A stretch of 64,000 nucleotides of DNA, taken from NCBI GenBank assembly GCA_041649575.1, contig JBAZMW010000002.1, positions 148,487 to 212,486 on the forward strand, written 5' to 3'. Source of the stretch: Patescibacteria group bacterium. GTDB lineage: Bacteria; Patescibacteriota; Patescibacteriia; 2-01-FULL-39-33. Made by a program: the position numbers and the translations under genes. Below the pieces are notes generated by a model, which did no database searches, had not been told where the DNA came from, and saw only the letters and a program-made list of their open reading frames with translations. Shown here piece after piece: positions 1 through 64,000 of this stretch (positions within the stretch are counted from its first letter, which is position 1; every line of letters starts with the position of its first letter).

Positions 1-876
1 GGCCTACTCTTTGTGGCCAGTTTGGTTAGTCTTTTCCTTTGGGGCCTAAGACCCGGTTTGGATTTTACCGGCGGCAGTCTCATGGAGCTGTCTTTTGCCA
101 CCAGTCGCCCCGGTTCTCAAGAAGTCTCCGCCGCGCTGGTGCCGTTGAATCTAGGGGATTTGATAGTTCAGCAGGCCGGGGAAAAAGAAATAATGTTGCG
201 TTTTAAGGCCGTTGACGAAGCGACGCATCAGGGTATTTTACAAACTATTAGCGATAAATTTGCCGCTGATTCTCCGGAACAAATCAAAGAATTGCAGTTT
301 GAATCCATTGGTCCGGTTATCGGTAAAGAGTTGCAGCAAAAAGCCTGGTGGCAGATATTTTTGGTTTCTTTGGGCATTATTATTTACATCGCTTTTGCTT
401 TTCGAAAGGTTTCCAAACCGCTGGCCTCCTGGAAATATGGCGTCTCGGCCATTATCGCCTTGCTTCACGACATTGTTATTGTTGCCGGCTTTTTCTCGGT
501 CTTGGGGCATTTCTTTAATGTAGAAATCGACGCCTTGTTTATTACGGCTCTTTTAACCATCATGGGTTTTTCCGTTCATGACACCATTGTGGTTTTTGAC
601 CGTACCAGAGAAAATATCACCCGTCATCATGGCGGCACTTTTGCCGAAGTGGTTAATGATAGCGTCAACCAGACCATTGTTCGCTCCGTCAACACTTCTC
701 TAACGGTGCTATTGGTGTTGTTGTCGCTTTATATTTTGGGAGGCGCGACTATCAAAAACTTTGTTTTGGCTCTGCTTTTTGGCATTGCCATTGGCACTTA
801 TTCCTCTATCTTTGTCGCCAGTCCGGTAATTGTTGACTGGAATAATTTTGGCAAGAAAACAAAATCAGCCAGATAA
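1..876 (+). CDS. secF: Protein translocase subunit SecF, 5' end cut by the window edge (could be the SecF half of a SecDF fusion)
   Basis: Frame is open from nt 1. GLDFTGG motif near the start, multi-TM C-terminal half with FDRTRENI. Stop at 874-876, followed by an AT-rich hairpin and T-run. Confidence 0.85.
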   Translation, partial: GLLFVASLVSLFLWGLRPGLDFTGGSLMELSFATSRPGSQEVSAALVPLNLGDLIVQQAGEKEIMLRFKAVDEATHQGILQTISDKFAADSPEQIKELQFESIGPVIGKELQQKAWWQIFLVSLGIIIYIAFAFRKVSKPLASWKYGVSAIIALLHDIVIVAGFFSVLGHFFNVEIDALFITALLTIMGFSVHDTIVVFDRTRENITRHHGGTFAEVVNDSVNQTIVRSVNTSLTVLLVLLSLYILGGATIKNFVLALLFGIAIGTYSSIFVASPVIVDWNNFGKKTKSAR

Positions 877-929
877 TTATTAATCATTTTAGTCAAGCAA
901 GCTCTAAAAAAATAGAGTTTGTTTTTTTA

Positions 930-958
930 TTGACAAAAATATTTATTTTTGATATAAT
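930..958 (+). promoter_or_regulatory. Sigma70-type promoter: TTGACA, 17-nt spacer, TATAAT
   Basis: TTGACA at 930-935 and TATAAT at 953-958, upstream of the CDS starting at 1024. Confidence 0.6.
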
Positions 959-1023
959 AAAGTAAATAATAAAAAGTTTATTATTTTTTAGCTAGATTTA
1001 GCTGAAATATTTATATTTTTAAT

Positions 1024-2181
1024 ATGTCTATTTTAGATCAAGTTAGAAAAAATCAATTTCAGGACAATTTAGCCGGTTTTAATCCCGTGTCCACTCTTAA
1101 TACTTTATTTTCCAGTCTAAGCGACAAAGAAAGAGATGTTGTTAGGCGGCGTTTTGGCTTGGGTACGGATCGCAAATATACCTTGGAAGAAATCGGCAAA
1201 CAATACGGCATTACTCGGGAAAGAGTGCGCCAGATAGAGAGTTTAAGCATCAAAAAATTAAAAGAACTTCAAGAATTGAAAGAAGAAATCGAAAAAGCCG
1301 AAAAAGTTGTGGTTCAGCTGTTGGAGCAGTATGGCGGCGTTATGGAACAAGATTTCTTTTTGGAAAAAGTCCTTAATTATTTAGAGGCCCAAGAAAATAT
1401 CGAGAATGTCTTGTTGTTTTTGGCCGAACACATTTTTTCCGACAATGTCTCCAAGGTCCGCCAGGACAAGGAATTCAATAATTTATGGAGAACCGATAGC
1501 GCCGATGTCACCTCGCTGAAGGATATTGTTAATGAGATGGTCCGAGTGATCAGTCAAAACAATCAGCCCGTTCAGCTGCAGAACTTGCTTAACAGTTTCA
1601 AAGACTCCGAATTCTATCAAAAAAACAAAGATAAAATTCTTTCTCGGGCGGTTTTTTTGGAAGCCACCGAAGAGGACGTGGATAAAATTTTAGAGAGTTA
1701 TCTGCGCGCTAGCCGCAAAATCAAATCCAATTTGTTTGACGAGTGGGGCTTGGTCTCTTGGGGCACTGTTCAACCCAAGAAGATCAATGATAAAATATAT
1801 ATGGCCCTAAAGAAAGCCGGCAAGCCTTTGCATTTCACCGAGATTGCCAATTTAATCAACGAAACCAAGTTCGACGATAAAATCGCTTATCCGCCCACCG
1901 TTCATAATGAATTGATTTTGGATGACAAATATGTTTTGGTCGGCCGCGGTATTTACGCTCTGAAAGAATGGGGCTATAATCCCGGCAATGTGGCCGATGT
2001 TTTAGAGGAAGTGTTAAAGGAAAATGGTCCTTTAACCCGCGACGAAGTTATCGAAAAAGTTTTGGCCAAGCGCCAAGTCAAGAAATCAACCGTCTATTTG
2101 TCGCTGATGAACAACAGCCAGATCAAGAAAAACGAGCAGGGCAAATACTATTTACTGGACGATACTGCCAAAAGTTTATAA
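1024..2181 (+). CDS. Sigma-70 region-4-like HTH protein with a C-terminal HARE-HTH-like domain
   Basis: N-terminus ERDVVRRRFGL..YTLEEIGKQYGITRERVRQIE matches the sigma region 4 pattern. The C-terminus (KPLHFTEIANLI...VLVGRGIYALKEWGY) resembles the HARE-HTH of RNAP delta-type proteins. Confidence 0.7.
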   Translation: MSILDQVRKNQFQDNLAGFNPVSTLNTLFSSLSDKERDVVRRRFGLGTDRKYTLEEIGKQYGITRERVRQIESLSIKKLKELQELKEEIEKAEKVVVQLLEQYGGVMEQDFFLEKVLNYLEAQENIENVLLFLAEHIFSDNVSKVRQDKEFNNLWRTDSADVTSLKDIVNEMVRVISQNNQPVQLQNLLNSFKDSEFYQKNKDKILSRAVFLEATEEDVDKILESYLRASRKIKSNLFDEWGLVSWGTVQPKKINDKIYMALKKAGKPLHFTEIANLINETKFDDKIAYPPTVHNELILDDKYVLVGRGIYALKEWGYNPGNVADVLEEVLKENGPLTRDEVIEKVLAKRQVKKSTVYLSLMNNSQIKKNEQGKYYLLDDTAKSL

Positions 2182-2256
2182 ACTTTAATTGTCAGCTAAA
2201 GTTAGCGTTTCAGACGCTAATCTAAGATAGTCTAAAACTCAGGAAGGTGACAAGGT

Positions 2257-3804
2257 ATGGGAATTGAACTTAATTTTGATTTGGCTTCAGTTTGGGAAAG
2301 TTTCGTAATTTTTGCTTCCCAGGATCCAATTACCATTGGCATTCAACTGTTTCTTAAAGGTGGTTGGGTGATTTTTTTAATTGTAATACTGACTGTTTTT
2401 TACGATGCGTGGCTAGATGCCCGCCAAGGCCAGTATGCCGGCAAGTGGCAGCATGTTCTCTTGGCTATCGATATTCCCAAAAACAATGAACAAACACCTA
2501 AGGCGGTAGAAAATCTTTTTGTCGCTTTGGCCGGTACGCAATCCAGCGGCAATTTGATTGATCGTTATTGGCATGGCAAAATACAAGAAAGTTTTTCCTT
2601 CGAAATCGTCAGTCTCGAAGGCTATATCCAATTTTTGGTGCGCACTCCCGTTCATTTCAGGGATCTGGTGGAGGCCGCTGTTTATGCCCAGTATCCGGAA
2701 GCGGAAATCACCGAAGTCGAGGATTACGCCAAGGATTATGCCGGATTGCGTTTTCCCAATGAGCAATATAATTTGTGGGGCACCGAATTGGTTCTGACCA
2801 AGGATTACCCCTATCCCATCAAAACTTATATTGATTTTGAACACACTTTGACCGGCAATTTTTTGGATCCCATGGCGGGGTTATTGGAGATTTTGAGCCG
2901 CTTCGGTCCCGGCGAGCAGCTCTGGCTGCAGCTGGTGGTGACGCCGTGGAAGCCGGACTGGGGCGAAAAAGCCAAAAAAGCCATCAAGACTCTTAAAGGA
3001 GAAAATTATGCTCCGCCGACCACCATAGCCGACAGGATAGCCAAACCAATCGAGTGGTTGGGCACTCAGGCCTTAAATGTCGCTAATGAATTTGCCGGCG
3101 GCGGGGGAGAGGGAGCCAGCAAAAAAGAGGAAGATCAGTGGAAAATGTTCAAACTTACTCCTGGAGAAAGACTGGTTTTTGAAAAAATTCAGCATAAATT
3201 GTCCAAAATTCCTTTCCGGGTGAAATTTCGCATGATTTATTTGGCCAAAAAAGATGTTTTTGCCAAAGGCCGGGGCGTAGCGGCTGTGATTGGCAATATT
3301 CAGCAGTTTAATGTCTCCGACGCCAATGGCTTCAAACCCGGCCCGAAAACCAAGACGGCGGTCGATTATTTTCGCGTTAAGAAAAGATTGGCGGAAAGGC
3401 AAAAAAGGATTTTGCGTCGTTTTATTGGCCGCAGTAATTTTTATGGCGAACCGGTCAGTAATATGTTTTTGAGTACCGAGGAATTAGCCACCCTTTGGCA
3501 TTTCCCGGTGATGACCGTTAAGGCGCCCAGGCTGGAAATGATTGGCTCCAGGCGAGCCGTTCCGCCCACTCGTTTGCCCTACAAAAGTCGTGGTTTTACC
3601 GTTGAAAAAGAGAGAGTTAGAACTTTGGCGGAAAGAGACGGCAGGATTGAAGAAAAAATTGAAGGTTCACTGGAATCTCATCCCCGGTCGCCAAAGTTAC
3701 CAGCGGTAGCGCCGCTGGTTCGGCCGGCCAATTTAACGGACAAATCGACCGAACCGCCGCCGCGAAGAAATCCCGAACCGCCGGCCAACTTACCCACTGT
3801 TTAA
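2257..3804 (+). CDS. Membrane-anchored hypothetical protein, partner of the downstream ATPase; Pro/Arg-rich tail
   Basis: AGGAAGGTGA SD upstream and one N-terminal TM helix (GWVIFLIVILTVF). I recognise no motif. Stop is 12 nt before the next gene. Confidence 0.7.
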   Translation: MGIELNFDLASVWESFVIFASQDPITIGIQLFLKGGWVIFLIVILTVFYDAWLDARQGQYAGKWQHVLLAIDIPKNNEQTPKAVENLFVALAGTQSSGNLIDRYWHGKIQESFSFEIVSLEGYIQFLVRTPVHFRDLVEAAVYAQYPEAEITEVEDYAKDYAGLRFPNEQYNLWGTELVLTKDYPYPIKTYIDFEHTLTGNFLDPMAGLLEILSRFGPGEQLWLQLVVTPWKPDWGEKAKKAIKTLKGENYAPPTTIADRIAKPIEWLGTQALNVANEFAGGGGEGASKKEEDQWKMFKLTPGERLVFEKIQHKLSKIPFRVKFRMIYLAKKDVFAKGRGVAAVIGNIQQFNVSDANGFKPGPKTKTAVDYFRVKKRLAERQKRILRRFIGRSNFYGEPVSNMFLSTEELATLWHFPVMTVKAPRLEMIGSRRAVPPTRLPYKSRGFTVEKERVRTLAERDGRIEEKIEGSLESHPRSPKLPAVAPLVRPANLTDKSTEPPPRRNPEPPANLPTV

Positions 3805-3816
3805 ATTTTCTAAAAA

Positions 3817-5418
3817 ATGACAGAAGAAAGCGTCGAACAAAAAAAAGAAATAACCATTTTTGCCGAAACCAATTTCCGCAACCAGCGGCGCAGTTTTGGT
3901 ATTAAGCGCGATGATCGCCGGCGCCATATGTATATTATCGGTAAGACCGGCATGGGCAAAACCACGCTTTTGGAAAACATGATTATTTCCGATATCATCA
4001 ACGGCGAAGGTTGTTGCTATATTGATCCTCATGGCGATACCGCCGAAAAAATTCTAAATTATATTCCTTCCCACCGGGTTAACGACGTGGTCTATTTCAA
4101 CCCGTCCGATACGGATTTTCCCATCGCTTTCAATATTCTGGAGGCGGTTGACGAAAAAAGCAAGCACTTGATCGCTTCCGGCTTGGTCGGAGTTTTCAAG
4201 AAGCAATTCGCCGACAGCTGGGGCCCGCGTTTGGAATATATTTTAAGAAATGCTATTTTAGCTCTTTTGGATTATCCCGGTAGTACGCTTTTGGGTATCA
4301 TGAGGATTTTGGTTGACGCCGATTATCGCGACAAGGTGATTGAGAAAGTCACTGATCCGGTGGTCAGGTCTTTTTGGACCAATGAATACACCAAATGGAA
4401 CGACCGGGTTTTGCAAGAGGTCATTTCGCCGATTCAAAACAAAGTGGGCCAATTTTTATCTAATTTTTTAATTCGCAACATCGTCGGTCAGGTCAAATCG
4501 ACCATTGATATGCGCGAGATCATCGACAACAAAAAAATAATGATAATGAACTTGTCCAAGGGCCGTATCGGCGAAGACACCATGCAGCTTTTGGGATCGA
4601 TGATTGTCACTAAATTGTATTTAGCGGCCATGAGCCGCGTTGATGTTCCCGAGCAGCAGCGCCAAGATTTTTATCTTTACGTTGATGAGTTCCAAAATTT
4701 TGCTACCGACAGTTTTGCCGATATTTTGTCAGAAGCCAGAAAATATCGCCTGAACCTGGTTATTGCCCACCAGTACATCGAGCAACTGCCGGAGCTGGTG
4801 ACTGCCGCGGTTTTTGGCAACGTGGGCACGCTGATCAGTTTCCGGGTGGGCGCTTCCGATGCCGAGAGCTTGGTGCGGGAATTCACTCCTACCTTTACTG
4901 AAGAAGACCTGGTTAACCTGCCTTCTTTTAATGTCTATCTGAAATTAATGATTGACGGCATTTCTTCCGATCCGTTCTCCGCCACCACTTTACCACCACT
5001 TTTCGACGAAATGATCACCGACAGCAGTGAAAAGGTCATTAAAGTTTCTCGCGAACGTTATGCCCATGGTCGTAAGGTAATAGAAGACAAAATTAACCGC
5101 TGGAGTGGCATTGATCTAAGTGAAAAGTTGGCCGAAGCCACCGTGGGCAAGGGAGTGCCGGTTGTCATTTCCGCTTCCGGCGACGGCGCGAAGAAGAAGA
5201 AAAAAAAGAAGAAAAAGAGCCAGGCCACCGCTGGCAATAATTTTTCCGTGGCCTGCGCTTCCTGCGGCACGCCGGTCAAGCTGAACTTTCAGCCCGATGG
5301 CAAGCGCCCGATTTTTTGCGAGAATTGCCTTAATCAAATGGCCAAAGAAGAAGTCAAGTCCGACGAGGACGATGGCTACCAGAGTTTGGAAGATTTAAAA
5401 AAGATTCTGGGCCGATAA
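3817..5418 (+). CDS. TraD/TraG/VirD4-like (type IV coupling-protein-like) P-loop ATPase with a C-terminal zinc ribbon
   Basis: Walker A GKTGMGKT and Walker B-like YLYVDEFQNF. Lys9 run encoded at about 5190-5217. C-terminal CASCG..x17..FCENC zinc ribbon. Confidence 0.75.
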   Translation: MTEESVEQKKEITIFAETNFRNQRRSFGIKRDDRRRHMYIIGKTGMGKTTLLENMIISDIINGEGCCYIDPHGDTAEKILNYIPSHRVNDVVYFNPSDTDFPIAFNILEAVDEKSKHLIASGLVGVFKKQFADSWGPRLEYILRNAILALLDYPGSTLLGIMRILVDADYRDKVIEKVTDPVVRSFWTNEYTKWNDRVLQEVISPIQNKVGQFLSNFLIRNIVGQVKSTIDMREIIDNKKIMIMNLSKGRIGEDTMQLLGSMIVTKLYLAAMSRVDVPEQQRQDFYLYVDEFQNFATDSFADILSEARKYRLNLVIAHQYIEQLPELVTAAVFGNVGTLISFRVGASDAESLVREFTPTFTEEDLVNLPSFNVYLKLMIDGISSDPFSATTLPPLFDEMITDSSEKVIKVSRERYAHGRKVIEDKINRWSGIDLSEKLAEATVGKGVPVVISASGDGAKKKKKKKKKSQATAGNNFSVACASCGTPVKLNFQPDGKRPIFCENCLNQMAKEEVKSDEDDGYQSLEDLKKILGR

Positions 5419-5434
5419 AGCTATAAGCTAAGAG

Positions 5435-5460
5435 AGCGGCGCAGGAGCCGCTTTTATTTA
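5435..5460 (+). terminator. Intrinsic terminator
   Basis: AGCGGC / GCCGCT stem followed by TTTTATTT. Confidence 0.6.
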
Positions 5461-5486
5461 TCTTTAAAATGTGTTAAATTTTTCAT

Positions 5487-6035
5487 ATGTGGTCTGTTGT
5501 TTGGCAAGCTTTTTATTTGGCCTGGCCGGCTTATTTGGCCAATATGGCGCCGGTTATTTTCAAAAATTTTGGTTGGTTAAAATTTTTGGATCGGCCGATA
5601 GATGGCGGCAAAAAATTCGGCGGTGATTATCTTTTTGGACGGCACAAGACTTGGCGCGGGCTCCTGGCCGCTATCGTCGGCGGAGCTTTGGCCAGCTTTT
5701 TTCAGCTGATTCTTTATCGTTATCAGTTTTTCAGTTCTTTTTCTCTTTTTGACTACAACCAGCAGTGGCTGCTGGTCGGTTTACTTGGTGGTCTGGGCGC
5801 TATCCTGGGTGATTTGGCAAAAAGTTTTTTCAAACGTCGCCTGAAGATCGCCTCGGGCCGGTCTTGGCCGGTTTTTGACCAGTTGGATTTTATTTTTGGT
5901 TTTTTTGTTTTTGTTTATCTAACAGTCAGGCCGCCACTATTAGTGGTTGTCGTTGTTTTTCTAATCACCCTTATTCTTCATCCTTTGACTAATGTTTTTG
6001 CTTATCTTTTGAGATTTAAAAAAGTTTGGTGGTAA
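5487..6035 (+). CDS. carS: CDP-archaeol synthase (CarS, DUF46)-family membrane cytidylyltransferase homolog
   Basis: Motifs PIDGGKKF..G.HKTWRG, GDLAKSFFKRR, DQLDF and a C-terminal N..AY..R.KKVWW match the archaeal CarS pattern as I remember it. Confidence 0.7.
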   Translation: MWSVVWQAFYLAWPAYLANMAPVIFKNFGWLKFLDRPIDGGKKFGGDYLFGRHKTWRGLLAAIVGGALASFFQLILYRYQFFSSFSLFDYNQQWLLVGLLGGLGAILGDLAKSFFKRRLKIASGRSWPVFDQLDFIFGFFVFVYLTVRPPLLVVVVVFLITLILHPLTNVFAYLLRFKKVWW

Positions 6036-6040
6036 TCAAG

Positions 6041-6934
6041 ATGAAAAAAGCGTTAATTATTTTTAACCCCACCGCCGGCCTGGTTAGCAGACAGGATGTC
6101 CGCGGGCTGGTGGAAAAAAAATTGAAAGAGCTGGGCTTCGACTGGGAATTGTTTTTGCTTAACTCGGAGTTTGAAAAAAATATCTCCAGCTTTGATTTTT
6201 CCGGGCTCAAGTTGGTGGTGGCGGTGGGCGGTGACGGCACGATCAAGGTGGCGGCCCGCACCATTTTAAAAAACAAACTGACTTGCCCGTTGGCGGTCGT
6301 GCCTTTTGGTTCGGCCAATGTGATAGCTTCCACCCTGGCCATCCCCATTAGTATTAAAGAAGCTTTAAAGCTTTTAGACAAACCTAGTACCAAAAAAATC
6401 GACGTCGGCCTGATTAATGGCAACCGTTATTTTTTGGTCGGTTTTTCCTTGGGCTATATCTCCGACATCGTTATTAATACCGGCAAAGGACTGAAAAATC
6501 GTTTTGGTATGCTGGGCTATTTTTGGCGATTATTTTTTAATAAAATCAGAATCTCCCGGCTTAAATTCAAAATCCAAACCCGCAACAGGACTTTCTGGCT
6601 CAAGGGCAATAGCCTGATAATTTTTAACGCTTTCAATTATTTTGGTTTCCGGCCCAAAAGGCCTATCAGCATCAGCGACGGCATTTTTAATCTCTACGTC
6701 ATTACTAATAAGACTTTTTTTTCTTTGATCCGGGCTGGATTTTATATCCTGCTCTACCACCAGCCGCCGCGTTATGTTTTTACTTTGGATAATAATTTCT
6801 TTAGAATAACTCTGCGCCGTCAACACTTTCTCAAAACCGCTCAAATCGACGGCGATCATCTCAATTTGCCGCGGGAAATAATCATCGAGGTATTGCCCCG
6901 GGCGCTAGAAATGGTGGTAAAAAATAATGGCTAA
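6041..6934 (+). CDS. Diacylglycerol/lipid kinase family protein (DAGK catalytic domain, YegS-like)
   Basis: ALIIFNPTAG and VVAVGGDGTI motifs. ATG at 6041 lies 5 nt after the carS-like stop; the track's TTG at 6026 overlaps that gene. Confidence 0.8.
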   Translation: MKKALIIFNPTAGLVSRQDVRGLVEKKLKELGFDWELFLLNSEFEKNISSFDFSGLKLVVAVGGDGTIKVAARTILKNKLTCPLAVVPFGSANVIASTLAIPISIKEALKLLDKPSTKKIDVGLINGNRYFLVGFSLGYISDIVINTGKGLKNRFGMLGYFWRLFFNKIRISRLKFKIQTRNRTFWLKGNSLIIFNAFNYFGFRPKRPISISDGIFNLYVITNKTFFSLIRAGFYILLYHQPPRYVFTLDNNFFRITLRRQHFLKTAQIDGDHLNLPREIIIEVLPRALEMVVKNNG

Positions 6935-8045
6935 AGAAAAAGTGGTAGTAGCGATGAGTGGTGGCGTTGATTCCTCCGTCGCTGCGGCCTTACTCAAAAA
7001 ACAAGACTATGAAGTGGTTGGAGTTTTTATGCAGTTTTGGTTTCCCTTGTCTCGCCAGGGACAAGCGGAGGCGGGCTCGTTTACTAAAAATAAAACCATT
7101 CAGTCAAGTATAAATACCAAGGTTTACGAAGAAAACCGCTGTTGTAGTTTGAGGTCTTGGAACGAAGCGCAACAAGTGGCGCGAATTCTGGATTTTCCTG
7201 TTCGCAAGGTAAATTTCGGACGGCAATTCAAAAAACTGATTGTTGATGAATTTTTGCGTGAGTACAGACTGGGTCGCACTCCCAACCCTTGTGTCGCTTG
7301 CAATAAATTTATCAAATTTGATTTGTTGTTGAAATATGCGAGAACTGTTTTTGGTGCGGATTATTTGGCTACCGGGCACTATGCTAGCTTGGTGTCATTC
7401 AAATTAGGACGGCCCAAAGACAGACAAAAAGACCAGACTTATTTTTTGTATAATTTAAAACAAGCACAATTAAAGCACCTGCTTTTTCCGCTTGGTAATT
7501 ATACTAAAAATGAGGTCAGAAAATTGGCTAAGAAGTTTAAGCTGCCGGTTTTTGATAAGCCGGACAGCCAGGAAATCTGTTTTGTGGGGCAGTCACATTA
7601 TGATTTTTTGAAGAAATATTTGCGCTTACAGCCGGGTAAAATCATTAGCAACCAAGGAAAAATATTGAGAACGCATCAGGGTCTGCCCTTGTATACCCTG
7701 GGCCAAAGGAGCGGCTTGGGGCTTTCGGGCGGACCGTGGTATGTGGCTGAAATGGATTATAAAAAAAATCGGCTGGTTGTCACCAAAAAAGAAAAGCAGT
7801 CAGCAATCTTTCGAAAAGAATTAGTCGCCCAAAAAGTTAATTGGCTTTTTGGCGAACCAAAATTTCCTCTCATATGCCAGGCGCAAATTCGTTATCATGC
7901 CCGGTCGGCCAGTTGTCTGGTGAAAAAGCAGGACCAAAAGATTGTTGTTGAATTCAGGCAAAAGCAGCGGGCGATAATGCCCGGCCAATCTGTGGTTTTT
8001 TATCAAGGTGATGAGCTGTTGGGCGGGGGAGTGATAGTGGGTTAG
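6927..8045 (+). CDS. mnmA: tRNA 2-thiouridine(34) synthase MnmA
   Basis: PP-loop VVVAMSGGVDSSVAA and PNPCVACNKFIKF. The loop between FW and CCS is unusually long. Confidence 0.9.
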   Translation: MAKEKVVVAMSGGVDSSVAAALLKKQDYEVVGVFMQFWFPLSRQGQAEAGSFTKNKTIQSSINTKVYEENRCCSLRSWNEAQQVARILDFPVRKVNFGRQFKKLIVDEFLREYRLGRTPNPCVACNKFIKFDLLLKYARTVFGADYLATGHYASLVSFKLGRPKDRQKDQTYFLYNLKQAQLKHLLFPLGNYTKNEVRKLAKKFKLPVFDKPDSQEICFVGQSHYDFLKKYLRLQPGKIISNQGKILRTHQGLPLYTLGQRSGLGLSGGPWYVAEMDYKKNRLVVTKKEKQSAIFRKELVAQKVNWLFGEPKFPLICQAQIRYHARSASCLVKKQDQKIVVEFRQKQRAIMPGQSVVFYQGDELLGGGVIVG

Positions 8046-8153
8046 TACAGAAGGAGTCAGGTTAATAATAAAAAAAGAAGACAAAGATCGGGCAGAAGAG
8101 GTTTTAGAAATTGGTAATAAGTAAATTATTAATAATAAACAAAGATTTAACGT

Positions 8154-8182
8154 TTGACATAATTTTGAAAGCATAATAAGAT
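8154..8182 (+). promoter_or_regulatory. Promoter: TTGACA, 17-nt spacer, TAAGAT(AAT)
   Basis: TTGACA at 8154-8159 and TAAGAT at 8177-8182. Same -10 string as the promoter at 9196. Confidence 0.55.
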
Positions 8183-8284
8183 AATATATCTTTCTCCAGA
8201 GAGAATGATTCATAGTCCACTTGTGGTGGAAGATGATTGCACAAAAGACAAGGGAACAGGAACCCAAGAAGGAGGCTGTACGTC

Positions 8285-9106
8285 ATGATTAAAAGAACCG
8301 TCGTGGGGCGACTTTTCCGTGATTCTGGCGCATTCGGCCAGTTGACGCCGCCGCCCGGTCTGGAGGGAACCATTGGTGATCCCGATTGGGATTTCTTCTC
8401 GAAGCTGCCGCCGCGTTTTGATTTTCTGGAACTCTGCGATCGGGTCGGCCACGCTTTTGAGATGTCCGAGTCACCCATCTCGCCCTCCGACTGGGAGGAC
8501 CAGTTCGAAAGTCAGAAGGAGCGGCTGCTCGCTCTGTCCGGCTGCTCTGATGGCCATGGCATCGTGCTTTTGCCCGGCCTATTGCCAGTGGCTCCCGGTG
8601 ATTGTATCAGGAAGAGCCTTTTCAATGTCTACATCCCGGCGGTAGAACGCGGCTACGGGGCGATCTATCCCAAGAGGGCTTTTGAGGATTGGTGTGATGG
8701 TCGGGCGGACAGTGTCGCGGCTTTTCCCGGAGTGGGCCACGAGCATCTAATCCACCTCGCCAGTAAAGGCTTGGTCGCCGTCTTCGTCTACATCGCCCAT
8801 TGTATGCGGGCGTGGCCCGTCTCGACCCAGCGCCGACTGCCACGGAAGTTGTTCAAATCGAATTTCTCCTTGGCCGGCGGCTGTGACACGCTTTCCGTCC
8901 TGTCTCTGCACCCTGATATTCTCGCCGCTGGTTTCTGTAGCCCGACGATCGAGCTCAGTGCCTTGCAGACAGATTCGCCGCGCCTCTCGATCTGCGTGGT
9001 GCCAGAAGACAAACGCCTCAGACTCGACATCTGGGGTAATCCCGACGATTTCGCGCCTGAAGCTTCAGGAGGGCTTTCGTTCTGGAAGGAGCAACCTGTC
9101 TTCTAG
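8285..9106 (+). CDS. GC-rich orphan protein, 273 aa, no recognised domain
   Basis: ATG at 8285 has AAGGAGG 9 nt upstream. The long open frame is in GC-rich DNA where other frames are also open, so the frame choice rests on the SD and on length. Confidence 0.6.
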   Translation: MIKRTVVGRLFRDSGAFGQLTPPPGLEGTIGDPDWDFFSKLPPRFDFLELCDRVGHAFEMSESPISPSDWEDQFESQKERLLALSGCSDGHGIVLLPGLLPVAPGDCIRKSLFNVYIPAVERGYGAIYPKRAFEDWCDGRADSVAAFPGVGHEHLIHLASKGLVAVFVYIAHCMRAWPVSTQRRLPRKLFKSNFSLAGGCDTLSVLSLHPDILAAGFCSPTIELSALQTDSPRLSICVVPEDKRLRLDIWGNPDDFAPEASGGLSFWKEQPVF

Positions 9107-9195
9107 CTGGCGCGCCTTAGCCGGCTGCCGGAGTTCTCTAATTGGGGCTAGTGATCATACCAATCACCGGCCTCTGTTTTTTGTTTTAAGCGTAG

Positions 9196-9224
9196 TTGAC
9201 ATTGATAATGAAAACCCTTAAGAT
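9196..9224 (+). promoter_or_regulatory. Promoter: TTGACA, 17-nt spacer, TAAGAT(AAT)
   Basis: TTGACA at 9196-9201 and TAAGAT at 9219-9224. Confidence 0.55.
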
Positions 9225-9277
9225 AATCTTTCGATCTTTCAAGTTAAACTAGTAAGGCAACCATGGAGGGAGCTGCC

Positions 9278-10015
9278 ATGTTTCTGGTATTATTTTCCAT
9301 TCTGGTCTACCCAGTGGCCTTTGTCACCTTCGTCGTTTGCGCCTCAATCTACCTGGCGTTTGTCTTTGTCTTCAAGTCGCTGGGCTGGGAGCTGCAGTAC
9401 CTGGGGCCGTTGGTTCGGTTTCTGGCTCGCGTGATTCTCTTGAGTTGTGGCCAATGGCTCAAGGTTGGGGGCAACTGGCCCTCTCCGACTATCGGGCCTT
9501 GCATCTTTCTCTTCAACCACAGCTCTATCCTGGATGCTCTGGTGGCTGGCGCGGTGCTAAAAGGACGGTTCACTGGCGTGGCTGCCCAGGAGTATTTCTT
9601 TTGGCCGCTGTGGGGAACCATTATGCGCTGGCACAATATCATTCCCATCAAGCGCAAGTGCCACGACGAGGCCATAGAGAGCATGCGGCGGGCGGAAGAG
9701 GCGATAAAAAACGGCTGGTCAATAGGCGGCTTTCCCGAGGGCACCAGAAGCAAGACAGGAGAGTTGCAGCCGTTCAAAAAGGGCCTTTTCTATGTGGCCA
9801 AGGCCACGGGCGCGCCGATCGTGGTGATAGCCATCAAGGGGGCGTACCGTGCCAAGAGTCGCGTCGGTTGGTGTGTTCGGCCGGGAGTGATAACGGCCAC
9901 TATCGGCAAACCCTGGACCCTGTGGTCTAACGGAAAGCAACGGTATGCGGCCTTGTCGGTGGAAGAGTTAAGGCAACTGGCCGAAGGGCTCATGGCAACC
10001 ATGCTCGAAAGTTGA
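9278..10015 (+). CDS. plsC: 1-acyl-sn-glycerol-3-phosphate acyltransferase-like (PlsC/LPLAT family), GC-rich
   Basis: NHSSILD (H-x4-D) and FPEGTRS motifs. ATG at 9278 is preceded by GGAGGGAG; an alternative in-frame ATG is at 9263. Confidence 0.8.
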   Translation: MFLVLFSILVYPVAFVTFVVCASIYLAFVFVFKSLGWELQYLGPLVRFLARVILLSCGQWLKVGGNWPSPTIGPCIFLFNHSSILDALVAGAVLKGRFTGVAAQEYFFWPLWGTIMRWHNIIPIKRKCHDEAIESMRRAEEAIKNGWSIGGFPEGTRSKTGELQPFKKGLFYVAKATGAPIVVIAIKGAYRAKSRVGWCVRPGVITATIGKPWTLWSNGKQRYAALSVEELRQLAEGLMATMLES

Positions 10016-10045
10016 GCGTCAGGCGGTTCCCGCTAGCGTAAGTAT

Positions 10046-10075
10046 CCGGCAACAGCGATGTTTGCCGGTTTTTCT
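10046..10075 (+). terminator. Intrinsic terminator
   Basis: CCGGCAA / TTGCCGG stem followed by TTTTTCTTT. Confidence 0.7.
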
Positions 10076-10079
10076 TTAC

Positions 10080-10107
10080 TTGATAAAATCTCCTAATTTG
10101 TTATAAT
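10080..10107 (+). promoter_or_regulatory. alaS promoter: TTGATA, 16-nt spacer, TATAAT
   Basis: The -10 box ends 16 nt before the alaS ATG and there is no SD, so the leader is very short. Confidence 0.55.
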
Positions 10108-10123
10108 TCAGTCAAACATTTTT

Positions 10124-11941
10124 ATGACCGCCAAAGAACTCAAACAAAAATATTTAGAATTTTTTGAGCGCCACGGCCACCAGATTATTCCTGGCGCCTC
10201 ACTGATTCCGGAGAACGACCCGACGGTTTTATTTACCACGGCCGGCATGCATCCGCTCGTGCCTTATCTGCTTGGCGAAAAGCATCCCGCCGGCACACGC
10301 CTGGCCGATGTCCAAAAATGCATCAGGACCGGCGACATCGACAGCGTGGGCGACGACTGGCATCTGACTTTTTTTGAAATGCTGGGCAATTGGTCGCTGG
10401 GCGACCCCAAGGATCCCAAAGGGATCGGGGCAGGTTATTTCAAAAAAGAAGCCATTGAGATGAGTTTTGAATTTTTAACCAAAGAGTTAAATATACCTTT
10501 GGAAAAATTGGCGGTTTCTTGCTTCGCCGGCGATGATGATGCGCCAAAAGACGAAGAATCGGCGAGTGCTTGGCGTTCGCTGGGGATCAGTGACAAACGG
10601 ATTGCTTTTTTGAGTAAGGAAGATAATTGGTGGCCGGCCGGTGGCAAAATGCCCGGTCCTCAAGGCCCGGACACGGAGATGTTTTATTGGAACTCGGATG
10701 AGTCGGCGCCGGAAGATTTCGACCCACAGGACAAGCGCTGGGTGGAAATCTGGAATGATGTTTTTATGCAATATAACAAGGCCGCCGACGGCAGCTACCA
10801 GCCGCTGGTGCAACAAAATGTCGATACCGGCATGGGATTGGAGCGTACCGTTGCTATCTTAAACGGCAAAAAAAGCGTCTACGAAATCGAGCCGCTCTTA
10901 ACCGTTTGTTCGCAAGTAACGGCTTTATTCGAGAGCACCCTGGAAGAACTGGAAGCCGAACAAACCAAAGCCGTCAGAATCATTGCCGATCATTTGCGCG
11001 CCGCCGTCTTTATTTTGGCCGAGAGCGTGGCGCCCTCCAACGTTGAACGTGGCTATGTCCTGCGCCGGCTGATTCGGCGCGCTATTCGCTATGGCAAGCA
11101 ACTGGGCATCAAAGACGCTTTCACTGCCAAAGTGGCCGAAGTGGTCATCGCGCAAATGGGCGGATTTTATAAGGAACTAAGAGAACAGCGAGATTTCATT
11201 ATCGATGAATTAAACAACGAAGAAGAAAAGTTTAGCGCTACTTTAGAAAACGGCTTAAAAAAGTTTGAAAAATTAAAAATTGACGAGCAAAAAAAGATCA
11301 GCGGCCAAGATGCTTTTATTCTTTTTTCCACTTATGGTTTCCCTTTGGAGATTACCAAAGACTTGGCCACCGAGCGCGGTTGGCAAGTTGACGAAGAAAA
11401 TTTTAATCTAGAATTTGCCAAGCATCAGGACATTTCCCGAAAAGGCGCCGAGCAAAAATTCAAGGGCGGTTTGGCCGATAATAGCGAAGTGACGGCCAAG
11501 ATGCATACCGCCACGCATTTGATGTTGGCGGCTTTGCGCCGGGTGTTGGGCGATCACGTTTACCAAAAAGGTGCCAACATCACCAGCGAGCGCATTCGCT
11601 TTGATTTTTCCCATGGCGAAAAAATGACAGCAGAACAAATCAAGCAAGTGGAAGACTTGGTCAATGAACAAATTAATAAAAAGATTCCCGTGGTCTGCGA
11701 AGAAATGACGCTAGAAGAAGCCAAGGAGAGGGGAGCGATGGGAGTTTTTAAAAATAAATACGGCGAGCGGGTTAAGGTTTATACCGTCGGCGATCCCTCG
11801 GCAGGATCGGGACAGGTTTTTTCCAAAGAGATTTGCGGCGGTCCGCATGCCGCCAACACCGGTGATCTGGGCCACTTCAAAATCCAAAAAGAAGAATCCA
11901 GCTCCGCCGGAGTCAGAAGAATTAAGGCGGTTCTGGAGTGA
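10124..11941 (+). CDS. alaS: Alanine--tRNA ligase, short form ending after the editing domain (no C-Ala domain)
   Basis: FTTAGMHPLVPY, editing-site HTATHL and CGGPH. 605 aa, versus about 870 aa in typical bacteria. Confidence 0.9.
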   Translation: MTAKELKQKYLEFFERHGHQIIPGASLIPENDPTVLFTTAGMHPLVPYLLGEKHPAGTRLADVQKCIRTGDIDSVGDDWHLTFFEMLGNWSLGDPKDPKGIGAGYFKKEAIEMSFEFLTKELNIPLEKLAVSCFAGDDDAPKDEESASAWRSLGISDKRIAFLSKEDNWWPAGGKMPGPQGPDTEMFYWNSDESAPEDFDPQDKRWVEIWNDVFMQYNKAADGSYQPLVQQNVDTGMGLERTVAILNGKKSVYEIEPLLTVCSQVTALFESTLEELEAEQTKAVRIIADHLRAAVFILAESVAPSNVERGYVLRRLIRRAIRYGKQLGIKDAFTAKVAEVVIAQMGGFYKELREQRDFIIDELNNEEEKFSATLENGLKKFEKLKIDEQKKISGQDAFILFSTYGFPLEITKDLATERGWQVDEENFNLEFAKHQDISRKGAEQKFKGGLADNSEVTAKMHTATHLMLAALRRVLGDHVYQKGANITSERIRFDFSHGEKMTAEQIKQVEDLVNEQINKKIPVVCEEMTLEEAKERGAMGVFKNKYGERVKVYTVGDPSAGSGQVFSKEICGGPHAANTGDLGHFKIQKEESSSAGVRRIKAVLE

Positions 11942-12018
11942 GTTTTTGGTATAATATAGAGTTCTATAAAATAAAACATTTATTTGGAAAGGCAGTGTTG
12001 CCTTTTTGTTTTCATTTC

Positions 12019-12174
12019 TGCGAGCGCATGAAAATTTAGCAACAAAACAGGCGGAGTTCGAGCGTAAATTTTAATTTGTTTGAGCAAAAGCCACCAGTAA
12101 ACTGGTGGCTTTTGCGAGTTATTAAAATTAGCGAGAACAACCCTGTTTTGTCTAAATTTTCATTTAGCTCGCGC
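12019..12174. repeat. Long imperfect palindrome, copy L1 (~156 nt, MITE-like or structured RNA)
   Basis: Arms GCGAGCGCATGAAAATTTAGCAACAAAACAGG... and ...CCTGTTTTGTCTAAATTTTCATTTAGCTCGCGC, centred on CCACCAGTAAACTGGTGG (12091-12108). Confidence 0.75.
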
Positions 12175-12185
12175 TTTTTTCTTTT

Positions 12186-12226
12186 GTGTCAGCTTTTCTT
12201 TTTACTAAAAAAAGAAAAGCTGACAC
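12186..12226. repeat. A/T-rich perfect hairpin H1 (GTGTCAGCTTTTCTTTTT...AAAAAGAAAAGCTGACAC)
   Basis: Perfect inverted repeat. Related left arms occur at 22159 and 24649. Confidence 0.7.
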
Positions 12227-12252
12227 AAAAAAAGAGTATATTTAATAAACTA

Positions 12253-12281
12253 TTGACAGAATTCTAATTATATGCTATTAT
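12253..12281 (+). promoter_or_regulatory. Promoter: TTGACA, 17-nt spacer, TATTAT
   Basis: TTGACA at 12253-12258 and TATTAT at 12276-12281, upstream of the GC-rich two-gene unit. Confidence 0.55.
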
Positions 12282-12357
12282 AATAAGAAGTACCTTTTAC
12301 CACTGTGAGCTGGCCGACTTAGTCGGAAAACTAAGAACGAAGAAGGAGAAACACATC

Positions 12358-12714
12358 ATGAGTCAAAAGACTGGCATACTATTGCTGCTGTTGCGGCCGA
12401 AAGACGGAGCGGCCGTCTTCTTGGACTGGACCCAGAACGCCCTCTTCATGCTGGAGAGCGCGAGTGCCACAGGCGTTTCGCCGTTGGCCGAGAGGGAAGA
12501 TCTGGCCAAGTGTATGAAGGGTTACGAGCTGTGTCCCGCGCTTGGCTACGGCCTATGCGCCAGGTGCCCTATGTCAGTCACCGGCGGTGCTCTCTGTAAT
12601 TTCTGGGCTTCCCAGGGATTCGCCCGCGTGCTCGACGCGCGCACAGAAGAGGAGGCGACCTTTGCCGATCTCGATGCCATGCGCGCCGCGCTCACCGCTT
12701 CCATTACCGGCTGA
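12358..12714 (+). CDS. GC-rich orphan protein, 118 aa
   Basis: AAGGAG SD 9 nt upstream of the ATG. Contains CARCP and other Cys residues. No recognised domain. Confidence 0.55.
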   Translation: MSQKTGILLLLLRPKDGAAVFLDWTQNALFMLESASATGVSPLAEREDLAKCMKGYELCPALGYGLCARCPMSVTGGALCNFWASQGFARVLDARTEEEATFADLDAMRAALTASITG

Positions 12715-12729
12715 AAGGAGAACACGGAC

Positions 12730-13107
12730 ATGCCAACGGTACAAGTGGCCGCGATAAATCTGCCGGCTGGCGCCTTCCTTTTCTTCTATCCGGAACACGC
12801 CACCCCCCAGTACCTTCTGTACAAGAATATCTGGCTGGGACAGACGATGTTCAGGCAGAAGCTAAACGAAGACGAACTTCAGGCTCTCCTCGCCGCCGGT
12901 CGAAATGGGTGGGAGGAAGTGGGCGAGGTGACTCGACGAGAGTTGCAGGCCGCGGATCTCTCTGGACTGGTTCGCAATCTCAAGACCAGGTGCGTCTGGC
13001 CCGAGAATGCGACCGCGTCAATCGCTGTCAGTCCTGACTGCAGCGGACGATGCTCGGAGTGTCGCGGGTGCTATAGCGACATGGAGCCAGTCACAGTAGA
13101 GCGATAG
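12730..13107 (+). CDS. GC-rich orphan protein, 125 aa, with a C-terminal Cys cluster
   Basis: AAGGAG SD 9 nt upstream. C-terminal CSGRCSECRGC (C-x3-C-x2-C-x2-C). Confidence 0.55.
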   Translation: MPTVQVAAINLPAGAFLFFYPEHATPQYLLYKNIWLGQTMFRQKLNEDELQALLAAGRNGWEEVGEVTRRELQAADLSGLVRNLKTRCVWPENATASIAVSPDCSGRCSECRGCYSDMEPVTVER

Positions 13108-13129
13108 TCACACTGTGGTTCGTATCCGG

Positions 13130-13170
13130 GGGTTGTTGGTCGAGAAAGACCGGCAACCCTCTTTTTTTTT
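13130..13170 (+). terminator. Intrinsic terminator
   Basis: GGGTTGTTGGTC / GACCGGCAACCC stem followed by a T-run (about 10 T). Confidence 0.8.
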
Positions 13171-13238
13171 ATTTAAATTTTAGAATCCCATTATTTCCTT
13201 GACATTTTTCGGTTCTTGCTTTAAAATACTTAAAGTTG

Positions 13239-13266
13239 TTGACAAATTAATCAAAATTGCTATAAT
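13239..13266 (+). promoter_or_regulatory. infA operon promoter: TTGACA, 16-nt spacer, TATAAT
   Basis: TTGACA at 13239-13244 and TATAAT at 13261-13266. Confidence 0.55.
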
Positions 13267-13378
13267 TAGCTTGAGCTTAAAAGTTTCAAAATTTAGCTTA
13301 ATTAGTGTAAAATTCTAGGCCGACTAGAAGCTTATAAGTTGCCAAGAATTTTATTTTTATCTAAAATATTTAAGCTGC

Positions 13379-13618
13379 ATGAATCAAAAACAAGGCAATA
13401 CCCCCGATTCCAAAGATTTTTTGGAAGTCGATGGAGAAGTACTGGAGCTTTTGCCGGCCGCCAGTTTCCGGGTGAAGCTGGAAAGCGGCCCGGAAATTTT
13501 GGCCCACTTGTCAGGCAAAATGAGGATGTTTAACATCCGCATCCTGCCCGGCGATCGCGTCAAGATCCAGATGACTCCTTACGATTTGACTCGGGGCAGG
13601 ATAATCTACCGTTATTAA
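13379..13618 (+). CDS. infA: Translation initiation factor IF-1
   Basis: S1-like core: [58 protein letters not shown]. Confidence 0.93.
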
Positions 13619-13623
13619 AAATT

Positions 13624-13737
13624 ATGAAAGTCAGATCATCGGTAAAAAAAATCTGCAAAGATTGCAAGCTTGTCCGTCGCAAAAAACGGCTGGTTGTCAT
13701 TTGCAAAAACCCTAAACATAAACAAAGACAGGGCTAG
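13624..13737 (+). CDS. rpmJ: 50S ribosomal protein L36 (37 aa, absent from the ORF track)
   Basis: My translation is [37 protein letters not shown]. It sits in the canonical infA-rpmJ-rpsM position. Confidence 0.92.
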
Positions 13738-13743
13738 TGGCAG

Positions 13744-13843
13744 ATGGCTTGTGGCATATAGCAAATAGTTAAAACTAAAAAACTATAAGCTATATACTAT
13801 ACGCTATAAGCCATTTGCTATACGCTAATAAATATTATGGCTT
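13744..13843 (+). promoter_or_regulatory. Candidate structured leader of rpsM with a start-codon-masking element
   Basis: ATGGCTT occurs at 13744-13750 and again at the rpsM start (13837-13843). AAGCCAT at 13808-13814 is complementary to both. GGCATATAGCAAAT (13753-13766) is partly complementary to ATTTGCTATA (13813-13822). Confidence 0.3.
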
Positions 13844-14229
13844 TAAGAATTGCCGGTACAACTCTGCCAAACGACAAGCGCATCGAAGTGGGCTTGACTT
13901 ATATTTTCGGCATCGGCCGCAATTTGGCCGTCAAGATTTTGGCCGAAGCCAAAGTCAGTCCCGATATTCGCGTCAAGAACTTGAGCGAAGAGCAAGCCAA
14001 TAAGCTAAGAGTTATTGTCGAAAAGAATTATCGGGTTGAAGGTGAATTAAAAAGAGAAATTTTGGGTAATATCAAAAGATTAAAGGAAATCAAGGCTTAT
14101 CGCGGCACCCGTCATGCCAGAGGCTTGCCGGCTCGCGGCCAACGCACCAAGACCAACAATCGCACCGTGCGGGGCAATGTCAGAAAAACCATGGGTTCGG
14201 GCAAGAAACCGTCCGCTCAGAAGACTTAA
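13837..14229 (+). CDS. rpsM: 30S ribosomal protein S13
   Basis: [27 protein letters not shown]... and the conserved operon position. Confidence 0.93.
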
Positions 14230-14241
14230 TTTATTATCAAC

Positions 14242-14712
14242 ATGACCGAAGAAACAAATCCAATCGAAGAAGCTGCTAAGAGCGCTCCTGTGGCCGAAAA
14301 AGAAAGCGCGGCTGCTGGCAAAAAAGTTATCAAGCCCAGAGCCAAAAAAACCGTCGCTTATCGCCAGGTGAGCTCCGGCCGTGTTTATGTTAAGGCCAGC
14401 TACAACAATACCATGGTGACTTTTACCGATCAGAACGGCAATGTCTTGTCCTGGTCTTCGGCGGGCCAATGCGGCTTTAAGGGTCCCAAAAAAGCTACGC
14501 CCTATGCCGCCACCATTATCGTCAAAAATTGTTTTGAAAAGGTCAAAAATTACGGTTTGAAAGAAGTGGCAGTCTTTGTTAAAGGCATTGGCGGCGGCCG
14601 GGAAGCGGCCATTCGCGCCTTAAATGCCAACGGTTTGATTGTCACCGGCATTAAGGATGTCACTCCCATTCCTCACAACGGTTGCCGTCCCAAGAAACCG
14701 CGGCGCGTCTAA
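14242..14712 (+). CDS. rpsK: 30S ribosomal protein S11 with an N-terminal extension
   Basis: VYVKASYNNTMVTFTDQNGN and PHNGCRPKKPRRV. Confidence 0.93.
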   Translation: MTEETNPIEEAAKSAPVAEKESAAAGKKVIKPRAKKTVAYRQVSSGRVYVKASYNNTMVTFTDQNGNVLSWSSAGQCGFKGPKKATPYAATIIVKNCFEKVKNYGLKEVAVFVKGIGGGREAAIRALNANGLIVTGIKDVTPIPHNGCRPKKPRRV

Positions 14713-14727
14713 TCCTATAAATTATTT

Positions 14728-15330
14728 ATGAAAAAGAGTACTCACAAAGCCTGCCGTCGTTATGGCGTTAAACTGTGCCAATCGGATAAGTGCCCGGTCA
14801 TCAGACGCAATTATCCGCCGGGCATGCATGGTCCTAAAGGCGCCAGAAAACTCACCGAATACGGCCGGCAACTGGCCGAGAAGCAAAAAGCCAAGATTGT
14901 TTATGGTTTAAGAGAGAAACAGTTTGCCAATTATTTTGACGCCGCTTTTAAGAAAGTCGGCAACACCGCCGAACTGTTGTTTAAGCTTTTGGAAAGCCGT
15001 CTGGACAACGTGGTCTATCGGTTCGGCTTTGCCAAAACCAGGACTCAAGCCAGGCAACTGGTCAGCCACGGCCACGTTGAGGTTAACGGCAAGAAAGTCG
15101 ACATCCCTTCTTTTCAAACCAAAATCGGCGATGCCATTTCCCTTAGAGAAAAAACTTTGAAAACCAACGCTTTTGCCAATTTAGCCGAAGCGCTCAAAGA
15201 CAAAGAAGTCATGTCCTGGCTTAGTTTAGACGCCAAGGAACTAAAGGGTAAAATAGTCGATCTGCCTAAATTAGGCGAAGTGGAAATGAATATCGACTGG
15301 CGCATGATTGTCGAATTTTATTCCAAATAA
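14728..15330 (+). CDS. rpsD: 30S ribosomal protein S4
   Basis: YGRQLAEKQKAK, LESRLDNVVYR, and the S4 domain QLVSHGHVEVNGKKV. Confidence 0.93.
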   Translation: MKKSTHKACRRYGVKLCQSDKCPVIRRNYPPGMHGPKGARKLTEYGRQLAEKQKAKIVYGLREKQFANYFDAAFKKVGNTAELLFKLLESRLDNVVYRFGFAKTRTQARQLVSHGHVEVNGKKVDIPSFQTKIGDAISLREKTLKTNAFANLAEALKDKEVMSWLSLDAKELKGKIVDLPKLGEVEMNIDWRMIVEFYSK

Positions 15331-15388
15331 AAAGTTATTTTAAAAATATTAAAATATAAATTAATTAGCTTAAGGAGGAATAAAAATT

Positions 15389-16261
15389 ATGAAATATATT
15401 TCCTTGCCAAAGAAATTCATTGTTGAGGAAGAGGCCAGAGGCACCAAGGCGAAGATCATCATCGAGCCCTGTTATCCCGGCTACGGCTTGACTTTGGGCA
15501 ATGCCTTAAGACGGGTGATGCTGTCTTCTCTGCCGGGCGGCGCTGTCACCGCTGTTAAAATCAAGGGAGTGGGTCATGAGTTTAGCGCCATAAAAAATGT
15601 TTCCGAAGACGTTGTCGATATTATTTTGAACTTAAAGCAGTTGCGCATCAAGGTTTATGCCGATGAACCGGTGACTTTGCAGCTCAAAGCCAGGGGCGAA
15701 AAAAAGGTTACTGGCGCCGATATCGAGCCTTCTTCCGACGCCGAGGTTATTAACAAAGATTGTTTTATTGCCAGCCTCAATGATAAAGACGGCGAGCTGG
15801 AGATGGAGCTGACTGTTGCCAAGGGAGTCGGCTATGTGCCTACCGAAGAACAAGTAAAAAGCAAGGGCAAAGGCGAGATTGGTTTGATTTTGGTCGATTC
15901 TATTTTTACGCCGGTTCTTAATGTTCGTCTGAACATCGAAGCCACTCGTGTTGGTCAGCGCGTCGATTATGACAAGATTGTTTTGGAAATAGAAACAGAC
16001 GGGACCATTTCCCCAGAAGAAGCGTTGCAGAAAGCCGCCGAAATCCTGGCCAATCAGTTCAGCTGGCTGATGGAAGGCGGCAGGCAGGAATTGGTCGAAG
16101 TTGATCTGGAAGCGCCGGTGGCTTTGCCGGAAAACAAAGAAGCGGAGTTATTAAAGGAAGTCGCTTCGTCAGACGGTTTGGACGAAAGCCAAGTAGCGGC
16201 CGAGACAGAAGTTGTCGAAGACAAACCCAAAAAACGAGGTCGTCCCAAGAAAGTTGAATAA
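15389..16261 (+). CDS. rpoA: RNA polymerase alpha subunit: N-terminal domain only, acidic tail ending in an AT-hook
   Basis: GYGLTLGNALRRVMLSSLPG. No helix-hairpin-helix CTD is recognisable. The tail ends KPKKRGRPKKVE. AAGGAGG SD upstream. Confidence 0.9.
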   Translation: MKYISLPKKFIVEEEARGTKAKIIIEPCYPGYGLTLGNALRRVMLSSLPGGAVTAVKIKGVGHEFSAIKNVSEDVVDIILNLKQLRIKVYADEPVTLQLKARGEKKVTGADIEPSSDAEVINKDCFIASLNDKDGELEMELTVAKGVGYVPTEEQVKSKGKGEIGLILVDSIFTPVLNVRLNIEATRVGQRVDYDKIVLEIETDGTISPEEALQKAAEILANQFSWLMEGGRQELVEVDLEAPVALPENKEAELLKEVASSDGLDESQVAAETEVVEDKPKKRGRPKKVE

Positions 16262-16270
16262 AGCGTTTTT

Positions 16271-16621
16271 ATGAAACATCAGAAAAGAGGAAAAACTTTA
16301 GGCAGAACCAGATCGGTGCGTGAAGCGTTGATGAGAAATCTAACGACCAGTTTTATAATTTATGAAAAAATAAAAACCACCAAAGCCAAAGCCAAACTAT
16401 TGAGGCCTAAAGTGGAAAAGCTGATTACTTTGTCCAAGCATGACACCCTGACCAATCGGCGACAGGCCTTAAGGGTTTTATATTTTGATAAAGCGGTCAA
16501 AAAATTGTTTGAGGTTTTGGGTCCTCGGTATCAAGAAAGAAATAGCGGCTATACCAGGATTGTCAAGTTGCCGCCGCGCAAAGGCGATGCCGCTGAAATG
16601 GCAATTTTGGAATTAGTTTAA
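16271..16621 (+). CDS. rplQ: 50S ribosomal protein L17
   Basis: MKHQKRGKTLGRTRSVREALMRNL and YTRIVKLPPRKGD. Confidence 0.92.
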   Translation: MKHQKRGKTLGRTRSVREALMRNLTTSFIIYEKIKTTKAKAKLLRPKVEKLITLSKHDTLTNRRQALRVLYFDKAVKKLFEVLGPRYQERNSGYTRIVKLPPRKGDAAEMAILELV

Positions 16622-16628
16622 TTCAAGT

Positions 16629-16985
16629 ATGAAAAAAATAGAAAGAAAAATTCATTCACTAGATGCCAGCGGCCGGCCGCTGGGCCGATTGGCCAGTCAG
16701 GTGGCGATGATTTTGATGGGCAAAAATCGGCCCGATTATCAGCCCCAATTGGATAACGGCGATATAGTAGAAGTTGTTAATTGCGATAAAATCAAGCTGA
16801 CCGGTAAAAAGCTGGAGCAGAAGGAATATATCTGGCATTCTCATCATCCGGGCGGCTTAAAACGCAAGAAAGTCAAATTGGTTTTGGCGGCAGATCCGGG
16901 AGAAGTCTTGCGCCGGGCGGTAGTCGGCATGTTGCCCAAAAACCGGTTGCAACGGCCGCGGCTTAAACGCCTGAAAATAAAATAA
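16629..16985 (+). CDS. rplM: 50S ribosomal protein L13 (short, 118 aa)
   Basis: DASGRPLGRLASQVAMILMGK and GMLPKNRL. Confidence 0.9.
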   Translation: MKKIERKIHSLDASGRPLGRLASQVAMILMGKNRPDYQPQLDNGDIVEVVNCDKIKLTGKKLEQKEYIWHSHHPGGLKRKKVKLVLAADPGEVLRRAVVGMLPKNRLQRPRLKRLKIK

Positions 16986-16992
16986 TTTTATT

Positions 16993-17433
16993 ATGGAGAA
17001 AGAAAAAAAAGAGAAAATAGAAAAAGAAAAGAAGGTGGTTAAGAATAAGTATCTTTATGCCAAAGGCGCCAGAAAAACCTCGGTAGCCCAGGTGCGTTTG
17101 TATAGAAAGGGTAGCGGCAATTTTGAAGTTAATGGCAAAAAGTTTAATGAATATTTTAGAACCGAAAATCTGCAGAGAATTTTTTTGGCCGCTTTGACTG
17201 CCGTCAACCATCTGCAAGATATTGACCTTACTATCAAAACCCAGGGCGGCGGAATCACCTCGCAGTCGCAGGCTTGCCGACATGGCATTGCTCGCGCCTT
17301 GGTTGAACTGGATAAGGAATTGCGGCCGCTCTTAAGAGCCGAAGGCTTTTTGACCCGCGATCCGCGCGTCAAAGAAAGAAAGAAACCGGGCCTGAAGCGC
17401 GCCAGAAAAGCGCCGCAATGGAGCAAACGTTAA
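16993..17433 (+). CDS. rpsI: 30S ribosomal protein S9 with a Lys/Glu-rich N-terminal extension
   Basis: GARKTSVAQVRLY, GGGITSQSQACRHGIARAL and KKPGLKRARKAPQWSKR. Confidence 0.92.
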   Translation: MEKEKKEKIEKEKKVVKNKYLYAKGARKTSVAQVRLYRKGSGNFEVNGKKFNEYFRTENLQRIFLAALTAVNHLQDIDLTIKTQGGGITSQSQACRHGIARALVELDKELRPLLRAEGFLTRDPRVKERKKPGLKRARKAPQWSKR

Positions 17434-17446
17434 GGGAAAATTTATC

Positions 17447-17479
17447 AGCTGGGGCCAAAATTGGCCCCAGCTTTTTTTA
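17447..17479 (+). terminator. Intrinsic terminator
   Basis: AGCTGGGGCCAA / TTGGCCCCAGCT stem followed by T7. Confidence 0.85.
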
Positions 17480-17520
17480 TTATTGTTAATCTGTTAGAAT
17501 TACTTTAGTTTTAAGCAGCT

Positions 17521-20500
17521 ATGCCAGAAAAAGGACTATCTTTAAATGCCGAGCAACAAGCCGCGGTTCTTCATGATCAAGGGCCGCTTTTAATCGTGGC
17601 TGGCGCCGGCACCGGCAAAACCACGGTGATTACCGAAAGAATAGCTTATTTGATAAAAAACAAAAATTGCCGGCCGGAGGAAATTTTGGCCCTAACCTTT
17701 ACCGACAAAGCCGCCGGTGAAATGGAGGAGAGAGTCGATCGTCTTTTGCCTTACGGTTATGTCGATTTATGGATTCACACCTTTCACGCTTTTGCCGAAA
17801 AAGTTTTACACGACCACGGCCTGGAAATTGGTCTGCCCAATGATTTTAAGCTGCTCAGTACCACCGAGCAATGGCTTTTGGTTCGTCAAAATTTGGAAAA
17901 ATTTCCACTGGATTATTACCGGCCGCTGGGCAACCCGGTCAAGTTTATCCATGCCTTGTTAAAACATTTTTCGCGCGCCAAGGACGAGAATATTTCTCCC
18001 GCAGATTATCTAAATTATGTCCAGGAATTAAAGCTTAATGCCGATGGCGCAGAATTTATTAAAACCATCATCGACGAAGAGACCAAAAAACAATTAAGCA
18101 AAAAAGAACTTAAAGAAATTTTGGCCCAGGAAATCGCCAAGCAGACAGAGGTGGCCGAAGCCTATCACAGCTATCAGCAGTTGCTTTTGGCCAACAGCGC
18201 GCTGGATTTTGGCGATCTAATCAATTACGCCCTGAAACTCTTTACCACCAGAAAGAATATTCTTTTGAAATACCGCAACCAGTTCAAATATATTTTGGTT
18301 GATGAATTTCAAGACACCAATTACGCTCAATATGAATTATTGAAGCTTTTGGTCGGGCCTCAAAGCAACCTGACGGTGGTCGGCGATGACGACCAGTCGA
18401 TTTATAAGTTTCGGGGCGCTTCCATTTCCAATATTTTACAGTTCAAAGACGATTATCCGCAGGCCAAAGAAATTTTTCTCAACCAGAATTACCGCAGTTG
18501 TCAGAATATTTTAGATTTGGCTTATCGTTTTATCAAGCAGAACGATCCTTATCGTTTGGAAGTCAAGCTGGCTGGCGCCAGACAGCTTTCCAAAAAGCTC
18601 TCGGCTCAAAAGGACGGCCAAGGGGAAATCATTCATCTCCATGGCCGCCAGTTGGCCGACGAAGTGAAACTGGTGGTGGAAAAAATAATCAAGCTTTATA
18701 ACAACTCTCAAGCCGTCTCCTGGTCGGACTTCGCCGTTCTGGTTCGAGCCAATTCCAGCGCCGATGATTTTTGCTACGCTCTGGAAATGGCTGGCGTTCC
18801 TTTTAATTTTGTCGCTTCCAAGGGCCTCTATTCCAAGGCGGTGGTTTTGGATCTTTTGGCATACCTGAAACTATTGGACAATTATCACGAGGGGCCGGCT
18901 ATGTATCGCTTTTTGACGTTGCCGGTTTGGCAGATAAGTCAGAGCGATATCGTCAACTTGAATTATTGGGCCAAGAGGAAAGGCCAGTCGCTTTATGAGA
19001 CTCTCAAGCAGTCGGCGGCTCTAAACAATTTTACCCCAGATTTCCAGAGGCAGATTGGTCAGCTTTTGGCGGTGCTGGAGAAGCACGCCCAGCTGGTCAG
19101 AGAAAACAAAAAAACCACCGAAATTGTCCAAGCTTTTCTGGGCGACACCGGATATCTGAAGCAGCTTTCGGCCACGGATTCTCTGGCCAGTCGCGAACAG
19201 CTCGGCTATCTCAATCAGTTCTATAAAAAAATCCAAAATTTTGAACAGACTAGCGCCCACAACTCGGTTAAAGATTTTTTGTCTCTGGTGGAGCTGGAGC
19301 TGGAAGCTGGCGAAGAGGGGAGTTTGGAGGTCAACCTGGAGGAAGAAGGCCCCGATACCGTGAAAATCATGACCATTCATGCCGCCAAAGGCTTGGAATT
19401 CAAATATGTTTTTATCTCTAATTTGGTTGACAAGCGTCTGCCGACAATCGAGAGAAAAGACCCGATAGAATTGCCGGACAAGCTGGTCAAAGAAATTATT
19501 CCCGAGGGCGATATTCATTTACAGGAAGAGAGACGGCTGATGTATGTGGCCATGACTCGCGCCAAAGACGGTCTGTACCTGACTTCGGCCGCTGATTATG
19601 GCGGCGTCAGAAAAAAGAAACTCTCTCGTTTTCTGACGGAGCTTGCCGATTTGGGTTTGCCGCTGGCGGCCGAAATCAAAGCCGAGAGAGTCGGCGATTT
19701 GTCGGCCCGCCGACCTGCTCTAAGCGATAAGACCAGAGAAAAGGCCCCCGGCTTTTTACCCAGTAAATTCTCTTTTACCCAACTCAAGGCTTTTGAGAGC
19801 TGCCCTTATCAATATCGCTTCGCCCATGTCTTGAAGATCCCAGTCAAAGGCAAGGCCCAATTTTCTTTTGGCAAAAGCATGCACGGAACTTTGCAGAAAT
19901 TTTTTCTGTTGCTTAAGACCAAGCAAAACAAACGCCAGGGTGATTTGTTCGGCGCTAAAGATGGCAGTTCTGTCGAGGCCAGCGAAGCCGAGCTCTTAAA
20001 GATTTATCAAGAGACTTTTATCGACGATTGGTATGCCAGCAGAAAGGAGCGTGACGAATATTTTGCCAAAGGCCAGAGGGCGCTTAAAGGATTTTTTGCC
20101 CTGCACCAGCTCAACTGGCCAAGGGTGGCGGCGCTGGAACAGTCTTTTAATTTTAAGATTGCCGACGGCGGCGTTTATACTCTTTACGGTTTTATGGATC
20201 GTCTCGACGAGGTCGAGGGCGGCCTAAGAATCGTCGATTATAAAACCGGCCAGGCCAAAACCAAACTCTCCCCGGAAGACAAGGAACAGCTTTTGATTTA
20301 TCAGCTGGCGGCCGAAAAGGTGCTGGCCGAAAAAGTCAAAGAGTTGGTTTTCTATTATCTCGATGAAAACAAAGCGGTTTCTTTTTTGGGCGACGATAAA
20401 GAGCTGGCCGCTCTAAGGAAAAAAATCATGGCCATCATAGATGAGATCAAAAAAGGGGAATTCCCGCCCAAGCCGGGAGAAATCTGCAAGTATTGTGATT

Positions 20501-20532
20501 TTAATGGTATTTGCGAATATCGTTATAAATAA
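17521..20532 (+). CDS. UvrD/PcrA-type superfamily-1 helicase fused to a C-terminal PD-(D/E)XK (Cas4/AddB-like) nuclease with a Cys cluster
   Basis: AGAGTGKTT, VDEFQDTN and TIHAAKGLEF helicase motifs. C-terminal part has SCPYQYRF, VDYKTG and CKYCDFNGIC. Confidence 0.85.
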   Translation: MPEKGLSLNAEQQAAVLHDQGPLLIVAGAGTGKTTVITERIAYLIKNKNCRPEEILALTFTDKAAGEMEERVDRLLPYGYVDLWIHTFHAFAEKVLHDHGLEIGLPNDFKLLSTTEQWLLVRQNLEKFPLDYYRPLGNPVKFIHALLKHFSRAKDENISPADYLNYVQELKLNADGAEFIKTIIDEETKKQLSKKELKEILAQEIAKQTEVAEAYHSYQQLLLANSALDFGDLINYALKLFTTRKNILLKYRNQFKYILVDEFQDTNYAQYELLKLLVGPQSNLTVVGDDDQSIYKFRGASISNILQFKDDYPQAKEIFLNQNYRSCQNILDLAYRFIKQNDPYRLEVKLAGARQLSKKLSAQKDGQGEIIHLHGRQLADEVKLVVEKIIKLYNNSQAVSWSDFAVLVRANSSADDFCYALEMAGVPFNFVASKGLYSKAVVLDLLAYLKLLDNYHEGPAMYRFLTLPVWQISQSDIVNLNYWAKRKGQSLYETLKQSAALNNFTPDFQRQIGQLLAVLEKHAQLVRENKKTTEIVQAFLGDTGYLKQLSATDSLASREQLGYLNQFYKKIQNFEQTSAHNSVKDFLSLVELELEAGEEGSLEVNLEEEGPDTVKIMTIHAAKGLEFKYVFISNLVDKRLPTIERKDPIELPDKLVKEIIPEGDIHLQEERRLMYVAMTRAKDGLYLTSAADYGGVRKKKLSRFLTELADLGLPLAAEIKAERVGDLSARRPALSDKTREKAPGFLPSKFSFTQLKAFESCPYQYRFAHVLKIPVKGKAQFSFGKSMHGTLQKFFLLLKTKQNKRQGDLFGAKDGSSVEASEAELLKIYQETFIDDWYASRKERDEYFAKGQRALKGFFALHQLNWPRVAALEQSFNFKIADGGVYTLYGFMDRLDEVEGGLRIVDYKTGQAKTKLSPEDKEQLLIYQLAAEKVLAEKVKELVFYYLDENKAVSFLGDDKELAALRKKIMAIIDEIKKGEFPPKPGEICKYCDFNGICEYRYK

Positions 20533-20709
20533 CGAGTGTTTTTAGATAATTTTTTTGAATAATATTAAAACTTTTGTTATTGTGGATAATTTTTGGTATT
20601 TTCATTTGACATACAATAAAAAAAATTTTATATTTTAAAATTATAATGATTATTATAATTTTATTTTGTTTAAATTTAGCTAAATTATTGGTATTTTAAA
20701 AAAATTACT

Positions 20710-20738
20710 ATTGACAAATATTTATCTATATGATATAA
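20710..20738 (+). promoter_or_regulatory. Promoter: TTGACA, 17-nt spacer, TATAAT
   Basis: TTGACA at 20710-20715 and TATAAT at 20733-20738, at the downstream end of a very A+T-rich ~230-bp spacer. Confidence 0.55.
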
Positions 20739-20744
20739 TTATAA

Positions 20745-21314
20745 TTGTAAAAAGATAAATAAGATATTTTTCGAATCTCCTTGCTCATGGCGTTACGCCA
20801 GTTATCTGGATGTATCGCCATTGACAAGGGTCTTTGAAAGGCGTTAGAACTATAATTTAGAGGAGGATGGCGCTTTATACGCTGCCAGTCCTGGCTTCAA
20901 GATAACTTCTTGAGGCGAGGCGGCCGGCTAAGCGCCCTGGGAAATCAGGTCACAAAATATAATTTTGCGGGCCGTACGATTCTCCCGCCAATCACCCTCT
21001 AATAATTGTTCTAAAAAATCAGGCGGGGATCTTGTCCCTGCCGCGATGCGAAGGAAGCCAGTGCCCGTAAATCTGCGCCTGTTTGGCGCAGATCAGGGCA
21101 GTCAGAAAAAGTTCGGCAAGTAGCAAAACAAACATCTTTACCGTGGCCGGCAACTTTTTCTCAAGTTTTATTCGTATCGTGGCAGAGGTAAGCGGCCACT
21201 GCCCTCTCCTTGGTGGCAAGCCGGTTTGGTTTGTATGACCGACCGGCTTGCCTCTCTACTTTAGTCAACAAGATTTGTTGACTGGGGCAGGGAAGTCAAC
21301 GAGGAGGGCGAGTC
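20745..21314 (+). other. GC-rich, hairpin-dense ~570-nt untranslated region (long leader or independent RNA)
   Basis: I found no SD-preceded ORF on the plus strand. Perfect hairpins at 21071-21093 (9 bp), 21215-21252 (11 bp) and 21264-21282 (8 bp). Confidence 0.4.
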
Positions 21315-21503
21315 ATGATTGTACAATGTTGTAAGTGCCTTCGCGTACGCGAAGGTACACAAGGTAGTGAGTGGAGCCAGGAGCCCGGAGAACGTTTGAC
21401 TGAAACAGACGTCTCCCATGGGTACTGCCCCGCTTGCACCGAGAAGGCGTTGGCAGAAGTACGCCAACACCATGGACAGAAGGAGGATACGCGGACCGAA
21501 TAG
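21315..21503 (+). CDS. Small zinc-ribbon-like protein, 62 aa (CxxC ... SHGYCPAC)
   Basis: GGAGGG SD 6 nt upstream. Sequence begins MIVQCCKCLRVREG...W...SHGYCPACTEKAL. Confidence 0.6.
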   Translation: MIVQCCKCLRVREGTQGSEWSQEPGERLTETDVSHGYCPACTEKALAEVRQHHGQKEDTRTE

Positions 21504-21520
21504 GACCGCGTTTTAATTTT
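21489..21520 (+). terminator. Intrinsic terminator overlapping the stop codon
   Basis: ACGCGG / CCGCGT stem followed by TTTTAATTTT. Confidence 0.5.
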
Positions 21521-21776
21521 CTCAAAAATTATCAATAAATTTTTAAAGCACTCTTGACAACATCTTGTTTTTGATTTTTTTTCTGTGTTATAATTTTTTT
21601 GCAGGGAAGGATTATCACTCGTCATATTACCAGTTACACTTTAAACTCTCTCCCCTTAGTGTGGCCTGGCAATATCCAGAGTGCCTTCTCTAAATCCCGC
21701 CTTTACGGCGGGATTTATATTTTTTATTTTGTTAGTGTTTTATTTTGTGTTATAATAAGCCCATAAAAGGAGCGTT

Positions 21777-22157
21777 ATGACCATTAAGCAATTGCTTTAT
21801 ACCATTATTTTTGCCACTTTGGTTTGCTGGCTGGTGTGGTTTTTTGTTTTGTTTCAGATAGACCCGACCAGTAGCGGCCTCTTTGGTTTTTTTCTGTTTT
21901 ATGCCAGTTTGTTTTTTGGACTAGCAGGCGCTTTTTTTCTGCTTAGCTTTGCCTGGCGCAAGGTTTTCGGCAAGCTGAATTTGGAATATAAGATTGTCGG
22001 CACTTCTTTCCGCCAATCGATTTTTTTGGCGCTACTGATAGTCGGCTTGCTGTTTTTACAAAGCAAGAATTTTTTGAGCTGGTGGAATGTTATTTTACTG
22101 GTGGTGGTGGTTAGTATTTTGGAGTATTTTTTCTTGACTACCAAGAAGACAATTTAG
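21777..22157 (+). CDS. Small integral membrane protein (about 4 TM)
   Basis: Four hydrophobic segments and A+T-rich host-like composition. Confidence 0.7.
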   Translation: MTIKQLLYTIIFATLVCWLVWFFVLFQIDPTSSGLFGFFLFYASLFFGLAGAFFLLSFAWRKVFGKLNLEYKIVGTSFRQSIFLALLIVGLLFLQSKNFLSWWNVILLVVVVSILEYFFLTTKKTI

Positions 22158-22158
22158 G

Positions 22159-22224
22159 CTGTTGTCACCTTTCTTTTTTTAGAAAATTATTTTTAATGCC
22201 GCTTCTTTTCTAAAAAGAAGCGGC
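22159..22224. repeat. H-type element remnant plus a terminator-like hairpin
   Basis: GTTGTCACCTTTCTTTTTTTAG matches the left arm of the element at 24649. It is followed by GCCGCTTCTTTT / AAAAGAAGCGGC. Confidence 0.55.
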
Positions 22225-22410
22225 AGAAGAAAATCGCAGCTATTGTAAAATCCAGACAAAATTAGGTGAGTTTTCGCTAAGGCCATTAACTCCCCGCTCA
22301 GGCGCTAGCGCGCTGAGCGGGTCAAACATAATGGCCTTTGGCCTGCGGCCACCGCTCAAACTCCCAGCCAATTTTGTTCCTGGATTTTCCAGCGCTGCCT
22401 TTTTTGATCT
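22225..22410. repeat. Long imperfect palindrome, copy L2
   Basis: AAAATCCAGACAAAATTAGG... pairs with ...CCAATTTTGTTCCTGGATTTT. Centre is CCCCGCTCAGGCGCTAGCGCGCTGAGCGGG. TTTTCATAGGCTCGC follows at 22414-22428. Confidence 0.7.
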
Positions 22411-22454
22411 GCTTTTCATAGGCTCGCCGTAATGATTTAAATAGGACAATAACG

Positions 22455-22484
22455 TTGACTAAAGCAGCGCAAAAAGGTTATAAT
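22455..22484 (+). promoter_or_regulatory. pheS promoter: TTGACT, 18-nt spacer, TATAAT
   Basis: The -10 ends at 22484 and the ATG is at 22494, so the mRNA is leaderless or nearly so. The track's TTG start at 22455 is the -35 hexamer itself. Confidence 0.6.
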
Positions 22485-22493
22485 ATTTTTATT

Positions 22494-23543
22494 ATGAAAG
22501 AAAAGCTCAAGCAGTTAAAAATCGAATTTTTTGAGGCGATCAAGAAAATAAAAACCGCCTCTGATTTGGAAAATTTAGAAAATAAATTTTTGAGCCGTAA
22601 AAACGGCTTGCTCACCAATCTAATGAAAGGCCTGAAAGAGGTGGCGCGTGAAGAGGTGGCGGAGATCGGCCAATTAGCTAATGAGGTAAAAATCCAAATC
22701 ACCGATGAATTAGAGGGCCTCAAAAGCAAGCTTTCCGACCAGAGAGTCGGTGATTTTGATTTTTCTCTGCCGGGCGAGATGCCGCCCATTGGTCATTTGC
22801 ATTTGGTCACCGAGGCCATTCGCGAAATCGCTTCGATTTTTGAGGGTGTCGGCTTCCAGCGGGTCAGCTATCCGGAGGTAGAGTGGGATTATTATGCTTT
22901 TGAGGCCCTAAACATGCCCTCTGATCATCCAGCCCGCGATGAGTGGGAAACGTTTTTTATCGACCGTGAAGCTGTCAGCAAAAAGTATGGTAAGAGGATT
23001 TTGACGCCCCATACCTCTAACGCCCAGGTGCGGGAAATGGAAAAAGGCAGGTTGCCAATCCGCATGATGAATATCTCCAAAACCTATCGCCGGCAGATAG
23101 ACATTTCTCATACCCCCATGTTTCATCAGTTCGAAGGCTTGGTGATTGATAAGGATATCAATATCACTCATCTCAAAGGCACGATCGATTACTTTGTTAA
23201 GAAATTTTTTGGAGCCGACAGGACAATTCGCCTAAGGCCGCATCATTTTCAATTCACCGAGCCGAGTTTTGAAGTGGATATTTCTTGCGGCTTGTGCCAC
23301 GGTACCGGCAAGTTGGTGGATGGCTCGGCGTGTCGTATGTGCAAAGAGGGTTGGCTGGAGCTGGCTGGCGCTGGCATGGTGCATCCCAATGTCTTGAAAT
23401 TTGGCGGTATCGACTCGGGCAAATACAGCGGTTTTGCTTTTGGCTGGGGCGTGGAGCGGTGTTATACCATGAAAGCAGGATTAAACATCGATGATATTCG
23501 ACTGTTGTATAAGAATGATTTGCGGTTCAATACGCAGTTTTAA
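22494..23543 (+). CDS. pheS: Phenylalanine--tRNA ligase alpha subunit
   Basis: HPARDEWETFF, FRLRPHHFQFTEPS and GFAFGWGVER. Confidence 0.92.
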   Translation: MKEKLKQLKIEFFEAIKKIKTASDLENLENKFLSRKNGLLTNLMKGLKEVAREEVAEIGQLANEVKIQITDELEGLKSKLSDQRVGDFDFSLPGEMPPIGHLHLVTEAIREIASIFEGVGFQRVSYPEVEWDYYAFEALNMPSDHPARDEWETFFIDREAVSKKYGKRILTPHTSNAQVREMEKGRLPIRMMNISKTYRRQIDISHTPMFHQFEGLVIDKDINITHLKGTIDYFVKKFFGADRTIRLRPHHFQFTEPSFEVDISCGLCHGTGKLVDGSACRMCKEGWLELAGAGMVHPNVLKFGGIDSGKYSGFAFGWGVERCYTMKAGLNIDDIRLLYKNDLRFNTQF

Positions 23544-23569
23544 TAAATTTATAAATAAGGCTGGTTTTC

Positions 23570-24649
23570 ATGAATTATATTAAACAACCAATTGGCTACA
23601 TTAAAGCAGAGGGTTCTGGTCCTGATATAGTGGGTTCGGCTATTCGTATTTTAAAAGAAGTCGAAAAAAAGATGGATGTAAGATTTAAACTAATAGAGTA
23701 TAAAGGCCAAGCGCCAGCACTGAAATATACCACTAAATCATTTACTGAACTAAAAAATTTTTATAAAAGAATTCGAGAAAGAAAGGGATGTATTATTCGT
23801 GGAGGAATTTACGCTAGACAGGTTTATAGATTGCGACACGATTTTAGGCTGACATATAAACCAATCTTAATCAACCCCATACCGGAATTGTTTGAAAATT
23901 CTCCTTTTAAGGCAGCCTTTGCCAAAAAAATAAACTTATTAATAGCCAGAGAAAACGCGCAAGGGCTATTGGTTTCCAAAGAGATATTAAAGAAAACAAA
24001 AACTAACGAGATATTTGAGGGAAAATTTTTTTACGACAAAAATCTTTGCCGAAAGTTTATAGAAATGTGCTATCAGGCCGCTAGTAAAAGGAAGAAAAAA
24101 ATCATGTTTTTAATTAAGGGTGATGTTTGGAGTCGTCAGAGTTTTGGTGGTATGTGGTTTAGTTTATGGAAGGAGGTTGGAAAAAAATATCCAGAAGTGG
24201 AATTTGATTGGGAACACGACGACACTTGGCTTGGCTATTTTATGAATCATCCAGAAAAATATGATATGGTAGTAGCTTTGGGCATTAGTGGCGATTTAAT
24301 TACCGATCCGATTGCCACTTTAGCTTATGGCACCAGAGCAATTACTCCTAGCGCTAACATTGCTCCAGACGGTTTTATGACTGTTCAAACCATTCATGGC
24401 GCCGGAACCGGTATACCAAAAGGTAAGGCCAATCCCATCGCCATGATTAGAGGCATTGGTCTATTGATGGAATATTTTTTTGAAATGCCAGAGATGAAAA
24501 ATCTTATCGATCTATCTATAAGAAAGGTACTGGCCAGAGGATATAGAACAATAGATATTTATCTTAGTAATAATCCCAAACACAAATTGATCGGCTGTAA
24601 AGAAATGACCAGCTTAATAGTAGAAGAGATGCAAAAACTAACCAGTTAA
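23570..24649 (+). CDS. Divergent isocitrate/isopropylmalate dehydrogenase-family (beta-decarboxylating dehydrogenase-like) protein, low GC
   Basis: ARENAQGL and GDLITDPIATLAYGTRAITPSANI....QTIHGAGTGIPKGKANPIAMI resemble the Iso_dh family pattern. Visibly more A+T-rich than pheS and pheT. Confidence 0.55.
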   Translation: MNYIKQPIGYIKAEGSGPDIVGSAIRILKEVEKKMDVRFKLIEYKGQAPALKYTTKSFTELKNFYKRIRERKGCIIRGGIYARQVYRLRHDFRLTYKPILINPIPELFENSPFKAAFAKKINLLIARENAQGLLVSKEILKKTKTNEIFEGKFFYDKNLCRKFIEMCYQAASKRKKKIMFLIKGDVWSRQSFGGMWFSLWKEVGKKYPEVEFDWEHDDTWLGYFMNHPEKYDMVVALGISGDLITDPIATLAYGTRAITPSANIAPDGFMTVQTIHGAGTGIPKGKANPIAMIRGIGLLMEYFFEMPEMKNLIDLSIRKVLARGYRTIDIYLSNNPKHKLIGCKEMTSLIVEEMQKLTS

Positions 24650-24690
24650 GTTGTCACTTTTCTTTTTTTAGTAAAAAGAAAAGCTGACGC
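24649..24690. repeat. A/T-rich hairpin H3, same family as 12186-12226
   Basis: GTTGTCACTTTTCTTTTTTTAGTAAAAAGAAAAGCTGACGC. Confidence 0.65.
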
Positions 24691-24701
24691 AAAAGAAAAA
24701 A

Positions 24702-24842
24702 GCGCGATCTAATGAAAATTTGGCGCTTTAAGTCAAAATCCTAACAAAATTTTTAAACTCGCTTCGCCTACGGCTCGCTCAAACAGTAAAAATTTAGTAA
24801 CGGATTTTGCCTTACGCTTATTCCAAATTTTCATAGGCTCGC
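24702..24842. repeat. Long imperfect palindrome, copy L3
   Basis: GCGCGATCTAATGAAAATTTGG... pairs with ...CCAAATTTTCATAGGCTCGC. Confidence 0.7.
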
Positions 24843-24853
24843 ATTGTAAAAAA

Positions 24854-25345
24854 ATGAGAAGAATTAATAAAAATACATTGAAATGGATAATAGGAACGAT
24901 AATCGTACCTATTATTATAGCTGTAATAATGGTTAGTAATCAAGTACAGCAAAGCATAACTAATAGTGACAATTCTATTATGGCTGGTATAAATATTGCT
25001 AAAACCACTGGTGACAATAGTCCAGCCGTGGTTGGTGATAATAATAATTTTGAATACCATGTTAGTACTACAAGCACGCCTCAAAGACATGTTGATCAAA
25101 AGGTTATCGATTATTTAAATAGAGAAATACCCAAAGATGATCAAATAAAAATATTTATTGGGGCTGTTGCTCTTGATTCGGAAGCGTATATTTTTGCACA
25201 AGAAATATTTCATTATTTAACTGGTAAGTATAAAAATGTATATGGCATTGAATCTTTGGTGAATGATAATATGTCCCCAGGAATTCATATACACAAAAAG
25301 TTACAAGAAAAAAATATTTATATTGATATTCAAACTCATGAATAA
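24854..25345 (+). CDS. Hypothetical membrane-anchored protein, very low GC
   Basis: One N-terminal TM helix. No recognised motif. This looks like the most A+T-rich coding region in the window. Confidence 0.55.
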   Translation: MRRINKNTLKWIIGTIIVPIIIAVIMVSNQVQQSITNSDNSIMAGINIAKTTGDNSPAVVGDNNNFEYHVSTTSTPQRHVDQKVIDYLNREIPKDDQIKIFIGAVALDSEAYIFAQEIFHYLTGKYKNVYGIESLVNDNMSPGIHIHKKLQEKNIYIDIQTHE

Positions 25346-25389
25346 TATAAAATACAGCCCTGTTTTGATAAAAATAGATTAAATAAAAT

Positions 25390-34002: not shown

Positions 34003-34968
34003 ATGAAGAAATCAAATCTGCCTATTCTCAGTCAGTTTTCGGACTTTCTGGCCTATTGCGAGGTAGAAAAAGGTCTTAGCCCCATTTCTACCAGAAATTA
34101 CCACAATTTTTTGAGAATGTTCGAAGGTTGGCTAAAAATCAAACATTTAACGCAGCTCAAGCCGCATGAGCTCACTCCAGAGCATGTCTGGGACTACCGG
34201 CTTTATCTTTCCCGTCGGCAAGACCGCTCTGGTCGCTATATCAAAAAAACCACTCAAAATTATTATTTAATCGCCCTTAGGAACCTTTTGAACTACTTCG
34301 CCGATAAAGATATTATCTCTTTGCCTTCAGAAAAAGTTAAATTACCAAAATTAACCGAAAAAGACAAAGCGATAAAGTTTCTAAAGTTTGATCAGATAGA
34401 AAAGTTATTACAGGTGCCGGATGTCACCACTCTTGAAGGCCTAAGGGACAGAACGATTCTCGAAATTCTCTTCTCTACTGGTATGCGGGTTTCGGAGTTA
34501 ACGTCGCTTAATATCAAACAGTTTGATCGCCTAGCTTTACTAAAAAATAATTTTTCTGATCAAGAGTTAAGCATCGCTGGTAAAGGTGGTAGAACAAGAA
34601 CGGTTTATTTTTCTCATCGAGCTTTGGGTTGGCTGGCTAGATACTTAAAAAACAGAAACGACCTCTATCCCCCGCTTTTTATTAACTATCGTCCCCATAA
34701 TGACAGAGATGACGAGCACCGTTTAACGCCTCGTTCGGTTGAAAGATTGGTAAAAAGACACACCGTGATGGCCGGGTTGCCTGTTGATGCCACGCCGCAC
34801 ACCCTGCGTCATAGCTATGCCACGGATTTATTGGATCAGGGAGCAGATTTGCGCAGTGTCCAGGAGCTTTTGGGGCATAAAAATATTGTTACCACTCAAA
34901 TTTATACTCACGTCACCAATCAAAAGCTTCGCTCCATTCATAAAAAATTTCATAGTGGCAATCATTGA
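34003..34968 (+). CDS. xerC: Tyrosine recombinase XerC/XerD family
   Basis: TPHTLRHSYATDLLDQGADLRSVQELLGHKNIVTTQIYTHV. Confidence 0.88.
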   Translation: MKKSNLPILSQFSDFLAYCEVEKGLSPISTRNYHNFLRMFEGWLKIKHLTQLKPHELTPEHVWDYRLYLSRRQDRSGRYIKKTTQNYYLIALRNLLNYFADKDIISLPSEKVKLPKLTEKDKAIKFLKFDQIEKLLQVPDVTTLEGLRDRTILEILFSTGMRVSELTSLNIKQFDRLALLKNNFSDQELSIAGKGGRTRTVYFSHRALGWLARYLKNRNDLYPPLFINYRPHNDRDDEHRLTPRSVERLVKRHTVMAGLPVDATPHTLRHSYATDLLDQGADLRSVQELLGHKNIVTTQIYTHVTNQKLRSIHKKFHSGNH

Positions 34969-34979
34969 AATAAAAACTA

Positions 34980-35006
34980 CGTCCCGATAACCGGGACGGA
35001 GTTTTT
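34980..35006. terminator. Bidirectional hairpin terminator
   Basis: CGTCCCG / CGGGACG stem with T-runs on both strands. Confidence 0.7.
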
Positions 35007-35029
35007 CAGAGAATAAAATCGTCTTTTGT

Positions 35030-35158
35030 TTATTCTTTCTCTTTGCAACCGCAGCCGCAACCGGCCCCGCAGGAACAGCAATGAAAACAAACCTCCGGCT
35101 CGCAGGAACAGCGGGTTTCTTCGTCTATGGGCATCTCGCATTTAGCGCATTTATCCAT
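35030..35158 (-). CDS. Cys-rich 42-aa ORF (11 Cys), metallothionein-like or peptide precursor; absent from the ORF track
   Basis: My translation is MDKCAKCEMPIDEETRCSCEPEVCFHCCSCGAGCGCGCKEKE. GC-rich. Possible promoter TTGCCT, 16-nt spacer, TATTAT. No SD. Confidence 0.4.
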   Translation of the reverse strand: MDKCAKCEMPIDEETRCSCEPEVCFHCCSCGAGCGCGCKEKE

Positions 35159-35197
35159 AAAATTTGGTTAATTATTTAATAATATCTAATTTCTAGT

Positions 35198-36451
35198 TTA
35201 AGGCAAGTAGGTCGAGGGGCTGACTGGGATGCCATTAGAGCGCACCTCGAAATGTAAATGGGGACCGGTAGAAAATCCCGTGTTGCCGCTGTAACCGATA
35301 ATTTGTCCTTTGGTGACATATTGATCACCTTTAACATTAATACTGCTTAAATGGCCATATAGAGTCGAGAGATTGTTGTTATGAATGATCATGACGTAGG
35401 TGCCATACCAGCGGGTGTTGGCGGCTACTTTGGCCACATAGCCGGATTCGGCCGCTTTTACTGGTGTGCCGATTTTGGCCGCTAGGTCGATTCCCGAATG
35501 TTCAAAGAGATTACGAAACGGGTAATCGGGATCATGAAAATAACAAGTAATCCGGGGATTGTTAATGGGCCAGATCAAAGCGGCTTCTCCCAGAGAATTA
35601 AATTTTTCCTGACTCCCCTTTTTTTCCAGCTCTTGTCGAATTTTTCTTTCCAAGGCGGCGATTTGATTATTGGCCGCCGTTTGTTCTTTTTTGAGATCGG
35701 TAATCAGGTTTTGAAATTTGACCTCCGATTTTTTGGTCTCGACAATCAGATACTGTTTGGCGCCCTTTTGTTCGCCCAGCGCCGTCTTTTCCTGTTCCAG
35801 CTTGTTTAGCAAGTCTGAAAGTTGATCGCGTTCGCCGTTTAATTTTTCTTTTTGCTTGTTCAAAGTTTCTACCAGTTCTTGCACGCGGTTCAGGGTTTTT
35901 TGTAAATCACCTTCTATATTTTCCAAAGCTTTTACCTGATCGAAAAATTCCGAAAAAGAATTGTTGCTTAGTAAAACAAAAAGATAATTTTTGTCGTCAT
36001 AATGATCGAGAGCGCGGATAAAAGCGGCCAGCCGTTCCTTGTCTTTATTGATCATCAGCTCATTTTCTTTGATTTTCAGGCCGATTTTTTCTATTTCCAG
36101 TTCGGTTGATTTAATCTCCTCTTCTTTGGCGGTGATGTCTAGTCCCATTTTGGCGATCTGATTATCCAAAATATAAACTTGATTTTTAAAGTTGGCCGCT
36201 TGGCCCTGGGCTTTTTTGATGCTGTCTTTGTGCTTGTTTATCTCCTCGGCTAATTTGTCTATTTTTTCCTGTTGGGCTTCAATTTGCTTGTTTAAATTGG
36301 CTATCAAAGCTTCATTAGAGCCGGAGTCGCCAGCTGTCTCTTGCGCTCGCCCTATTTCTCTGGACATCAAAAAAACACCGCCAAAAATAATTAACGGCAT
36401 CAAAATTGACGCTAAAATATGATATTTTAGCTTTTTCAGTTCGGCAAGCAT
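35198..36451 (-). CDS. M23 family metallopeptidase with an N-terminal coiled coil (EnvC-like)
   Basis: HSGIDLAA, YGHLS and GNTGFSTGPHLHFEVR, plus a long coiled-coil region. Confidence 0.88.
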   Translation of the reverse strand: MLAELKKLKYHILASILMPLIIFGGVFLMSREIGRAQETAGDSGSNEALIANLNKQIEAQQEKIDKLAEEINKHKDSIKKAQGQAANFKNQVYILDNQIAKMGLDITAKEEEIKSTELEIEKIGLKIKENELMINKDKERLAAFIRALDHYDDKNYLFVLLSNNSFSEFFDQVKALENIEGDLQKTLNRVQELVETLNKQKEKLNGERDQLSDLLNKLEQEKTALGEQKGAKQYLIVETKKSEVKFQNLITDLKKEQTAANNQIAALERKIRQELEKKGSQEKFNSLGEAALIWPINNPRITCYFHDPDYPFRNLFEHSGIDLAAKIGTPVKAAESGYVAKVAANTRWYGTYVMIIHNNNLSTLYGHLSSINVKGDQYVTKGQIIGYSGNTGFSTGPHLHFEVRSNGIPVSPSTYLP

Positions 36452-36500
36452 GGAAAGAAGATTATTTTAATCTTATTCTACAAGAATTATATAACAATTC

Positions 36501-36529
36501 TTGACAAAAATCAATCTCAAAGCTATTAT
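36501..36529 (+). promoter_or_regulatory. Promoter: TTGACA, 17-nt spacer, TATTAT
   Basis: TTGACA at 36501-36506 and TATTAT at 36524-36529. Confidence 0.55.
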
Positions 36530-36584
36530 TTTTATTAAGTTGTCCTTTGGCTTTTGGTGAAGTTTCAACAACGGAGGGAGAAAC

Positions 36585-36848
36585 ATGGGACTCGTCGCTC
36601 CTGACACTCGCGGCAACGCGTGCTGGCTGATTAAATGCAACAACTGCGGCCATCAGGCGGCTTGGGATGGCTCCAATGCCGAGCAAACCCTTAGCCTGGC
36701 CGAGAATGATGGTTGGACGGTAACTCGAGGCAAGGGCCCAGGTGAGGTGGTCGCTCTGTGCCCCGAATGCAGGAAGAAACAACAGAAAGTCACTCCAGCC
36801 GCCATTGTCAGCCTGATGGATTTCCGCCAAGCATTGCCCAGGCGGTGA
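36585..36848 (+). CDS. GC-rich small zinc-ribbon protein, 87 aa
   Basis: GGAGGGAGAAAC directly precedes the ATG. CNNC ... CPEC pair. Confidence 0.55.
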   Translation: MGLVAPDTRGNACWLIKCNNCGHQAAWDGSNAEQTLSLAENDGWTVTRGKGPGEVVALCPECRKKQQKVTPAAIVSLMDFRQALPRR

Positions 36849-36888
36849 GCCGCGGGAGGTTTCCGAGATTCCCAACGTCAAAGGTTTC

Positions 36889-36928
36889 AAGGCTTGGACC
36901 GAGCGCGGTTCAAGCCTTTTCTGTCTTT
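36889..36928 (+). terminator. Hairpin terminator overlapping the gltX 3' end
   Basis: AAGGCTTGGACC / GGTTCAAGCCTT stem followed by TTTTCTGTCTTT. Confidence 0.55.
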
Positions 36929-38418
36929 AAGCGCTCCAGCGCTTGCCTGATTCTTAGTAAACTTTTTTCTGGTCCCAAAATTTCCGCCACCTCAAACGGC
37001 GTTGGCGATTTTTCCATTCCCGTCAGCGCCACTCTCATCGGCCACAGCACTTCGCCGTTGGTCAGATTGTTTTTAGTGATAAAAGTTTTTAATTTATTTT
37101 CCAATACTCCCCTTTCCCAGTCGCTGGCAGAATATTTTTCCAACTCCTGCAAAGTTAATTGCAAATTTTTTTTAGCCGCTTCCGCGCTAGATTTTTTCCA
37201 GACCAGCAAGCTCGGGTTATAACTTAGCTCAGCGGTAAAGAAAAAATTTATCCTCCCCCCTACTTCGTTCAAGCGGCTAACCCTTTCTTGTTCTAGTTTT
37301 AGTATTTTTTCCAAATCCAAATCAGTTGGCATTTGACCGACATTCTTTTCCAAATACGGCTTGGCTAGTTGGGCAAATTTAGTATTGGTCAGTTTCTTAA
37401 GGTATTCGCCATTGAGCCAGTCTAGTTTGGCTAGATCAAAAATGGCTCCGGCCTTGTGCACCTTGGCCAGAGAAAAAGCCTGAATAAGTTCTGGCAGGAG
37501 AAAAATTTCTTGTTCAGTGCCCGGATTCCAACCCAAAAGCGCCACAAAATTTAGGAGCGCTTCCGGCAAATAGCCTTTGTCGCGGTAATCCTCCACCGCC
37601 ACGTCGCCTTGTCGTTTGGACAGTTTGCTGCGGTCGGCGTTTAAGATCAGAGGCAAATGGGCAAACAGCGGCGGCGTCCAGCCCAAAAATTTGTACAACA
37701 ATAAATGCTTTGGCGTCGAAGACAGCCACTCTTCGCCGCGAATGACATGGGAGATTTTCATCAGATGGTCGTCAACCACCGAAGCCAAGTGATAAGTCGG
37801 AAAGCCATCGGCTTTCAAGATCACTTGGTCGTCTATTTCCCGGCTACGAAATTTTATTTCGCCGCGAATCAAATCATTAAAAACCACTTCTTGATTTTCC
37901 GGCACCTTCATTCTGATGGTGTATTTTTCGCCGGCCGCCAACTTATTTTGCACTTCATCTGGCAACAGATGGCGGCAATGCCAATCATATCTGGTTGGCT
38001 GTTTGGCGGCCTCTTGCTGTCGGCGTAAATTTTCTAACCTTTCCTCACTGCAGAAGCAATAATAGGCCAAACCCTTATTTACTAGCTCGGAGGCGTATTT
38101 CTGATAGATTTCGAGCCTTTTAGACTGCGTGTAGGGCCCAAAATGGCCTTTTTCAACGGCTTTTCCGGCTTTATCGAGTATTACGCCCTCGTCGGGTTTT
38201 AGGCTCGCCCAAGCCAAATTTTTGAGCAAATTTTCTACCGCCCCCGGCACTTCCCTGGTTTGGTCGGTATCTTCGATTCTCAGCACAAAAGACCCTTTAT
38301 TTTGTTTGGCAAAAATATAGGCATAGAGCGCGGTGCGTAGTCCCCCGACATGCAAATAGCCAGTCGGACTCGGCGCAAAGCGGGTGCGGACCTTTAATTT
38401 GTTTAGAAAAGAAAACAT
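36910..38418 (-). CDS. gltX: Glutamate--tRNA ligase
   Basis: RFAPSPTGYLHVGGLRTALY (HIGH motif) and KLSKRQGD (KMSKS motif). Confidence 0.93.
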   Translation of the reverse strand: MFSFLNKLKVRTRFAPSPTGYLHVGGLRTALYAYIFAKQNKGSFVLRIEDTDQTREVPGAVENLLKNLAWASLKPDEGVILDKAGKAVEKGHFGPYTQSKRLEIYQKYASELVNKGLAYYCFCSEERLENLRRQQEAAKQPTRYDWHCRHLLPDEVQNKLAAGEKYTIRMKVPENQEVVFNDLIRGEIKFRSREIDDQVILKADGFPTYHLASVVDDHLMKISHVIRGEEWLSSTPKHLLLYKFLGWTPPLFAHLPLILNADRSKLSKRQGDVAVEDYRDKGYLPEALLNFVALLGWNPGTEQEIFLLPELIQAFSLAKVHKAGAIFDLAKLDWLNGEYLKKLTNTKFAQLAKPYLEKNVGQMPTDLDLEKILKLEQERVSRLNEVGGRINFFFTAELSYNPSLLVWKKSSAEAAKKNLQLTLQELEKYSASDWERGVLENKLKTFITKNNLTNGEVLWPMRVALTGMEKSPTPFEVAEILGPEKSLLRIRQALERLKTEKA

Positions 38419-38421
38419 AAA

Positions 38422-39291
38422 TTATTTTTTCTTTACCACCAGCCACCCAAATTTAATGGTGGCATTATAAATCCTACTTAACCGGCGCGGTTCTTGGATT
38501 AGCCGATATAGCCATTCTAACCCCAATCGCCTCAAAAATAAAGGCGCGCGTCTCACCTGTCCCGACAAAAAATCAAAAGTCCCGCCGACGCCAATCGCCA
38601 CTTTAATTTTTGGCACTTTGGCTAAGTTGTCTCTGATCCACTTCTCCTGCCTCACTTGCGGCAAGGCCACCAACAGAATATTGGCTTCGCTGGCATTAAT
38701 TTTTTCCAGCACCTGATTGTTGTTTTCAAATTGCCAACATTTGTTTTCTATGGGATCCCCACGGCCGGCTTCGCCGGCCTCGGGATGACATTGTAGAAGC
38801 GGCCCGCCTTGGTCAAAGCCAGCCACTTTGCCAATATATTTTTCTGCCACTTGTTTTGCCGCTCCTTCTTTTCCGCCCAGTAAATAAATTTTATAAATGT
38901 CATTGCGAGGGAGCGCGAGCGACCGTCCGCCTAGGCTCGGCGAGACTGGTGGCAATCCCGTGGGATCACCGCGTTGCCCGGTCATTTGACCGGGCTCCTC
39001 GGGATGACAACTTAGAAGTGCCTCTATTAGATCCACGCCCGTCACTCTCTCTAATTTTTCTTGTTTTAAAAATTTAGCCGCCCAAACCAGCCCAGCGCCA
39101 TCGCAGGTGGCCAAATCAGCATTATTTAAAATATTTCTGAAAACTTCGTCTTTTTGCGCCGCCACCACAAATTCCGGATTAATCGTCACCACCTGCCTTT
39201 GGCCTTCCGCTGTCAGCCATTTTTTAATTAACTTCAAGGCTTCTGGCAAATTGACCTGATCGATTTTTATTCCCAGTATTTCTATTTTCAT
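38422..39291 (-). CDS. WecB/TagA/CpsF-family glycosyltransferase carrying three in-frame repeat insertions
   Basis: VTINPEFVVAAQKD and DLATCDGAGLVWAAKF. 289 aa, versus about 240-250 aa that I recall as typical for the family. Confidence 0.85.
   Translation of the reverse strand: MKIEILGIKIDQVNLPEALKLIKKWLTAEGQRQVVTINPEFVVAAQKDEVFRNILNNADLATCDGAGLVWAAKFLKQEKLERVTGVDLIEALLSCHPEEPGQMTGQRGDPTGLPPVSPSLGGRSLALPRNDIYKIYLLGGKEGAAKQVAEKYIGKVAGFDQGGPLLQCHPEAGEAGRGDPIENKCWQFENNNQVLEKINASEANILLVALPQVRQEKWIRDNLAKVPKIKVAIGVGGTFDFLSGQVRRAPLFLRRLGLEWLYRLIQEPRRLSRIYNATIKFGWLVVKKK
38751..38799 (-). repeat. GC-rich CHPE-type element, copy a, in frame in the wecG-like gene
   Basis: Sense strand reads CTTCTACAATGTCATCCCGAGGCCGGCGAAGCCGGCCGTGGGGATCCCA and encodes LLQCHPEAGEAGRGDP. 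Confidence 0.7.
38898..38958 (-). repeat. Second copy of the ~60-nt pheT element, in frame in the wecG-like gene
   Basis: The reverse complement matches 25978-26037 except for a 1-nt indel plus a substitution near the 3' end. Encodes GLPPVSPSLGGRSLALPRND. Confidence 0.85.
38961..39017 (-). repeat. GC-rich CHPE-type element, copy b
   Basis: Sense strand reads CTTCTAAGTTGTCATCCCGAGGAGCCCGGTCAAATGACCGGGCAACGCGGTGATCCCA. Termini match copy a; the central hairpin has a different sequence. Confidence 0.7.
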
Positions 39292-39294
39292 AAG

Positions 39295-39984
39295 CTACTT
39301 TTTTAGATAATTCACGATGATTTTGGCCTGGCTCTGGTTTTCTTTGTCGTCCTTAAAAGACATCAGGCCAAAAATGTCGCCTTTCCAAAAGCCCAAATTA
39401 ATTTCATAATCTGCCAGATTTTCCTTAAACTCAAAGCCGCTTTCCTTCAGCTTGTTTTTGTAGTAGCCGGCCACCTCTTCTTTCGGCTGGCTTATCTGTT
39501 TCCAGGACAAAGAGGTTGTTTCCATTTTTTTCAGTTCCGGCGAGCTTAGGGCTTTTTTTAATTCCTCCGGCGTAAAACCGCGCGACAAGTCTATTTTATC
39601 GGCAAAACTTTGGCTTAATTTAGCTTTCAAATCATTGGATAAATAAGCCAAAGTCGGCTTAAGCAGCCAGTTTGGTAAAAGGCCCATGATTTTCAAAAGT
39701 TTTTCCTTGCCTTCTGGCGTCTGCAGTTCAATCTCGGCTTTTTCCGGCAGATAAATGGCCAGTTCTTCCGGGAAATCACCCGGCAACTGGTTGACTTTTT
39801 CCACCACCGGAGAGACCGCCAATCTGACAGCGGCAAAAAGAGTAATGAAGATAATTACCAACGCCAAAATTAAACAACCGAAAAATTTGATAAATTCTCG
39901 GCTTCTATTTTTTTCCGGATTGTTCAGGTTGAGTTCCTGCCAATTTTTCATTATTTCCTGGCTAATTTTATTATATTCTAGCAA
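39295..39984 (-). CDS. Membrane-anchored hypothetical protein
   Basis: One TM helix (FGCLILALVIIFITLFAAV). No recognised domain. Confidence 0.65.
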   Translation of the reverse strand: MLEYNKISQEIMKNWQELNLNNPEKNRSREFIKFFGCLILALVIIFITLFAAVRLAVSPVVEKVNQLPGDFPEELAIYLPEKAEIELQTPEGKEKLLKIMGLLPNWLLKPTLAYLSNDLKAKLSQSFADKIDLSRGFTPEELKKALSSPELKKMETTSLSWKQISQPKEEVAGYYKNKLKESGFEFKENLADYEINLGFWKGDIFGLMSFKDDKENQSQAKIIVNYLKK

Positions 39985-40026
39985 ATACCAGCCTTTTTTG
40001 CAAAAGTAAATCAGTCTTGTTATAAT
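39975..40026. promoter_or_regulatory. Divergent promoter pair sharing one palindromic -35 hexamer TTGCAA
   Basis: TTGCAA at 39998-40003. Plus strand: 17 nt to TATAAT (40021-40026). Minus strand: 17 nt to TAGAAT (reverse complement of 39975-39980). Confidence 0.5.
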
Positions 40027-40030
40027 AAAA

Positions 40031-40240
40031 GTGGTTCATTTCCTCGAGACCCGAACTGGTCATTTGGGTCTCACCGCTCCGGTGGGGAAGCGAAACCAGC
40101 GCCTTCGCTTCCCCTCTGGCTTAACCAAAGCACCTTGGTAGCACTTCCCGGGTCTACTGAAAGCCGCATCCAGGCAAGCATTAGACCCGTTCCCGCTGTG
40201 GCGGCCGATGGCATCAGTCATCAGCCGTCCTTTTTGTTTA
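40031..40240 (+). ncRNA. Candidate GC-rich structured RNA R1 (~210 nt, class unknown)
   Basis: Has its own promoter and terminator (40200-40240). Perfect stems at 40046-52/40066-72, 40084-94/40104-14 and 40150-56/40182-88. I found no SD-preceded ORF. Confidence 0.45.
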
Positions 40241-40289
40241 TCCACAGTTAAATATTTATAACCAAAGAAATCTTTGCTATAATAAAATC

Positions 40290-40622
40290 ACATTGGACAT
40301 GGGGCTTGTCAAATGGCCCTGCAACCAGTCCGAACGGAGAACGAGCCATGAGAACAAAGACAACGAAGCGAGCAGCAGTGGGCGTGATGGTCGATGGCAC
40401 CGGCGGAACAGCGTACTTGGCGACGTCCTGACCTAACGAGAACGGTCGGACTGGGCGTCAAAGAAGTTCTCCGAGACGCTTGACTCAACCCAAGCGTCTC
40501 GCCGCACCTTAACTCTCCTCGGAGAGTTGTGACTATAGGTTTTCACGCTTTGACAAAGCGTGGACATCCCCCTAAGGTGAGCAGTCGGTTGCTGACAGGT
40601 AGCCGACTCTCTTTTTGTTTTT
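40290..40622 (+). ncRNA. Candidate GC-rich structured RNA R2 (~330 nt, class unknown)
   Basis: Promoter TTTATA, 17-nt spacer, TATAAT (40255-40283). 9-bp long-range helix 40325-33/40446-54. Hairpins at 40473-40500, 40511-28 and 40544-62. Terminator at 40583-40622. Confidence 0.45.
40348..40431 (+). CDS. Possible 27-aa mini-ORF inside R2
   Basis: MRTKTTKRAAVGVMVDGTGGTAYLATS with GGAG 8 nt upstream. It is enclosed by the long-range helix. Coding status is uncertain. Confidence 0.2.
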   Translation: MRTKTTKRAAVGVMVDGTGGTAYLATS

Positions 40623-40767
40623 AAAAAATTTAGTTATCCACAGGTACTATTTATTTCTTTAAAAAATAGTTATATAATGAAAGTGCGGAAGGTATTTACG
40701 ATAGCGTACAACCGAAGCAGGCCATCGGCCAAACGATCGGCCAAACGAAAGAAAGGTGGGACGGAAG

Positions 40768-41259
40768 ATGAGAAAGTTCGTGTTTTGTACGGTAGTACTG
40801 GCGTTCGCGTTTGTGATGATTCCGGCGACGAATACTCCGGCATACGCGACGCAACTCGATCAAGGCAAGGCAGTGGCGACGGCTCCGACGACGATGGGGA
40901 CGACGCAGCAGGACGTGCAGACGGCGATGAAGAGCAACCTGGTCCTCGACGGCACCGGGCAGAAAGTCGCTGAAGTGATGAAGGCGCCGACTCTTGACTC
41001 CGGACGAGTGATTGCGCAGACGGCGACGACGAAGACGGCACGCGAAGAGCAGACGAAGATCACGGCGAAGAGTGACACGGTTGTAACGGCGAAGATCGAA
41101 GCGCAAGGCATGGGCGAGCAGATGGCAGCGGCTGGCGAAGATGACGCTGGCACGATCATCGTGGCGACGAAGAGTGACACCTATGCGACGAGAATCGAGG
41201 GCCGTATCGCTCACGACGCGGACGCGACCTTCAATGCGAACGTTCTGATCATCGGCTAA
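40768..41259 (+). CDS. GC-rich secreted Thr/Ala-rich protein, 163 aa
   Basis: AAGGTGGG SD. Signal peptide MRKFVFCTVVLAFAFVMIPATNTPAYA. Internal repeat CGAAGAGTGACAC at about 41069 and 41168. Confidence 0.6.
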   Translation: MRKFVFCTVVLAFAFVMIPATNTPAYATQLDQGKAVATAPTTMGTTQQDVQTAMKSNLVLDGTGQKVAEVMKAPTLDSGRVIAQTATTKTAREEQTKITAKSDTVVTAKIEAQGMGEQMAAAGEDDAGTIIVATKSDTYATRIEGRIAHDADATFNANVLIIG

Positions 41260-41349
41260 CCACGCGGGCAGCGCCGAAAGTCAGAACGAGTAGTACCTTG
41301 GATACACAACCGATACCGGCCAACAGTCGGATCGGCCACCTCCAGAGTT

Positions 41350-41388
41350 GGGTCAGCTGGCAACGGCGACCCTCTCTTTTTTTGTTTT
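41350..41388 (+). terminator. Intrinsic terminator
   Basis: GGGTC.GC / GC.GACCC stem followed by TCTCTTTTTTTGTTTT. Confidence 0.65.
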
Positions 41389-41396
41389 GAAAAAAT

Positions 41397-41425
41397 TTGC
41401 CAAAATTTTATAAATTTTTTATACT
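41397..41425 (+). promoter_or_regulatory. Promoter: TTGCCA, 17-nt spacer, TATACT
   Basis: TTGCCA at 41397-41402 and TATACT at 41420-41425. Confidence 0.5.
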
Positions 41426-41431
41426 ATAAGC

Positions 41432-41756
41432 AAGCGGTTCCTGCTGTGGGAACCGTGCACATTGGGTCAACGGGTCAACCGGAGGGTACAAGCAATATGA
41501 AAAAGGAAATGAGAGCGCAGGGTTTGGTCGTGGCGAAATGGAAGTAGGCTAGACCGTAGCAAGGCAACTTAGCGTTGTTGGGCGGAGGCCCCAACTAACA
41601 GTGGGCCTCCGCTGAATCTTTCCCTCGCTTGAGCGGGGTGCTGGTATATCCTTCTCTGAAGGGGTTCCCCCGTTGGGAAGTGTTGCCCATTCAACGCCTC
41701 CTGACCGCACAGGCTGCAATTTGTCGCAAGACGAAGGGCAGCCTGAATTATTTTTT
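41432..41756 (+). ncRNA. Candidate GC-rich structured RNA R3 (~320 nt) with a possible 16-aa mini-ORF at 41497-41547
   Basis: Hairpins at 41435-55 and 41582-41612 (10 bp). Terminator CAGGCTGC / GCAGCCTG followed by T6. Mini-ORF MKKEMRAQGLVVAKWK has GGAGGG 10 nt upstream. Confidence 0.4.
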
Positions 41757-41781
41757 GCTATACTTAATTTATACTGAATTT

Positions 41782-42657
41782 ATGAGAGCAGCCAAATTTT
41801 ACAAAAAATCAGGGGCTAATGTTAAATGTCAGCTTTGTCGGCATTTTTGTCTGATTGCCCCAGCCAAGTTCGGCCTCTGCGGCATGAGGAAGAATATCGA
41901 CGGCCGGCTTTATTCTCTTAATTACGGTAAAATCATTGCCAGCCAGATTGACCCGATCGAAAAAAAACCGCTCTATCATTTTTTGCCAGGCAGTTTTGCT
42001 TATTCTTTGGCTTGCCCCGGCTGTAATTTTAAATGCCTTAATTGCCAAAATTCCGATCTTTCCCAAATCACCCCGGCTTTACAAAAGGCCGTTGATTCTT
42101 TGCCGGAAACCAGGCCGGAAGAGATTGTCGAGGCGGCCTGGGAAAACAATTGCCCGTCAATCGCTTATACCTATACCGAGCCCACCATTTTTGCCGAGTT
42201 TGCTCTCGACTGCATGGAGCTGGCCAGAGACAGTAATCTAAAAAATATCTGGGTTTCCAATGGCTATCTGTCGCCCGGTTGTCTGGAGGCCATCAGCCCC
42301 TATCTTGACGCCATTAATATTGATTTGAAATTTTTTAGCGATAAAAATTATCAAAAAATTTGCGGCGCTCGCCTAAAACCAGTCTTGGATAATCTGGTTG
42401 CTTTTAAAACAGCCAAAATTCATTTGGAAATCACCACTTTAATCATTCCCTCACTTAATGATAGCGATGAAGAGTTAACCGCTCTGGCAGAGTTTATTTA
42501 TCAAAAATTGGGCGACGACACGCCCTGGCATCTGGGCGCCTTTCACCCCGCTTACAAATTAAAAAATTTACCGGCTACGCCGACAGAAACCATCAAGCGG
42601 GCCCAGGCAATCGGGAAAAATATCGGCCTGAAATATGTTTATCCGGGAAATGTTTGA
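41782..42657 (+). CDS. AmmeMemoRadiSam-system-type radical SAM enzyme (PFL-activase-like)
   Basis: KCQLCRHFC...GLCGMRKN...DPIEKKPLYHFLPGS...GCNFKCLNCQN. ATG at 41782; the track's TTG at 41629 would run through the upstream terminator. Confidence 0.8.
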   Translation: MRAAKFYKKSGANVKCQLCRHFCLIAPAKFGLCGMRKNIDGRLYSLNYGKIIASQIDPIEKKPLYHFLPGSFAYSLACPGCNFKCLNCQNSDLSQITPALQKAVDSLPETRPEEIVEAAWENNCPSIAYTYTEPTIFAEFALDCMELARDSNLKNIWVSNGYLSPGCLEAISPYLDAINIDLKFFSDKNYQKICGARLKPVLDNLVAFKTAKIHLEITTLIIPSLNDSDEELTALAEFIYQKLGDDTPWHLGAFHPAYKLKNLPATPTETIKRAQAIGKNIGLKYVYPGNV

Positions 42658-42753
42658 CTCTAATTTAAACCGGATTGTTTTTTTGGCTGTCTTAACGCCT
42701 GAATTTTTGTTATAATGATTTATGGTGCATGAAAGATTAGTAAACAAAATTAA

Positions 42754-44109
42754 ATGAGAAAAAACTACCAATTAGCGGTATTATTTTGTTTTTTGCTTTT
42801 TTTGCTTTTACCCTTTACGGTTGGGGCGGCCGATTTCGATCCCGATTATCTGATTTCTGATACCGAATTGGCCAATCACAATTCTTTGGACCTGTCTGAT
42901 ATTCAAAGATTTTTGGACAAAAGAAATGGCACGCTCAAGGGTTATGTCACCCTTGATAAAGAAGGCAACCTAAAAACCGCCGTCCAGGCTTTTTTCGAGG
43001 TGGCGCAGAAGTGGCTGATCAACCCCAAATATTTGTTGGTGTTGGTACAAAAAGAGCAAAGCTTACTCGAAGATACCAATCCCTCCCAGGGCCAATATGA
43101 CCGCGCTACCGGTTATGGTTGTCCCGATACCGGCGGTTGCGACGACCGCTGGAAGGGCTTCTATCGCCAGGTAAATTCCGCCGCGGCTCAAACCCGCTAT
43201 TATCTGGACAATATTAATGAGTTTACTTATCAGCCGGGAAAGGCCTATAATATTGACGGGCAGTCTGTCACTCCCAAAAACACCGCCACCGCCGGTTTGT
43301 ACAATTATACCCCCCATCTTCACGGCAATCAGAATTTCTGGAACCTTTGGAACCAGTATTTTGGCAAAAAATGGCCTAATGGCGCCCTGTTGCAAGCCGA
43401 AGGCGACGCTAGCAAGGTTTATTTGATTGAAAACGAAGAAAAACGCGAAATTATATCCAAAGCGGTTTTTGCCTCCCGCTTCGACAGTAAAAAAATAATC
43501 ACTGTCGGCCAGGAAGATCTGGATTCTTATGACTCTGGCGTGCCCATAAAATACCTCAATTTTTCCCTGCTTAAAAGCAGCCGCGGCGACATTTACATGA
43601 TCGTTGACGACCAAAAAAGAAAAATTGCCAGTCAGGAAGTTTTCAAAAAAATCGGTTTTATGGAAGATGAGGTGATTCCGGCGGATGACAGCGAGCTGGG
43701 CCTTTATAAAGACGGTCCCGAGATTACCAGCTATACCCTTTATCCCGCCGGGACGCTTTTGCAAGACAGCCAGACTAAACAAATTTTTTATGTCATCAGC
43801 GGCAAGAAGCGGCCAATAATCAATAAAGAAATCCTGGCTTTTAATTTTAACGGCTTGCCGGTCAAAAAAGTTTCTCCCGTCGAACTGGAATCGTACCGCT
43901 CTGGCAATCCCGTCACCTTGCCCGATGGTGAACTGGTCAAAATCAAGGGAGCCAATACGGTTTACGTGATTTCCAATGGCAAACGTCTGCCGATTTTCAA
44001 CGCCAAGATTTTCGAAAAAATGAATTATAAATGGACTAACGTCAAAACCGTTTCCAAAGAGACCCTGGAAGTTCATGAGCTGGGTCAAACCATCACCGGC
44101 GATTGGTAA
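42754..44109 (+). CDS. Secreted protein with a lysozyme/PG-hydrolase-like N-terminal region and four C-terminal repeat modules
   Basis: Signal peptide, then LVQKEQSLLED...ATGYGCPD. Four modules of the form hhYhIxxxxKRxIxxxxhF. Confidence 0.6.
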   Translation: MRKNYQLAVLFCFLLFLLLPFTVGAADFDPDYLISDTELANHNSLDLSDIQRFLDKRNGTLKGYVTLDKEGNLKTAVQAFFEVAQKWLINPKYLLVLVQKEQSLLEDTNPSQGQYDRATGYGCPDTGGCDDRWKGFYRQVNSAAAQTRYYLDNINEFTYQPGKAYNIDGQSVTPKNTATAGLYNYTPHLHGNQNFWNLWNQYFGKKWPNGALLQAEGDASKVYLIENEEKREIISKAVFASRFDSKKIITVGQEDLDSYDSGVPIKYLNFSLLKSSRGDIYMIVDDQKRKIASQEVFKKIGFMEDEVIPADDSELGLYKDGPEITSYTLYPAGTLLQDSQTKQIFYVISGKKRPIINKEILAFNFNGLPVKKVSPVELESYRSGNPVTLPDGELVKIKGANTVYVISNGKRLPIFNAKIFEKMNYKWTNVKTVSKETLEVHELGQTITGDW

Positions 44110-44138
44110 AGATTGCTATCTAAATTAATCAAAAACAT

Positions 44139-44930
44139 ATGTCTCTAGTTTTCGCGGCCATTGTGCCGCATCCGCCAATTCTCATACCCACCATTGGCAA
44201 AGAAAATTTGGAAAAGATACAAAAAACCCAAAAAGCCATGGAGCGTTTGGAGCAAGACCTTTATGCTTCCAAACCAGACATTCTAATCATAATTTCCCCT
44301 CATGGCGAAGTTCAGCATGATTTTTTTACCATCAACTTGTCTAATCAGTACCAAATTAGTTTTAACGACTTCGGCGATTTTGCCACCAAATTAGAAACCG
44401 GTGGCGACACTATCCTTATCTCGGTCAATAAAGAAAAAATCAACAGCCGCTCCCCTATCAATATTATTTCCGAGCCTAACTTGGACCACGGAATTGGCGT
44501 CCCTTTTTATTATTTGGGCCAACACCTCAAGGAAACCAAGCTGATCCCGATTTATTTTTCTTTGCTGGATAATTTGGCTCATTTGGAATTCGGCAAAAAT
44601 CTGAAAGAGGCCATTATGGGCACCGAAAAAAGAGTGGCCGTGGTGGCTTCCGGCGATTTGTCGCACTGCCTGACCGAAAACGCGCCAGCGCCTTTTAGTC
44701 CGGCTGGCAAAGAATTTGATGAAAAATTAATCGCTTTGCTCAAAAATGGCGATACCCAGGGGGTGATTAATCTGGAACCAAAATTCATCGAAAGCGCCGC
44801 CGAATGCGGCCTGCGTTCGATTTTAATTCTTTTGGGAGTTTTGAATAACATTAGCTTTCAATCGGAAATCTTGAGTTATGAGGCGCCTTTCGGCGTCGGC
44901 TACCTGGTGGCGAATTTCAAATTGGAATAA
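44139..44930 (+). CDS. Class III extradiol dioxygenase-like (LigB/MEMO superfamily) protein
   Basis: AAIVPHPPILIP, ISPHG, DHGIGVPFYYL and ASGDLSH. Confidence 0.65.
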   Translation: MSLVFAAIVPHPPILIPTIGKENLEKIQKTQKAMERLEQDLYASKPDILIIISPHGEVQHDFFTINLSNQYQISFNDFGDFATKLETGGDTILISVNKEKINSRSPINIISEPNLDHGIGVPFYYLGQHLKETKLIPIYFSLLDNLAHLEFGKNLKEAIMGTEKRVAVVASGDLSHCLTENAPAPFSPAGKEFDEKLIALLKNGDTQGVINLEPKFIESAAECGLRSILILLGVLNNISFQSEILSYEAPFGVGYLVANFKLE

Positions 44931-44968
44931 AGATTAATTTTTTAAAACCGCCCTCGTTGGCGGTTTTT

Positions 44969-45229
44969 TTATTTGTCTGCCAGTACTTTAAAAAAATATT
45001 TCCACCTCTCTTTTTGCGCCAGTTCCTTGGTCTCGTTTAAGGCTCTCTCTATTATAATCTGGTTATTTTCTTTGCAAACCTTAAAAACAGAATTCCGCTT
45101 AAAAGCCGGCACGCCCAGCTCCTTGATTATTTTTAGAGCCAGTTCTTGCCATTGGTAAGCGGGCGGCTTTTTTGACTGCCGATTGGTAAAAATATCACTT
45201 AATGATTGAAGTCCTTTATTGTCTTTCAT
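44969..45229 (-). CDS. Hypothetical small protein, 86 aa
   Basis: ATG at 45229 (MKDNKG...). The longer TTG-initiated version in the track is less likely. Confidence 0.45.
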   Translation of the reverse strand: MKDNKGLQSLSDIFTNRQSKKPPAYQWQELALKIIKELGVPAFKRNSVFKVCKENNQIIIERALNETKELAQKERWKYFFKVLADK

Positions 45230-45317
45230 ACCTAAGGAATTGTAATGGGATTTCTTTAAAAAGTTAAGAGGTGCGAAAATCAAGTAATATTTTGCACCTC
45301 GTTTTTATTTAAAAAAA

Positions 45318-45347
45318 TTGACAAAACTTAGTATAAATTAATATAAT
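45318..45347 (+). promoter_or_regulatory. def promoter: TTGACA, 17/18-nt spacer, TATAAT
   Basis: TTGACA at 45318-45323 and TATAAT at 45342-45347. Confidence 0.55.
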
Positions 45348-45368
45348 ATAAAAAACTTAAATAAATTC

Positions 45369-45827
45369 ATGCTTCAAATACTAACCAATCCCAATCCAAT
45401 TTTGCGCCAAAAATCAGTCTTGGTCGCCGATTTTACTAATGAAGAAGTCCAGAAACTGGTGCCGGAAATGGCCGAGACTATGCTCAAAAAAGACGGGCTC
45501 GGTCTGGCCGCGCCACAAATTGGTAAAAATATCAGATTGATAGTAGTGAGCCATAAGGATGGTGTTTTGGCTCTGTTTAACCCAAAAATTATTAAAAAAT
45601 CTTGGTTTAAAGAATGGGGCGAAGAGGGTTGTTTGTCTCTGCCGGATAAATACGGCGAAGTCAAACGTCATAAGAATATAACTGTAAAATTCGATGATAC
45701 CACAGGCAAATCAGAATGTTTGGAAGCCAAGGGTTTATTGGCCAGAGTAATTCAGCATGAAATCGACCACTTGGACGGAGTTTTGTTTATTGATAAAGCT
45801 AGAAAAATCGTAAATATCGACAAATAA
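45369..45827 (+). CDS. def: Peptide deformylase
   Basis: GLGLAAPQIG, EGCLSLP and QHEIDHLDG. Confidence 0.93.
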   Translation: MLQILTNPNPILRQKSVLVADFTNEEVQKLVPEMAETMLKKDGLGLAAPQIGKNIRLIVVSHKDGVLALFNPKIIKKSWFKEWGEEGCLSLPDKYGEVKRHKNITVKFDDTTGKSECLEAKGLLARVIQHEIDHLDGVLFIDKARKIVNIDK

Positions 45828-45892
45828 AACACGAAGAACGGGCACCGGTTGGCACCCGTTCGGTTCCACAGAACAAACTCACGTCGCCTTGA

Positions 45893-46093
45893 TCACGCTG
45901 GCTCCAGCAGTCTGAAGCATATCATCATGCCGATGAAGCAACAGGCCGCCACAACCATTAAGCGCTCGATTCTCCTTTCCCAACCATGCCTCATGTTTTC
46001 ATAGACGAGTGGGATCGCAAAGCCGGAGAATAAGCCAATTAGGCCAAGAACCACCATGACCACTAGCAATGCACCGTGATATGCGGTAAACAT
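45893..46093 (-). CDS. GC-rich small two-TM membrane protein, 66 aa
   Basis: ATG at 46093 with AGGAGGG 8 nt upstream (the track's TTG at 46099 is too close to the SD). Hairpin and T-run on the minus strand at about 45845-45880. Confidence 0.55.
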   Translation of the reverse strand: MFTAYHGALLVVMVVLGLIGLFSGFAIPLVYENMRHGWERRIERLMVVAACCFIGMMICFRLLEPA

Positions 46094-46157
46094 GTCCAAG
46101 ACCCTCCTGTGTCTGTTGAAATTGTGCTTGTCAAAAACATACCATTAAAATTTACAA

Positions 46158-47096
46158 ATGTCAAAAACAAAAATCATCTTTGCCGGCACGCCGGAATTCG
46201 CCGTGCCGTTTTTAAAAGCTCTGACCGAAGACTCCGATTTTGAAATTATTGGCGTCATTACTCAACCTGATAAGCCTTCCGGCCGAAAACAAGAATTTGT
46301 CCCCTCACCTATCAAACAACTGGCTCTGAAACTTGGTTTAAAAATTTGGCAACCAGGCAGTGTTAAGAATAATCCCGAGTTAGAAAAAGAATTAAAACAA
46401 GTTAGTCCGGATTTATTAGTAGTAGTCGCCTTCGGTCAAATTATTCCGCAAGAAATTTTGGACTTAGCCAAATTTGGCAATATTAATGTCCACCCCTCTC
46501 TTTTACCCAAATACCGCGGGGCTTCTCCGGTTCAGAGTGCCATTTTGACCGGCGAAACAAAGACGGGTGTCACTATCATGCTGATGGACCAAAAAATGGA
46601 TCACGGGCCAATTTTGAGCCAAAAAACCCTACTCCTTAATAGCGAAGAAACCAATCAATCCCTACACCAGGCCTTGGCAGAGCTGGGGGTGCCGCTTTTA
46701 CTGACCACCATCAAAGGCTTTTTGGGGGGTAAAATTAAGCCCCAGGAACAAAATCACGAGTCAGCCACTTTTTGCCAGACCATAACCAAAGACAGTGCCA
46801 AAATTGATTGGTCCAACGCGGCAATTGAGATCAAAAGAAAAATTTATGCTTTTTATCCCTGGCCAGGCGTTTGGGCTATTTGGGGTGGCAAGAGGATCAA
46901 GTTTTTTCCGCCAGCAGAAATCGTCAATGATTCAAAAAAACCGGGTGAAATTTTTTTGTCTGGAGACGGCTTAGCTGTTGGTTGTGGCCAAGGGTCGTTG
47001 AAAATTTCCAAGTTGCAACTGGAAGGCAAAAAAGAAATGACCGCCCAAGAGTTTTTGCGCGGCTATAACAAAGTTGTTGGTGAAATTCTAAAATAA
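46158..47096 (+). CDS. fmt: Methionyl-tRNA formyltransferase
   Basis: IIFAGTPEFAVP and HPSLLPKYRGASPVQSAIL. Confidence 0.93.
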   Translation: MSKTKIIFAGTPEFAVPFLKALTEDSDFEIIGVITQPDKPSGRKQEFVPSPIKQLALKLGLKIWQPGSVKNNPELEKELKQVSPDLLVVVAFGQIIPQEILDLAKFGNINVHPSLLPKYRGASPVQSAILTGETKTGVTIMLMDQKMDHGPILSQKTLLLNSEETNQSLHQALAELGVPLLLTTIKGFLGGKIKPQEQNHESATFCQTITKDSAKIDWSNAAIEIKRKIYAFYPWPGVWAIWGGKRIKFFPPAEIVNDSKKPGEIFLSGDGLAVGCGQGSLKISKLQLEGKKEMTAQEFLRGYNKVVGEILK

Positions 47097-47134
47097 AACT
47101 ACGGCTTCCGATGATTTATAATATACTATCTAAG

Positions 47135-48424
47135 TCAAGCTCGTTTTGTCAATTTATGGCTGATAGGCAGCCCAACCAGCAGGATTAAAATTATATCCAA
47201 ATAAAATTCTTCGCGCATCAAATAATTGGTATAAATGCTCATAACCGTCACGAAGCTGAAATAAGCAAAAAGCATAACCGACAAAACAGTCGGTTTTTTG
47301 GTCACCCAGTTATAAATAACAGCCAAAAGCACTCCCCAAAAAATTGCCGCCACGATTATCCCCAGCCAGCCGAAATCTACCCAATAATTGAACAAAAAAG
47401 TCGCTGTCACCCACCAGGGCAAAAACATTTCTTTCCAAGCAATGGCGCCGTTTAGCTCCGGAGCGCCGAAAATTTTTAAGAACGAATTGAAAGTCGATAA
47501 ACCGTAACCGCCCCAGTGCCAATTAGCATAACTGAAATAATCGGTAGCCCTGAAAAACGCTTGCAGATTAAAGGCGGGAATCAAATAAAGCGGAATCAGG
47601 AAGTCGAGTTGGGCGGGCAGATTAAGTTTTGACAGGTCGGCCAAGTAGGTAAAAGCGTTGTAATCGACATCCGCATAATAATCGCGGTAAGTGATAAAAT
47701 GTCTGAACATCGGTATGGCCACAGAGATCACCAAGACCAAAATAAGCACCACCATCGAAGCCACAGCGATTTTGCGCCAATTGATTTTTTTAATCTTTAT
47801 AATCAGATAACCGAAATAGCTCATCAGTATCGGTAAAATTATCACCAGGCGCGAGGCATAAAGCGACAAGAGCAAAAAGCCCAACAAAATGTTAATAAAA
47901 ATTATTATTTTGACCACCCGGCTTCTGCGGCCGCTCAAGAGGAAGATAAAAGCCAGAGGAATAATAATTCTGGGCAGTAGCGCGGCATATTCCCAAAGTC
48001 CGAAAACTTGTTTGTTGATAATAAAACGCATTTTGTCGGGAACCGACGAGAGTATCGGCAAAGTGCCAAAACGGCTGAAAATATAAGCGTTAGCCGCCAA
48101 ACTCAGAATTGTTAAAATTAGAATCGTTATTAAAAATATTTTACTATTGGTCGTCTCTATTATCTGGCCAGCTTTAATTTTTCGGTTAGCCAACCGGCTG
48201 AAAATCACGTAACTCAAATAAAAAAGTAAAAAAAATAAGGCTAAAATCAGCCAGAATTTGCCGCTCCAGGCCGCTTCATACGGACTAAGCCGCAACTGCG
48301 CTACACCAATCGCCAGGAGCCACAGCGACAAGAGCAATTTGGCCGGGGAAAATTTATTGTTGCCAAAAAAATAGCTCAAACCGACGGCCATGCCCAAGAT
48401 TATAAAAACAAAAAATAGAACCAT
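47135..48424 (-). CDS. Polytopic membrane protein, O-antigen/oligosaccharide repeat-unit polymerase (Wzy)-like
   Basis: About 10-12 TM segments. Located in the GT2/Wzx cluster. Confidence 0.5.
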   Translation of the reverse strand: MVLFFVFIILGMAVGLSYFFGNNKFSPAKLLLSLWLLAIGVAQLRLSPYEAAWSGKFWLILALFFLLFYLSYVIFSRLANRKIKAGQIIETTNSKIFLITILILTILSLAANAYIFSRFGTLPILSSVPDKMRFIINKQVFGLWEYAALLPRIIIPLAFIFLLSGRRSRVVKIIIFINILLGFLLLSLYASRLVIILPILMSYFGYLIIKIKKINWRKIAVASMVVLILVLVISVAIPMFRHFITYRDYYADVDYNAFTYLADLSKLNLPAQLDFLIPLYLIPAFNLQAFFRATDYFSYANWHWGGYGLSTFNSFLKIFGAPELNGAIAWKEMFLPWWVTATFLFNYWVDFGWLGIIVAAIFWGVLLAVIYNWVTKKPTVLSVMLFAYFSFVTVMSIYTNYLMREEFYLDIILILLVGLPISHKLTKRA

Positions 48425-48427
48425 AAA

Positions 48428-49201
48428 TCAATTTTTAAAACCATATTTTTTAAAATACAACCAAGCGCTTTTGAAAAACTGCCATTGCTTGTTTATCACG
48501 CCTTGCTGAGAAAAACTCTGGCCGCCATGATGAATTATTTGCGCCTGGGGCGTGTAGAAAACCTGATAGCCTTTTTGTCTGGCCCGGCGGCAAAAATCAA
48601 CTTCCTCAAACCAGATAAAAAATCTTTCATCGAGCGGGCCAATCTCGCCGATAACCCTCTTGGGCAGCAGCATAAAAGCGCCCATTACCTGATCGACCGT
48701 CTGTTCTTTCTGATAATCAAAATCCTTAGCCAGATAGCGGTTGACTGATTTAAAACTAAAAAACTTTGGCAGTTTTAGAAACAGCAGCAGTATCGGCCAA
48801 AGTCGCGGAAATCGCCGTACCGATGGCTGGACGCTTTTGTCGGAATTTAATAACTGGCAGCCCAAAATTCCTATCCGGGGATTATCTTTTATGATTGCCA
48901 AACATTTTTCTAAACTTCCAGACAAAACTTCCGTATCGGGATTTAGCAGTAGAATAAATTCGCCCTGGGCTTCTTTCAGGGCTAGGTTGTTGGCCTTGGC
49001 AAAACCCAAGTTTTGTTTATTGGCTATCAGTTTCACCTCAGGGAATTTTTGCCTGACCGTTTCCACTGTGCCGTCTGAAGAAGCATTGTCTACTAATACG
49101 ATTTCCCAACTCAAGCCAGCGCTGTTTTTGCTGATAGTTGTCAGGCATTTATTTAATAATTCTTTGACATTCCAGGAAACTATGACAATTGATAAATCCA
49201 T
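48428..49201 (-). CDS. Family 2 glycosyltransferase
   Basis: LSIVIVSWN...EIVLVDNASSDGT. Confidence 0.85.
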   Translation of the reverse strand: MDLSIVIVSWNVKELLNKCLTTISKNSAGLSWEIVLVDNASSDGTVETVRQKFPEVKLIANKQNLGFAKANNLALKEAQGEFILLLNPDTEVLSGSLEKCLAIIKDNPRIGILGCQLLNSDKSVQPSVRRFPRLWPILLLFLKLPKFFSFKSVNRYLAKDFDYQKEQTVDQVMGAFMLLPKRVIGEIGPLDERFFIWFEEVDFCRRARQKGYQVFYTPQAQIIHHGGQSFSQQGVINKQWQFFKSAWLYFKKYGFKN

Positions 49202-49202
49202 A

Positions 49203-49886
49203 CTAAGTTAGTTGGTGTTTTTTTTGTATTAATTCTTTGGCTTTCAGATATTTTTCTTTATTTTTTGTTTTTACCGGCAACTGATAAATAAAACTGGGCA
49301 GCCAGTGGCTCATGGTGCCGCCGGTTTTAATTGTAAACAAAACCTCATCCAGCCAAATTCCCCGTCCGCCTCGCTCGCTGATGGTTAAAAACAAATCCCA
49401 GTCCTGAAATTTTTTTAAACTCTCGTCCCAACCAGGAAAAAACTTTCTTCTAATCAGCGAGGTGGAATGAATATAAGGAAGCTGTTTTAACTTTTCGGAG
49501 TCAAACGGCCAAAGTCTGAACTTCTTCCAGCCGAATTTAAACGAAGAATAAGCAAAAGCCGCTGACTCATCGTTTTCCAAAGCCGTCAGCATCTTTTCTA
49601 GGGCCGAGAGTTTCAGAATGATATCGGCATCGCAAAAAAACAAATACTGGCCGCCGCTTTCTTTAAAGCCGGCGTTTCTGGCCGCCGCCGCGCCTTTGTT
49701 TTCCTGGCGGATTAATCTGATCCCCTCTTGCCAGGGAGCTACGGCCGTAGCGATAGCCTCTTTTGATCCATCGTCGACAATGATCAGCTCGAAATCCCTA
49801 AAAGTCTGGCTAAAAAGACTAACCAAACACTTCTGGAGCGACTTGGCCTGGTTGTAAACAGGTATAATGATGCTAATTTTTGGCAT
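49203..49886 (-). CDS. Family 2 glycosyltransferase
   Basis: ISIIIPVYNQ...ELIIVDDGS and FCDAD. Confidence 0.85.
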   Translation of the reverse strand: MPKISIIIPVYNQAKSLQKCLVSLFSQTFRDFELIIVDDGSKEAIATAVAPWQEGIRLIRQENKGAAAARNAGFKESGGQYLFFCDADIILKLSALEKMLTALENDESAAFAYSSFKFGWKKFRLWPFDSEKLKQLPYIHSTSLIRRKFFPGWDESLKKFQDWDLFLTISERGGRGIWLDEVLFTIKTGGTMSHWLPSFIYQLPVKTKNKEKYLKAKELIQKKHQLT

Positions 49887-50730
49887 TCTGTTTGTATTTT
49901 AAATAACCCCGGACAGCGCCCATAAAATGATACCAGCCTCCCAGCTTGGCTATCATTTTGACCTTAAGTCTGTCTGATAAAGACGGCTTTTGGAATGGAG
50001 TAAAACTATTTAAACTGTCACCGCTCTTGATTTTTTGATAGTTAAAAATTAAATCGCCAAAGTTTTTTATCTCTTTGATTTTTAAATAAGCTGTTTTTTC
50101 GCCGAATTTCCTTTGTTTGTCAAGATAATTTTTTATACTACTGGCGTAATCATGATAAATTATTACATCGGGATAATACCTTATTTTGTATTCTTTTCGA
50201 CAACGGCCAATAAATTCCCGGCCCTCATGGCCATAATCAAGATTGGCGTCGAACAAGCCTACTTTAGCAAAAACTTCGCGCTTAATGGCGCAATTACCCT
50301 CGAGCAGCACTGGCGATTCAGTCGGCTGGTCTCCCTGATAATAATGAGGCGCAAAGTATTGCCAAAGATTATTATTTAACGGTTTGACTCGGCCGGTAAT
50401 TATCGCTTCGTGGAGCATAATTTCGCTGATGTTTTTTAGCCAGTTTTTGTCGGCCAAGGCGTCGTCGTCAAAAAAAACAATTATTTCTCCGCCAGAATTT
50501 TTAACGCCACTGTTTCTGGCCTGCGACACGCCGCCGTGTTCTTCCTTTAAATATTTCAAACTCAACCTATCTTTAAACTGCTTGGCTGTTTTTTCCGTGT
50601 CATCAATACTGCCGTCATCGACAACTATCACCTCGAATTTCTCCTTGGCAAAATCCTGCTCTACCAAGCTTGCCAGAGCCTTGGATAAATAGTTGGCCCG
50701 ATTATAAGTTGGAATCACTACTGACAGCAT
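49873..50730 (-). CDS. Family 2 glycosyltransferase
   Basis: LSVVIPTYNR...EVIVVDDGSIDDT and FFDDDA. Confidence 0.85.
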   Translation of the reverse strand: MLSVVIPTYNRANYLSKALASLVEQDFAKEKFEVIVVDDGSIDDTEKTAKQFKDRLSLKYLKEEHGGVSQARNSGVKNSGGEIIVFFDDDALADKNWLKNISEIMLHEAIITGRVKPLNNNLWQYFAPHYYQGDQPTESPVLLEGNCAIKREVFAKVGLFDANLDYGHEGREFIGRCRKEYKIRYYPDVIIYHDYASSIKNYLDKQRKFGEKTAYLKIKEIKNFGDLIFNYQKIKSGDSLNSFTPFQKPSLSDRLKVKMIAKLGGWYHFMGAVRGYLKYKQNAKN

Positions 50731-52168
50731 TTTCTTTTTTGAATAATAATGATTTAGTCTGCATGATATCTTTTTTTGAAAAACCCCCCACCAGTACCAG
50801 CGTAACCAGATAAACCAGTGCTCCTAGCGGCGCAGTTATTACAAAAGACCAATAACCTTTTAGCCACACAACCACCAGACTCATCACCAGACAGCTAAAG
50901 GTTATTTTGGCAAAAGAAATCAATAAATATTTTTTATCATATTTGACGATTTTTTCAATCACCACTATGCCCAGAGCAAACAAAACAACATAACTGATCA
51001 AAGCGGCTACGGCAGCCCCATTATAACCGTAAAGCGGTATTAGAATTAAATTTAAAATTATATTCAAAACGGCGATAATGCCCAGATGAACGGTGTTTCT
51101 GGTTTGTTTGTCGCAGGCGTTGAGCATGGCGCCTATCGGAAAGCACAAAAAAACCAAAACCAAAGAAGAAATCAGGATTTGCAAAGGCAAAATCGCCCCT
51201 TGATATTCTTGGCCGAAAATCGGCGGCAGGAATTTATCCGCCAGAACAATTACCCCGAAAGATATGGGCAAAGAAATCAACATCAGAAAATACATCGATT
51301 TGGCGAAAGTTTTAGACAACAATTCCTTGGAAGCGACAAAATATCTGCAAAAAGCCGGATAAATGCTGGCCGAAAAAGCCACGGCTACAAACTGCAGGGC
51401 AAAAGTGATTTTGTAAGCCACGCTATAGAGGCCAACCGCTTTATCATTAGCCAGCTTGGACAATAACACGATATCCATCGAAGAATAAATTCTGATAAAA
51501 AATCCGGCGATGGCAAAAGGCAGAGCCAGCCGAAAGAGTTCTTTGATTATTTTTTTATCAAATCGGAAAATGGTTAGAATTTTTAATTTTATTTTCAAAA
51601 ATAGCGCGGCATAAAAAAAGTTGAACAGACTGCCCAGTAGATAAGCGCCCATCAAAATTACCAAGCCCAACTGCAATTTTATAATTACCAGTCCCGCCCC
51701 CAAAACGATCAGTTGGTTTAAAATCACACCGTAGCTCTCGAATCTCAAGTTTTGGTGGCCGCGTAAAATGCCGTAAAAACTCAAGGCGAATGAATCCAAA
51801 AGCATCACAAAACCGGAAACATAAACTAATTGTTTGGTGATTTCCGGATAACCCATCAGATTGATAACCACTATTACCAAAGCATAAATTATTACCGACC
51901 CAAGAAGCTTGAGGCCCAGGACATTGGCCAGGTATTTTTGAGAATTTTTTATATCCCGGGCGCTTTCTCGAATAAGTATTTGCGTCAGACCAAAATCGAG
52001 AAACATGGCAAAAATAGTGGTAAAACTCAAAGCGAAAGAATATTTGCCGGTGTTTTCCACGCCGATGCTTCGCGCTACCAGAATAAAATATACAAAAGAA
52101 AGAATCTTTTGTATGGTTAGGGCGGCAGTAAAAAAAGTAGTATTTTTGACGAGGTTGCTGCTAGACAT
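50702..52168 (-). CDS. wzx: Polysaccharide flippase (MOP/Wzx family)
   Basis: 488 aa with about 14 TM segments. N-terminus NTTFFTAALTIQKILSFVYFILVARSIG is typical of this family. Confidence 0.8.
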   Translation of the reverse strand: MSSSNLVKNTTFFTAALTIQKILSFVYFILVARSIGVENTGKYSFALSFTTIFAMFLDFGLTQILIRESARDIKNSQKYLANVLGLKLLGSVIIYALVIVVINLMGYPEITKQLVYVSGFVMLLDSFALSFYGILRGHQNLRFESYGVILNQLIVLGAGLVIIKLQLGLVILMGAYLLGSLFNFFYAALFLKIKLKILTIFRFDKKIIKELFRLALPFAIAGFFIRIYSSMDIVLLSKLANDKAVGLYSVAYKITFALQFVAVAFSASIYPAFCRYFVASKELLSKTFAKSMYFLMLISLPISFGVIVLADKFLPPIFGQEYQGAILPLQILISSLVLVFLCFPIGAMLNACDKQTRNTVHLGIIAVLNIILNLILIPLYGYNGAAVAALISYVVLFALGIVVIEKIVKYDKKYLLISFAKITFSCLVMSLVVVWLKGYWSFVITAPLGALVYLVTLVLVGGFSKKDIMQTKSLLFKKENAVSSDSNL

Positions 52169-52196
52169 GCGGTTGATTATAATAAGCTAACTTTCC

Positions 52197-52895
52197 TTAA
52201 CCAAAATAGATATTTTTCAACTCTTTATTATTTAAGATGTCTTTATTTCCCTCAAGCGCCACTTGACCATTTTCTAAAACATAAGTCCGATTGGCCAGCT
52301 CTACGGCCTGTCTGGCATTTTGTTCAACAATCATAATCGAAACACCGGTGCTACTTATTTGTTTTATAGTAACAAAAATTTCTTTCATGGCTCTTGGAGA
52401 TAAACCTAGCGACGGTTCGTCTAAAAGCAATAATTGCGGGCTCTGTATTAACGCTCGGCTAATGGCCAAAAGTTGCTGTTGACCTCCCGATAGATTAGCG
52501 GTTCTTTGTTTTTGTTTTTCTTTTAAAATTGGGAATTGATTAAAAATCTTTTTTATTTTCTCAGCCACGCTTTTTCTGTCTTTAAAAATAAATGCCCCCA
52601 TTTCTAAATTCTCTTTTACGGTCATATTGCCAAAAACTTGCCGACCCTGTGGAACATAGCTTATACCTAATTCAATTAGTTTGTAGGTGGGAATCTTGGT
52701 GATTTCCCGATCATTCCAGATTATTTGGCCAGCATAAATATCGCACTGGTTGAAAATGCTTTTTAGAACCGTGGATTTACCAGCCCCATTGGGTCCGATT
52801 ATGGCCACTATCTCCCCTTCTTTGACTGTAATATCAACACCAAAGAGAATTTGCAGTTTTTCGTAGCCGGATTCGATTTTTTTTAGCTCCAACAT
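52197..52895 (-). CDS. livF: Branched-chain amino acid ABC transporter ATP-binding protein (LivF-like)
   Basis: GPNGAGKST, LSGGQQQ and LLLLDEPS. Confidence 0.88.
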   Translation of the reverse strand: MLELKKIESGYEKLQILFGVDITVKEGEIVAIIGPNGAGKSTVLKSIFNQCDIYAGQIIWNDREITKIPTYKLIELGISYVPQGRQVFGNMTVKENLEMGAFIFKDRKSVAEKIKKIFNQFPILKEKQKQRTANLSGGQQQLLAISRALIQSPQLLLLDEPSLGLSPRAMKEIFVTIKQISSTGVSIMIVEQNARQAVELANRTYVLENGQVALEGNKDILNNKELKNIYFG

Positions 52896-52964
52896 GCTTT
52901 TATCTTAGCAAAATTTCTATAATTTTAAAACCCCGCCACGGGGGCGGGGCTTAGGACTAACTTA

Positions 52965-54116
52965 TTAGTTTTGATAAGGCACGAATTGGCCGTTTTTGAT
53001 TTGTTGCATCATAGAAGTCATGTGGGAGTCGCCATTACTGTCGATAGTGATGGGTCCACTGACGCCATCATAATTTTTTACCCCATACAGGTAGTTTTTT
53101 ACGCCATCAGGATTATAGCCGCTACTCTTTATGGCGTTTAGTAACAGATTAGTGCCATCATAGGAATTGGCCACGGCGCTCATAATCGGCGGATCTTGAT
53201 TGTAGGCGGAGATGTATTTTGTTTTGAGGTCTTTGACTTTTTGATTTTGATCATCTAGGGCGGAGGTGATAAAAATTGCTCCTTCGGCGGCGCTGTCGCC
53301 GGCTGTCACCACTTCTTTGACACCAAAATTGTCAGAGCCAATAATTTGAGCATTAATTCCCAGCTCTCTGGCTTGTTTGGCGATCAATCCCCCTTCGCTG
53401 CCATAACTTATAATCACTAATGATGTCGGATTTTTTTCTTTTATTTTTGTCAGGGCGGTTCGGAAGTCAGTCGCTTCCGGCAAGTAGGTTTCGGCATCTA
53501 AAATTTTTCCGCCGCTAGCTTCATAGGTGCTTTTAAAATTATCGAAAAAACCGACGCCGTAGTCATTGCTGGCATAAATGACGGCCACCTCTGGAGTGTT
53601 TAACTGGTGGTAAAGAAAATCGGCCAGATTAGCGCCTTGCACCGCGTCAGAAATGCAAGTCCGAAAAATATAATTGCCAGCTTGGGAGATTTTGGCAGCT
53701 GAAGCCAGCGTGGTCAGTAGGATAACCTTACTTTGTTCAGCAATGGGAGCTGTGGCCAAGACCGACCCGGAACAGCCAACCATGGTGGCTTTGACTTTAT
53801 CAACACTGATTAATTTATTAAAAGCAGTGACGGCCTCGGTTTTGTCGCAAGTCTTATTATCCTCAAAAATCAATTGGATTTGTTGGCCATTTATTCCGCC
53901 GCGATCGTTCCATTCTTTGACGGCGATTTCTATACCACCCTTCATTGATCCACCCCAATTAACTAAGTCACCAGTCAGCGGCGCAATCACCCCGATTTTT
54001 ATAGGCTCGGTATCTTGCGAATTAGCTTTGTTGGTGAGTGCCAAGGCATAGCCAATGATGGCGATAATCACCACCAGAGCAATTATCAGCCAGATAATTT
54101 TTGTTTTCTTTGACAT
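52965..54116 (-). CDS. LIV-type (type I periplasmic) substrate-binding protein, paralog 1
   Basis: N-terminal TM anchor, then IKIGVIAPLTGD.....G, typical of Leu/Ile/Val-binding proteins. Confidence 0.8.
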   Translation of the reverse strand: MSKKTKIIWLIIALVVIIAIIGYALALTNKANSQDTEPIKIGVIAPLTGDLVNWGGSMKGGIEIAVKEWNDRGGINGQQIQLIFEDNKTCDKTEAVTAFNKLISVDKVKATMVGCSGSVLATAPIAEQSKVILLTTLASAAKISQAGNYIFRTCISDAVQGANLADFLYHQLNTPEVAVIYASNDYGVGFFDNFKSTYEASGGKILDAETYLPEATDFRTALTKIKEKNPTSLVIISYGSEGGLIAKQARELGINAQIIGSDNFGVKEVVTAGDSAAEGAIFITSALDDQNQKVKDLKTKYISAYNQDPPIMSAVANSYDGTNLLLNAIKSSGYNPDGVKNYLYGVKNYDGVSGPITIDSNGDSHMTSMMQQIKNGQFVPYQN

Positions 54117-54215
54117 GGTTCTTGGGATATTTTATTTGTCTTGAATTCAAGAATAATGAAATATGGGACTTATCGTCAATTTATATTACAGAAATTTAGT
54201 GATATTTTAGCTAAT

Positions 54216-54244
54216 TTGACAAATATTTAGCTATATTATATAAT
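54216..54244 (+). promoter_or_regulatory. Promoter TTGACA, 17-nt spacer, TATAAT, with phased TTTAGCTA repeats
   Basis: TTGACA at 54216-54221 and TATAAT at 54239-54244. TTTAGCTA at 54206 and 54226, and TTTAGTGA at 54196. Confidence 0.55.
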
Positions 54245-54269
54245 ATCTGTAAATATTTTTTACAACAAT

Positions 54270-55001
54270 ATGCTGGACAAAATTATTGATTATTTCAATT
54301 TAGAAGAAAAAGAAGCCAAAGTCTATCTGGCTGCTCTGGAATTGGGCAATTCTAAGGTCAGTGAAATAGCCAAAAAAGCCGGTTTAAATCGCATTACGGC
54401 TTATGAAATTTTGAAACGATTAAGACAAAAGGGGTTGGCCGTGAGCTTAACTAGAAATAACGTTTTGACTTTTCGGGTGATTGATCCTGAAAAAGTTATT
54501 AAGAAAATGGAAAGCAAGTTATCCTTGTCTCGGGAGCTTTTGCCGGCGCTGGTGCTACTAAAAAATAACAGCGGCAAAAAGCCGAAGATCGAGTACTTTG
54601 ACGGTCGTGAAGGATTAAGGGCTTTGTGCAACGATTCCTTAAACTGTCAAGAAAAAATAATTTATGATTTGGCGGAACCCACCAATCTGTTGAAAACTAT
54701 CGGCGAGGATTTTTTTAATTCTTTTGTCAGACAAAGAGTCAAAAAAGGAATAAAGGTCAAGTTGTTGCTGCCTAAAAACAAAGAGAACAAAAAATATCTC
54801 GGGGTAGTAAAAAGAGATTTAAGAGAATTAAGATTTATTGATGATGATTTGTATCCCAATGAGTTTTATATTTATGACAATAAAGTCGCCATACTCTCCT
54901 TCTCCGGCAAGATGGGAGTATTAATTGAAGACGAGGAAATCGCCAAATCAATGAAGTCCATCTGGAGATTCTTATGGAATCACTCTGACAAAAATTTTTA
55001 A
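54270..55001 (+). CDS. TrmB-family transcriptional regulator
   Basis: N-terminal winged HTH: FNLEEKEAKVYLAALELGNSKVSEIAKKAGLNRITAYEILKRL. Confidence 0.8.
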   Translation: MLDKIIDYFNLEEKEAKVYLAALELGNSKVSEIAKKAGLNRITAYEILKRLRQKGLAVSLTRNNVLTFRVIDPEKVIKKMESKLSLSRELLPALVLLKNNSGKKPKIEYFDGREGLRALCNDSLNCQEKIIYDLAEPTNLLKTIGEDFFNSFVRQRVKKGIKVKLLLPKNKENKKYLGVVKRDLRELRFIDDDLYPNEFYIYDNKVAILSFSGKMGVLIEDEEIAKSMKSIWRFLWNHSDKNF

Positions 55002-55052
55002 CTTAAAACACCCGCCAATGAGGCGGGTGTTTTAAGAATATGTGGTTTTTAA

Positions 55053-56102
55053 CTAATTTACCTTCTCCAGATACATCGGAATAACAATATCATTATTTGT
55101 AATATCTTTGGCTACTCCAGTCACGCCACTGACTTCTTTTTTGTTGGTCAGACAGCTTTCAATACTATCTTTGGGACAAGTGGCCAAAAGGTTGACAATA
55201 TCAAAACCAAAGGCGGCCACGAAGTTGGGTTCTTTGCCATATTTGGCTTTGTATCTGGTTTTGAACTGCTCGCTATTACCGGGAATAGAAAAAGCAAATT
55301 GATTGGTGTAGAAAGTCATTTTGGGAGCTTTGGCTTGCGTTTCCGGATCGGATTGGACATTAGAGACTTCAACTATCGGGATATTAAACTTTAATTCTTC
55401 TATTTTTTTCAAAATGCCCAGTGATTCGCTTGGTGGTGTTGGGACGAATAACAGAGCTTCCGGTCCAGCGTCTTTGGCCTTACTAACGATGGTGGAAAAG
55501 TCAGTCGTGTTGGGAACATATGATTCCATGAAGACTATCTTTTTGCCGGATTCATCACAGAGTTGTTTGATTTTGTCAGCCACCGATTGGGCATACTCGT
55601 CTTTTCTGTAGATGACTGCTATTTTCTTGACGTTTTTGAGCGGTGAAATGTCTGATTCAAATGATGGCGTGGCAAAATGACTGGCGTCGGTATAATATCT
55701 GAAAGCATAATCATTAGTAATATTGTTAGCCGCGCTTTGAGTGATAACCATGGGAATTTTGTCCTCTTTGGCGAGTGAGGCCAGCGGCACGCTGACAATA
55801 CTAAGAGCTGTCACAAAAACATCCGGCTTTTGGAGTTTTAGTTTTTGATAGGCGGTCAAACCATCGGCGGCAGCGCCTTTGCTATCCTCATAGGTGACGG
55901 CAAGATTGGGGTGGTCTTCCAGCGCTAGATCCATGCCGTTCTTGACACTTTCGCCCCAGATGGCCGATGGGCCGCTTAGAGCCAAAATGGCTCCGATTTG
56001 GGTTTTATCATCACTGGTAGCAGCTTTATTGCCCAAGCCACAGCCGGCTAACACTACGCTTGCCATTAAGGCAACGACAATAATCAAAAATTTTGTTTTC
56101 AT
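55053..56102 (-). CDS. LIV-type substrate-binding lipoprotein, paralog 2
   Basis: Lipobox VLAGCG, then IGAILALSGP. Confidence 0.8.
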   Translation of the reverse strand: MKTKFLIIVVALMASVVLAGCGLGNKAATSDDKTQIGAILALSGPSAIWGESVKNGMDLALEDHPNLAVTYEDSKGAAADGLTAYQKLKLQKPDVFVTALSIVSVPLASLAKEDKIPMVITQSAANNITNDYAFRYYTDASHFATPSFESDISPLKNVKKIAVIYRKDEYAQSVADKIKQLCDESGKKIVFMESYVPNTTDFSTIVSKAKDAGPEALLFVPTPPSESLGILKKIEELKFNIPIVEVSNVQSDPETQAKAPKMTFYTNQFAFSIPGNSEQFKTRYKAKYGKEPNFVAAFGFDIVNLLATCPKDSIESCLTNKKEVSGVTGVAKDITNNDIVIPMYLEKVN

Positions 56103-56126
56103 ACGACGTTTTATTATTGTTTAGTT

Positions 56127-57254
56127 TTAATAAGGTATTATTTCACTATTTTTAATCTGATAAAGAATAAAATGTGCATTTTTTCTGTCATTGTTCTTAT
56201 CGAAGCTAATTTCGCCGCCAGCTCCAGAGTAATTAATATTTTTTAGAGACTCTACTGCCTGACTCATGTCCATATTATTTTTTCCAGCTGCTTCGGCCAA
56301 GATATAGATGTCATCGTACATGCCGATACAGGCGTTTTGCTGGGGACAATCGGCGCCGTATTTTTCTTTGTAAGTGTCTAATAAATTTTTTACTGAAACG
56401 ATATTTTCTATGGCAAAATCAGTACTAATAGCCCCATCTAAATAATTTTTATATTTTGAATTTAAATCGGCCGAATGCATAATTGCCTCATTTACTAACA
56501 AAGTTTTAGGTCGAAAATTAATTTCTTTTGCCTCCTTCAAAACTTTATCACCAGAAGTTGGGCTTTGAACGCTCATTAATAAAACATCGGGGTTAGCGTT
56601 TTTGAGTTTTAAAAGTGGGGTGCGGACATCGGTGGCATCCGTTGTAAAGCCCTCGCTTACAATTTTTACTTCCTTATTTTCAAGATTTTTTTCCAGCATC
56701 AATTTCATGCCTTTAGCGTAATCCGTTTCTTCATAGATAATCGCAATTTTTCTTAAATTATTATTAACAATATATTCTCCAAATAAGCGAGCCCCGTCAG
56801 CATCAGAAGCATAATTTCTAAAAACCGAGGGAGAAACCCCGGTCACCTTAACCGAGCTCACAACTGTGGCAATTAAGATCTGATCTGACTTTAATAAAGG
56901 CGCGATTCCTAATACTGTTCCACTACAGGCCACGGAAGAAAAAAGCTTTAGGCCGTTTACATTTGAAAGTTGTTGAAAGGCTGAAATGGCCGCTTGAGGG
57001 GCGCATTGATGGTCTTGATAATTAATTTCTATTTTGTGTCCATTTATTCCGCCTTTGGCATTTATTTCCTCTACAGCGATTTCAGCCGCTTTTTGCGCTG
57101 AGTCGCCATAAATAGCTGCTCCTCCGGTCAAAGGTAATAAAGCCCCGATTTTGATAGTTTCTTTATTGTTTTTGCTAATATTGCTCAGGCTGCAACCGGC
57201 CGTGGCCACGACAATTAACGCCAAAATGATGATGAATAGGGATTTTCTTTTCAT
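56127..57254 (-). CDS. LIV-type substrate-binding lipoprotein, paralog 3
   Basis: Lipobox ATAGCS, then IKIGALLPLTGG. Confidence 0.8.
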   Translation of the reverse strand: MKRKSLFIIILALIVVATAGCSLSNISKNNKETIKIGALLPLTGGAAIYGDSAQKAAEIAVEEINAKGGINGHKIEINYQDHQCAPQAAISAFQQLSNVNGLKLFSSVACSGTVLGIAPLLKSDQILIATVVSSVKVTGVSPSVFRNYASDADGARLFGEYIVNNNLRKIAIIYEETDYAKGMKLMLEKNLENKEVKIVSEGFTTDATDVRTPLLKLKNANPDVLLMSVQSPTSGDKVLKEAKEINFRPKTLLVNEAIMHSADLNSKYKNYLDGAISTDFAIENIVSVKNLLDTYKEKYGADCPQQNACIGMYDDIYILAEAAGKNNMDMSQAVESLKNINYSGAGGEISFDKNNDRKNAHFILYQIKNSEIIPY

Positions 57255-57277
57255 GATTTTACTATATTATTATTATA

Positions 57278-58015
57278 TTAACTCCCCAGATACGCCTCTA
57301 ATACCAGCTTATTCTCCCTTATATCTTTGGGCTTGCCTTCGGCAATAACTTTTCCTGCGTCCATAACAATTATATAATCTGCCACCGTAAAAGTAAAATT
57401 CATATCATGTTCAATCAGTAGGACAGTCTCGCCCTGTTTTTTTAAGTCCTTTAGGATGCTTTTAATACGGTCGCGCAACACCGGATTTACTCCGGCTACC
57501 GGTTCGTCCAGGATGAGCAGCTGATGCGGATTGAGGATCGCTCGCGCTAGCTCCACCAGCCGTTTCTGTCCGTAGCTTAATTCTCCGCAAAGATGCTTGG
57601 GCGATTTATCCAAGCCAATCAGATCCAGGACATCTTGGATTTTTTTCTTTTTTTTCGAGCCGTAATAATTCAGGCCCAAAAGATTTTTGGCAAACTTCAT
57701 GTCTTCATTGTCAAGAGCAATGGATAAGTTTTCTTCTATGCTTAAGTTATTAAATAAATGCGCTTGCTGGAAAACACGGGATAGGCCCAGATTGGAAATT
57801 TTGTCAGGTGATAGGTTGGTGATATTTTTTCCAGCTAAAACTATCTCGCCGCTTTCGGCTTTTAAAATGCCGGAAATTAAGTTAAAGATGGTGGTTTTAC
57901 CGCTACCGTTGGGACCAATGAGCGCCGTGATTTGATTTTGGCCAATCTCAAAACTGCAGTCGTCGACCGCATGCACCCCGCCAAAATATTTTTTTAAGTG
58001 TTGAATTTTGAGCAT
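57278..58015 (-). CDS. livG: Branched-chain amino acid ABC transporter ATP-binding protein (LivG-like)
   Basis: GPNGSGKTT, LSYGQKR and LLILDEP. Confidence 0.88.
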   Translation of the reverse strand: MLKIQHLKKYFGGVHAVDDCSFEIGQNQITALIGPNGSGKTTIFNLISGILKAESGEIVLAGKNITNLSPDKISNLGLSRVFQQAHLFNNLSIEENLSIALDNEDMKFAKNLLGLNYYGSKKKKKIQDVLDLIGLDKSPKHLCGELSYGQKRLVELARAILNPHQLLILDEPVAGVNPVLRDRIKSILKDLKKQGETVLLIEHDMNFTFTVADYIIVMDAGKVIAEGKPKDIRENKLVLEAYLGS

Positions 58016-58020
58016 TATTA

Positions 58021-59127
58021 TTAATACAGCACGAATTGGCCGTCTTTTATTATTTTAATGACTATCGGCTTGATGGCATCGCCATTGCTGTCGAAAGTGG
58101 TGGAACCGGACACGCCAGAATAATCTTTTATTTTATACAAGCCGTCTTTAATGCAGGTTGAGTCCACTGTTGGGCAGCTTTCTTTAATAATTTTGGCCAA
58201 AATTATTAAAGAATCGTAGCCCTGCGCGGCAAAAATATTGGGGTCTTTACCGAATCTATTCTTATACAGATCCCAAAATTCTTGATTTGTTTCTCGTTTA
58301 AAATCAGAAGCAGCGAAGATGATGCCTTCGGCCAAGGGCCCGACCGCAGAAAGAAATTTGCTATCGGTCACTGTATTGTCAGAAATTATCTGGGCATTAA
58401 TTCCCATTTCTTTTATTTGCTTAATAATAAGAGCGACCTCCGGCATTAGGGCCCCGACATAAACTACTTGAGGATTTTTTTCTTTGATTTTTATGAGCTG
58501 GGATCGAAAATCGGTGGAGTTTTTTTGATATGATTGGCGTTCGACAATGACGCCCCCGTCTTTTTGAAAGGAATCAGTGAAGGTCTTCTCACCGATTACA
58601 TAAGCATCGCTTGACTGGTCGAAGATGGTAGCCGCTGTTTTATATTTTTGGGCCACAAATTCAGCCATTTTCTTTTGTTCGGTGCTTTCTAGGATGTGAT
58701 TTCTAAAAATATAATCCCCTGCTTGGCTAATTGAATCGGCCGCTGAAGCCGGGGTCAAGATAATCATCTTGGCTTTTTCGGCCAGTGGGGCGATAGCCAA
58801 AGTGCTTTGAGAGCAGACCGGACCAATGATTATTTTGGCGCCCTTAATGGCGGTAGAGTTATAAGCGTTTATAGCTTCCTTGGGGTCGCATTTTTCGTCT
58901 TCAAGCAATAAGTCTATTTTAAGACCAGAGAGAGCTGTTTTTTCGTTAGCTAATACAATGCCATCTTTTATGTCATCACCCAGGGAAGCCATGTTTCCGC
59001 TAAGCGGCAGAATTACGCCGATTTTTATTGTTTGATTTTGGTGAAGTTTTTTGCTGGAGACAAAAATTGCAACTGCAATAATCGCCAGCACAATGATAAT
59101 TACTATGAGCCAAAATTTTGTCTTCAT
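58021..59127 (-). CDS. LIV-type substrate-binding protein, paralog 4
   Basis: TM anchor, then IKIGVILPLSGN. Confidence 0.8.
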   Translation of the reverse strand: MKTKFWLIVIIIVLAIIAVAIFVSSKKLHQNQTIKIGVILPLSGNMASLGDDIKDGIVLANEKTALSGLKIDLLLEDEKCDPKEAINAYNSTAIKGAKIIIGPVCSQSTLAIAPLAEKAKMIILTPASAADSISQAGDYIFRNHILESTEQKKMAEFVAQKYKTAATIFDQSSDAYVIGEKTFTDSFQKDGGVIVERQSYQKNSTDFRSQLIKIKEKNPQVVYVGALMPEVALIIKQIKEMGINAQIISDNTVTDSKFLSAVGPLAEGIIFAASDFKRETNQEFWDLYKNRFGKDPNIFAAQGYDSLIILAKIIKESCPTVDSTCIKDGLYKIKDYSGVSGSTTFDSNGDAIKPIVIKIIKDGQFVLY

Positions 59128-59144
59128 AAAATTTTGTATTTTAG

Positions 59145-60017
59145 TTATTCCAATTTAACTTTGCCAAAAAAACCCGTTGGTTTGAAGATCAAGATTAGTA
59201 TAAGGATTAGGGCATAAATTATCTGTCGGGCCGGGCCGACAATCGACGAAGGAAAACCGATGAACCTCAGTGGTTCCGGCAATAAGATCAAAATAATCGC
59301 GGCAATAATTGTGCCCCTCAGCGAAGCCAGGCCGGCAATAATTACAATAGCCAAAACAGGAATCAACTGCATGATAGTAAATGAGGAGGGATCGATAAAA
59401 GTAACATAATGCGCGTACAAACTACCGGCAATACCGGCAAAAAAAGCCGAGGTCGCCAAAGAATAACTTTTTAGCTTGAAAGTATTTTTGCCCAGCACTT
59501 GCGCGGCCAACTCATCATCTCGGACAGCTTGAAGCGCTTTGCCAAATGGCGATCGGGTAATTTGTTTGATTATTAGGTAAGTAATGAGCGCAATAGCTAT
59601 GGTCAAAAATAAAAAATTAAAATTACTACTGAAGTCCAGGCCGAATAAATTCGGTTTGGGTATGCCGGGTAGTCCCAGCGGTCCGCGAGTCAAATCAGTC
59701 CAATTGAGAGCCACGGCATAAACTACAAAAGTAAAGCCCATGGTAGCCAGAGCCAGATAGTCCCCTTTCAGCTTGTGGGTGGGTATGGCCAGTAGATGGC
59801 CGAAAGCCATAGCCAACAAGCAGGCGCATAAAATACAAAGCCAAAAGGGGCAGCCAGCTAGAGCCAGCAAGGCCGAAGTATAAGCGCCGATGGCATAGAA
59901 AGCGATATGGCCGAGATTAAGCAAACCGGAAAAACCCATGGCCAATTGCAAAGACATGGCCAGAATGAGATAGATGCCGATTAAAATTAGGAGATGAATA
60001 ATATAAGCAGAAAGCAT
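59145..60017 (-). CDS. livM: Branched-chain amino acid ABC transporter permease (LivM-like)
   Basis: GLLNLGHIAFYAIGAYTSALL. Confidence 0.85.
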   Translation of the reverse strand: MLSAYIIHLLILIGIYLILAMSLQLAMGFSGLLNLGHIAFYAIGAYTSALLALAGCPFWLCILCACLLAMAFGHLLAIPTHKLKGDYLALATMGFTFVVYAVALNWTDLTRGPLGLPGIPKPNLFGLDFSSNFNFLFLTIAIALITYLIIKQITRSPFGKALQAVRDDELAAQVLGKNTFKLKSYSLATSAFFAGIAGSLYAHYVTFIDPSSFTIMQLIPVLAIVIIAGLASLRGTIIAAIILILLPEPLRFIGFPSSIVGPARQIIYALILILILIFKPTGFFGKVKLE

Positions 60018-60020
60018 AGA

Positions 60021-64000: not shown

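What the first reader, a model, noticed from the sequence alone, without database searches (positions are those of the whole stretch)
40290..40622. R2: structured RNA whose possible 27-aa mini-ORF is enclosed by a long-range helix
CCAGTCCGA (40325-33) is perfectly complementary to TCGGACTGG (40446-54). This helix encloses GGAG, 8 nt of spacer, and the ORF MRTKTTKRAAVGVMVDGTGGTAYLATS (40348-40431). Downstream are a 10-bp hairpin (40473-40500), two more hairpins and a terminator. This could be a dual-function RNA, a translationally gated mini-ORF, or a purely non-coding RNA.
Basis: seen in the sequence. Interest (0 to 1): 0.5.

Follow-up and report, generated by a model that had tools for sequence, protein, structure and literature searches.

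The report
Orphan small RNA with possible mini-ORF
A roughly 330-base gene with its own promoter and terminator, in an uncultured Patescibacteria genome, makes a hairpin-rich RNA that may also encode a 27-residue peptide; nothing like it exists in public data, so RNA versus peptide function cannot yet be decided.

Summary
CCAGTCCGA/TCGGACTGG has an ensemble probability of 0.001, forcing it costs 5.9 kcal/mol, and a 9-bp complement appears in 17% of shuffles.

The model instead pairs the Shine-Dalgarno GGAGAAC (40336-42) with GUUCUCC (40466-72), P 0.72. A real neighbouring mRNA is masked just as strongly, so this is weak evidence.

R2 as a whole is real:
- It has an extended -10 promoter and an 11-bp intrinsic terminator.
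- It is strand-specifically stable (z -2.6 versus -0.7).
- It has ten perfect 8-mer inverted repeats against 1.1 expected.

The mini-ORF is ambiguous:
- SD+ATG+27 codons arises in 6% of shuffles.
- Codon periodicity gives p 0.006, and the codon score is intermediate.
- Its start region matches the genome's high-GC, SD-led gene class.

R2 is an orphan. The closest genomes share at most 69% GluRS identity. It lies in a variable hotspot that is only 110-360 bp in most relatives. No DNA or peptide homologue was found anywhere.

Best reading (0.4): a stand-alone small-ORF or dual-function transcript. Rivals: a pure sRNA (0.3) or a gene remnant (0.15). Interest is modest.

The parts
40238..40247 (+). 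TTATCCACAG, an exact DnaA-box consensus, 31 nt upstream of the -10 hexamer of R2
   Evidence: Only 3 exact TTATCCACA sites occur in 64 kb. Two of them flank R2, at 40238 and 40634. The same box-N30-TATAAT module is present at the syntenic spot in L083 and L084.
40255..40283 (+). Sigma-70-type promoter: -35-like TTTATA 40255-60 and extended -10 TGcTATAAT 40275-83. The start of transcription is inferred near 40290.
   Evidence: Consensus scan, 10 of 12 matches with TG before the -10; sequence read. The start site is inferred, not measured.
40292..40329 (+). 5' stem-loop: hairpin 40300-06/40315-21 (mean P 0.72) closed by AUUGG/CCAGU 40292-96/40325-29 (mean P 0.35).
40325..40333 (+).
   Evidence: A perfect 9-nt complement of 40446-54, but pair probability is 0.001
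40336..40342 (+). Shine-Dalgarno GGAG within GGAGAAC, 8 nt before the ATG
   Evidence: The form cGGAGAACgagccATG resembles the start regions of the high-GC genes at 12730 (aGGAGAACacggacATG) and 12358.
40348..40431 (+). Mini-ORF of 27 codons plus TGA: MRTKTTKRAAVGVMVDGTGGTAYLATS
   Evidence: Purine at codon position 1 in 23 of 27 codons, p 0.006. Codon log-likelihood +2.5, between coding (6.5 +/- 2.9) and off-frame (-7.0 +/- 3.8). SD+ATG+27 codons arises in 6% of shuffles.
40422..40459 (+). Hairpin over the stop codon (40422-28/40453-59 and 40429-33/40444-48).
   Evidence: Mean pair probability 0.70 and 0.78
40466..40472 (+). Anti-SD GUUCUCC, predicted to pair with the SD 40336-42
   Evidence: Mean pair probability 0.72. 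SD unpaired probability falls from 0.55-0.70 to at most 0.02 once 40475 has been transcribed. This exact 7-mer occurs in 2% of shuffles; any 7-mer that covers GGAG occurs in 5.6%.
40473..40500 (+). Hairpin H1, 10 perfect pairs with an 8-nt loop
   Evidence: Mean P 0.995
40511..40528 (+). Hairpin H2, AACUCUC-CUCG-GAGAGUU. It carries a second CUCC/GGAG pair, and CTCGGAGA 40518-25 is also complementary to TCTCCGAG 40468-75.
   Evidence: Mean P 0.96; 8-mer complement list
40542..40564 (+). Hairpin H3, 10 pairs with loop GAC
   Evidence: Mean P 0.94
40583..40620 (+). Intrinsic terminator: 11-bp stem 40583-93/40598-608 followed by CTCTTTTTGTTTTT
   Evidence: mean P 0.99. The 25-nt tail is 92% identical to the tail of the next unit's terminator at 41374-98.

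Best explanation
R2 is a stand-alone transcription unit of about 330 nt in a Patescibacteria genome. It is transcribed from an extended -10 promoter with a DnaA-box-like site just upstream of the -35 position, and it ends at a strong intrinsic terminator.

The RNA has three parts:
- a 5' stem-loop;
- a comparatively open middle section that carries a canonical start region (GGAG, 8 nt, AUG) and a 27-codon ORF;
- a 150-nt 3' domain of three very stable hairpins plus the terminator.

I think it is most likely a small-ORF or dual-function transcript of the genome's high-GC, SD-led gene class. Under this reading the peptide can be made from the nascent RNA. Once position 40466-72 (GUUCUCC) is transcribed, it pairs with the SD and shuts off initiation, and the hairpin-rich 3' domain stabilises the RNA or acts on its own.

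Shown: the sequence elements, the predicted structure and its statistics, the single-copy orphan status, and the location in a variable hotspot.

Inferred: transcription, translation, SD masking in vivo, and any function.
For: - Promoter and terminator.
- Strand-specific stability and an excess of inverted repeats, p about 0.001.
- H1, H2, H3 and the terminator have P 0.94-0.99, whereas the ORF segment is weakly paired.
- SD with ideal spacing, in the same form as the start regions of the high-GC genes at 12358 and 12730. Most low-GC genes in this genome have no SD at all.
- Codon-position composition of the mini-ORF (purine fractions 0.85/0.37/0.70) resembles that of the neighbouring secreted-protein gene (0.79/0.40/0.61).
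- Position-1 purine periodicity p 0.006, confined to this one frame.
- SD:anti-SD pairing P 0.72; the SD is open in short nascent transcripts and closed after 40475.
- The next unit (40634-41398) has the same box-promoter module and a 92% identical terminator tail around a real-looking gene, so R2 has the layout of a gene cassette.
Against: - SD+ATG+27 codons arises in 6% of shuffles of this purine-rich sequence.
- The codon score is only intermediate, and an antisense frame scores higher.
- The peptide has no recognisable feature and no relative: peptide-pattern scans of viral and metagenome contigs were negative, and phmmer against 1.84 billion representatives gave only a low-complexity repeat protein.
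- SD masking is not discriminating. The full-length mRNA of the neighbouring 163-aa gene is predicted to have its SD even more paired (unpaired 0.02).
- An anti-SD 7-mer occurs in 2-6% of shuffles.
- There is no conservation and no expression data of any kind.
Confidence: 0.4

Rival explanations
1. R2 is a purely non-coding small RNA, acting in trans or binding a protein. On this view the SD-like GGAG and the 27-codon frame are chance features of a purine-rich, GC-rich sequence.
For: - The hairpin-rich architecture, promoter and terminator are typical of bacterial sRNAs.
- The mini-ORF is within chance, at 6%, and its codon score is below that of real genes.
- Neighbour R1 (40030-40245) is a strongly structured unit (z -5.6) with no SD-led ORF.
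- At the same hotspot and under the same promoter module, L083 and L084 carry a 540-nt uncalled RNA.
- R2 has CU-rich motifs (GUUCUCC, CUCUCCUC) that could bind SD sequences.
Against: - No complementarity of 12 nt or more to anything else in the 64-kb window.
- No Rfam family, even at E up to 10.
- The periodicity (p 0.006) and the class-typical start region are left unexplained.
Confidence: 0.3
2. R2 is the decaying remnant of a high-GC accessory gene cassette. It keeps the promoter, the start region, the first codons, a 3' UTR and the terminator, but has lost most of its coding sequence and no longer has a function.
For: - It has the same promoter module and terminator tail as the adjacent intact cassette.
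- It sits in a hotspot that differs in content between relatives.
- The coding-like periodicity extends upstream of the ATG, to 40312.
- The sequence is an orphan.
Against: - The interiors of R2 and the adjacent cassette are not similar (local score 21 versus 19.9 +/- 2.2 in shuffles).
- No frame continues as a decayed ORF.
- The promoter (perfect TATAAT with TG), the 11-bp terminator and three perfect hairpins show no decay.
- There is no longer homologue of the 41-aa frame among 1.84 billion proteins.
Confidence: 0.15
3. R2 is a cis-acting leader of the downstream 163-aa secreted-protein gene. Regulated read-through of its terminator, as in a riboswitch or leader-peptide attenuator, would control that gene.
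For: - A short ORF, hairpins and a terminator lie upstream of a gene on the same strand.
- A unit of similar layout (41428-41765) ends in a terminator directly in front of the radical SAM gene with no promoter in between, so leaders of this kind do seem to occur here.
Against: - A complete box-promoter module (40634-40678) lies between R2's terminator and the gene, which starts 150 nt after the terminator.
- No riboswitch or leader family matched.
- No convincing antiterminator alternative was seen by inspection.
Confidence: 0.08
4. R2 is a type I toxin mRNA of the hok type, kept silent by long-range masking of its SD.
For: A small ORF in a compact structured mRNA, with the SD predicted to pair with a distant downstream element.
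Against: - The peptide is not a membrane helix. It contains D, several G and T, and its mean Kyte-Doolittle hydropathy over residues 9-27 is about 0.85 (my own calculation from the sequence).
- No promoter-like site lies on the minus strand within R2 for an antisense RNA.
- No Rfam toxin or antitoxin family matched R2.
Confidence: 0.03

Closest known systems
Dual-function small RNAs (S. aureus RNAIII with delta-haemolysin, SgrS/SgrT, SR1/SR1P, AzuCR/AzuC). From my own knowledge, not tested as homology.
   Same: A stand-alone transcript of a few hundred nt, with a 15-45-codon SD-led ORF in one part, a hairpin-rich remainder and an intrinsic terminator. RNAIII is about 514 nt with a 26-codon ORF and C-rich loops that bind SD sequences. 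R2 is about 330 nt with a 27-codon ORF and CU-rich motifs.
   Different: No sequence or structure match to any Rfam family. There is no evidence of translation, no identified target and no conservation. The resemblance is architectural only.
hok/sok-type type I toxin mRNAs
   Same: A small ORF whose SD is predicted to be sequestered by pairing with a distant downstream segment of the same RNA.
   Different: The peptide is not hydrophobic, there is no antisense promoter, and there is no family match.
Leader-peptide attenuators and riboswitch leaders
   Same: A short ORF plus hairpins plus a terminator upstream of a gene on the same strand.
   Different: A separate promoter lies between R2 and the gene. 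The neighbouring unit 41428-41765 fits this kind better than R2 does.
The uncalled RNA of about 540 nt at the same hotspot in relatives L083 (8440 to 7900, minus strand) and L084 (8232 to 7730, minus strand)
   Same: The same genomic position (divergent from the 218-233-aa/WecG/GluRS operon), the same TTATCCACA-N30-TATAAT promoter module, GC-rich in an AT-rich genome, an intrinsic terminator, and no called gene.
   Different: No detectable sequence similarity to R2 or R1. It is longer, and it carries a conserved CCCUCCUUUCC motif that R2 lacks.

Membership tests
Any Rfam 15 family | Covariance-model score at or above the family's gathering threshold | tested here: not met
   The only hit in the window at gathering threshold is a tRNA at 62620-62690. 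At E up to 10 on 39900-41700, nothing overlaps R2.
Independent bacterial small-RNA gene | Its own promoter and intrinsic terminator, outside protein-coding genes | tested here: met
   Promoter 40255-83 with TG-extended TATAAT; terminator 40583-40608 plus T-run. No gene was called here on the identical contig L001.
Independent bacterial small-RNA gene | Structure more stable than expected, on the transcribed strand | tested here: met
   z -2.63 on the + strand versus -0.68 on the - strand; 8-mer inverted repeats 10 versus 1.07 expected.
Independent bacterial small-RNA gene | Conservation or covariation in related genomes | tested here: not met
   No homologue in 80 GTDB loci, 7 syntenic relatives, 120 metagenome loci, 20 kb more of the same contig, phages or plasmids. 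The nearest genomes share at most 69% GluRS identity, so absence is partly a sampling limit.
Independent bacterial small-RNA gene | A detected transcript | not testable with these tools
   No expression data were available.
Dual-function sRNA / small-protein mRNA | A translated short ORF with a functional start region | tested here: inconclusive
   GGAG-N8-ATG of the class-typical form; periodicity p 0.006, but a 6% chance of the ORF arising and an intermediate codon score.
Dual-function sRNA / small-protein mRNA | A base-pairing region with identifiable mRNA targets | tested here: inconclusive
   No complement of 12 nt or more within the 64-kb window. The rest of the genome was not searched.
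Type I toxin-antitoxin (hok/sok-like) | A hydrophobic membrane-helix peptide | tested here: not met
   The peptide MRTKTTKRAAVGVMVDGTGGTAYLATS has no 18-20-residue hydrophobic stretch (sequence; hydropathy by my own calculation).
Type I toxin-antitoxin (hok/sok-like) | An antisense RNA gene overlapping the toxin mRNA | tested here: not met
   No minus-strand promoter-like site within 40290-40622.
Transcription attenuator / riboswitch leader | The terminator lies directly upstream of the regulated ORF, with no promoter in between | tested here: not met
   The box-promoter module 40634-40678 lies between the terminator and the ATG at 40768.
Truncated paralogue of the adjacent 163-aa gene cassette | Detectable similarity of the interiors | tested here: not met
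   Only the 25-nt terminator tail and the 10-nt box are shared. The interior local alignment is at shuffle level.

The most novel reading that the evidence does not exclude
R2, together with the conserved 540-nt RNA of L083/L084 that carries a 16S-3'-end-like CCCUCCUUUCC, may belong to an unrecognised set of lineage-specific GC-rich RNAs in Patescibacteria, driven by DnaA-box promoters. Their CU-rich anti-SD motifs would act on Shine-Dalgarno-led mRNAs.

In this genome most native low-GC genes have no SD, and the strong SDs sit on high-GC accessory genes. Such RNAs would therefore selectively control that accessory class at the level of translation. R2 would do this while also encoding a peptide, in the manner of RNAIII.
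Probability: 0.05. Interest if true: 0.8.

Novelty: new member of a known kind. Interest (0 to 1): 0.3.

Why it matters
Almost nothing is known about small RNAs or small proteins in Patescibacteria, which have tiny genomes and depend on hosts. If R2 is expressed, it would be an example of a lineage-specific regulatory RNA or micro-protein gene in such a genome, sitting in a hotspot where relatives carry other cargo: an Ig-domain protein, an IS110 element and a 540-nt RNA.

The wider context may matter more than R2 itself:
- The genome has two gene classes: low-GC genes without SD, and high-GC genes with a strong SD, their own promoter and their own terminator.
- A DnaA-box-like site sits at a fixed distance from the -10 hexamer of several of these units.

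As it stands R2 is a single-genome orphan, and no functional claim can be tested with public sequence data.

Tried and rejected
- **Rfam.** Searched at gathering threshold and at E up to 10: nothing for R2, R1 or the L083 RNA.
- **Paralogy with the neighbouring gene cassette or anything else in the window.** Only a 25-nt terminator tail is shared.
- **Identical contigs.** L001 and L002 are 100% identical to the window, so there is no strain variation to use.
- **Relatives via the 218-aa neighbour in GTDB genomes.** None found.
- **Relatives via GluRS.**
  - The best GTDB hit has 65% identity, and the best among 5.8 billion proteins has 69%.
  - Seven syntenic loci were fetched (L003, L083-L089). 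The hotspot there is 110-362 bp, or holds other cargo, and nhmmer and blastn found no R2, R1 or ORFan.
- **ORFan homologues.** Only the protein itself was found.
- **Phage and plasmid BLAST in distant mode.** No match.
- **Peptide-pattern scans.** Run through a two-row alignment, the scans found no relative in viral or metagenome contigs.
- **phmmer of the 41-aa frame.** One compositional hit to a repeat protein, rejected as homology.
- **Metagenome scan for the box-promoter module.**
  - More than 120 sites, none followed by anything like R2.
  - The genes downstream are diverse, including type IV pilin-like genes and one DnaA-like N-terminus.
- **A further 20 kb of the same contig.** No paralogue and no further DnaA box.
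- **Trans targets in the window.** Only chance-level 11-mers.
- **Minus-strand ORFs in R2.** No plausible gene.
- **Literature search for Patescibacteria structured RNAs.** Nothing relevant.

Full report
**What is in the sequence.**
These are the 9-nt complement CCAGTCCGA 40325-33 / TCGGACTGG 40446-54; GGAG 40336-39; an 8-nt spacer; ATG 40348; a 27-codon frame ending at TGA 40429-31; a 10-bp hairpin 40473-82/40491-500; two more hairpins (40511-28 and 40542-64); and a terminator (40583-40608 plus a T-run).
- The consensus scan adds a promoter at 40255-83, with a TG-extended perfect TATAAT. R2 is therefore a self-contained unit of about 330 nt.
- It lies between two similar units. R1 (40030-40245) has its own promoter and terminator and folds with z -5.6. 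The other is a 163-aa gene (40768-41259).

**Is it more than chance?**
- As a whole, yes.
  - The + strand folds 2.6 sd better than dinucleotide shuffles, and the - strand does not.
  - Perfect 8-mer inverted repeats number 10 against 1.07 expected, and 9-mers 4 against 0.27.
  - H1, H2, H3 and the terminator have mean pair probabilities of 0.94-0.99.
- The headline helix, no.
  - At least one 9-bp complement occurs in 17% of shuffles.
  - In the ensemble the helix has probability 0.001, and forcing it costs 5.9 kcal/mol.
  - Its 5' arm is used to close the 5' hairpin. Its 3' arm lies in a hairpin over the stop codon.
- The model favours a different long-range pairing.
  - GGAGAAC 40336-42, which is the SD itself, pairs with GUUCUCC 40466-72 (P 0.72).
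  - Folding transcripts of increasing length, the SD is largely open (0.27-0.70 unpaired) until 40475 is made, and then closed (at most 0.02-0.06).
- I treat the SD pairing as weak evidence. Such an anti-SD 7-mer occurs in 2-6% of shuffles. As a control, the full-length mRNA of the neighbouring 163-aa gene is predicted to have its SD even more buried.

**Coding or not?**
- An SD+ATG ORF of at least 27 codons arises in 6% of shuffles of this purine-rich sequence.
- A codon model trained on the window's high-GC genes gives +2.5. That lies between real in-frame windows (6.5 +/- 2.9) and off-frame windows (-7.0 +/- 3.8), and one antisense frame scores higher.
- Purine at codon position 1 is 23 of 27 (p 0.006). 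Every comparably periodic window in R1, R2 and R3 lies in this one frame, from 40312 to 40348.
- The most useful context came from the start regions of all genes in the window.
  - Most low-GC genes have no SD at all.
  - Several of the 55-65% GC genes (12358, 12730, 32453-, 36585) have strong ones of the form GGAGAA(A)C...ATG.
  - R2's cGGAGAACgagccATG is of exactly this form.
- So the start region is class-typical, but the ORF cannot be called real. The peptide has no membrane helix, no signal peptide and no relative.

**Where it comes from, and relatives.**
- The window is from a Patescibacteria MAG. Two other public contigs are 100% identical to it.
- The neighbouring 163-aa protein matches only itself among 5.8 billion proteins.
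- The best GluRS relatives share 65% identity in GTDB representatives and 69% among all public proteins. Those carrying a source name are labelled Buchananbacteria, Falkowbacteria or simply Patescibacteria.
- Gene order is conserved in L003 and L083-L089: formyltransferase, deformylase, a Memo-like gene, a 450-aa gene, then the hotspot, then a 218-248-aa gene, WecG, GluRS and an M23 peptidase. L086 lacks the 218-248-aa gene.
- The hotspot differs between genomes.

| Locus | Hotspot content |
|---|---|
| L085-L088 | 109-125 bp |
| L089 | 284 bp, beside the same radical SAM gene |
| L003 | 362 bp |
| L083 | A 60% GC Ig-domain gene plus about 1.2 kb with no called gene |
| L084 | An IS110 transposase plus about 1 kb with no called gene |

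- R1, R2 and the 163-aa gene are therefore lineage-specific cargo.
- No search found an R2 homologue.
  - nhmmer and blastn against all fetched loci were negative.
  - Phage and plasmid BLAST were negative.
  - Peptide-pattern scans of viral and metagenome contigs were negative.
  - phmmer of the 41-aa frame against 1.84 billion representatives gave only a compositional hit to a repeat protein.

**Shared promoter module.**
- Exact TTATCCACAG, the DnaA-box consensus, occurs at 40238 and 40634. These sites are 31 and 30 nt upstream of the TATAAT of R2 and of the 163-aa gene. Only three exact TTATCCACA sites exist in 64 kb.
- L083 and L084 have the same module (box, 30 nt, TATAAT) at the same genomic spot. 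There it drives a mutually homologous RNA of about 540 nt (60% identity), GC-rich, with no called gene and with a terminator.
- That RNA shows no similarity to R1 or R2.
- R2 and the 163-aa unit also share a 92% identical 25-nt terminator tail, but their interiors are unrelated.
These lie in front of varied genes, among them six type IV pilin-like genes and one DnaA-like gene, and none is followed by anything like R2.

**Mechanism, with probabilities.**
- I put 0.4 on R2 being a small-ORF or dual-function transcript of the SD-led high-GC class. Translation would be possible on the nascent RNA and be shut off by the downstream anti-SD, with a hairpin-rich 3' domain that stabilises the RNA or acts separately.
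- I put 0.3 on a purely non-coding sRNA.
- I put 0.15 on a remnant of a gene cassette. The intact promoter, terminator and perfect hairpins argue against decay.
- I put 0.08 on a read-through leader for the 163-aa gene. An intervening promoter argues against it.
- I put 0.03 on a type I toxin. The peptide is not hydrophobic and there is no antisense promoter.
- Transcription, translation and masking in vivo are all inferred, not shown.

**Comparison with known systems.**
- R2's layout resembles dual-function sRNAs such as RNAIII. Like hok-type mRNAs, it has a predicted long-range SD mask.
- It meets none of the tested membership criteria for any named family: Rfam was negative, the peptide is not a toxin type, and it is not arranged as an attenuator.
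- It is best filed as a new, orphan member of the general kind "stand-alone bacterial small RNA or small-ORF gene".

**Verdict.** R2 is a real feature and probably a real gene, but the helix that motivated the finding is not its organising element. Its function cannot be resolved. Interest is modest (0.3).

Noticed in passing
window 39997-40245 (+): R1: its own TG-extended promoter (39997-40026), five clean hairpins, a terminator and no SD-led ORF. It folds with z -5.6, more convincingly structured than R2. No Rfam match and no homologue in any fetched locus.
   Followed up: partly
window 41397-41781 (+): A third structured unit (call it R3): promoter 41397-41425, a 5' hairpin, GGAGGG-N11-ATG with a 16-codon ORF (MKKEMRAQGLVVAKWK), several hairpins (z -3.9) and a terminator-like hairpin 41713-41765. 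The hairpin lies directly before the ATG (41782) of the AmmeMemoRadiSam radical SAM gene with no promoter in between, which looks like a cis-regulatory leader. The relative L089 has the same gene with only a 284-bp spacer.
   Followed up: partly
window 40238-40247 and 40634-40643; L083 8477-8485 (-); L084 8271-8279 (-): An exact DnaA-box consensus TTATCCACA(G/A) at a fixed 30-31 nt from TATAAT, just upstream of a weak -35, in four promoters at the same hotspot in three genomes. In metagenome contigs the same module precedes six type IV pilin-like genes and one DnaA-like gene, among others. It may be a DnaA-dependent or other regulated promoter type in Patescibacteria.
   Followed up: partly
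window, whole (for example 8237-9106, 9263-10015, 12358-13107, 32453-32950, 36585-36848, 40768-41259): There are two gene classes. Most genes are low-GC with AT-rich upstream regions and no Shine-Dalgarno. A scattered set of 55-65% GC genes, mostly without Pfam or PHROG matches, have their own promoter, often a strong GGAG SD, and a terminator.
   Followed up: partly
window 40768-41259 (+): A 163-aa protein with a clear signal peptide (MRKFVFCTVVLAFAFVMIPATNTPAYA) and a T/A/K-rich body, at 60% GC. It matches only itself among 5.8 billion proteins.
   Followed up: partly
L083 7900-8440 (-) and L084 7730-8232 (-): A homologous RNA of about 540 nt with no called gene (60% identity, with conserved blocks). 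It includes CCCUCCUUUCC, which resembles the 3' end of 16S rRNA (an anti-SD mimic). No Rfam match. An identical copy of the L083 RNA is in L199.
   Followed up: partly
L084 5790-7285 (+) and L083 7455-7560 (+): L084 has an IS110-family transposase in the hotspot, preceded by a promoter and a long 5' hairpin. L083 has a homologous promoter and hairpin but no transposase; a 20-aa SD-led mini-ORF and a bidirectional terminator follow it. This may be an IS110 non-coding end or bridge-RNA-type region, or a remnant of one.
   Followed up: no
window 36585-36848 (+): An 87-aa protein with two CxxC pairs (zinc-ribbon-like), at 58% GC with a strong SD GGAGGGAG, wedged between the M23 peptidase and GluRS genes. 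No family match. Relatives have other small ORFs at this position.
   Followed up: no
L003 (CAYIBK010000010.1): The record is titled 'uncultured Gammaproteobacteria bacterium', but its gene order and GluRS (65% identity) match this Patescibacteria lineage. The label is probably wrong.
   Followed up: no

What the first reader, a model, noticed from the sequence alone, without database searches (positions are those of the whole stretch)
41397..41756. R3: GC-rich unit immediately upstream of the AmmeMemoRadiSam-type radical SAM gene
The promoter is TTGCCA, 17 nt, TATACT. A hairpin lies right at the 5' end (41435-55). A possible 16-aa ORF, MKKEMRAQGLVVAKWK (41497-41547), has GGAGGG upstream. About 200 nt of structured sequence follows, including the 10-bp stem at 41582-41612, and then a strong terminator 26 nt before the radical SAM ATG. 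It could be a cis-regulatory leader that controls read-through into the radical SAM gene, an sRNA, or a short peptide gene. A peptide-substrate role is pure speculation.
Basis: inference. Interest (0 to 1): 0.5.

Follow-up and report, generated by a model that had tools for sequence, protein, structure and literature searches.

The report
Orphan small-RNA-like unit, not a leader
The GC-rich stretch in front of the radical SAM gene is real and looks like a small non-coding gene with its own promoter and terminator, one of four such lineage-specific inserts, and nothing found here ties it to control of the radical SAM gene.

Summary
These are the promoter TTGCCA-17-TATACT, the 5' hairpin, the 16-codon ORF with GGAGGG upstream, the 10-11 bp stem, and a -24.7 kcal/mol terminator hairpin with a U-tail.

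The leader interpretation is not supported. After the terminator, the radical SAM gene keeps its own -10 box (TATACT) 6 nt before the ATG. The same leaderless layout occurs in 19 of 36 distinct homologue upstream regions. The closest syntenic relatives have intergenic regions of 162-842 nt with no homologue of the element. No alternative antiterminator pairing was found, and there is no Rfam match.

The unit is the last of four tandem, same-strand cassettes, each with a promoter, a GC-rich body and a terminator (39998-41756). Three show no coding periodicity. One encodes a 163-aa protein with no homologue anywhere. Relatives carry different, non-homologous hairpin-rich units in the same gap.

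Best reading: a lineage-specific, independently transcribed, structured RNA of about 320 nt, inserted like a phage moron. It may carry a micro-ORF or be a decayed cassette. No homologues exist, so covariation cannot be tested. Interest is modest. The genome-wide cassette pattern is more interesting than this single unit.

The parts
41397..41425 (+). Sigma-70-type promoter of the unit: TTGCCA, 17 nt, TATACT. The inferred start site is about 41432.
   Evidence: 10 of 12 consensus matches; read.
41434..41456 (+). 9-bp hairpin at the 5' end, 2-3 nt from the inferred transcript start.
   Evidence: -13.7 kcal/mol, mean pair probability 0.96.
41481..41547 (+). GGAGGG (41481-41486), a 10-nt spacer, then the 16-codon ORF MKKEMRAQGLVVAKWK (41497-41547).
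   Evidence: The SD spacing resembles that of the GC-rich cassette genes. There is no significant period-3 signal.
41521..41555 (+). 9-bp hairpin with G-U pairs that spans the stop codon of the small ORF.
   Evidence: mean pair probability 0.73. It is weak on its own (z -1.75).
41581..41613 (+). Perfect 10-11 bp GC-rich hairpin with an 11-nt loop.
   Evidence: I21; -25.7 kcal/mol, z -4.8; probability 0.98.
41624..41705 (+). Further short predicted hairpins: 41624-41637, and 41675-41702 with an inner stem 41680-41697.
   Evidence: mean pair probability 0.71-0.80. Prediction only.
41710..41756 (+). Intrinsic terminator: an 8+6 bp interrupted hairpin at 41710-41745, then the tail AAUUAUUUUUU.
   Evidence: pair probability about 1.0, no strong alternative partner; -24.7 kcal/mol, z -5.8.
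41756..41781 (+). The radical SAM gene's own promoter region. TGcTATACT lies at 41756-41764. A second TATACT lies at 41770-41775 and ends 6 nt before the ATG, which is a leaderless layout. There is no SD.
   Evidence: a -10 box ends 6-9 nt before the ATG in 19 of 36 homologue upstream regions.
41782..42657 (+). AmmeMemoRadiSam-type radical SAM gene. It is a neighbour, not part of the unit.
   Evidence: TIGR04337, 294 bits.
39998..40242 (+). Unit A: promoter TTGCAA-17-TATAAT, a GC-rich non-coding body of about 200 nt, and a terminator.
   Evidence: no periodicity; z -5.25.
40255..40622 (+). Unit B: a promoter, a GC-rich non-coding body of about 320 nt with an SD and a 27-codon ORF (40349-40432), and a terminator at 40583-40608.
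   Evidence: (z -2.9).
40650..41392 (+). Unit C: a promoter (-10 at 40673-40678), an SD, a 163-aa ORF (40768-41259) predicted to be secreted and with no homologue, and a terminator at 41345-41385.
   Evidence: GC3 0.74, period-3 signal 16.5; no homologue other than itself.

Best explanation
The element is a self-contained, lineage-specific transcription unit, not a leader of the radical SAM gene.

Proposed mechanism:
- RNA polymerase starts at about 41432 from TTGCCA-17-TATACT.
- The transcript begins with a tight hairpin. By analogy with other 5' stem-loops, this would protect it from 5'-end-dependent decay.
- The transcript continues through several GC-rich hairpins and ends at the strong intrinsic terminator at 41710-41756.
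- The product is a structured RNA of about 315-325 nt that acts, if at all, away from its site of synthesis.
- The radical SAM gene is then transcribed separately, from a -10 box abutting its ATG, as a leaderless mRNA.

The unit is the fourth of four moron-like cassettes, each with a promoter, a GC-rich body and a terminator. They were inserted into a divergent intergenic region that is short in relatives and that acts as an insertion hot-spot in this Patescibacteria family.

Shown here: the anatomy, the lack of coding periodicity, the absence of homologues, the family-wide leaderless promoter, and the variable occupancy of the gap.

Inferred: that the unit is transcribed, that the RNA is stable, and that it has a function.
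For: - Own promoter and terminator.
- No period-3 coding signal in units A, B and D, but a strong signal in unit C and in every other GC-rich island ORF.
- Fold z of -3.57 on the + strand, against +4.2 to -1.5 for coding controls.
- A family-typical -10 box lies 6 nt before the radical SAM ATG, downstream of the terminator. The same layout occurs in 19 of 36 homologue upstream regions, and only 4 of 36 have an SD.
- In syntenic relatives (M23 peptidase, gltX, WecG and a hypothetical gene on one side; radical SAM, a 450-aa gene, Memo, def and fmt on the other) the gap is 162, 249, 284, 353, 640 or 842 nt, against 1797 nt here. The gap contents are mutually non-homologous.
- Several of those gaps also hold hairpin-rich units bounded by a promoter and a terminator, with fold z of -3.3 to -7.8 (L170, L163); a hairpin-rich stretch in L171 scores -10.6 and the unit in L167 only -2.05.
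- The junction scaffolds between the four units are repeated: a T-tail followed by TTGnTATAAT (D1, D2, D4).
- No Rfam family matches, even at E-value 10.
Against: - There are no expression data.
- No homologue exists anywhere: not in about 170 related loci, phage records, plasmid records or viral contigs. There is therefore no covariation and no evidence of selection.
- The fold z-score is the weakest but one among the units compared.
- A cassette-type SD plus ATG is present, so the RNA may not be purely non-coding.
- The radical SAM gene's post-terminator promoter has no recognisable -35. Some contribution from read-through cannot be excluded.
Confidence: 0.5

Rival explanations
1. Decayed cassette. 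The unit is the transcribed or silent remnant of a GC-rich, SD-bearing protein-coding cassette like unit C. Its reading frame has been destroyed, and it has no present function.
For: - All 7 GC-rich cassette genes scored carry a strong SD (a further one at 45828-46157 does too), against 6 of 47 native genes (Fisher p about 1e-5). Unit D has the same SD-plus-ATG layout, but only 16 codons follow.
- In the small ORF's frame, GC3 > GC1 > GC2 (0.60 / 0.55 / 0.49), the same ordering as real cassettes.
- That frame has three stops and then stays open for 51 codons up to the radical SAM ATG.
- The unit is a singleton with no sign of conservation.
Against: - The period-3 signal is not significant (1.2, p = 0.33).
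- The 51-codon open stretch has a chance probability of about 0.14 (own estimate from base composition).
- The promoter, 5' hairpin and terminator are all intact.
- The fold is more stable than that of real cassette coding sequence.
Confidence: 0.2
2. Micro-protein gene or dual-function RNA. The 16-codon ORF is translated, and the rest of the unit is a long structured 3' UTR.
For: - GGAGGG lies 10 nt before the ATG. This spacing is within or near the 5-9 nt seen in this genome's cassette genes.
- Unit B has a similar SD plus a 27-codon ORF.
Against: - A 16-codon ORF is expected by chance in 320 nt.
- There is no homologue and no codon periodicity.
- The ORF is 51 nt of a 320-nt unit. The peptide has no signal sequence, no hydrophobic segment and no Cys-rich character.
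Confidence: 0.15
3. Cis-regulatory leader. Transcription from 41397-41425 reads into the radical SAM gene when the terminator is bypassed, either through a riboswitch or through leader-peptide attenuation.
For: - The unit is on the same strand, and its terminator ends 25 nt before the ATG.
- The radical SAM gene has no SD and no clear -35.
- A short ORF lies upstream of a terminator.
Against: - None of the radical SAM homologue loci examined (about 170) carries the element. The closest relatives have 162-842 nt of unrelated sequence.
- A conserved leaderless -10 box follows the terminator.
- The terminator pairs have probability about 1.0. The only competing complement of 7 nt or more is weak.
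- The small ORF stops 163 nt before the terminator and has no run of regulatory codons.
- There is no Rfam riboswitch hit.
- Three sibling units of the same build are not next to the radical SAM gene.
Confidence: 0.1
4. Precursor peptide or substrate gene for the radical SAM enzyme, in the manner of a RiPP system.
For: Only adjacency to a radical SAM gene.
Against: - The enzyme is of the PFL-activase-like AmmeMemoRadiSam type. It shows only Radical_SAM and Fer4_12 domains, with no SPASM or recognition domain.
- No small ORF is conserved upstream in relatives.
- A terminator and a separate promoter lie between the small ORF and the enzyme gene.
Confidence: 0.03

Closest known systems
Stand-alone bacterial sRNA genes found as long GC-rich intergenic regions in AT-rich genomes (the GC-IGR approach: PMC6429828, PMC11109978)
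   Same: - GC-rich (56%), long and non-coding, in a 44% GC genome whose ordinary intergenic DNA is 13-31% GC.
- Has its own promoter and an intrinsic terminator.
- Predicted multi-hairpin fold.
   Different: - It has no homologues at all, so it is not a motif class.
- The structure is supported only by thermodynamics (z -3.6).
- Expression has not been shown.
Phage morons: independently transcribed inserts between conserved genes, with deviating GC content and insertion hot-spots (definition as given in PMC2920897)
   Same: - Inserted between genes that are adjacent in relatives.
- Has its own promoter and terminator.
- GC content differs from the surroundings.
- Different inserts occupy the same site in related genomes.
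   Different: - The setting is a bacterial chromosome (gltX, def, fmt), not a phage.
- Three of the four units carry no protein gene.
- No donor has been identified.
Terminator-based 5' leaders (riboswitches, T-boxes, leader-peptide attenuators)
   Same: A structured GC-rich RNA with a short ORF and an intrinsic terminator, just upstream of a gene on the same strand.
   Different: - There is no alternative antiterminator.
- It is not conserved with the downstream gene.
- A separate, family-typical promoter lies between the terminator and the ATG.
- There is no Rfam match.
RiPP precursor plus radical SAM maturase pairs
   Same: A short ORF next to a radical SAM gene.
   Different: - The enzyme lacks SPASM and RRE domains.
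- The peptide is not conserved.
- The two are in separate transcription units.

Membership tests
Cis-regulatory leader / riboswitch / attenuator of the radical SAM gene | Lies in the 5' UTR of the regulated gene, with no promoter between it and the gene. | tested here: not met
   TGcTATACT (41756-41764) and TATACT (41770-41775, 6 nt before the ATG) follow the terminator. The same -10-to-ATG layout occurs in 19 of 36 homologue upstream regions.
Cis-regulatory leader / riboswitch / attenuator of the radical SAM gene | Mutually exclusive terminator and antiterminator pairings. | tested here: not met
   The terminator pairs have probability 0.97-1.0. The only upstream complements of 7 nt or more are a weak G-U-rich pair of overlapping 7-mers (41530-41537) and one 7-mer (41682-41688) against the 3' arm.
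Cis-regulatory leader / riboswitch / attenuator of the radical SAM gene | Co-occurs with the regulated gene across genomes. | tested here: not met
   blastn and nhmmer of the unit against about 170 loci around homologues gave no hit.
Cis-regulatory leader / riboswitch / attenuator of the radical SAM gene | Matches a described RNA family. | tested here: not met
   Rfam 15 was searched at gathering scores and at E-value up to 10. Only noise was returned.
Independent sRNA gene | Own promoter and factor-independent terminator. | tested here: met
   These are consensus and thermodynamic matches only.
Independent sRNA gene | No protein-coding signal. | tested here: met
   The period-3 signal is 1.2 (p = 0.33), against 16.5 for unit C. 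The longest + strand ORF that lies wholly inside the unit has 16 codons.
Independent sRNA gene | Conserved secondary structure shown by covariation. | tested here: inconclusive
   No homologue was found in any collection searched, so no alignment is possible.
Independent sRNA gene | A discrete transcript is detected. | not testable with these tools
   No transcriptome data are available here.
Moron-type insert | Sits between genes that are adjacent in relatives. | tested here: met
   The gap is 162 nt in L165 and 1797 nt in the window, with conserved flanking synteny.
Moron-type insert | Own transcription signals and a deviating GC content. | tested here: met
Moron-type insert | Resides in a phage or prophage genome and carries a protein gene. 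| tested here: not met
   The context is chromosomal (gltX, def, fmt). There are no PHROG hits for the cassette ORFs. Unit D has no gene.
RiPP precursor + radical SAM maturase | The radical SAM enzyme has a SPASM/twitch or peptide-recognition domain. | tested here: not met
   Only PF04055 and PF13353 were found, and the best model is TIGR04337.
RiPP precursor + radical SAM maturase | The precursor ORF is conserved next to the enzyme gene. | tested here: not met
   Relatives' upstream gaps lack it.

The most novel reading that the evidence does not exclude
In this Patescibacteria family, a few intergenic sites are filled by unrelated GC-rich cassettes, each bounded by a promoter and a terminator. 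The gap upstream of the radical SAM gene is one such site. Some cassettes are SD-bearing genes with no known homologue, in a genome whose native genes lack SD. Others are non-coding strings of hairpins.

The cassettes are joined by repeated AT-rich scaffolds: a terminator tail, sometimes a perfect TTATCCACA(G) box, and TGnTATAAT. This could reflect an undescribed way of capturing foreign or newly arisen sequences and expressing them, a chromosomal moron system. The hairpin-array RNAs, unit D among them, would then be a functional product class rather than debris.
Probability: 0.12. Interest if true: 0.7.

Novelty: new member of a known kind. Interest (0 to 1): 0.3.

Why it matters
For the radical SAM question it matters negatively. 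The element gives no handle on the regulation or the substrate of the still-uncharacterised AmmeMemoRadiSam system. In this lineage the gene appears to be expressed as a leaderless mRNA from a -10 box at its ATG.

As a candidate sRNA it is one of several in a small CPR genome, where non-coding space is scarce. That makes the units plausible functional RNAs worth a look in metatranscriptomes.

The wider pattern would be of interest for how reduced episymbiont genomes gain accessory functions. The pattern has three parts:
- GC-rich cassettes bearing an SD and their own transcription signals, in a genome that otherwise lacks SD.
- Different cassettes at the same site in related genomes.
- Repeated junction scaffolds between cassettes.

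Tried and rejected
- Rfam, at gathering scores for the whole window and at E-value up to 10 for 39900-41900: only a distant tRNA and noise.
- ARAGORN on the region: nothing.
- Self-comparison of the window for other copies: only the AT-rich terminator and promoter tails repeat.
- Homologue search for units A-D:
  - 80 genome loci and 80 metagenome loci around radical SAM homologues: none.
  - Six closer syntenic loci fetched by exact protein look-up: none.
  - Phage and plasmid collections by distant blastn: none.
  - Two exact-pattern scans of viral contigs: none.
- Unit C protein: no homologue in the 5.8-billion-protein word-indexed library or in the 1.84-billion-representative HMMER library. 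No Pfam, NCBIfam or PHROG family.
- Donor of the GC-rich cassettes, via the only cassette protein with a recognised family (the acyltransferase at 9263-10015): the best non-self hit has 49% identity and carries no name, so it is uninformative.
- Shared loop or sequence motifs among the non-coding units of the window and of L163: none apart from the terminator tails.
- Literature search for AmmeMemoRadiSam regulation and for Patescibacteria ncRNAs: nothing relevant.

Full report
**Source and setting**

The window is part of a 235-kb contig of a Patescibacteria (CPR) MAG: ENA ERZ27247363 k141_2894300, NCBI locus tags WC518_. An identical copy exists in a Logan assembly of SRR8542065. The window has 43.7% GC. 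The gene downstream of the finding starts at 41782. It is a bona fide AmmeMemoRadiSam-type radical SAM enzyme (TIGR04337, 294 bits against a cut-off of 220; Pfam Radical_SAM and Fer4_12 only). It is followed by a 451-aa protein and a LigB/Memo-like protein.

**Check of the observation**

- The promoter TTGCCA-17-TATACT lies at 41397-41425 and matches 10 of 12 consensus positions. The 2.1-kb region holds 10 promoter-like sites against 1.7 expected.
- A 9-bp hairpin at 41434-41456 starts 2-3 nt after the inferred start site (-13.7 kcal/mol, pair probability 0.96).
- GGAGGG at 41481-41486 lies 10 nt before a 16-codon ORF at 41497-41547.
- The 10-bp perfect stem at 41582-41591 / 41603-41612 extends to 11 bp (-25.7 kcal/mol, z -4.8).
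- The terminator is an interrupted 14-bp hairpin at 41710-41745 (-24.7 kcal/mol, z -5.8, pair probabilities about 1.0). It is followed by AAUUAUUUUUU.
- The unit has 56% GC, whereas ordinary intergenic DNA here has 13-31%.
- The whole-unit fold is -135.7 kcal/mol with z -3.57 on the + strand and -1.72 on the - strand. Coding controls of comparable composition give z from +4.2 to -1.5.

The structure signal is therefore real but moderate. One correction: the ATG is at 41782, so the gap after the T-run is 25 nt.

**What surrounds the unit**

The finding is the last of four tandem units on the same strand. Together they fill the 1797-nt gap between the divergently transcribed 229-aa gene (39295-39984, minus strand) and the radical SAM gene.

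| Unit | Coordinates | Content | Fold z |
|---|---|---|---|
| A | 39998-40242 | non-coding | -5.25 |
| B | 40255-40622 | non-coding, with an SD and a 27-codon ORF | -2.9 |
| C | 40650-41392 | 163-aa ORF with a signal-peptide-like N-terminus | n/a |
| D | 41397-41756 | the finding | -3.57 |

Each unit has a sigma-70-type promoter (A and B have extended TGn -10 boxes) and a hairpin-plus-U-tract terminator.

A period-3 test separates the units cleanly. The unit C ORF scores 16.5 (0 of 300 shuffles reach it), and its GC1/2/3 values are 0.57 / 0.47 / 0.74. Units A, B and D score 0.4, 1.3 and 1.2 (p = 0.93, 0.24, 0.33). Every ORF in the window's other GC-rich islands is significantly periodic. Units A, B and D are therefore non-coding, or no longer coding.

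The AT-rich junctions between units resemble one another. The terminator tails CTCT(T)TTTTGTTTT recur, as do TTGnTATAAT(AAAA) boxes and the motif TTATCCACAG (D1, D2, D4, D5). The GC-rich bodies share nothing.

**Is it a leader of the radical SAM gene?**

Four lines of evidence say no.

1. *Linkage.* I fetched 160 loci around radical SAM homologues from genomes and metagenomes (up to 59% identity). I then fetched the closest relatives available in a 5.8-billion-protein library (61-68% identity). None contains a homologue of unit D or of its siblings.
2. *Synteny.* The relatives share the gene order: M23 peptidase, gltX, WecG and a hypothetical gene on one side, and radical SAM, a 450-aa gene, Memo, def and fmt on the other. 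The gap, however, is 162 nt (L165), 249 (L168), 284 (L171), 353 (L167), 640 (L170) or 842 nt (L163), against 1797 nt here. The units are insertions into an ancestrally short divergent-promoter region.
3. *The gene's own promoter.* In 19 of 36 distinct upstream sequences of homologues with at least 50% identity, a -10 box ends 6-9 nt before the ATG, with a peak at 6 nt (12 cases). It is often TGnTATAAT. Only 4 of 36 have an SD. That is a leaderless-mRNA layout. The window keeps it downstream of the unit D terminator: TATACT at 41770-41775, 6 nt, then ATG, preceded by TGcTATACT at 41756-41764.
4. *No switch.* The terminator helix has pair probability of about 1.0, and no credible antiterminator partner exists. 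The small ORF stops 163 nt before the terminator. Rfam has no match even at E-value 10.

The second half of that criterion, read-through transcripts, cannot be tested here.

**What it most likely is**

The simplest reading is a self-contained gene for a structured RNA of about 320 nt. It would be transcribed from its own promoter, begin with a stabilising 5' hairpin, and end at its own terminator. In origin it is a lineage-specific insert.

The same gap in relatives also holds hairpin-rich, non-coding units bounded by a promoter and a terminator, and these are unrelated in sequence:

- L163: two units, z -7.75 and -7.81.
- L170: two units, z -5.1 and -3.3.
- L167: one unit, z -2.05.
- L171: a hairpin-rich stretch with a long inverted repeat, z -10.6.

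This matches the textbook description of phage morons: inserted between adjacent genes, with their own promoter and terminator, deviating GC content, and hot-spots where different morons occupy the same site (PMC2920897). The difference is that the context here is chromosomal and most units carry no protein gene.

**Rival readings that remain open**

*Decayed cassette.* This genome's native genes mostly lack an SD (6 of 47). All 7 GC-rich cassette genes scored have a strong SD 5-9 nt before the ATG, with Fisher p of about 1e-5. An eighth cassette between def and fmt follows the same rule. Units B and D carry exactly this SD-plus-ATG signature, followed by only 27 and 16 codons. In D the small ORF's frame shows the cassette-like order GC3 > GC1 > GC2 (0.60 / 0.55 / 0.49), although this is not significant. 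D could therefore be a decayed cassette gene, or a micro-protein or dual-function RNA.

*Precursor peptide.* A precursor role for the radical SAM enzyme has no support. The enzyme has no SPASM or recognition domain. The peptide is not conserved. A terminator and a separate promoter lie between the two.

**Limits**

There are no expression data. No homologue of the unit exists in any collection searched, including phage and plasmid records and viral contigs. The unit C protein has no homologue in 5.8 billion word-indexed proteins or in 1.84 billion HMMER-scanned representatives. This underlines how private the insert is.

**Verdict**

- The leader interpretation is not supported.
- The sRNA / independent-unit option is the best fit (confidence about 0.5).
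- The decayed cassette (0.2) and the micro-ORF gene (0.15) are live rivals.
- As a single locus this is a new, unconserved member of a familiar kind, an orphan candidate sRNA or moron-like insert, and its interest is modest (0.3).
- The more interesting lead is the genome-wide cassette pattern.

Noticed in passing
window 8237-10015, 12358-13107, 21317-21505, 32453-32950 (-), 40768-41259, 45828-46157 (-): GC-rich (55-60% GC, GC3 0.59-0.74) genes sit in short AT-rich frames, each with a host-type promoter (some are two-gene units) and a CTCTTTTTTGTTTT-type terminator. All carry a strong SD, whereas native genes mostly have none (7 of 7 against 6 of 47). Most have no Pfam or PHROG family. The acyltransferase's best non-self hit has 49% identity.
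   Followed up: partly
window 20711-21760: A second intergenic region is packed with promoter/terminator units. It holds a strongly structured non-coding stretch at 20862-21300 (z -7.9), a 62-aa Cys-rich ORF with an SD (21317-21505), and a hairpin RNA candidate of about 120 nt at 21600-21725 (z -7.3). None matches Rfam.
   Followed up: partly
window 40238-40246 (+), 40634-40642 (+), 20581-20589 (-); also the L170 intergenic region, about 195-205: The only three perfect DnaA-box 9-mers (TTATCCACA) in the window lie in the two cassette-rich intergenic regions. Two of them sit about 8 nt upstream of the -35 of the unit B and unit C promoters, as TTATCCACAG. A relative (L170) has the same 10-mer before a promoter in the homologous gap. 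Matches with one mismatch are not enriched (16 against 13 expected).
   Followed up: partly
window 25969-26039 and 38919-38990: A GC-rich element of about 71 nt (92% identical copies) is inserted in frame into two unrelated genes: an 822-aa ORF and the WecG/TagA glycosyltransferase. The orientation relative to the coding strand is the same in both, and both copies encode GLPPVSPSLGGRS. WecG is 240-258 aa in relatives and 289 aa here. This resembles the Rickettsia palindromic elements that insert into genes.
   Followed up: partly
window about 32000-37000: Cumulative GC skew peaks here, and gene orientation switches from + to - around 35 kb. This suggests the replication terminus lies a few kb from the cassette array.
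   Followed up: no
L165 630-656, L168 about 3722-3760, window 39975-40026: The ancestral divergent promoter region is conserved: the palindromic TTGCAA serves as -35 for the minus-strand operon (TTGCAA-17-TAAAAT / TAGAAT). In the window it also serves as -35 for unit A on the plus strand. A CCAAATTTGG palindrome lies inside the minus-strand promoter of the relatives.
   Followed up: no
L171 4790-4990: In one relative, the gap upstream of the radical SAM gene holds an element of about 200 nt with long terminal inverted repeats (fold z -10.6 and -8.5 on the two strands). It looks like a MITE.
   Followed up: no
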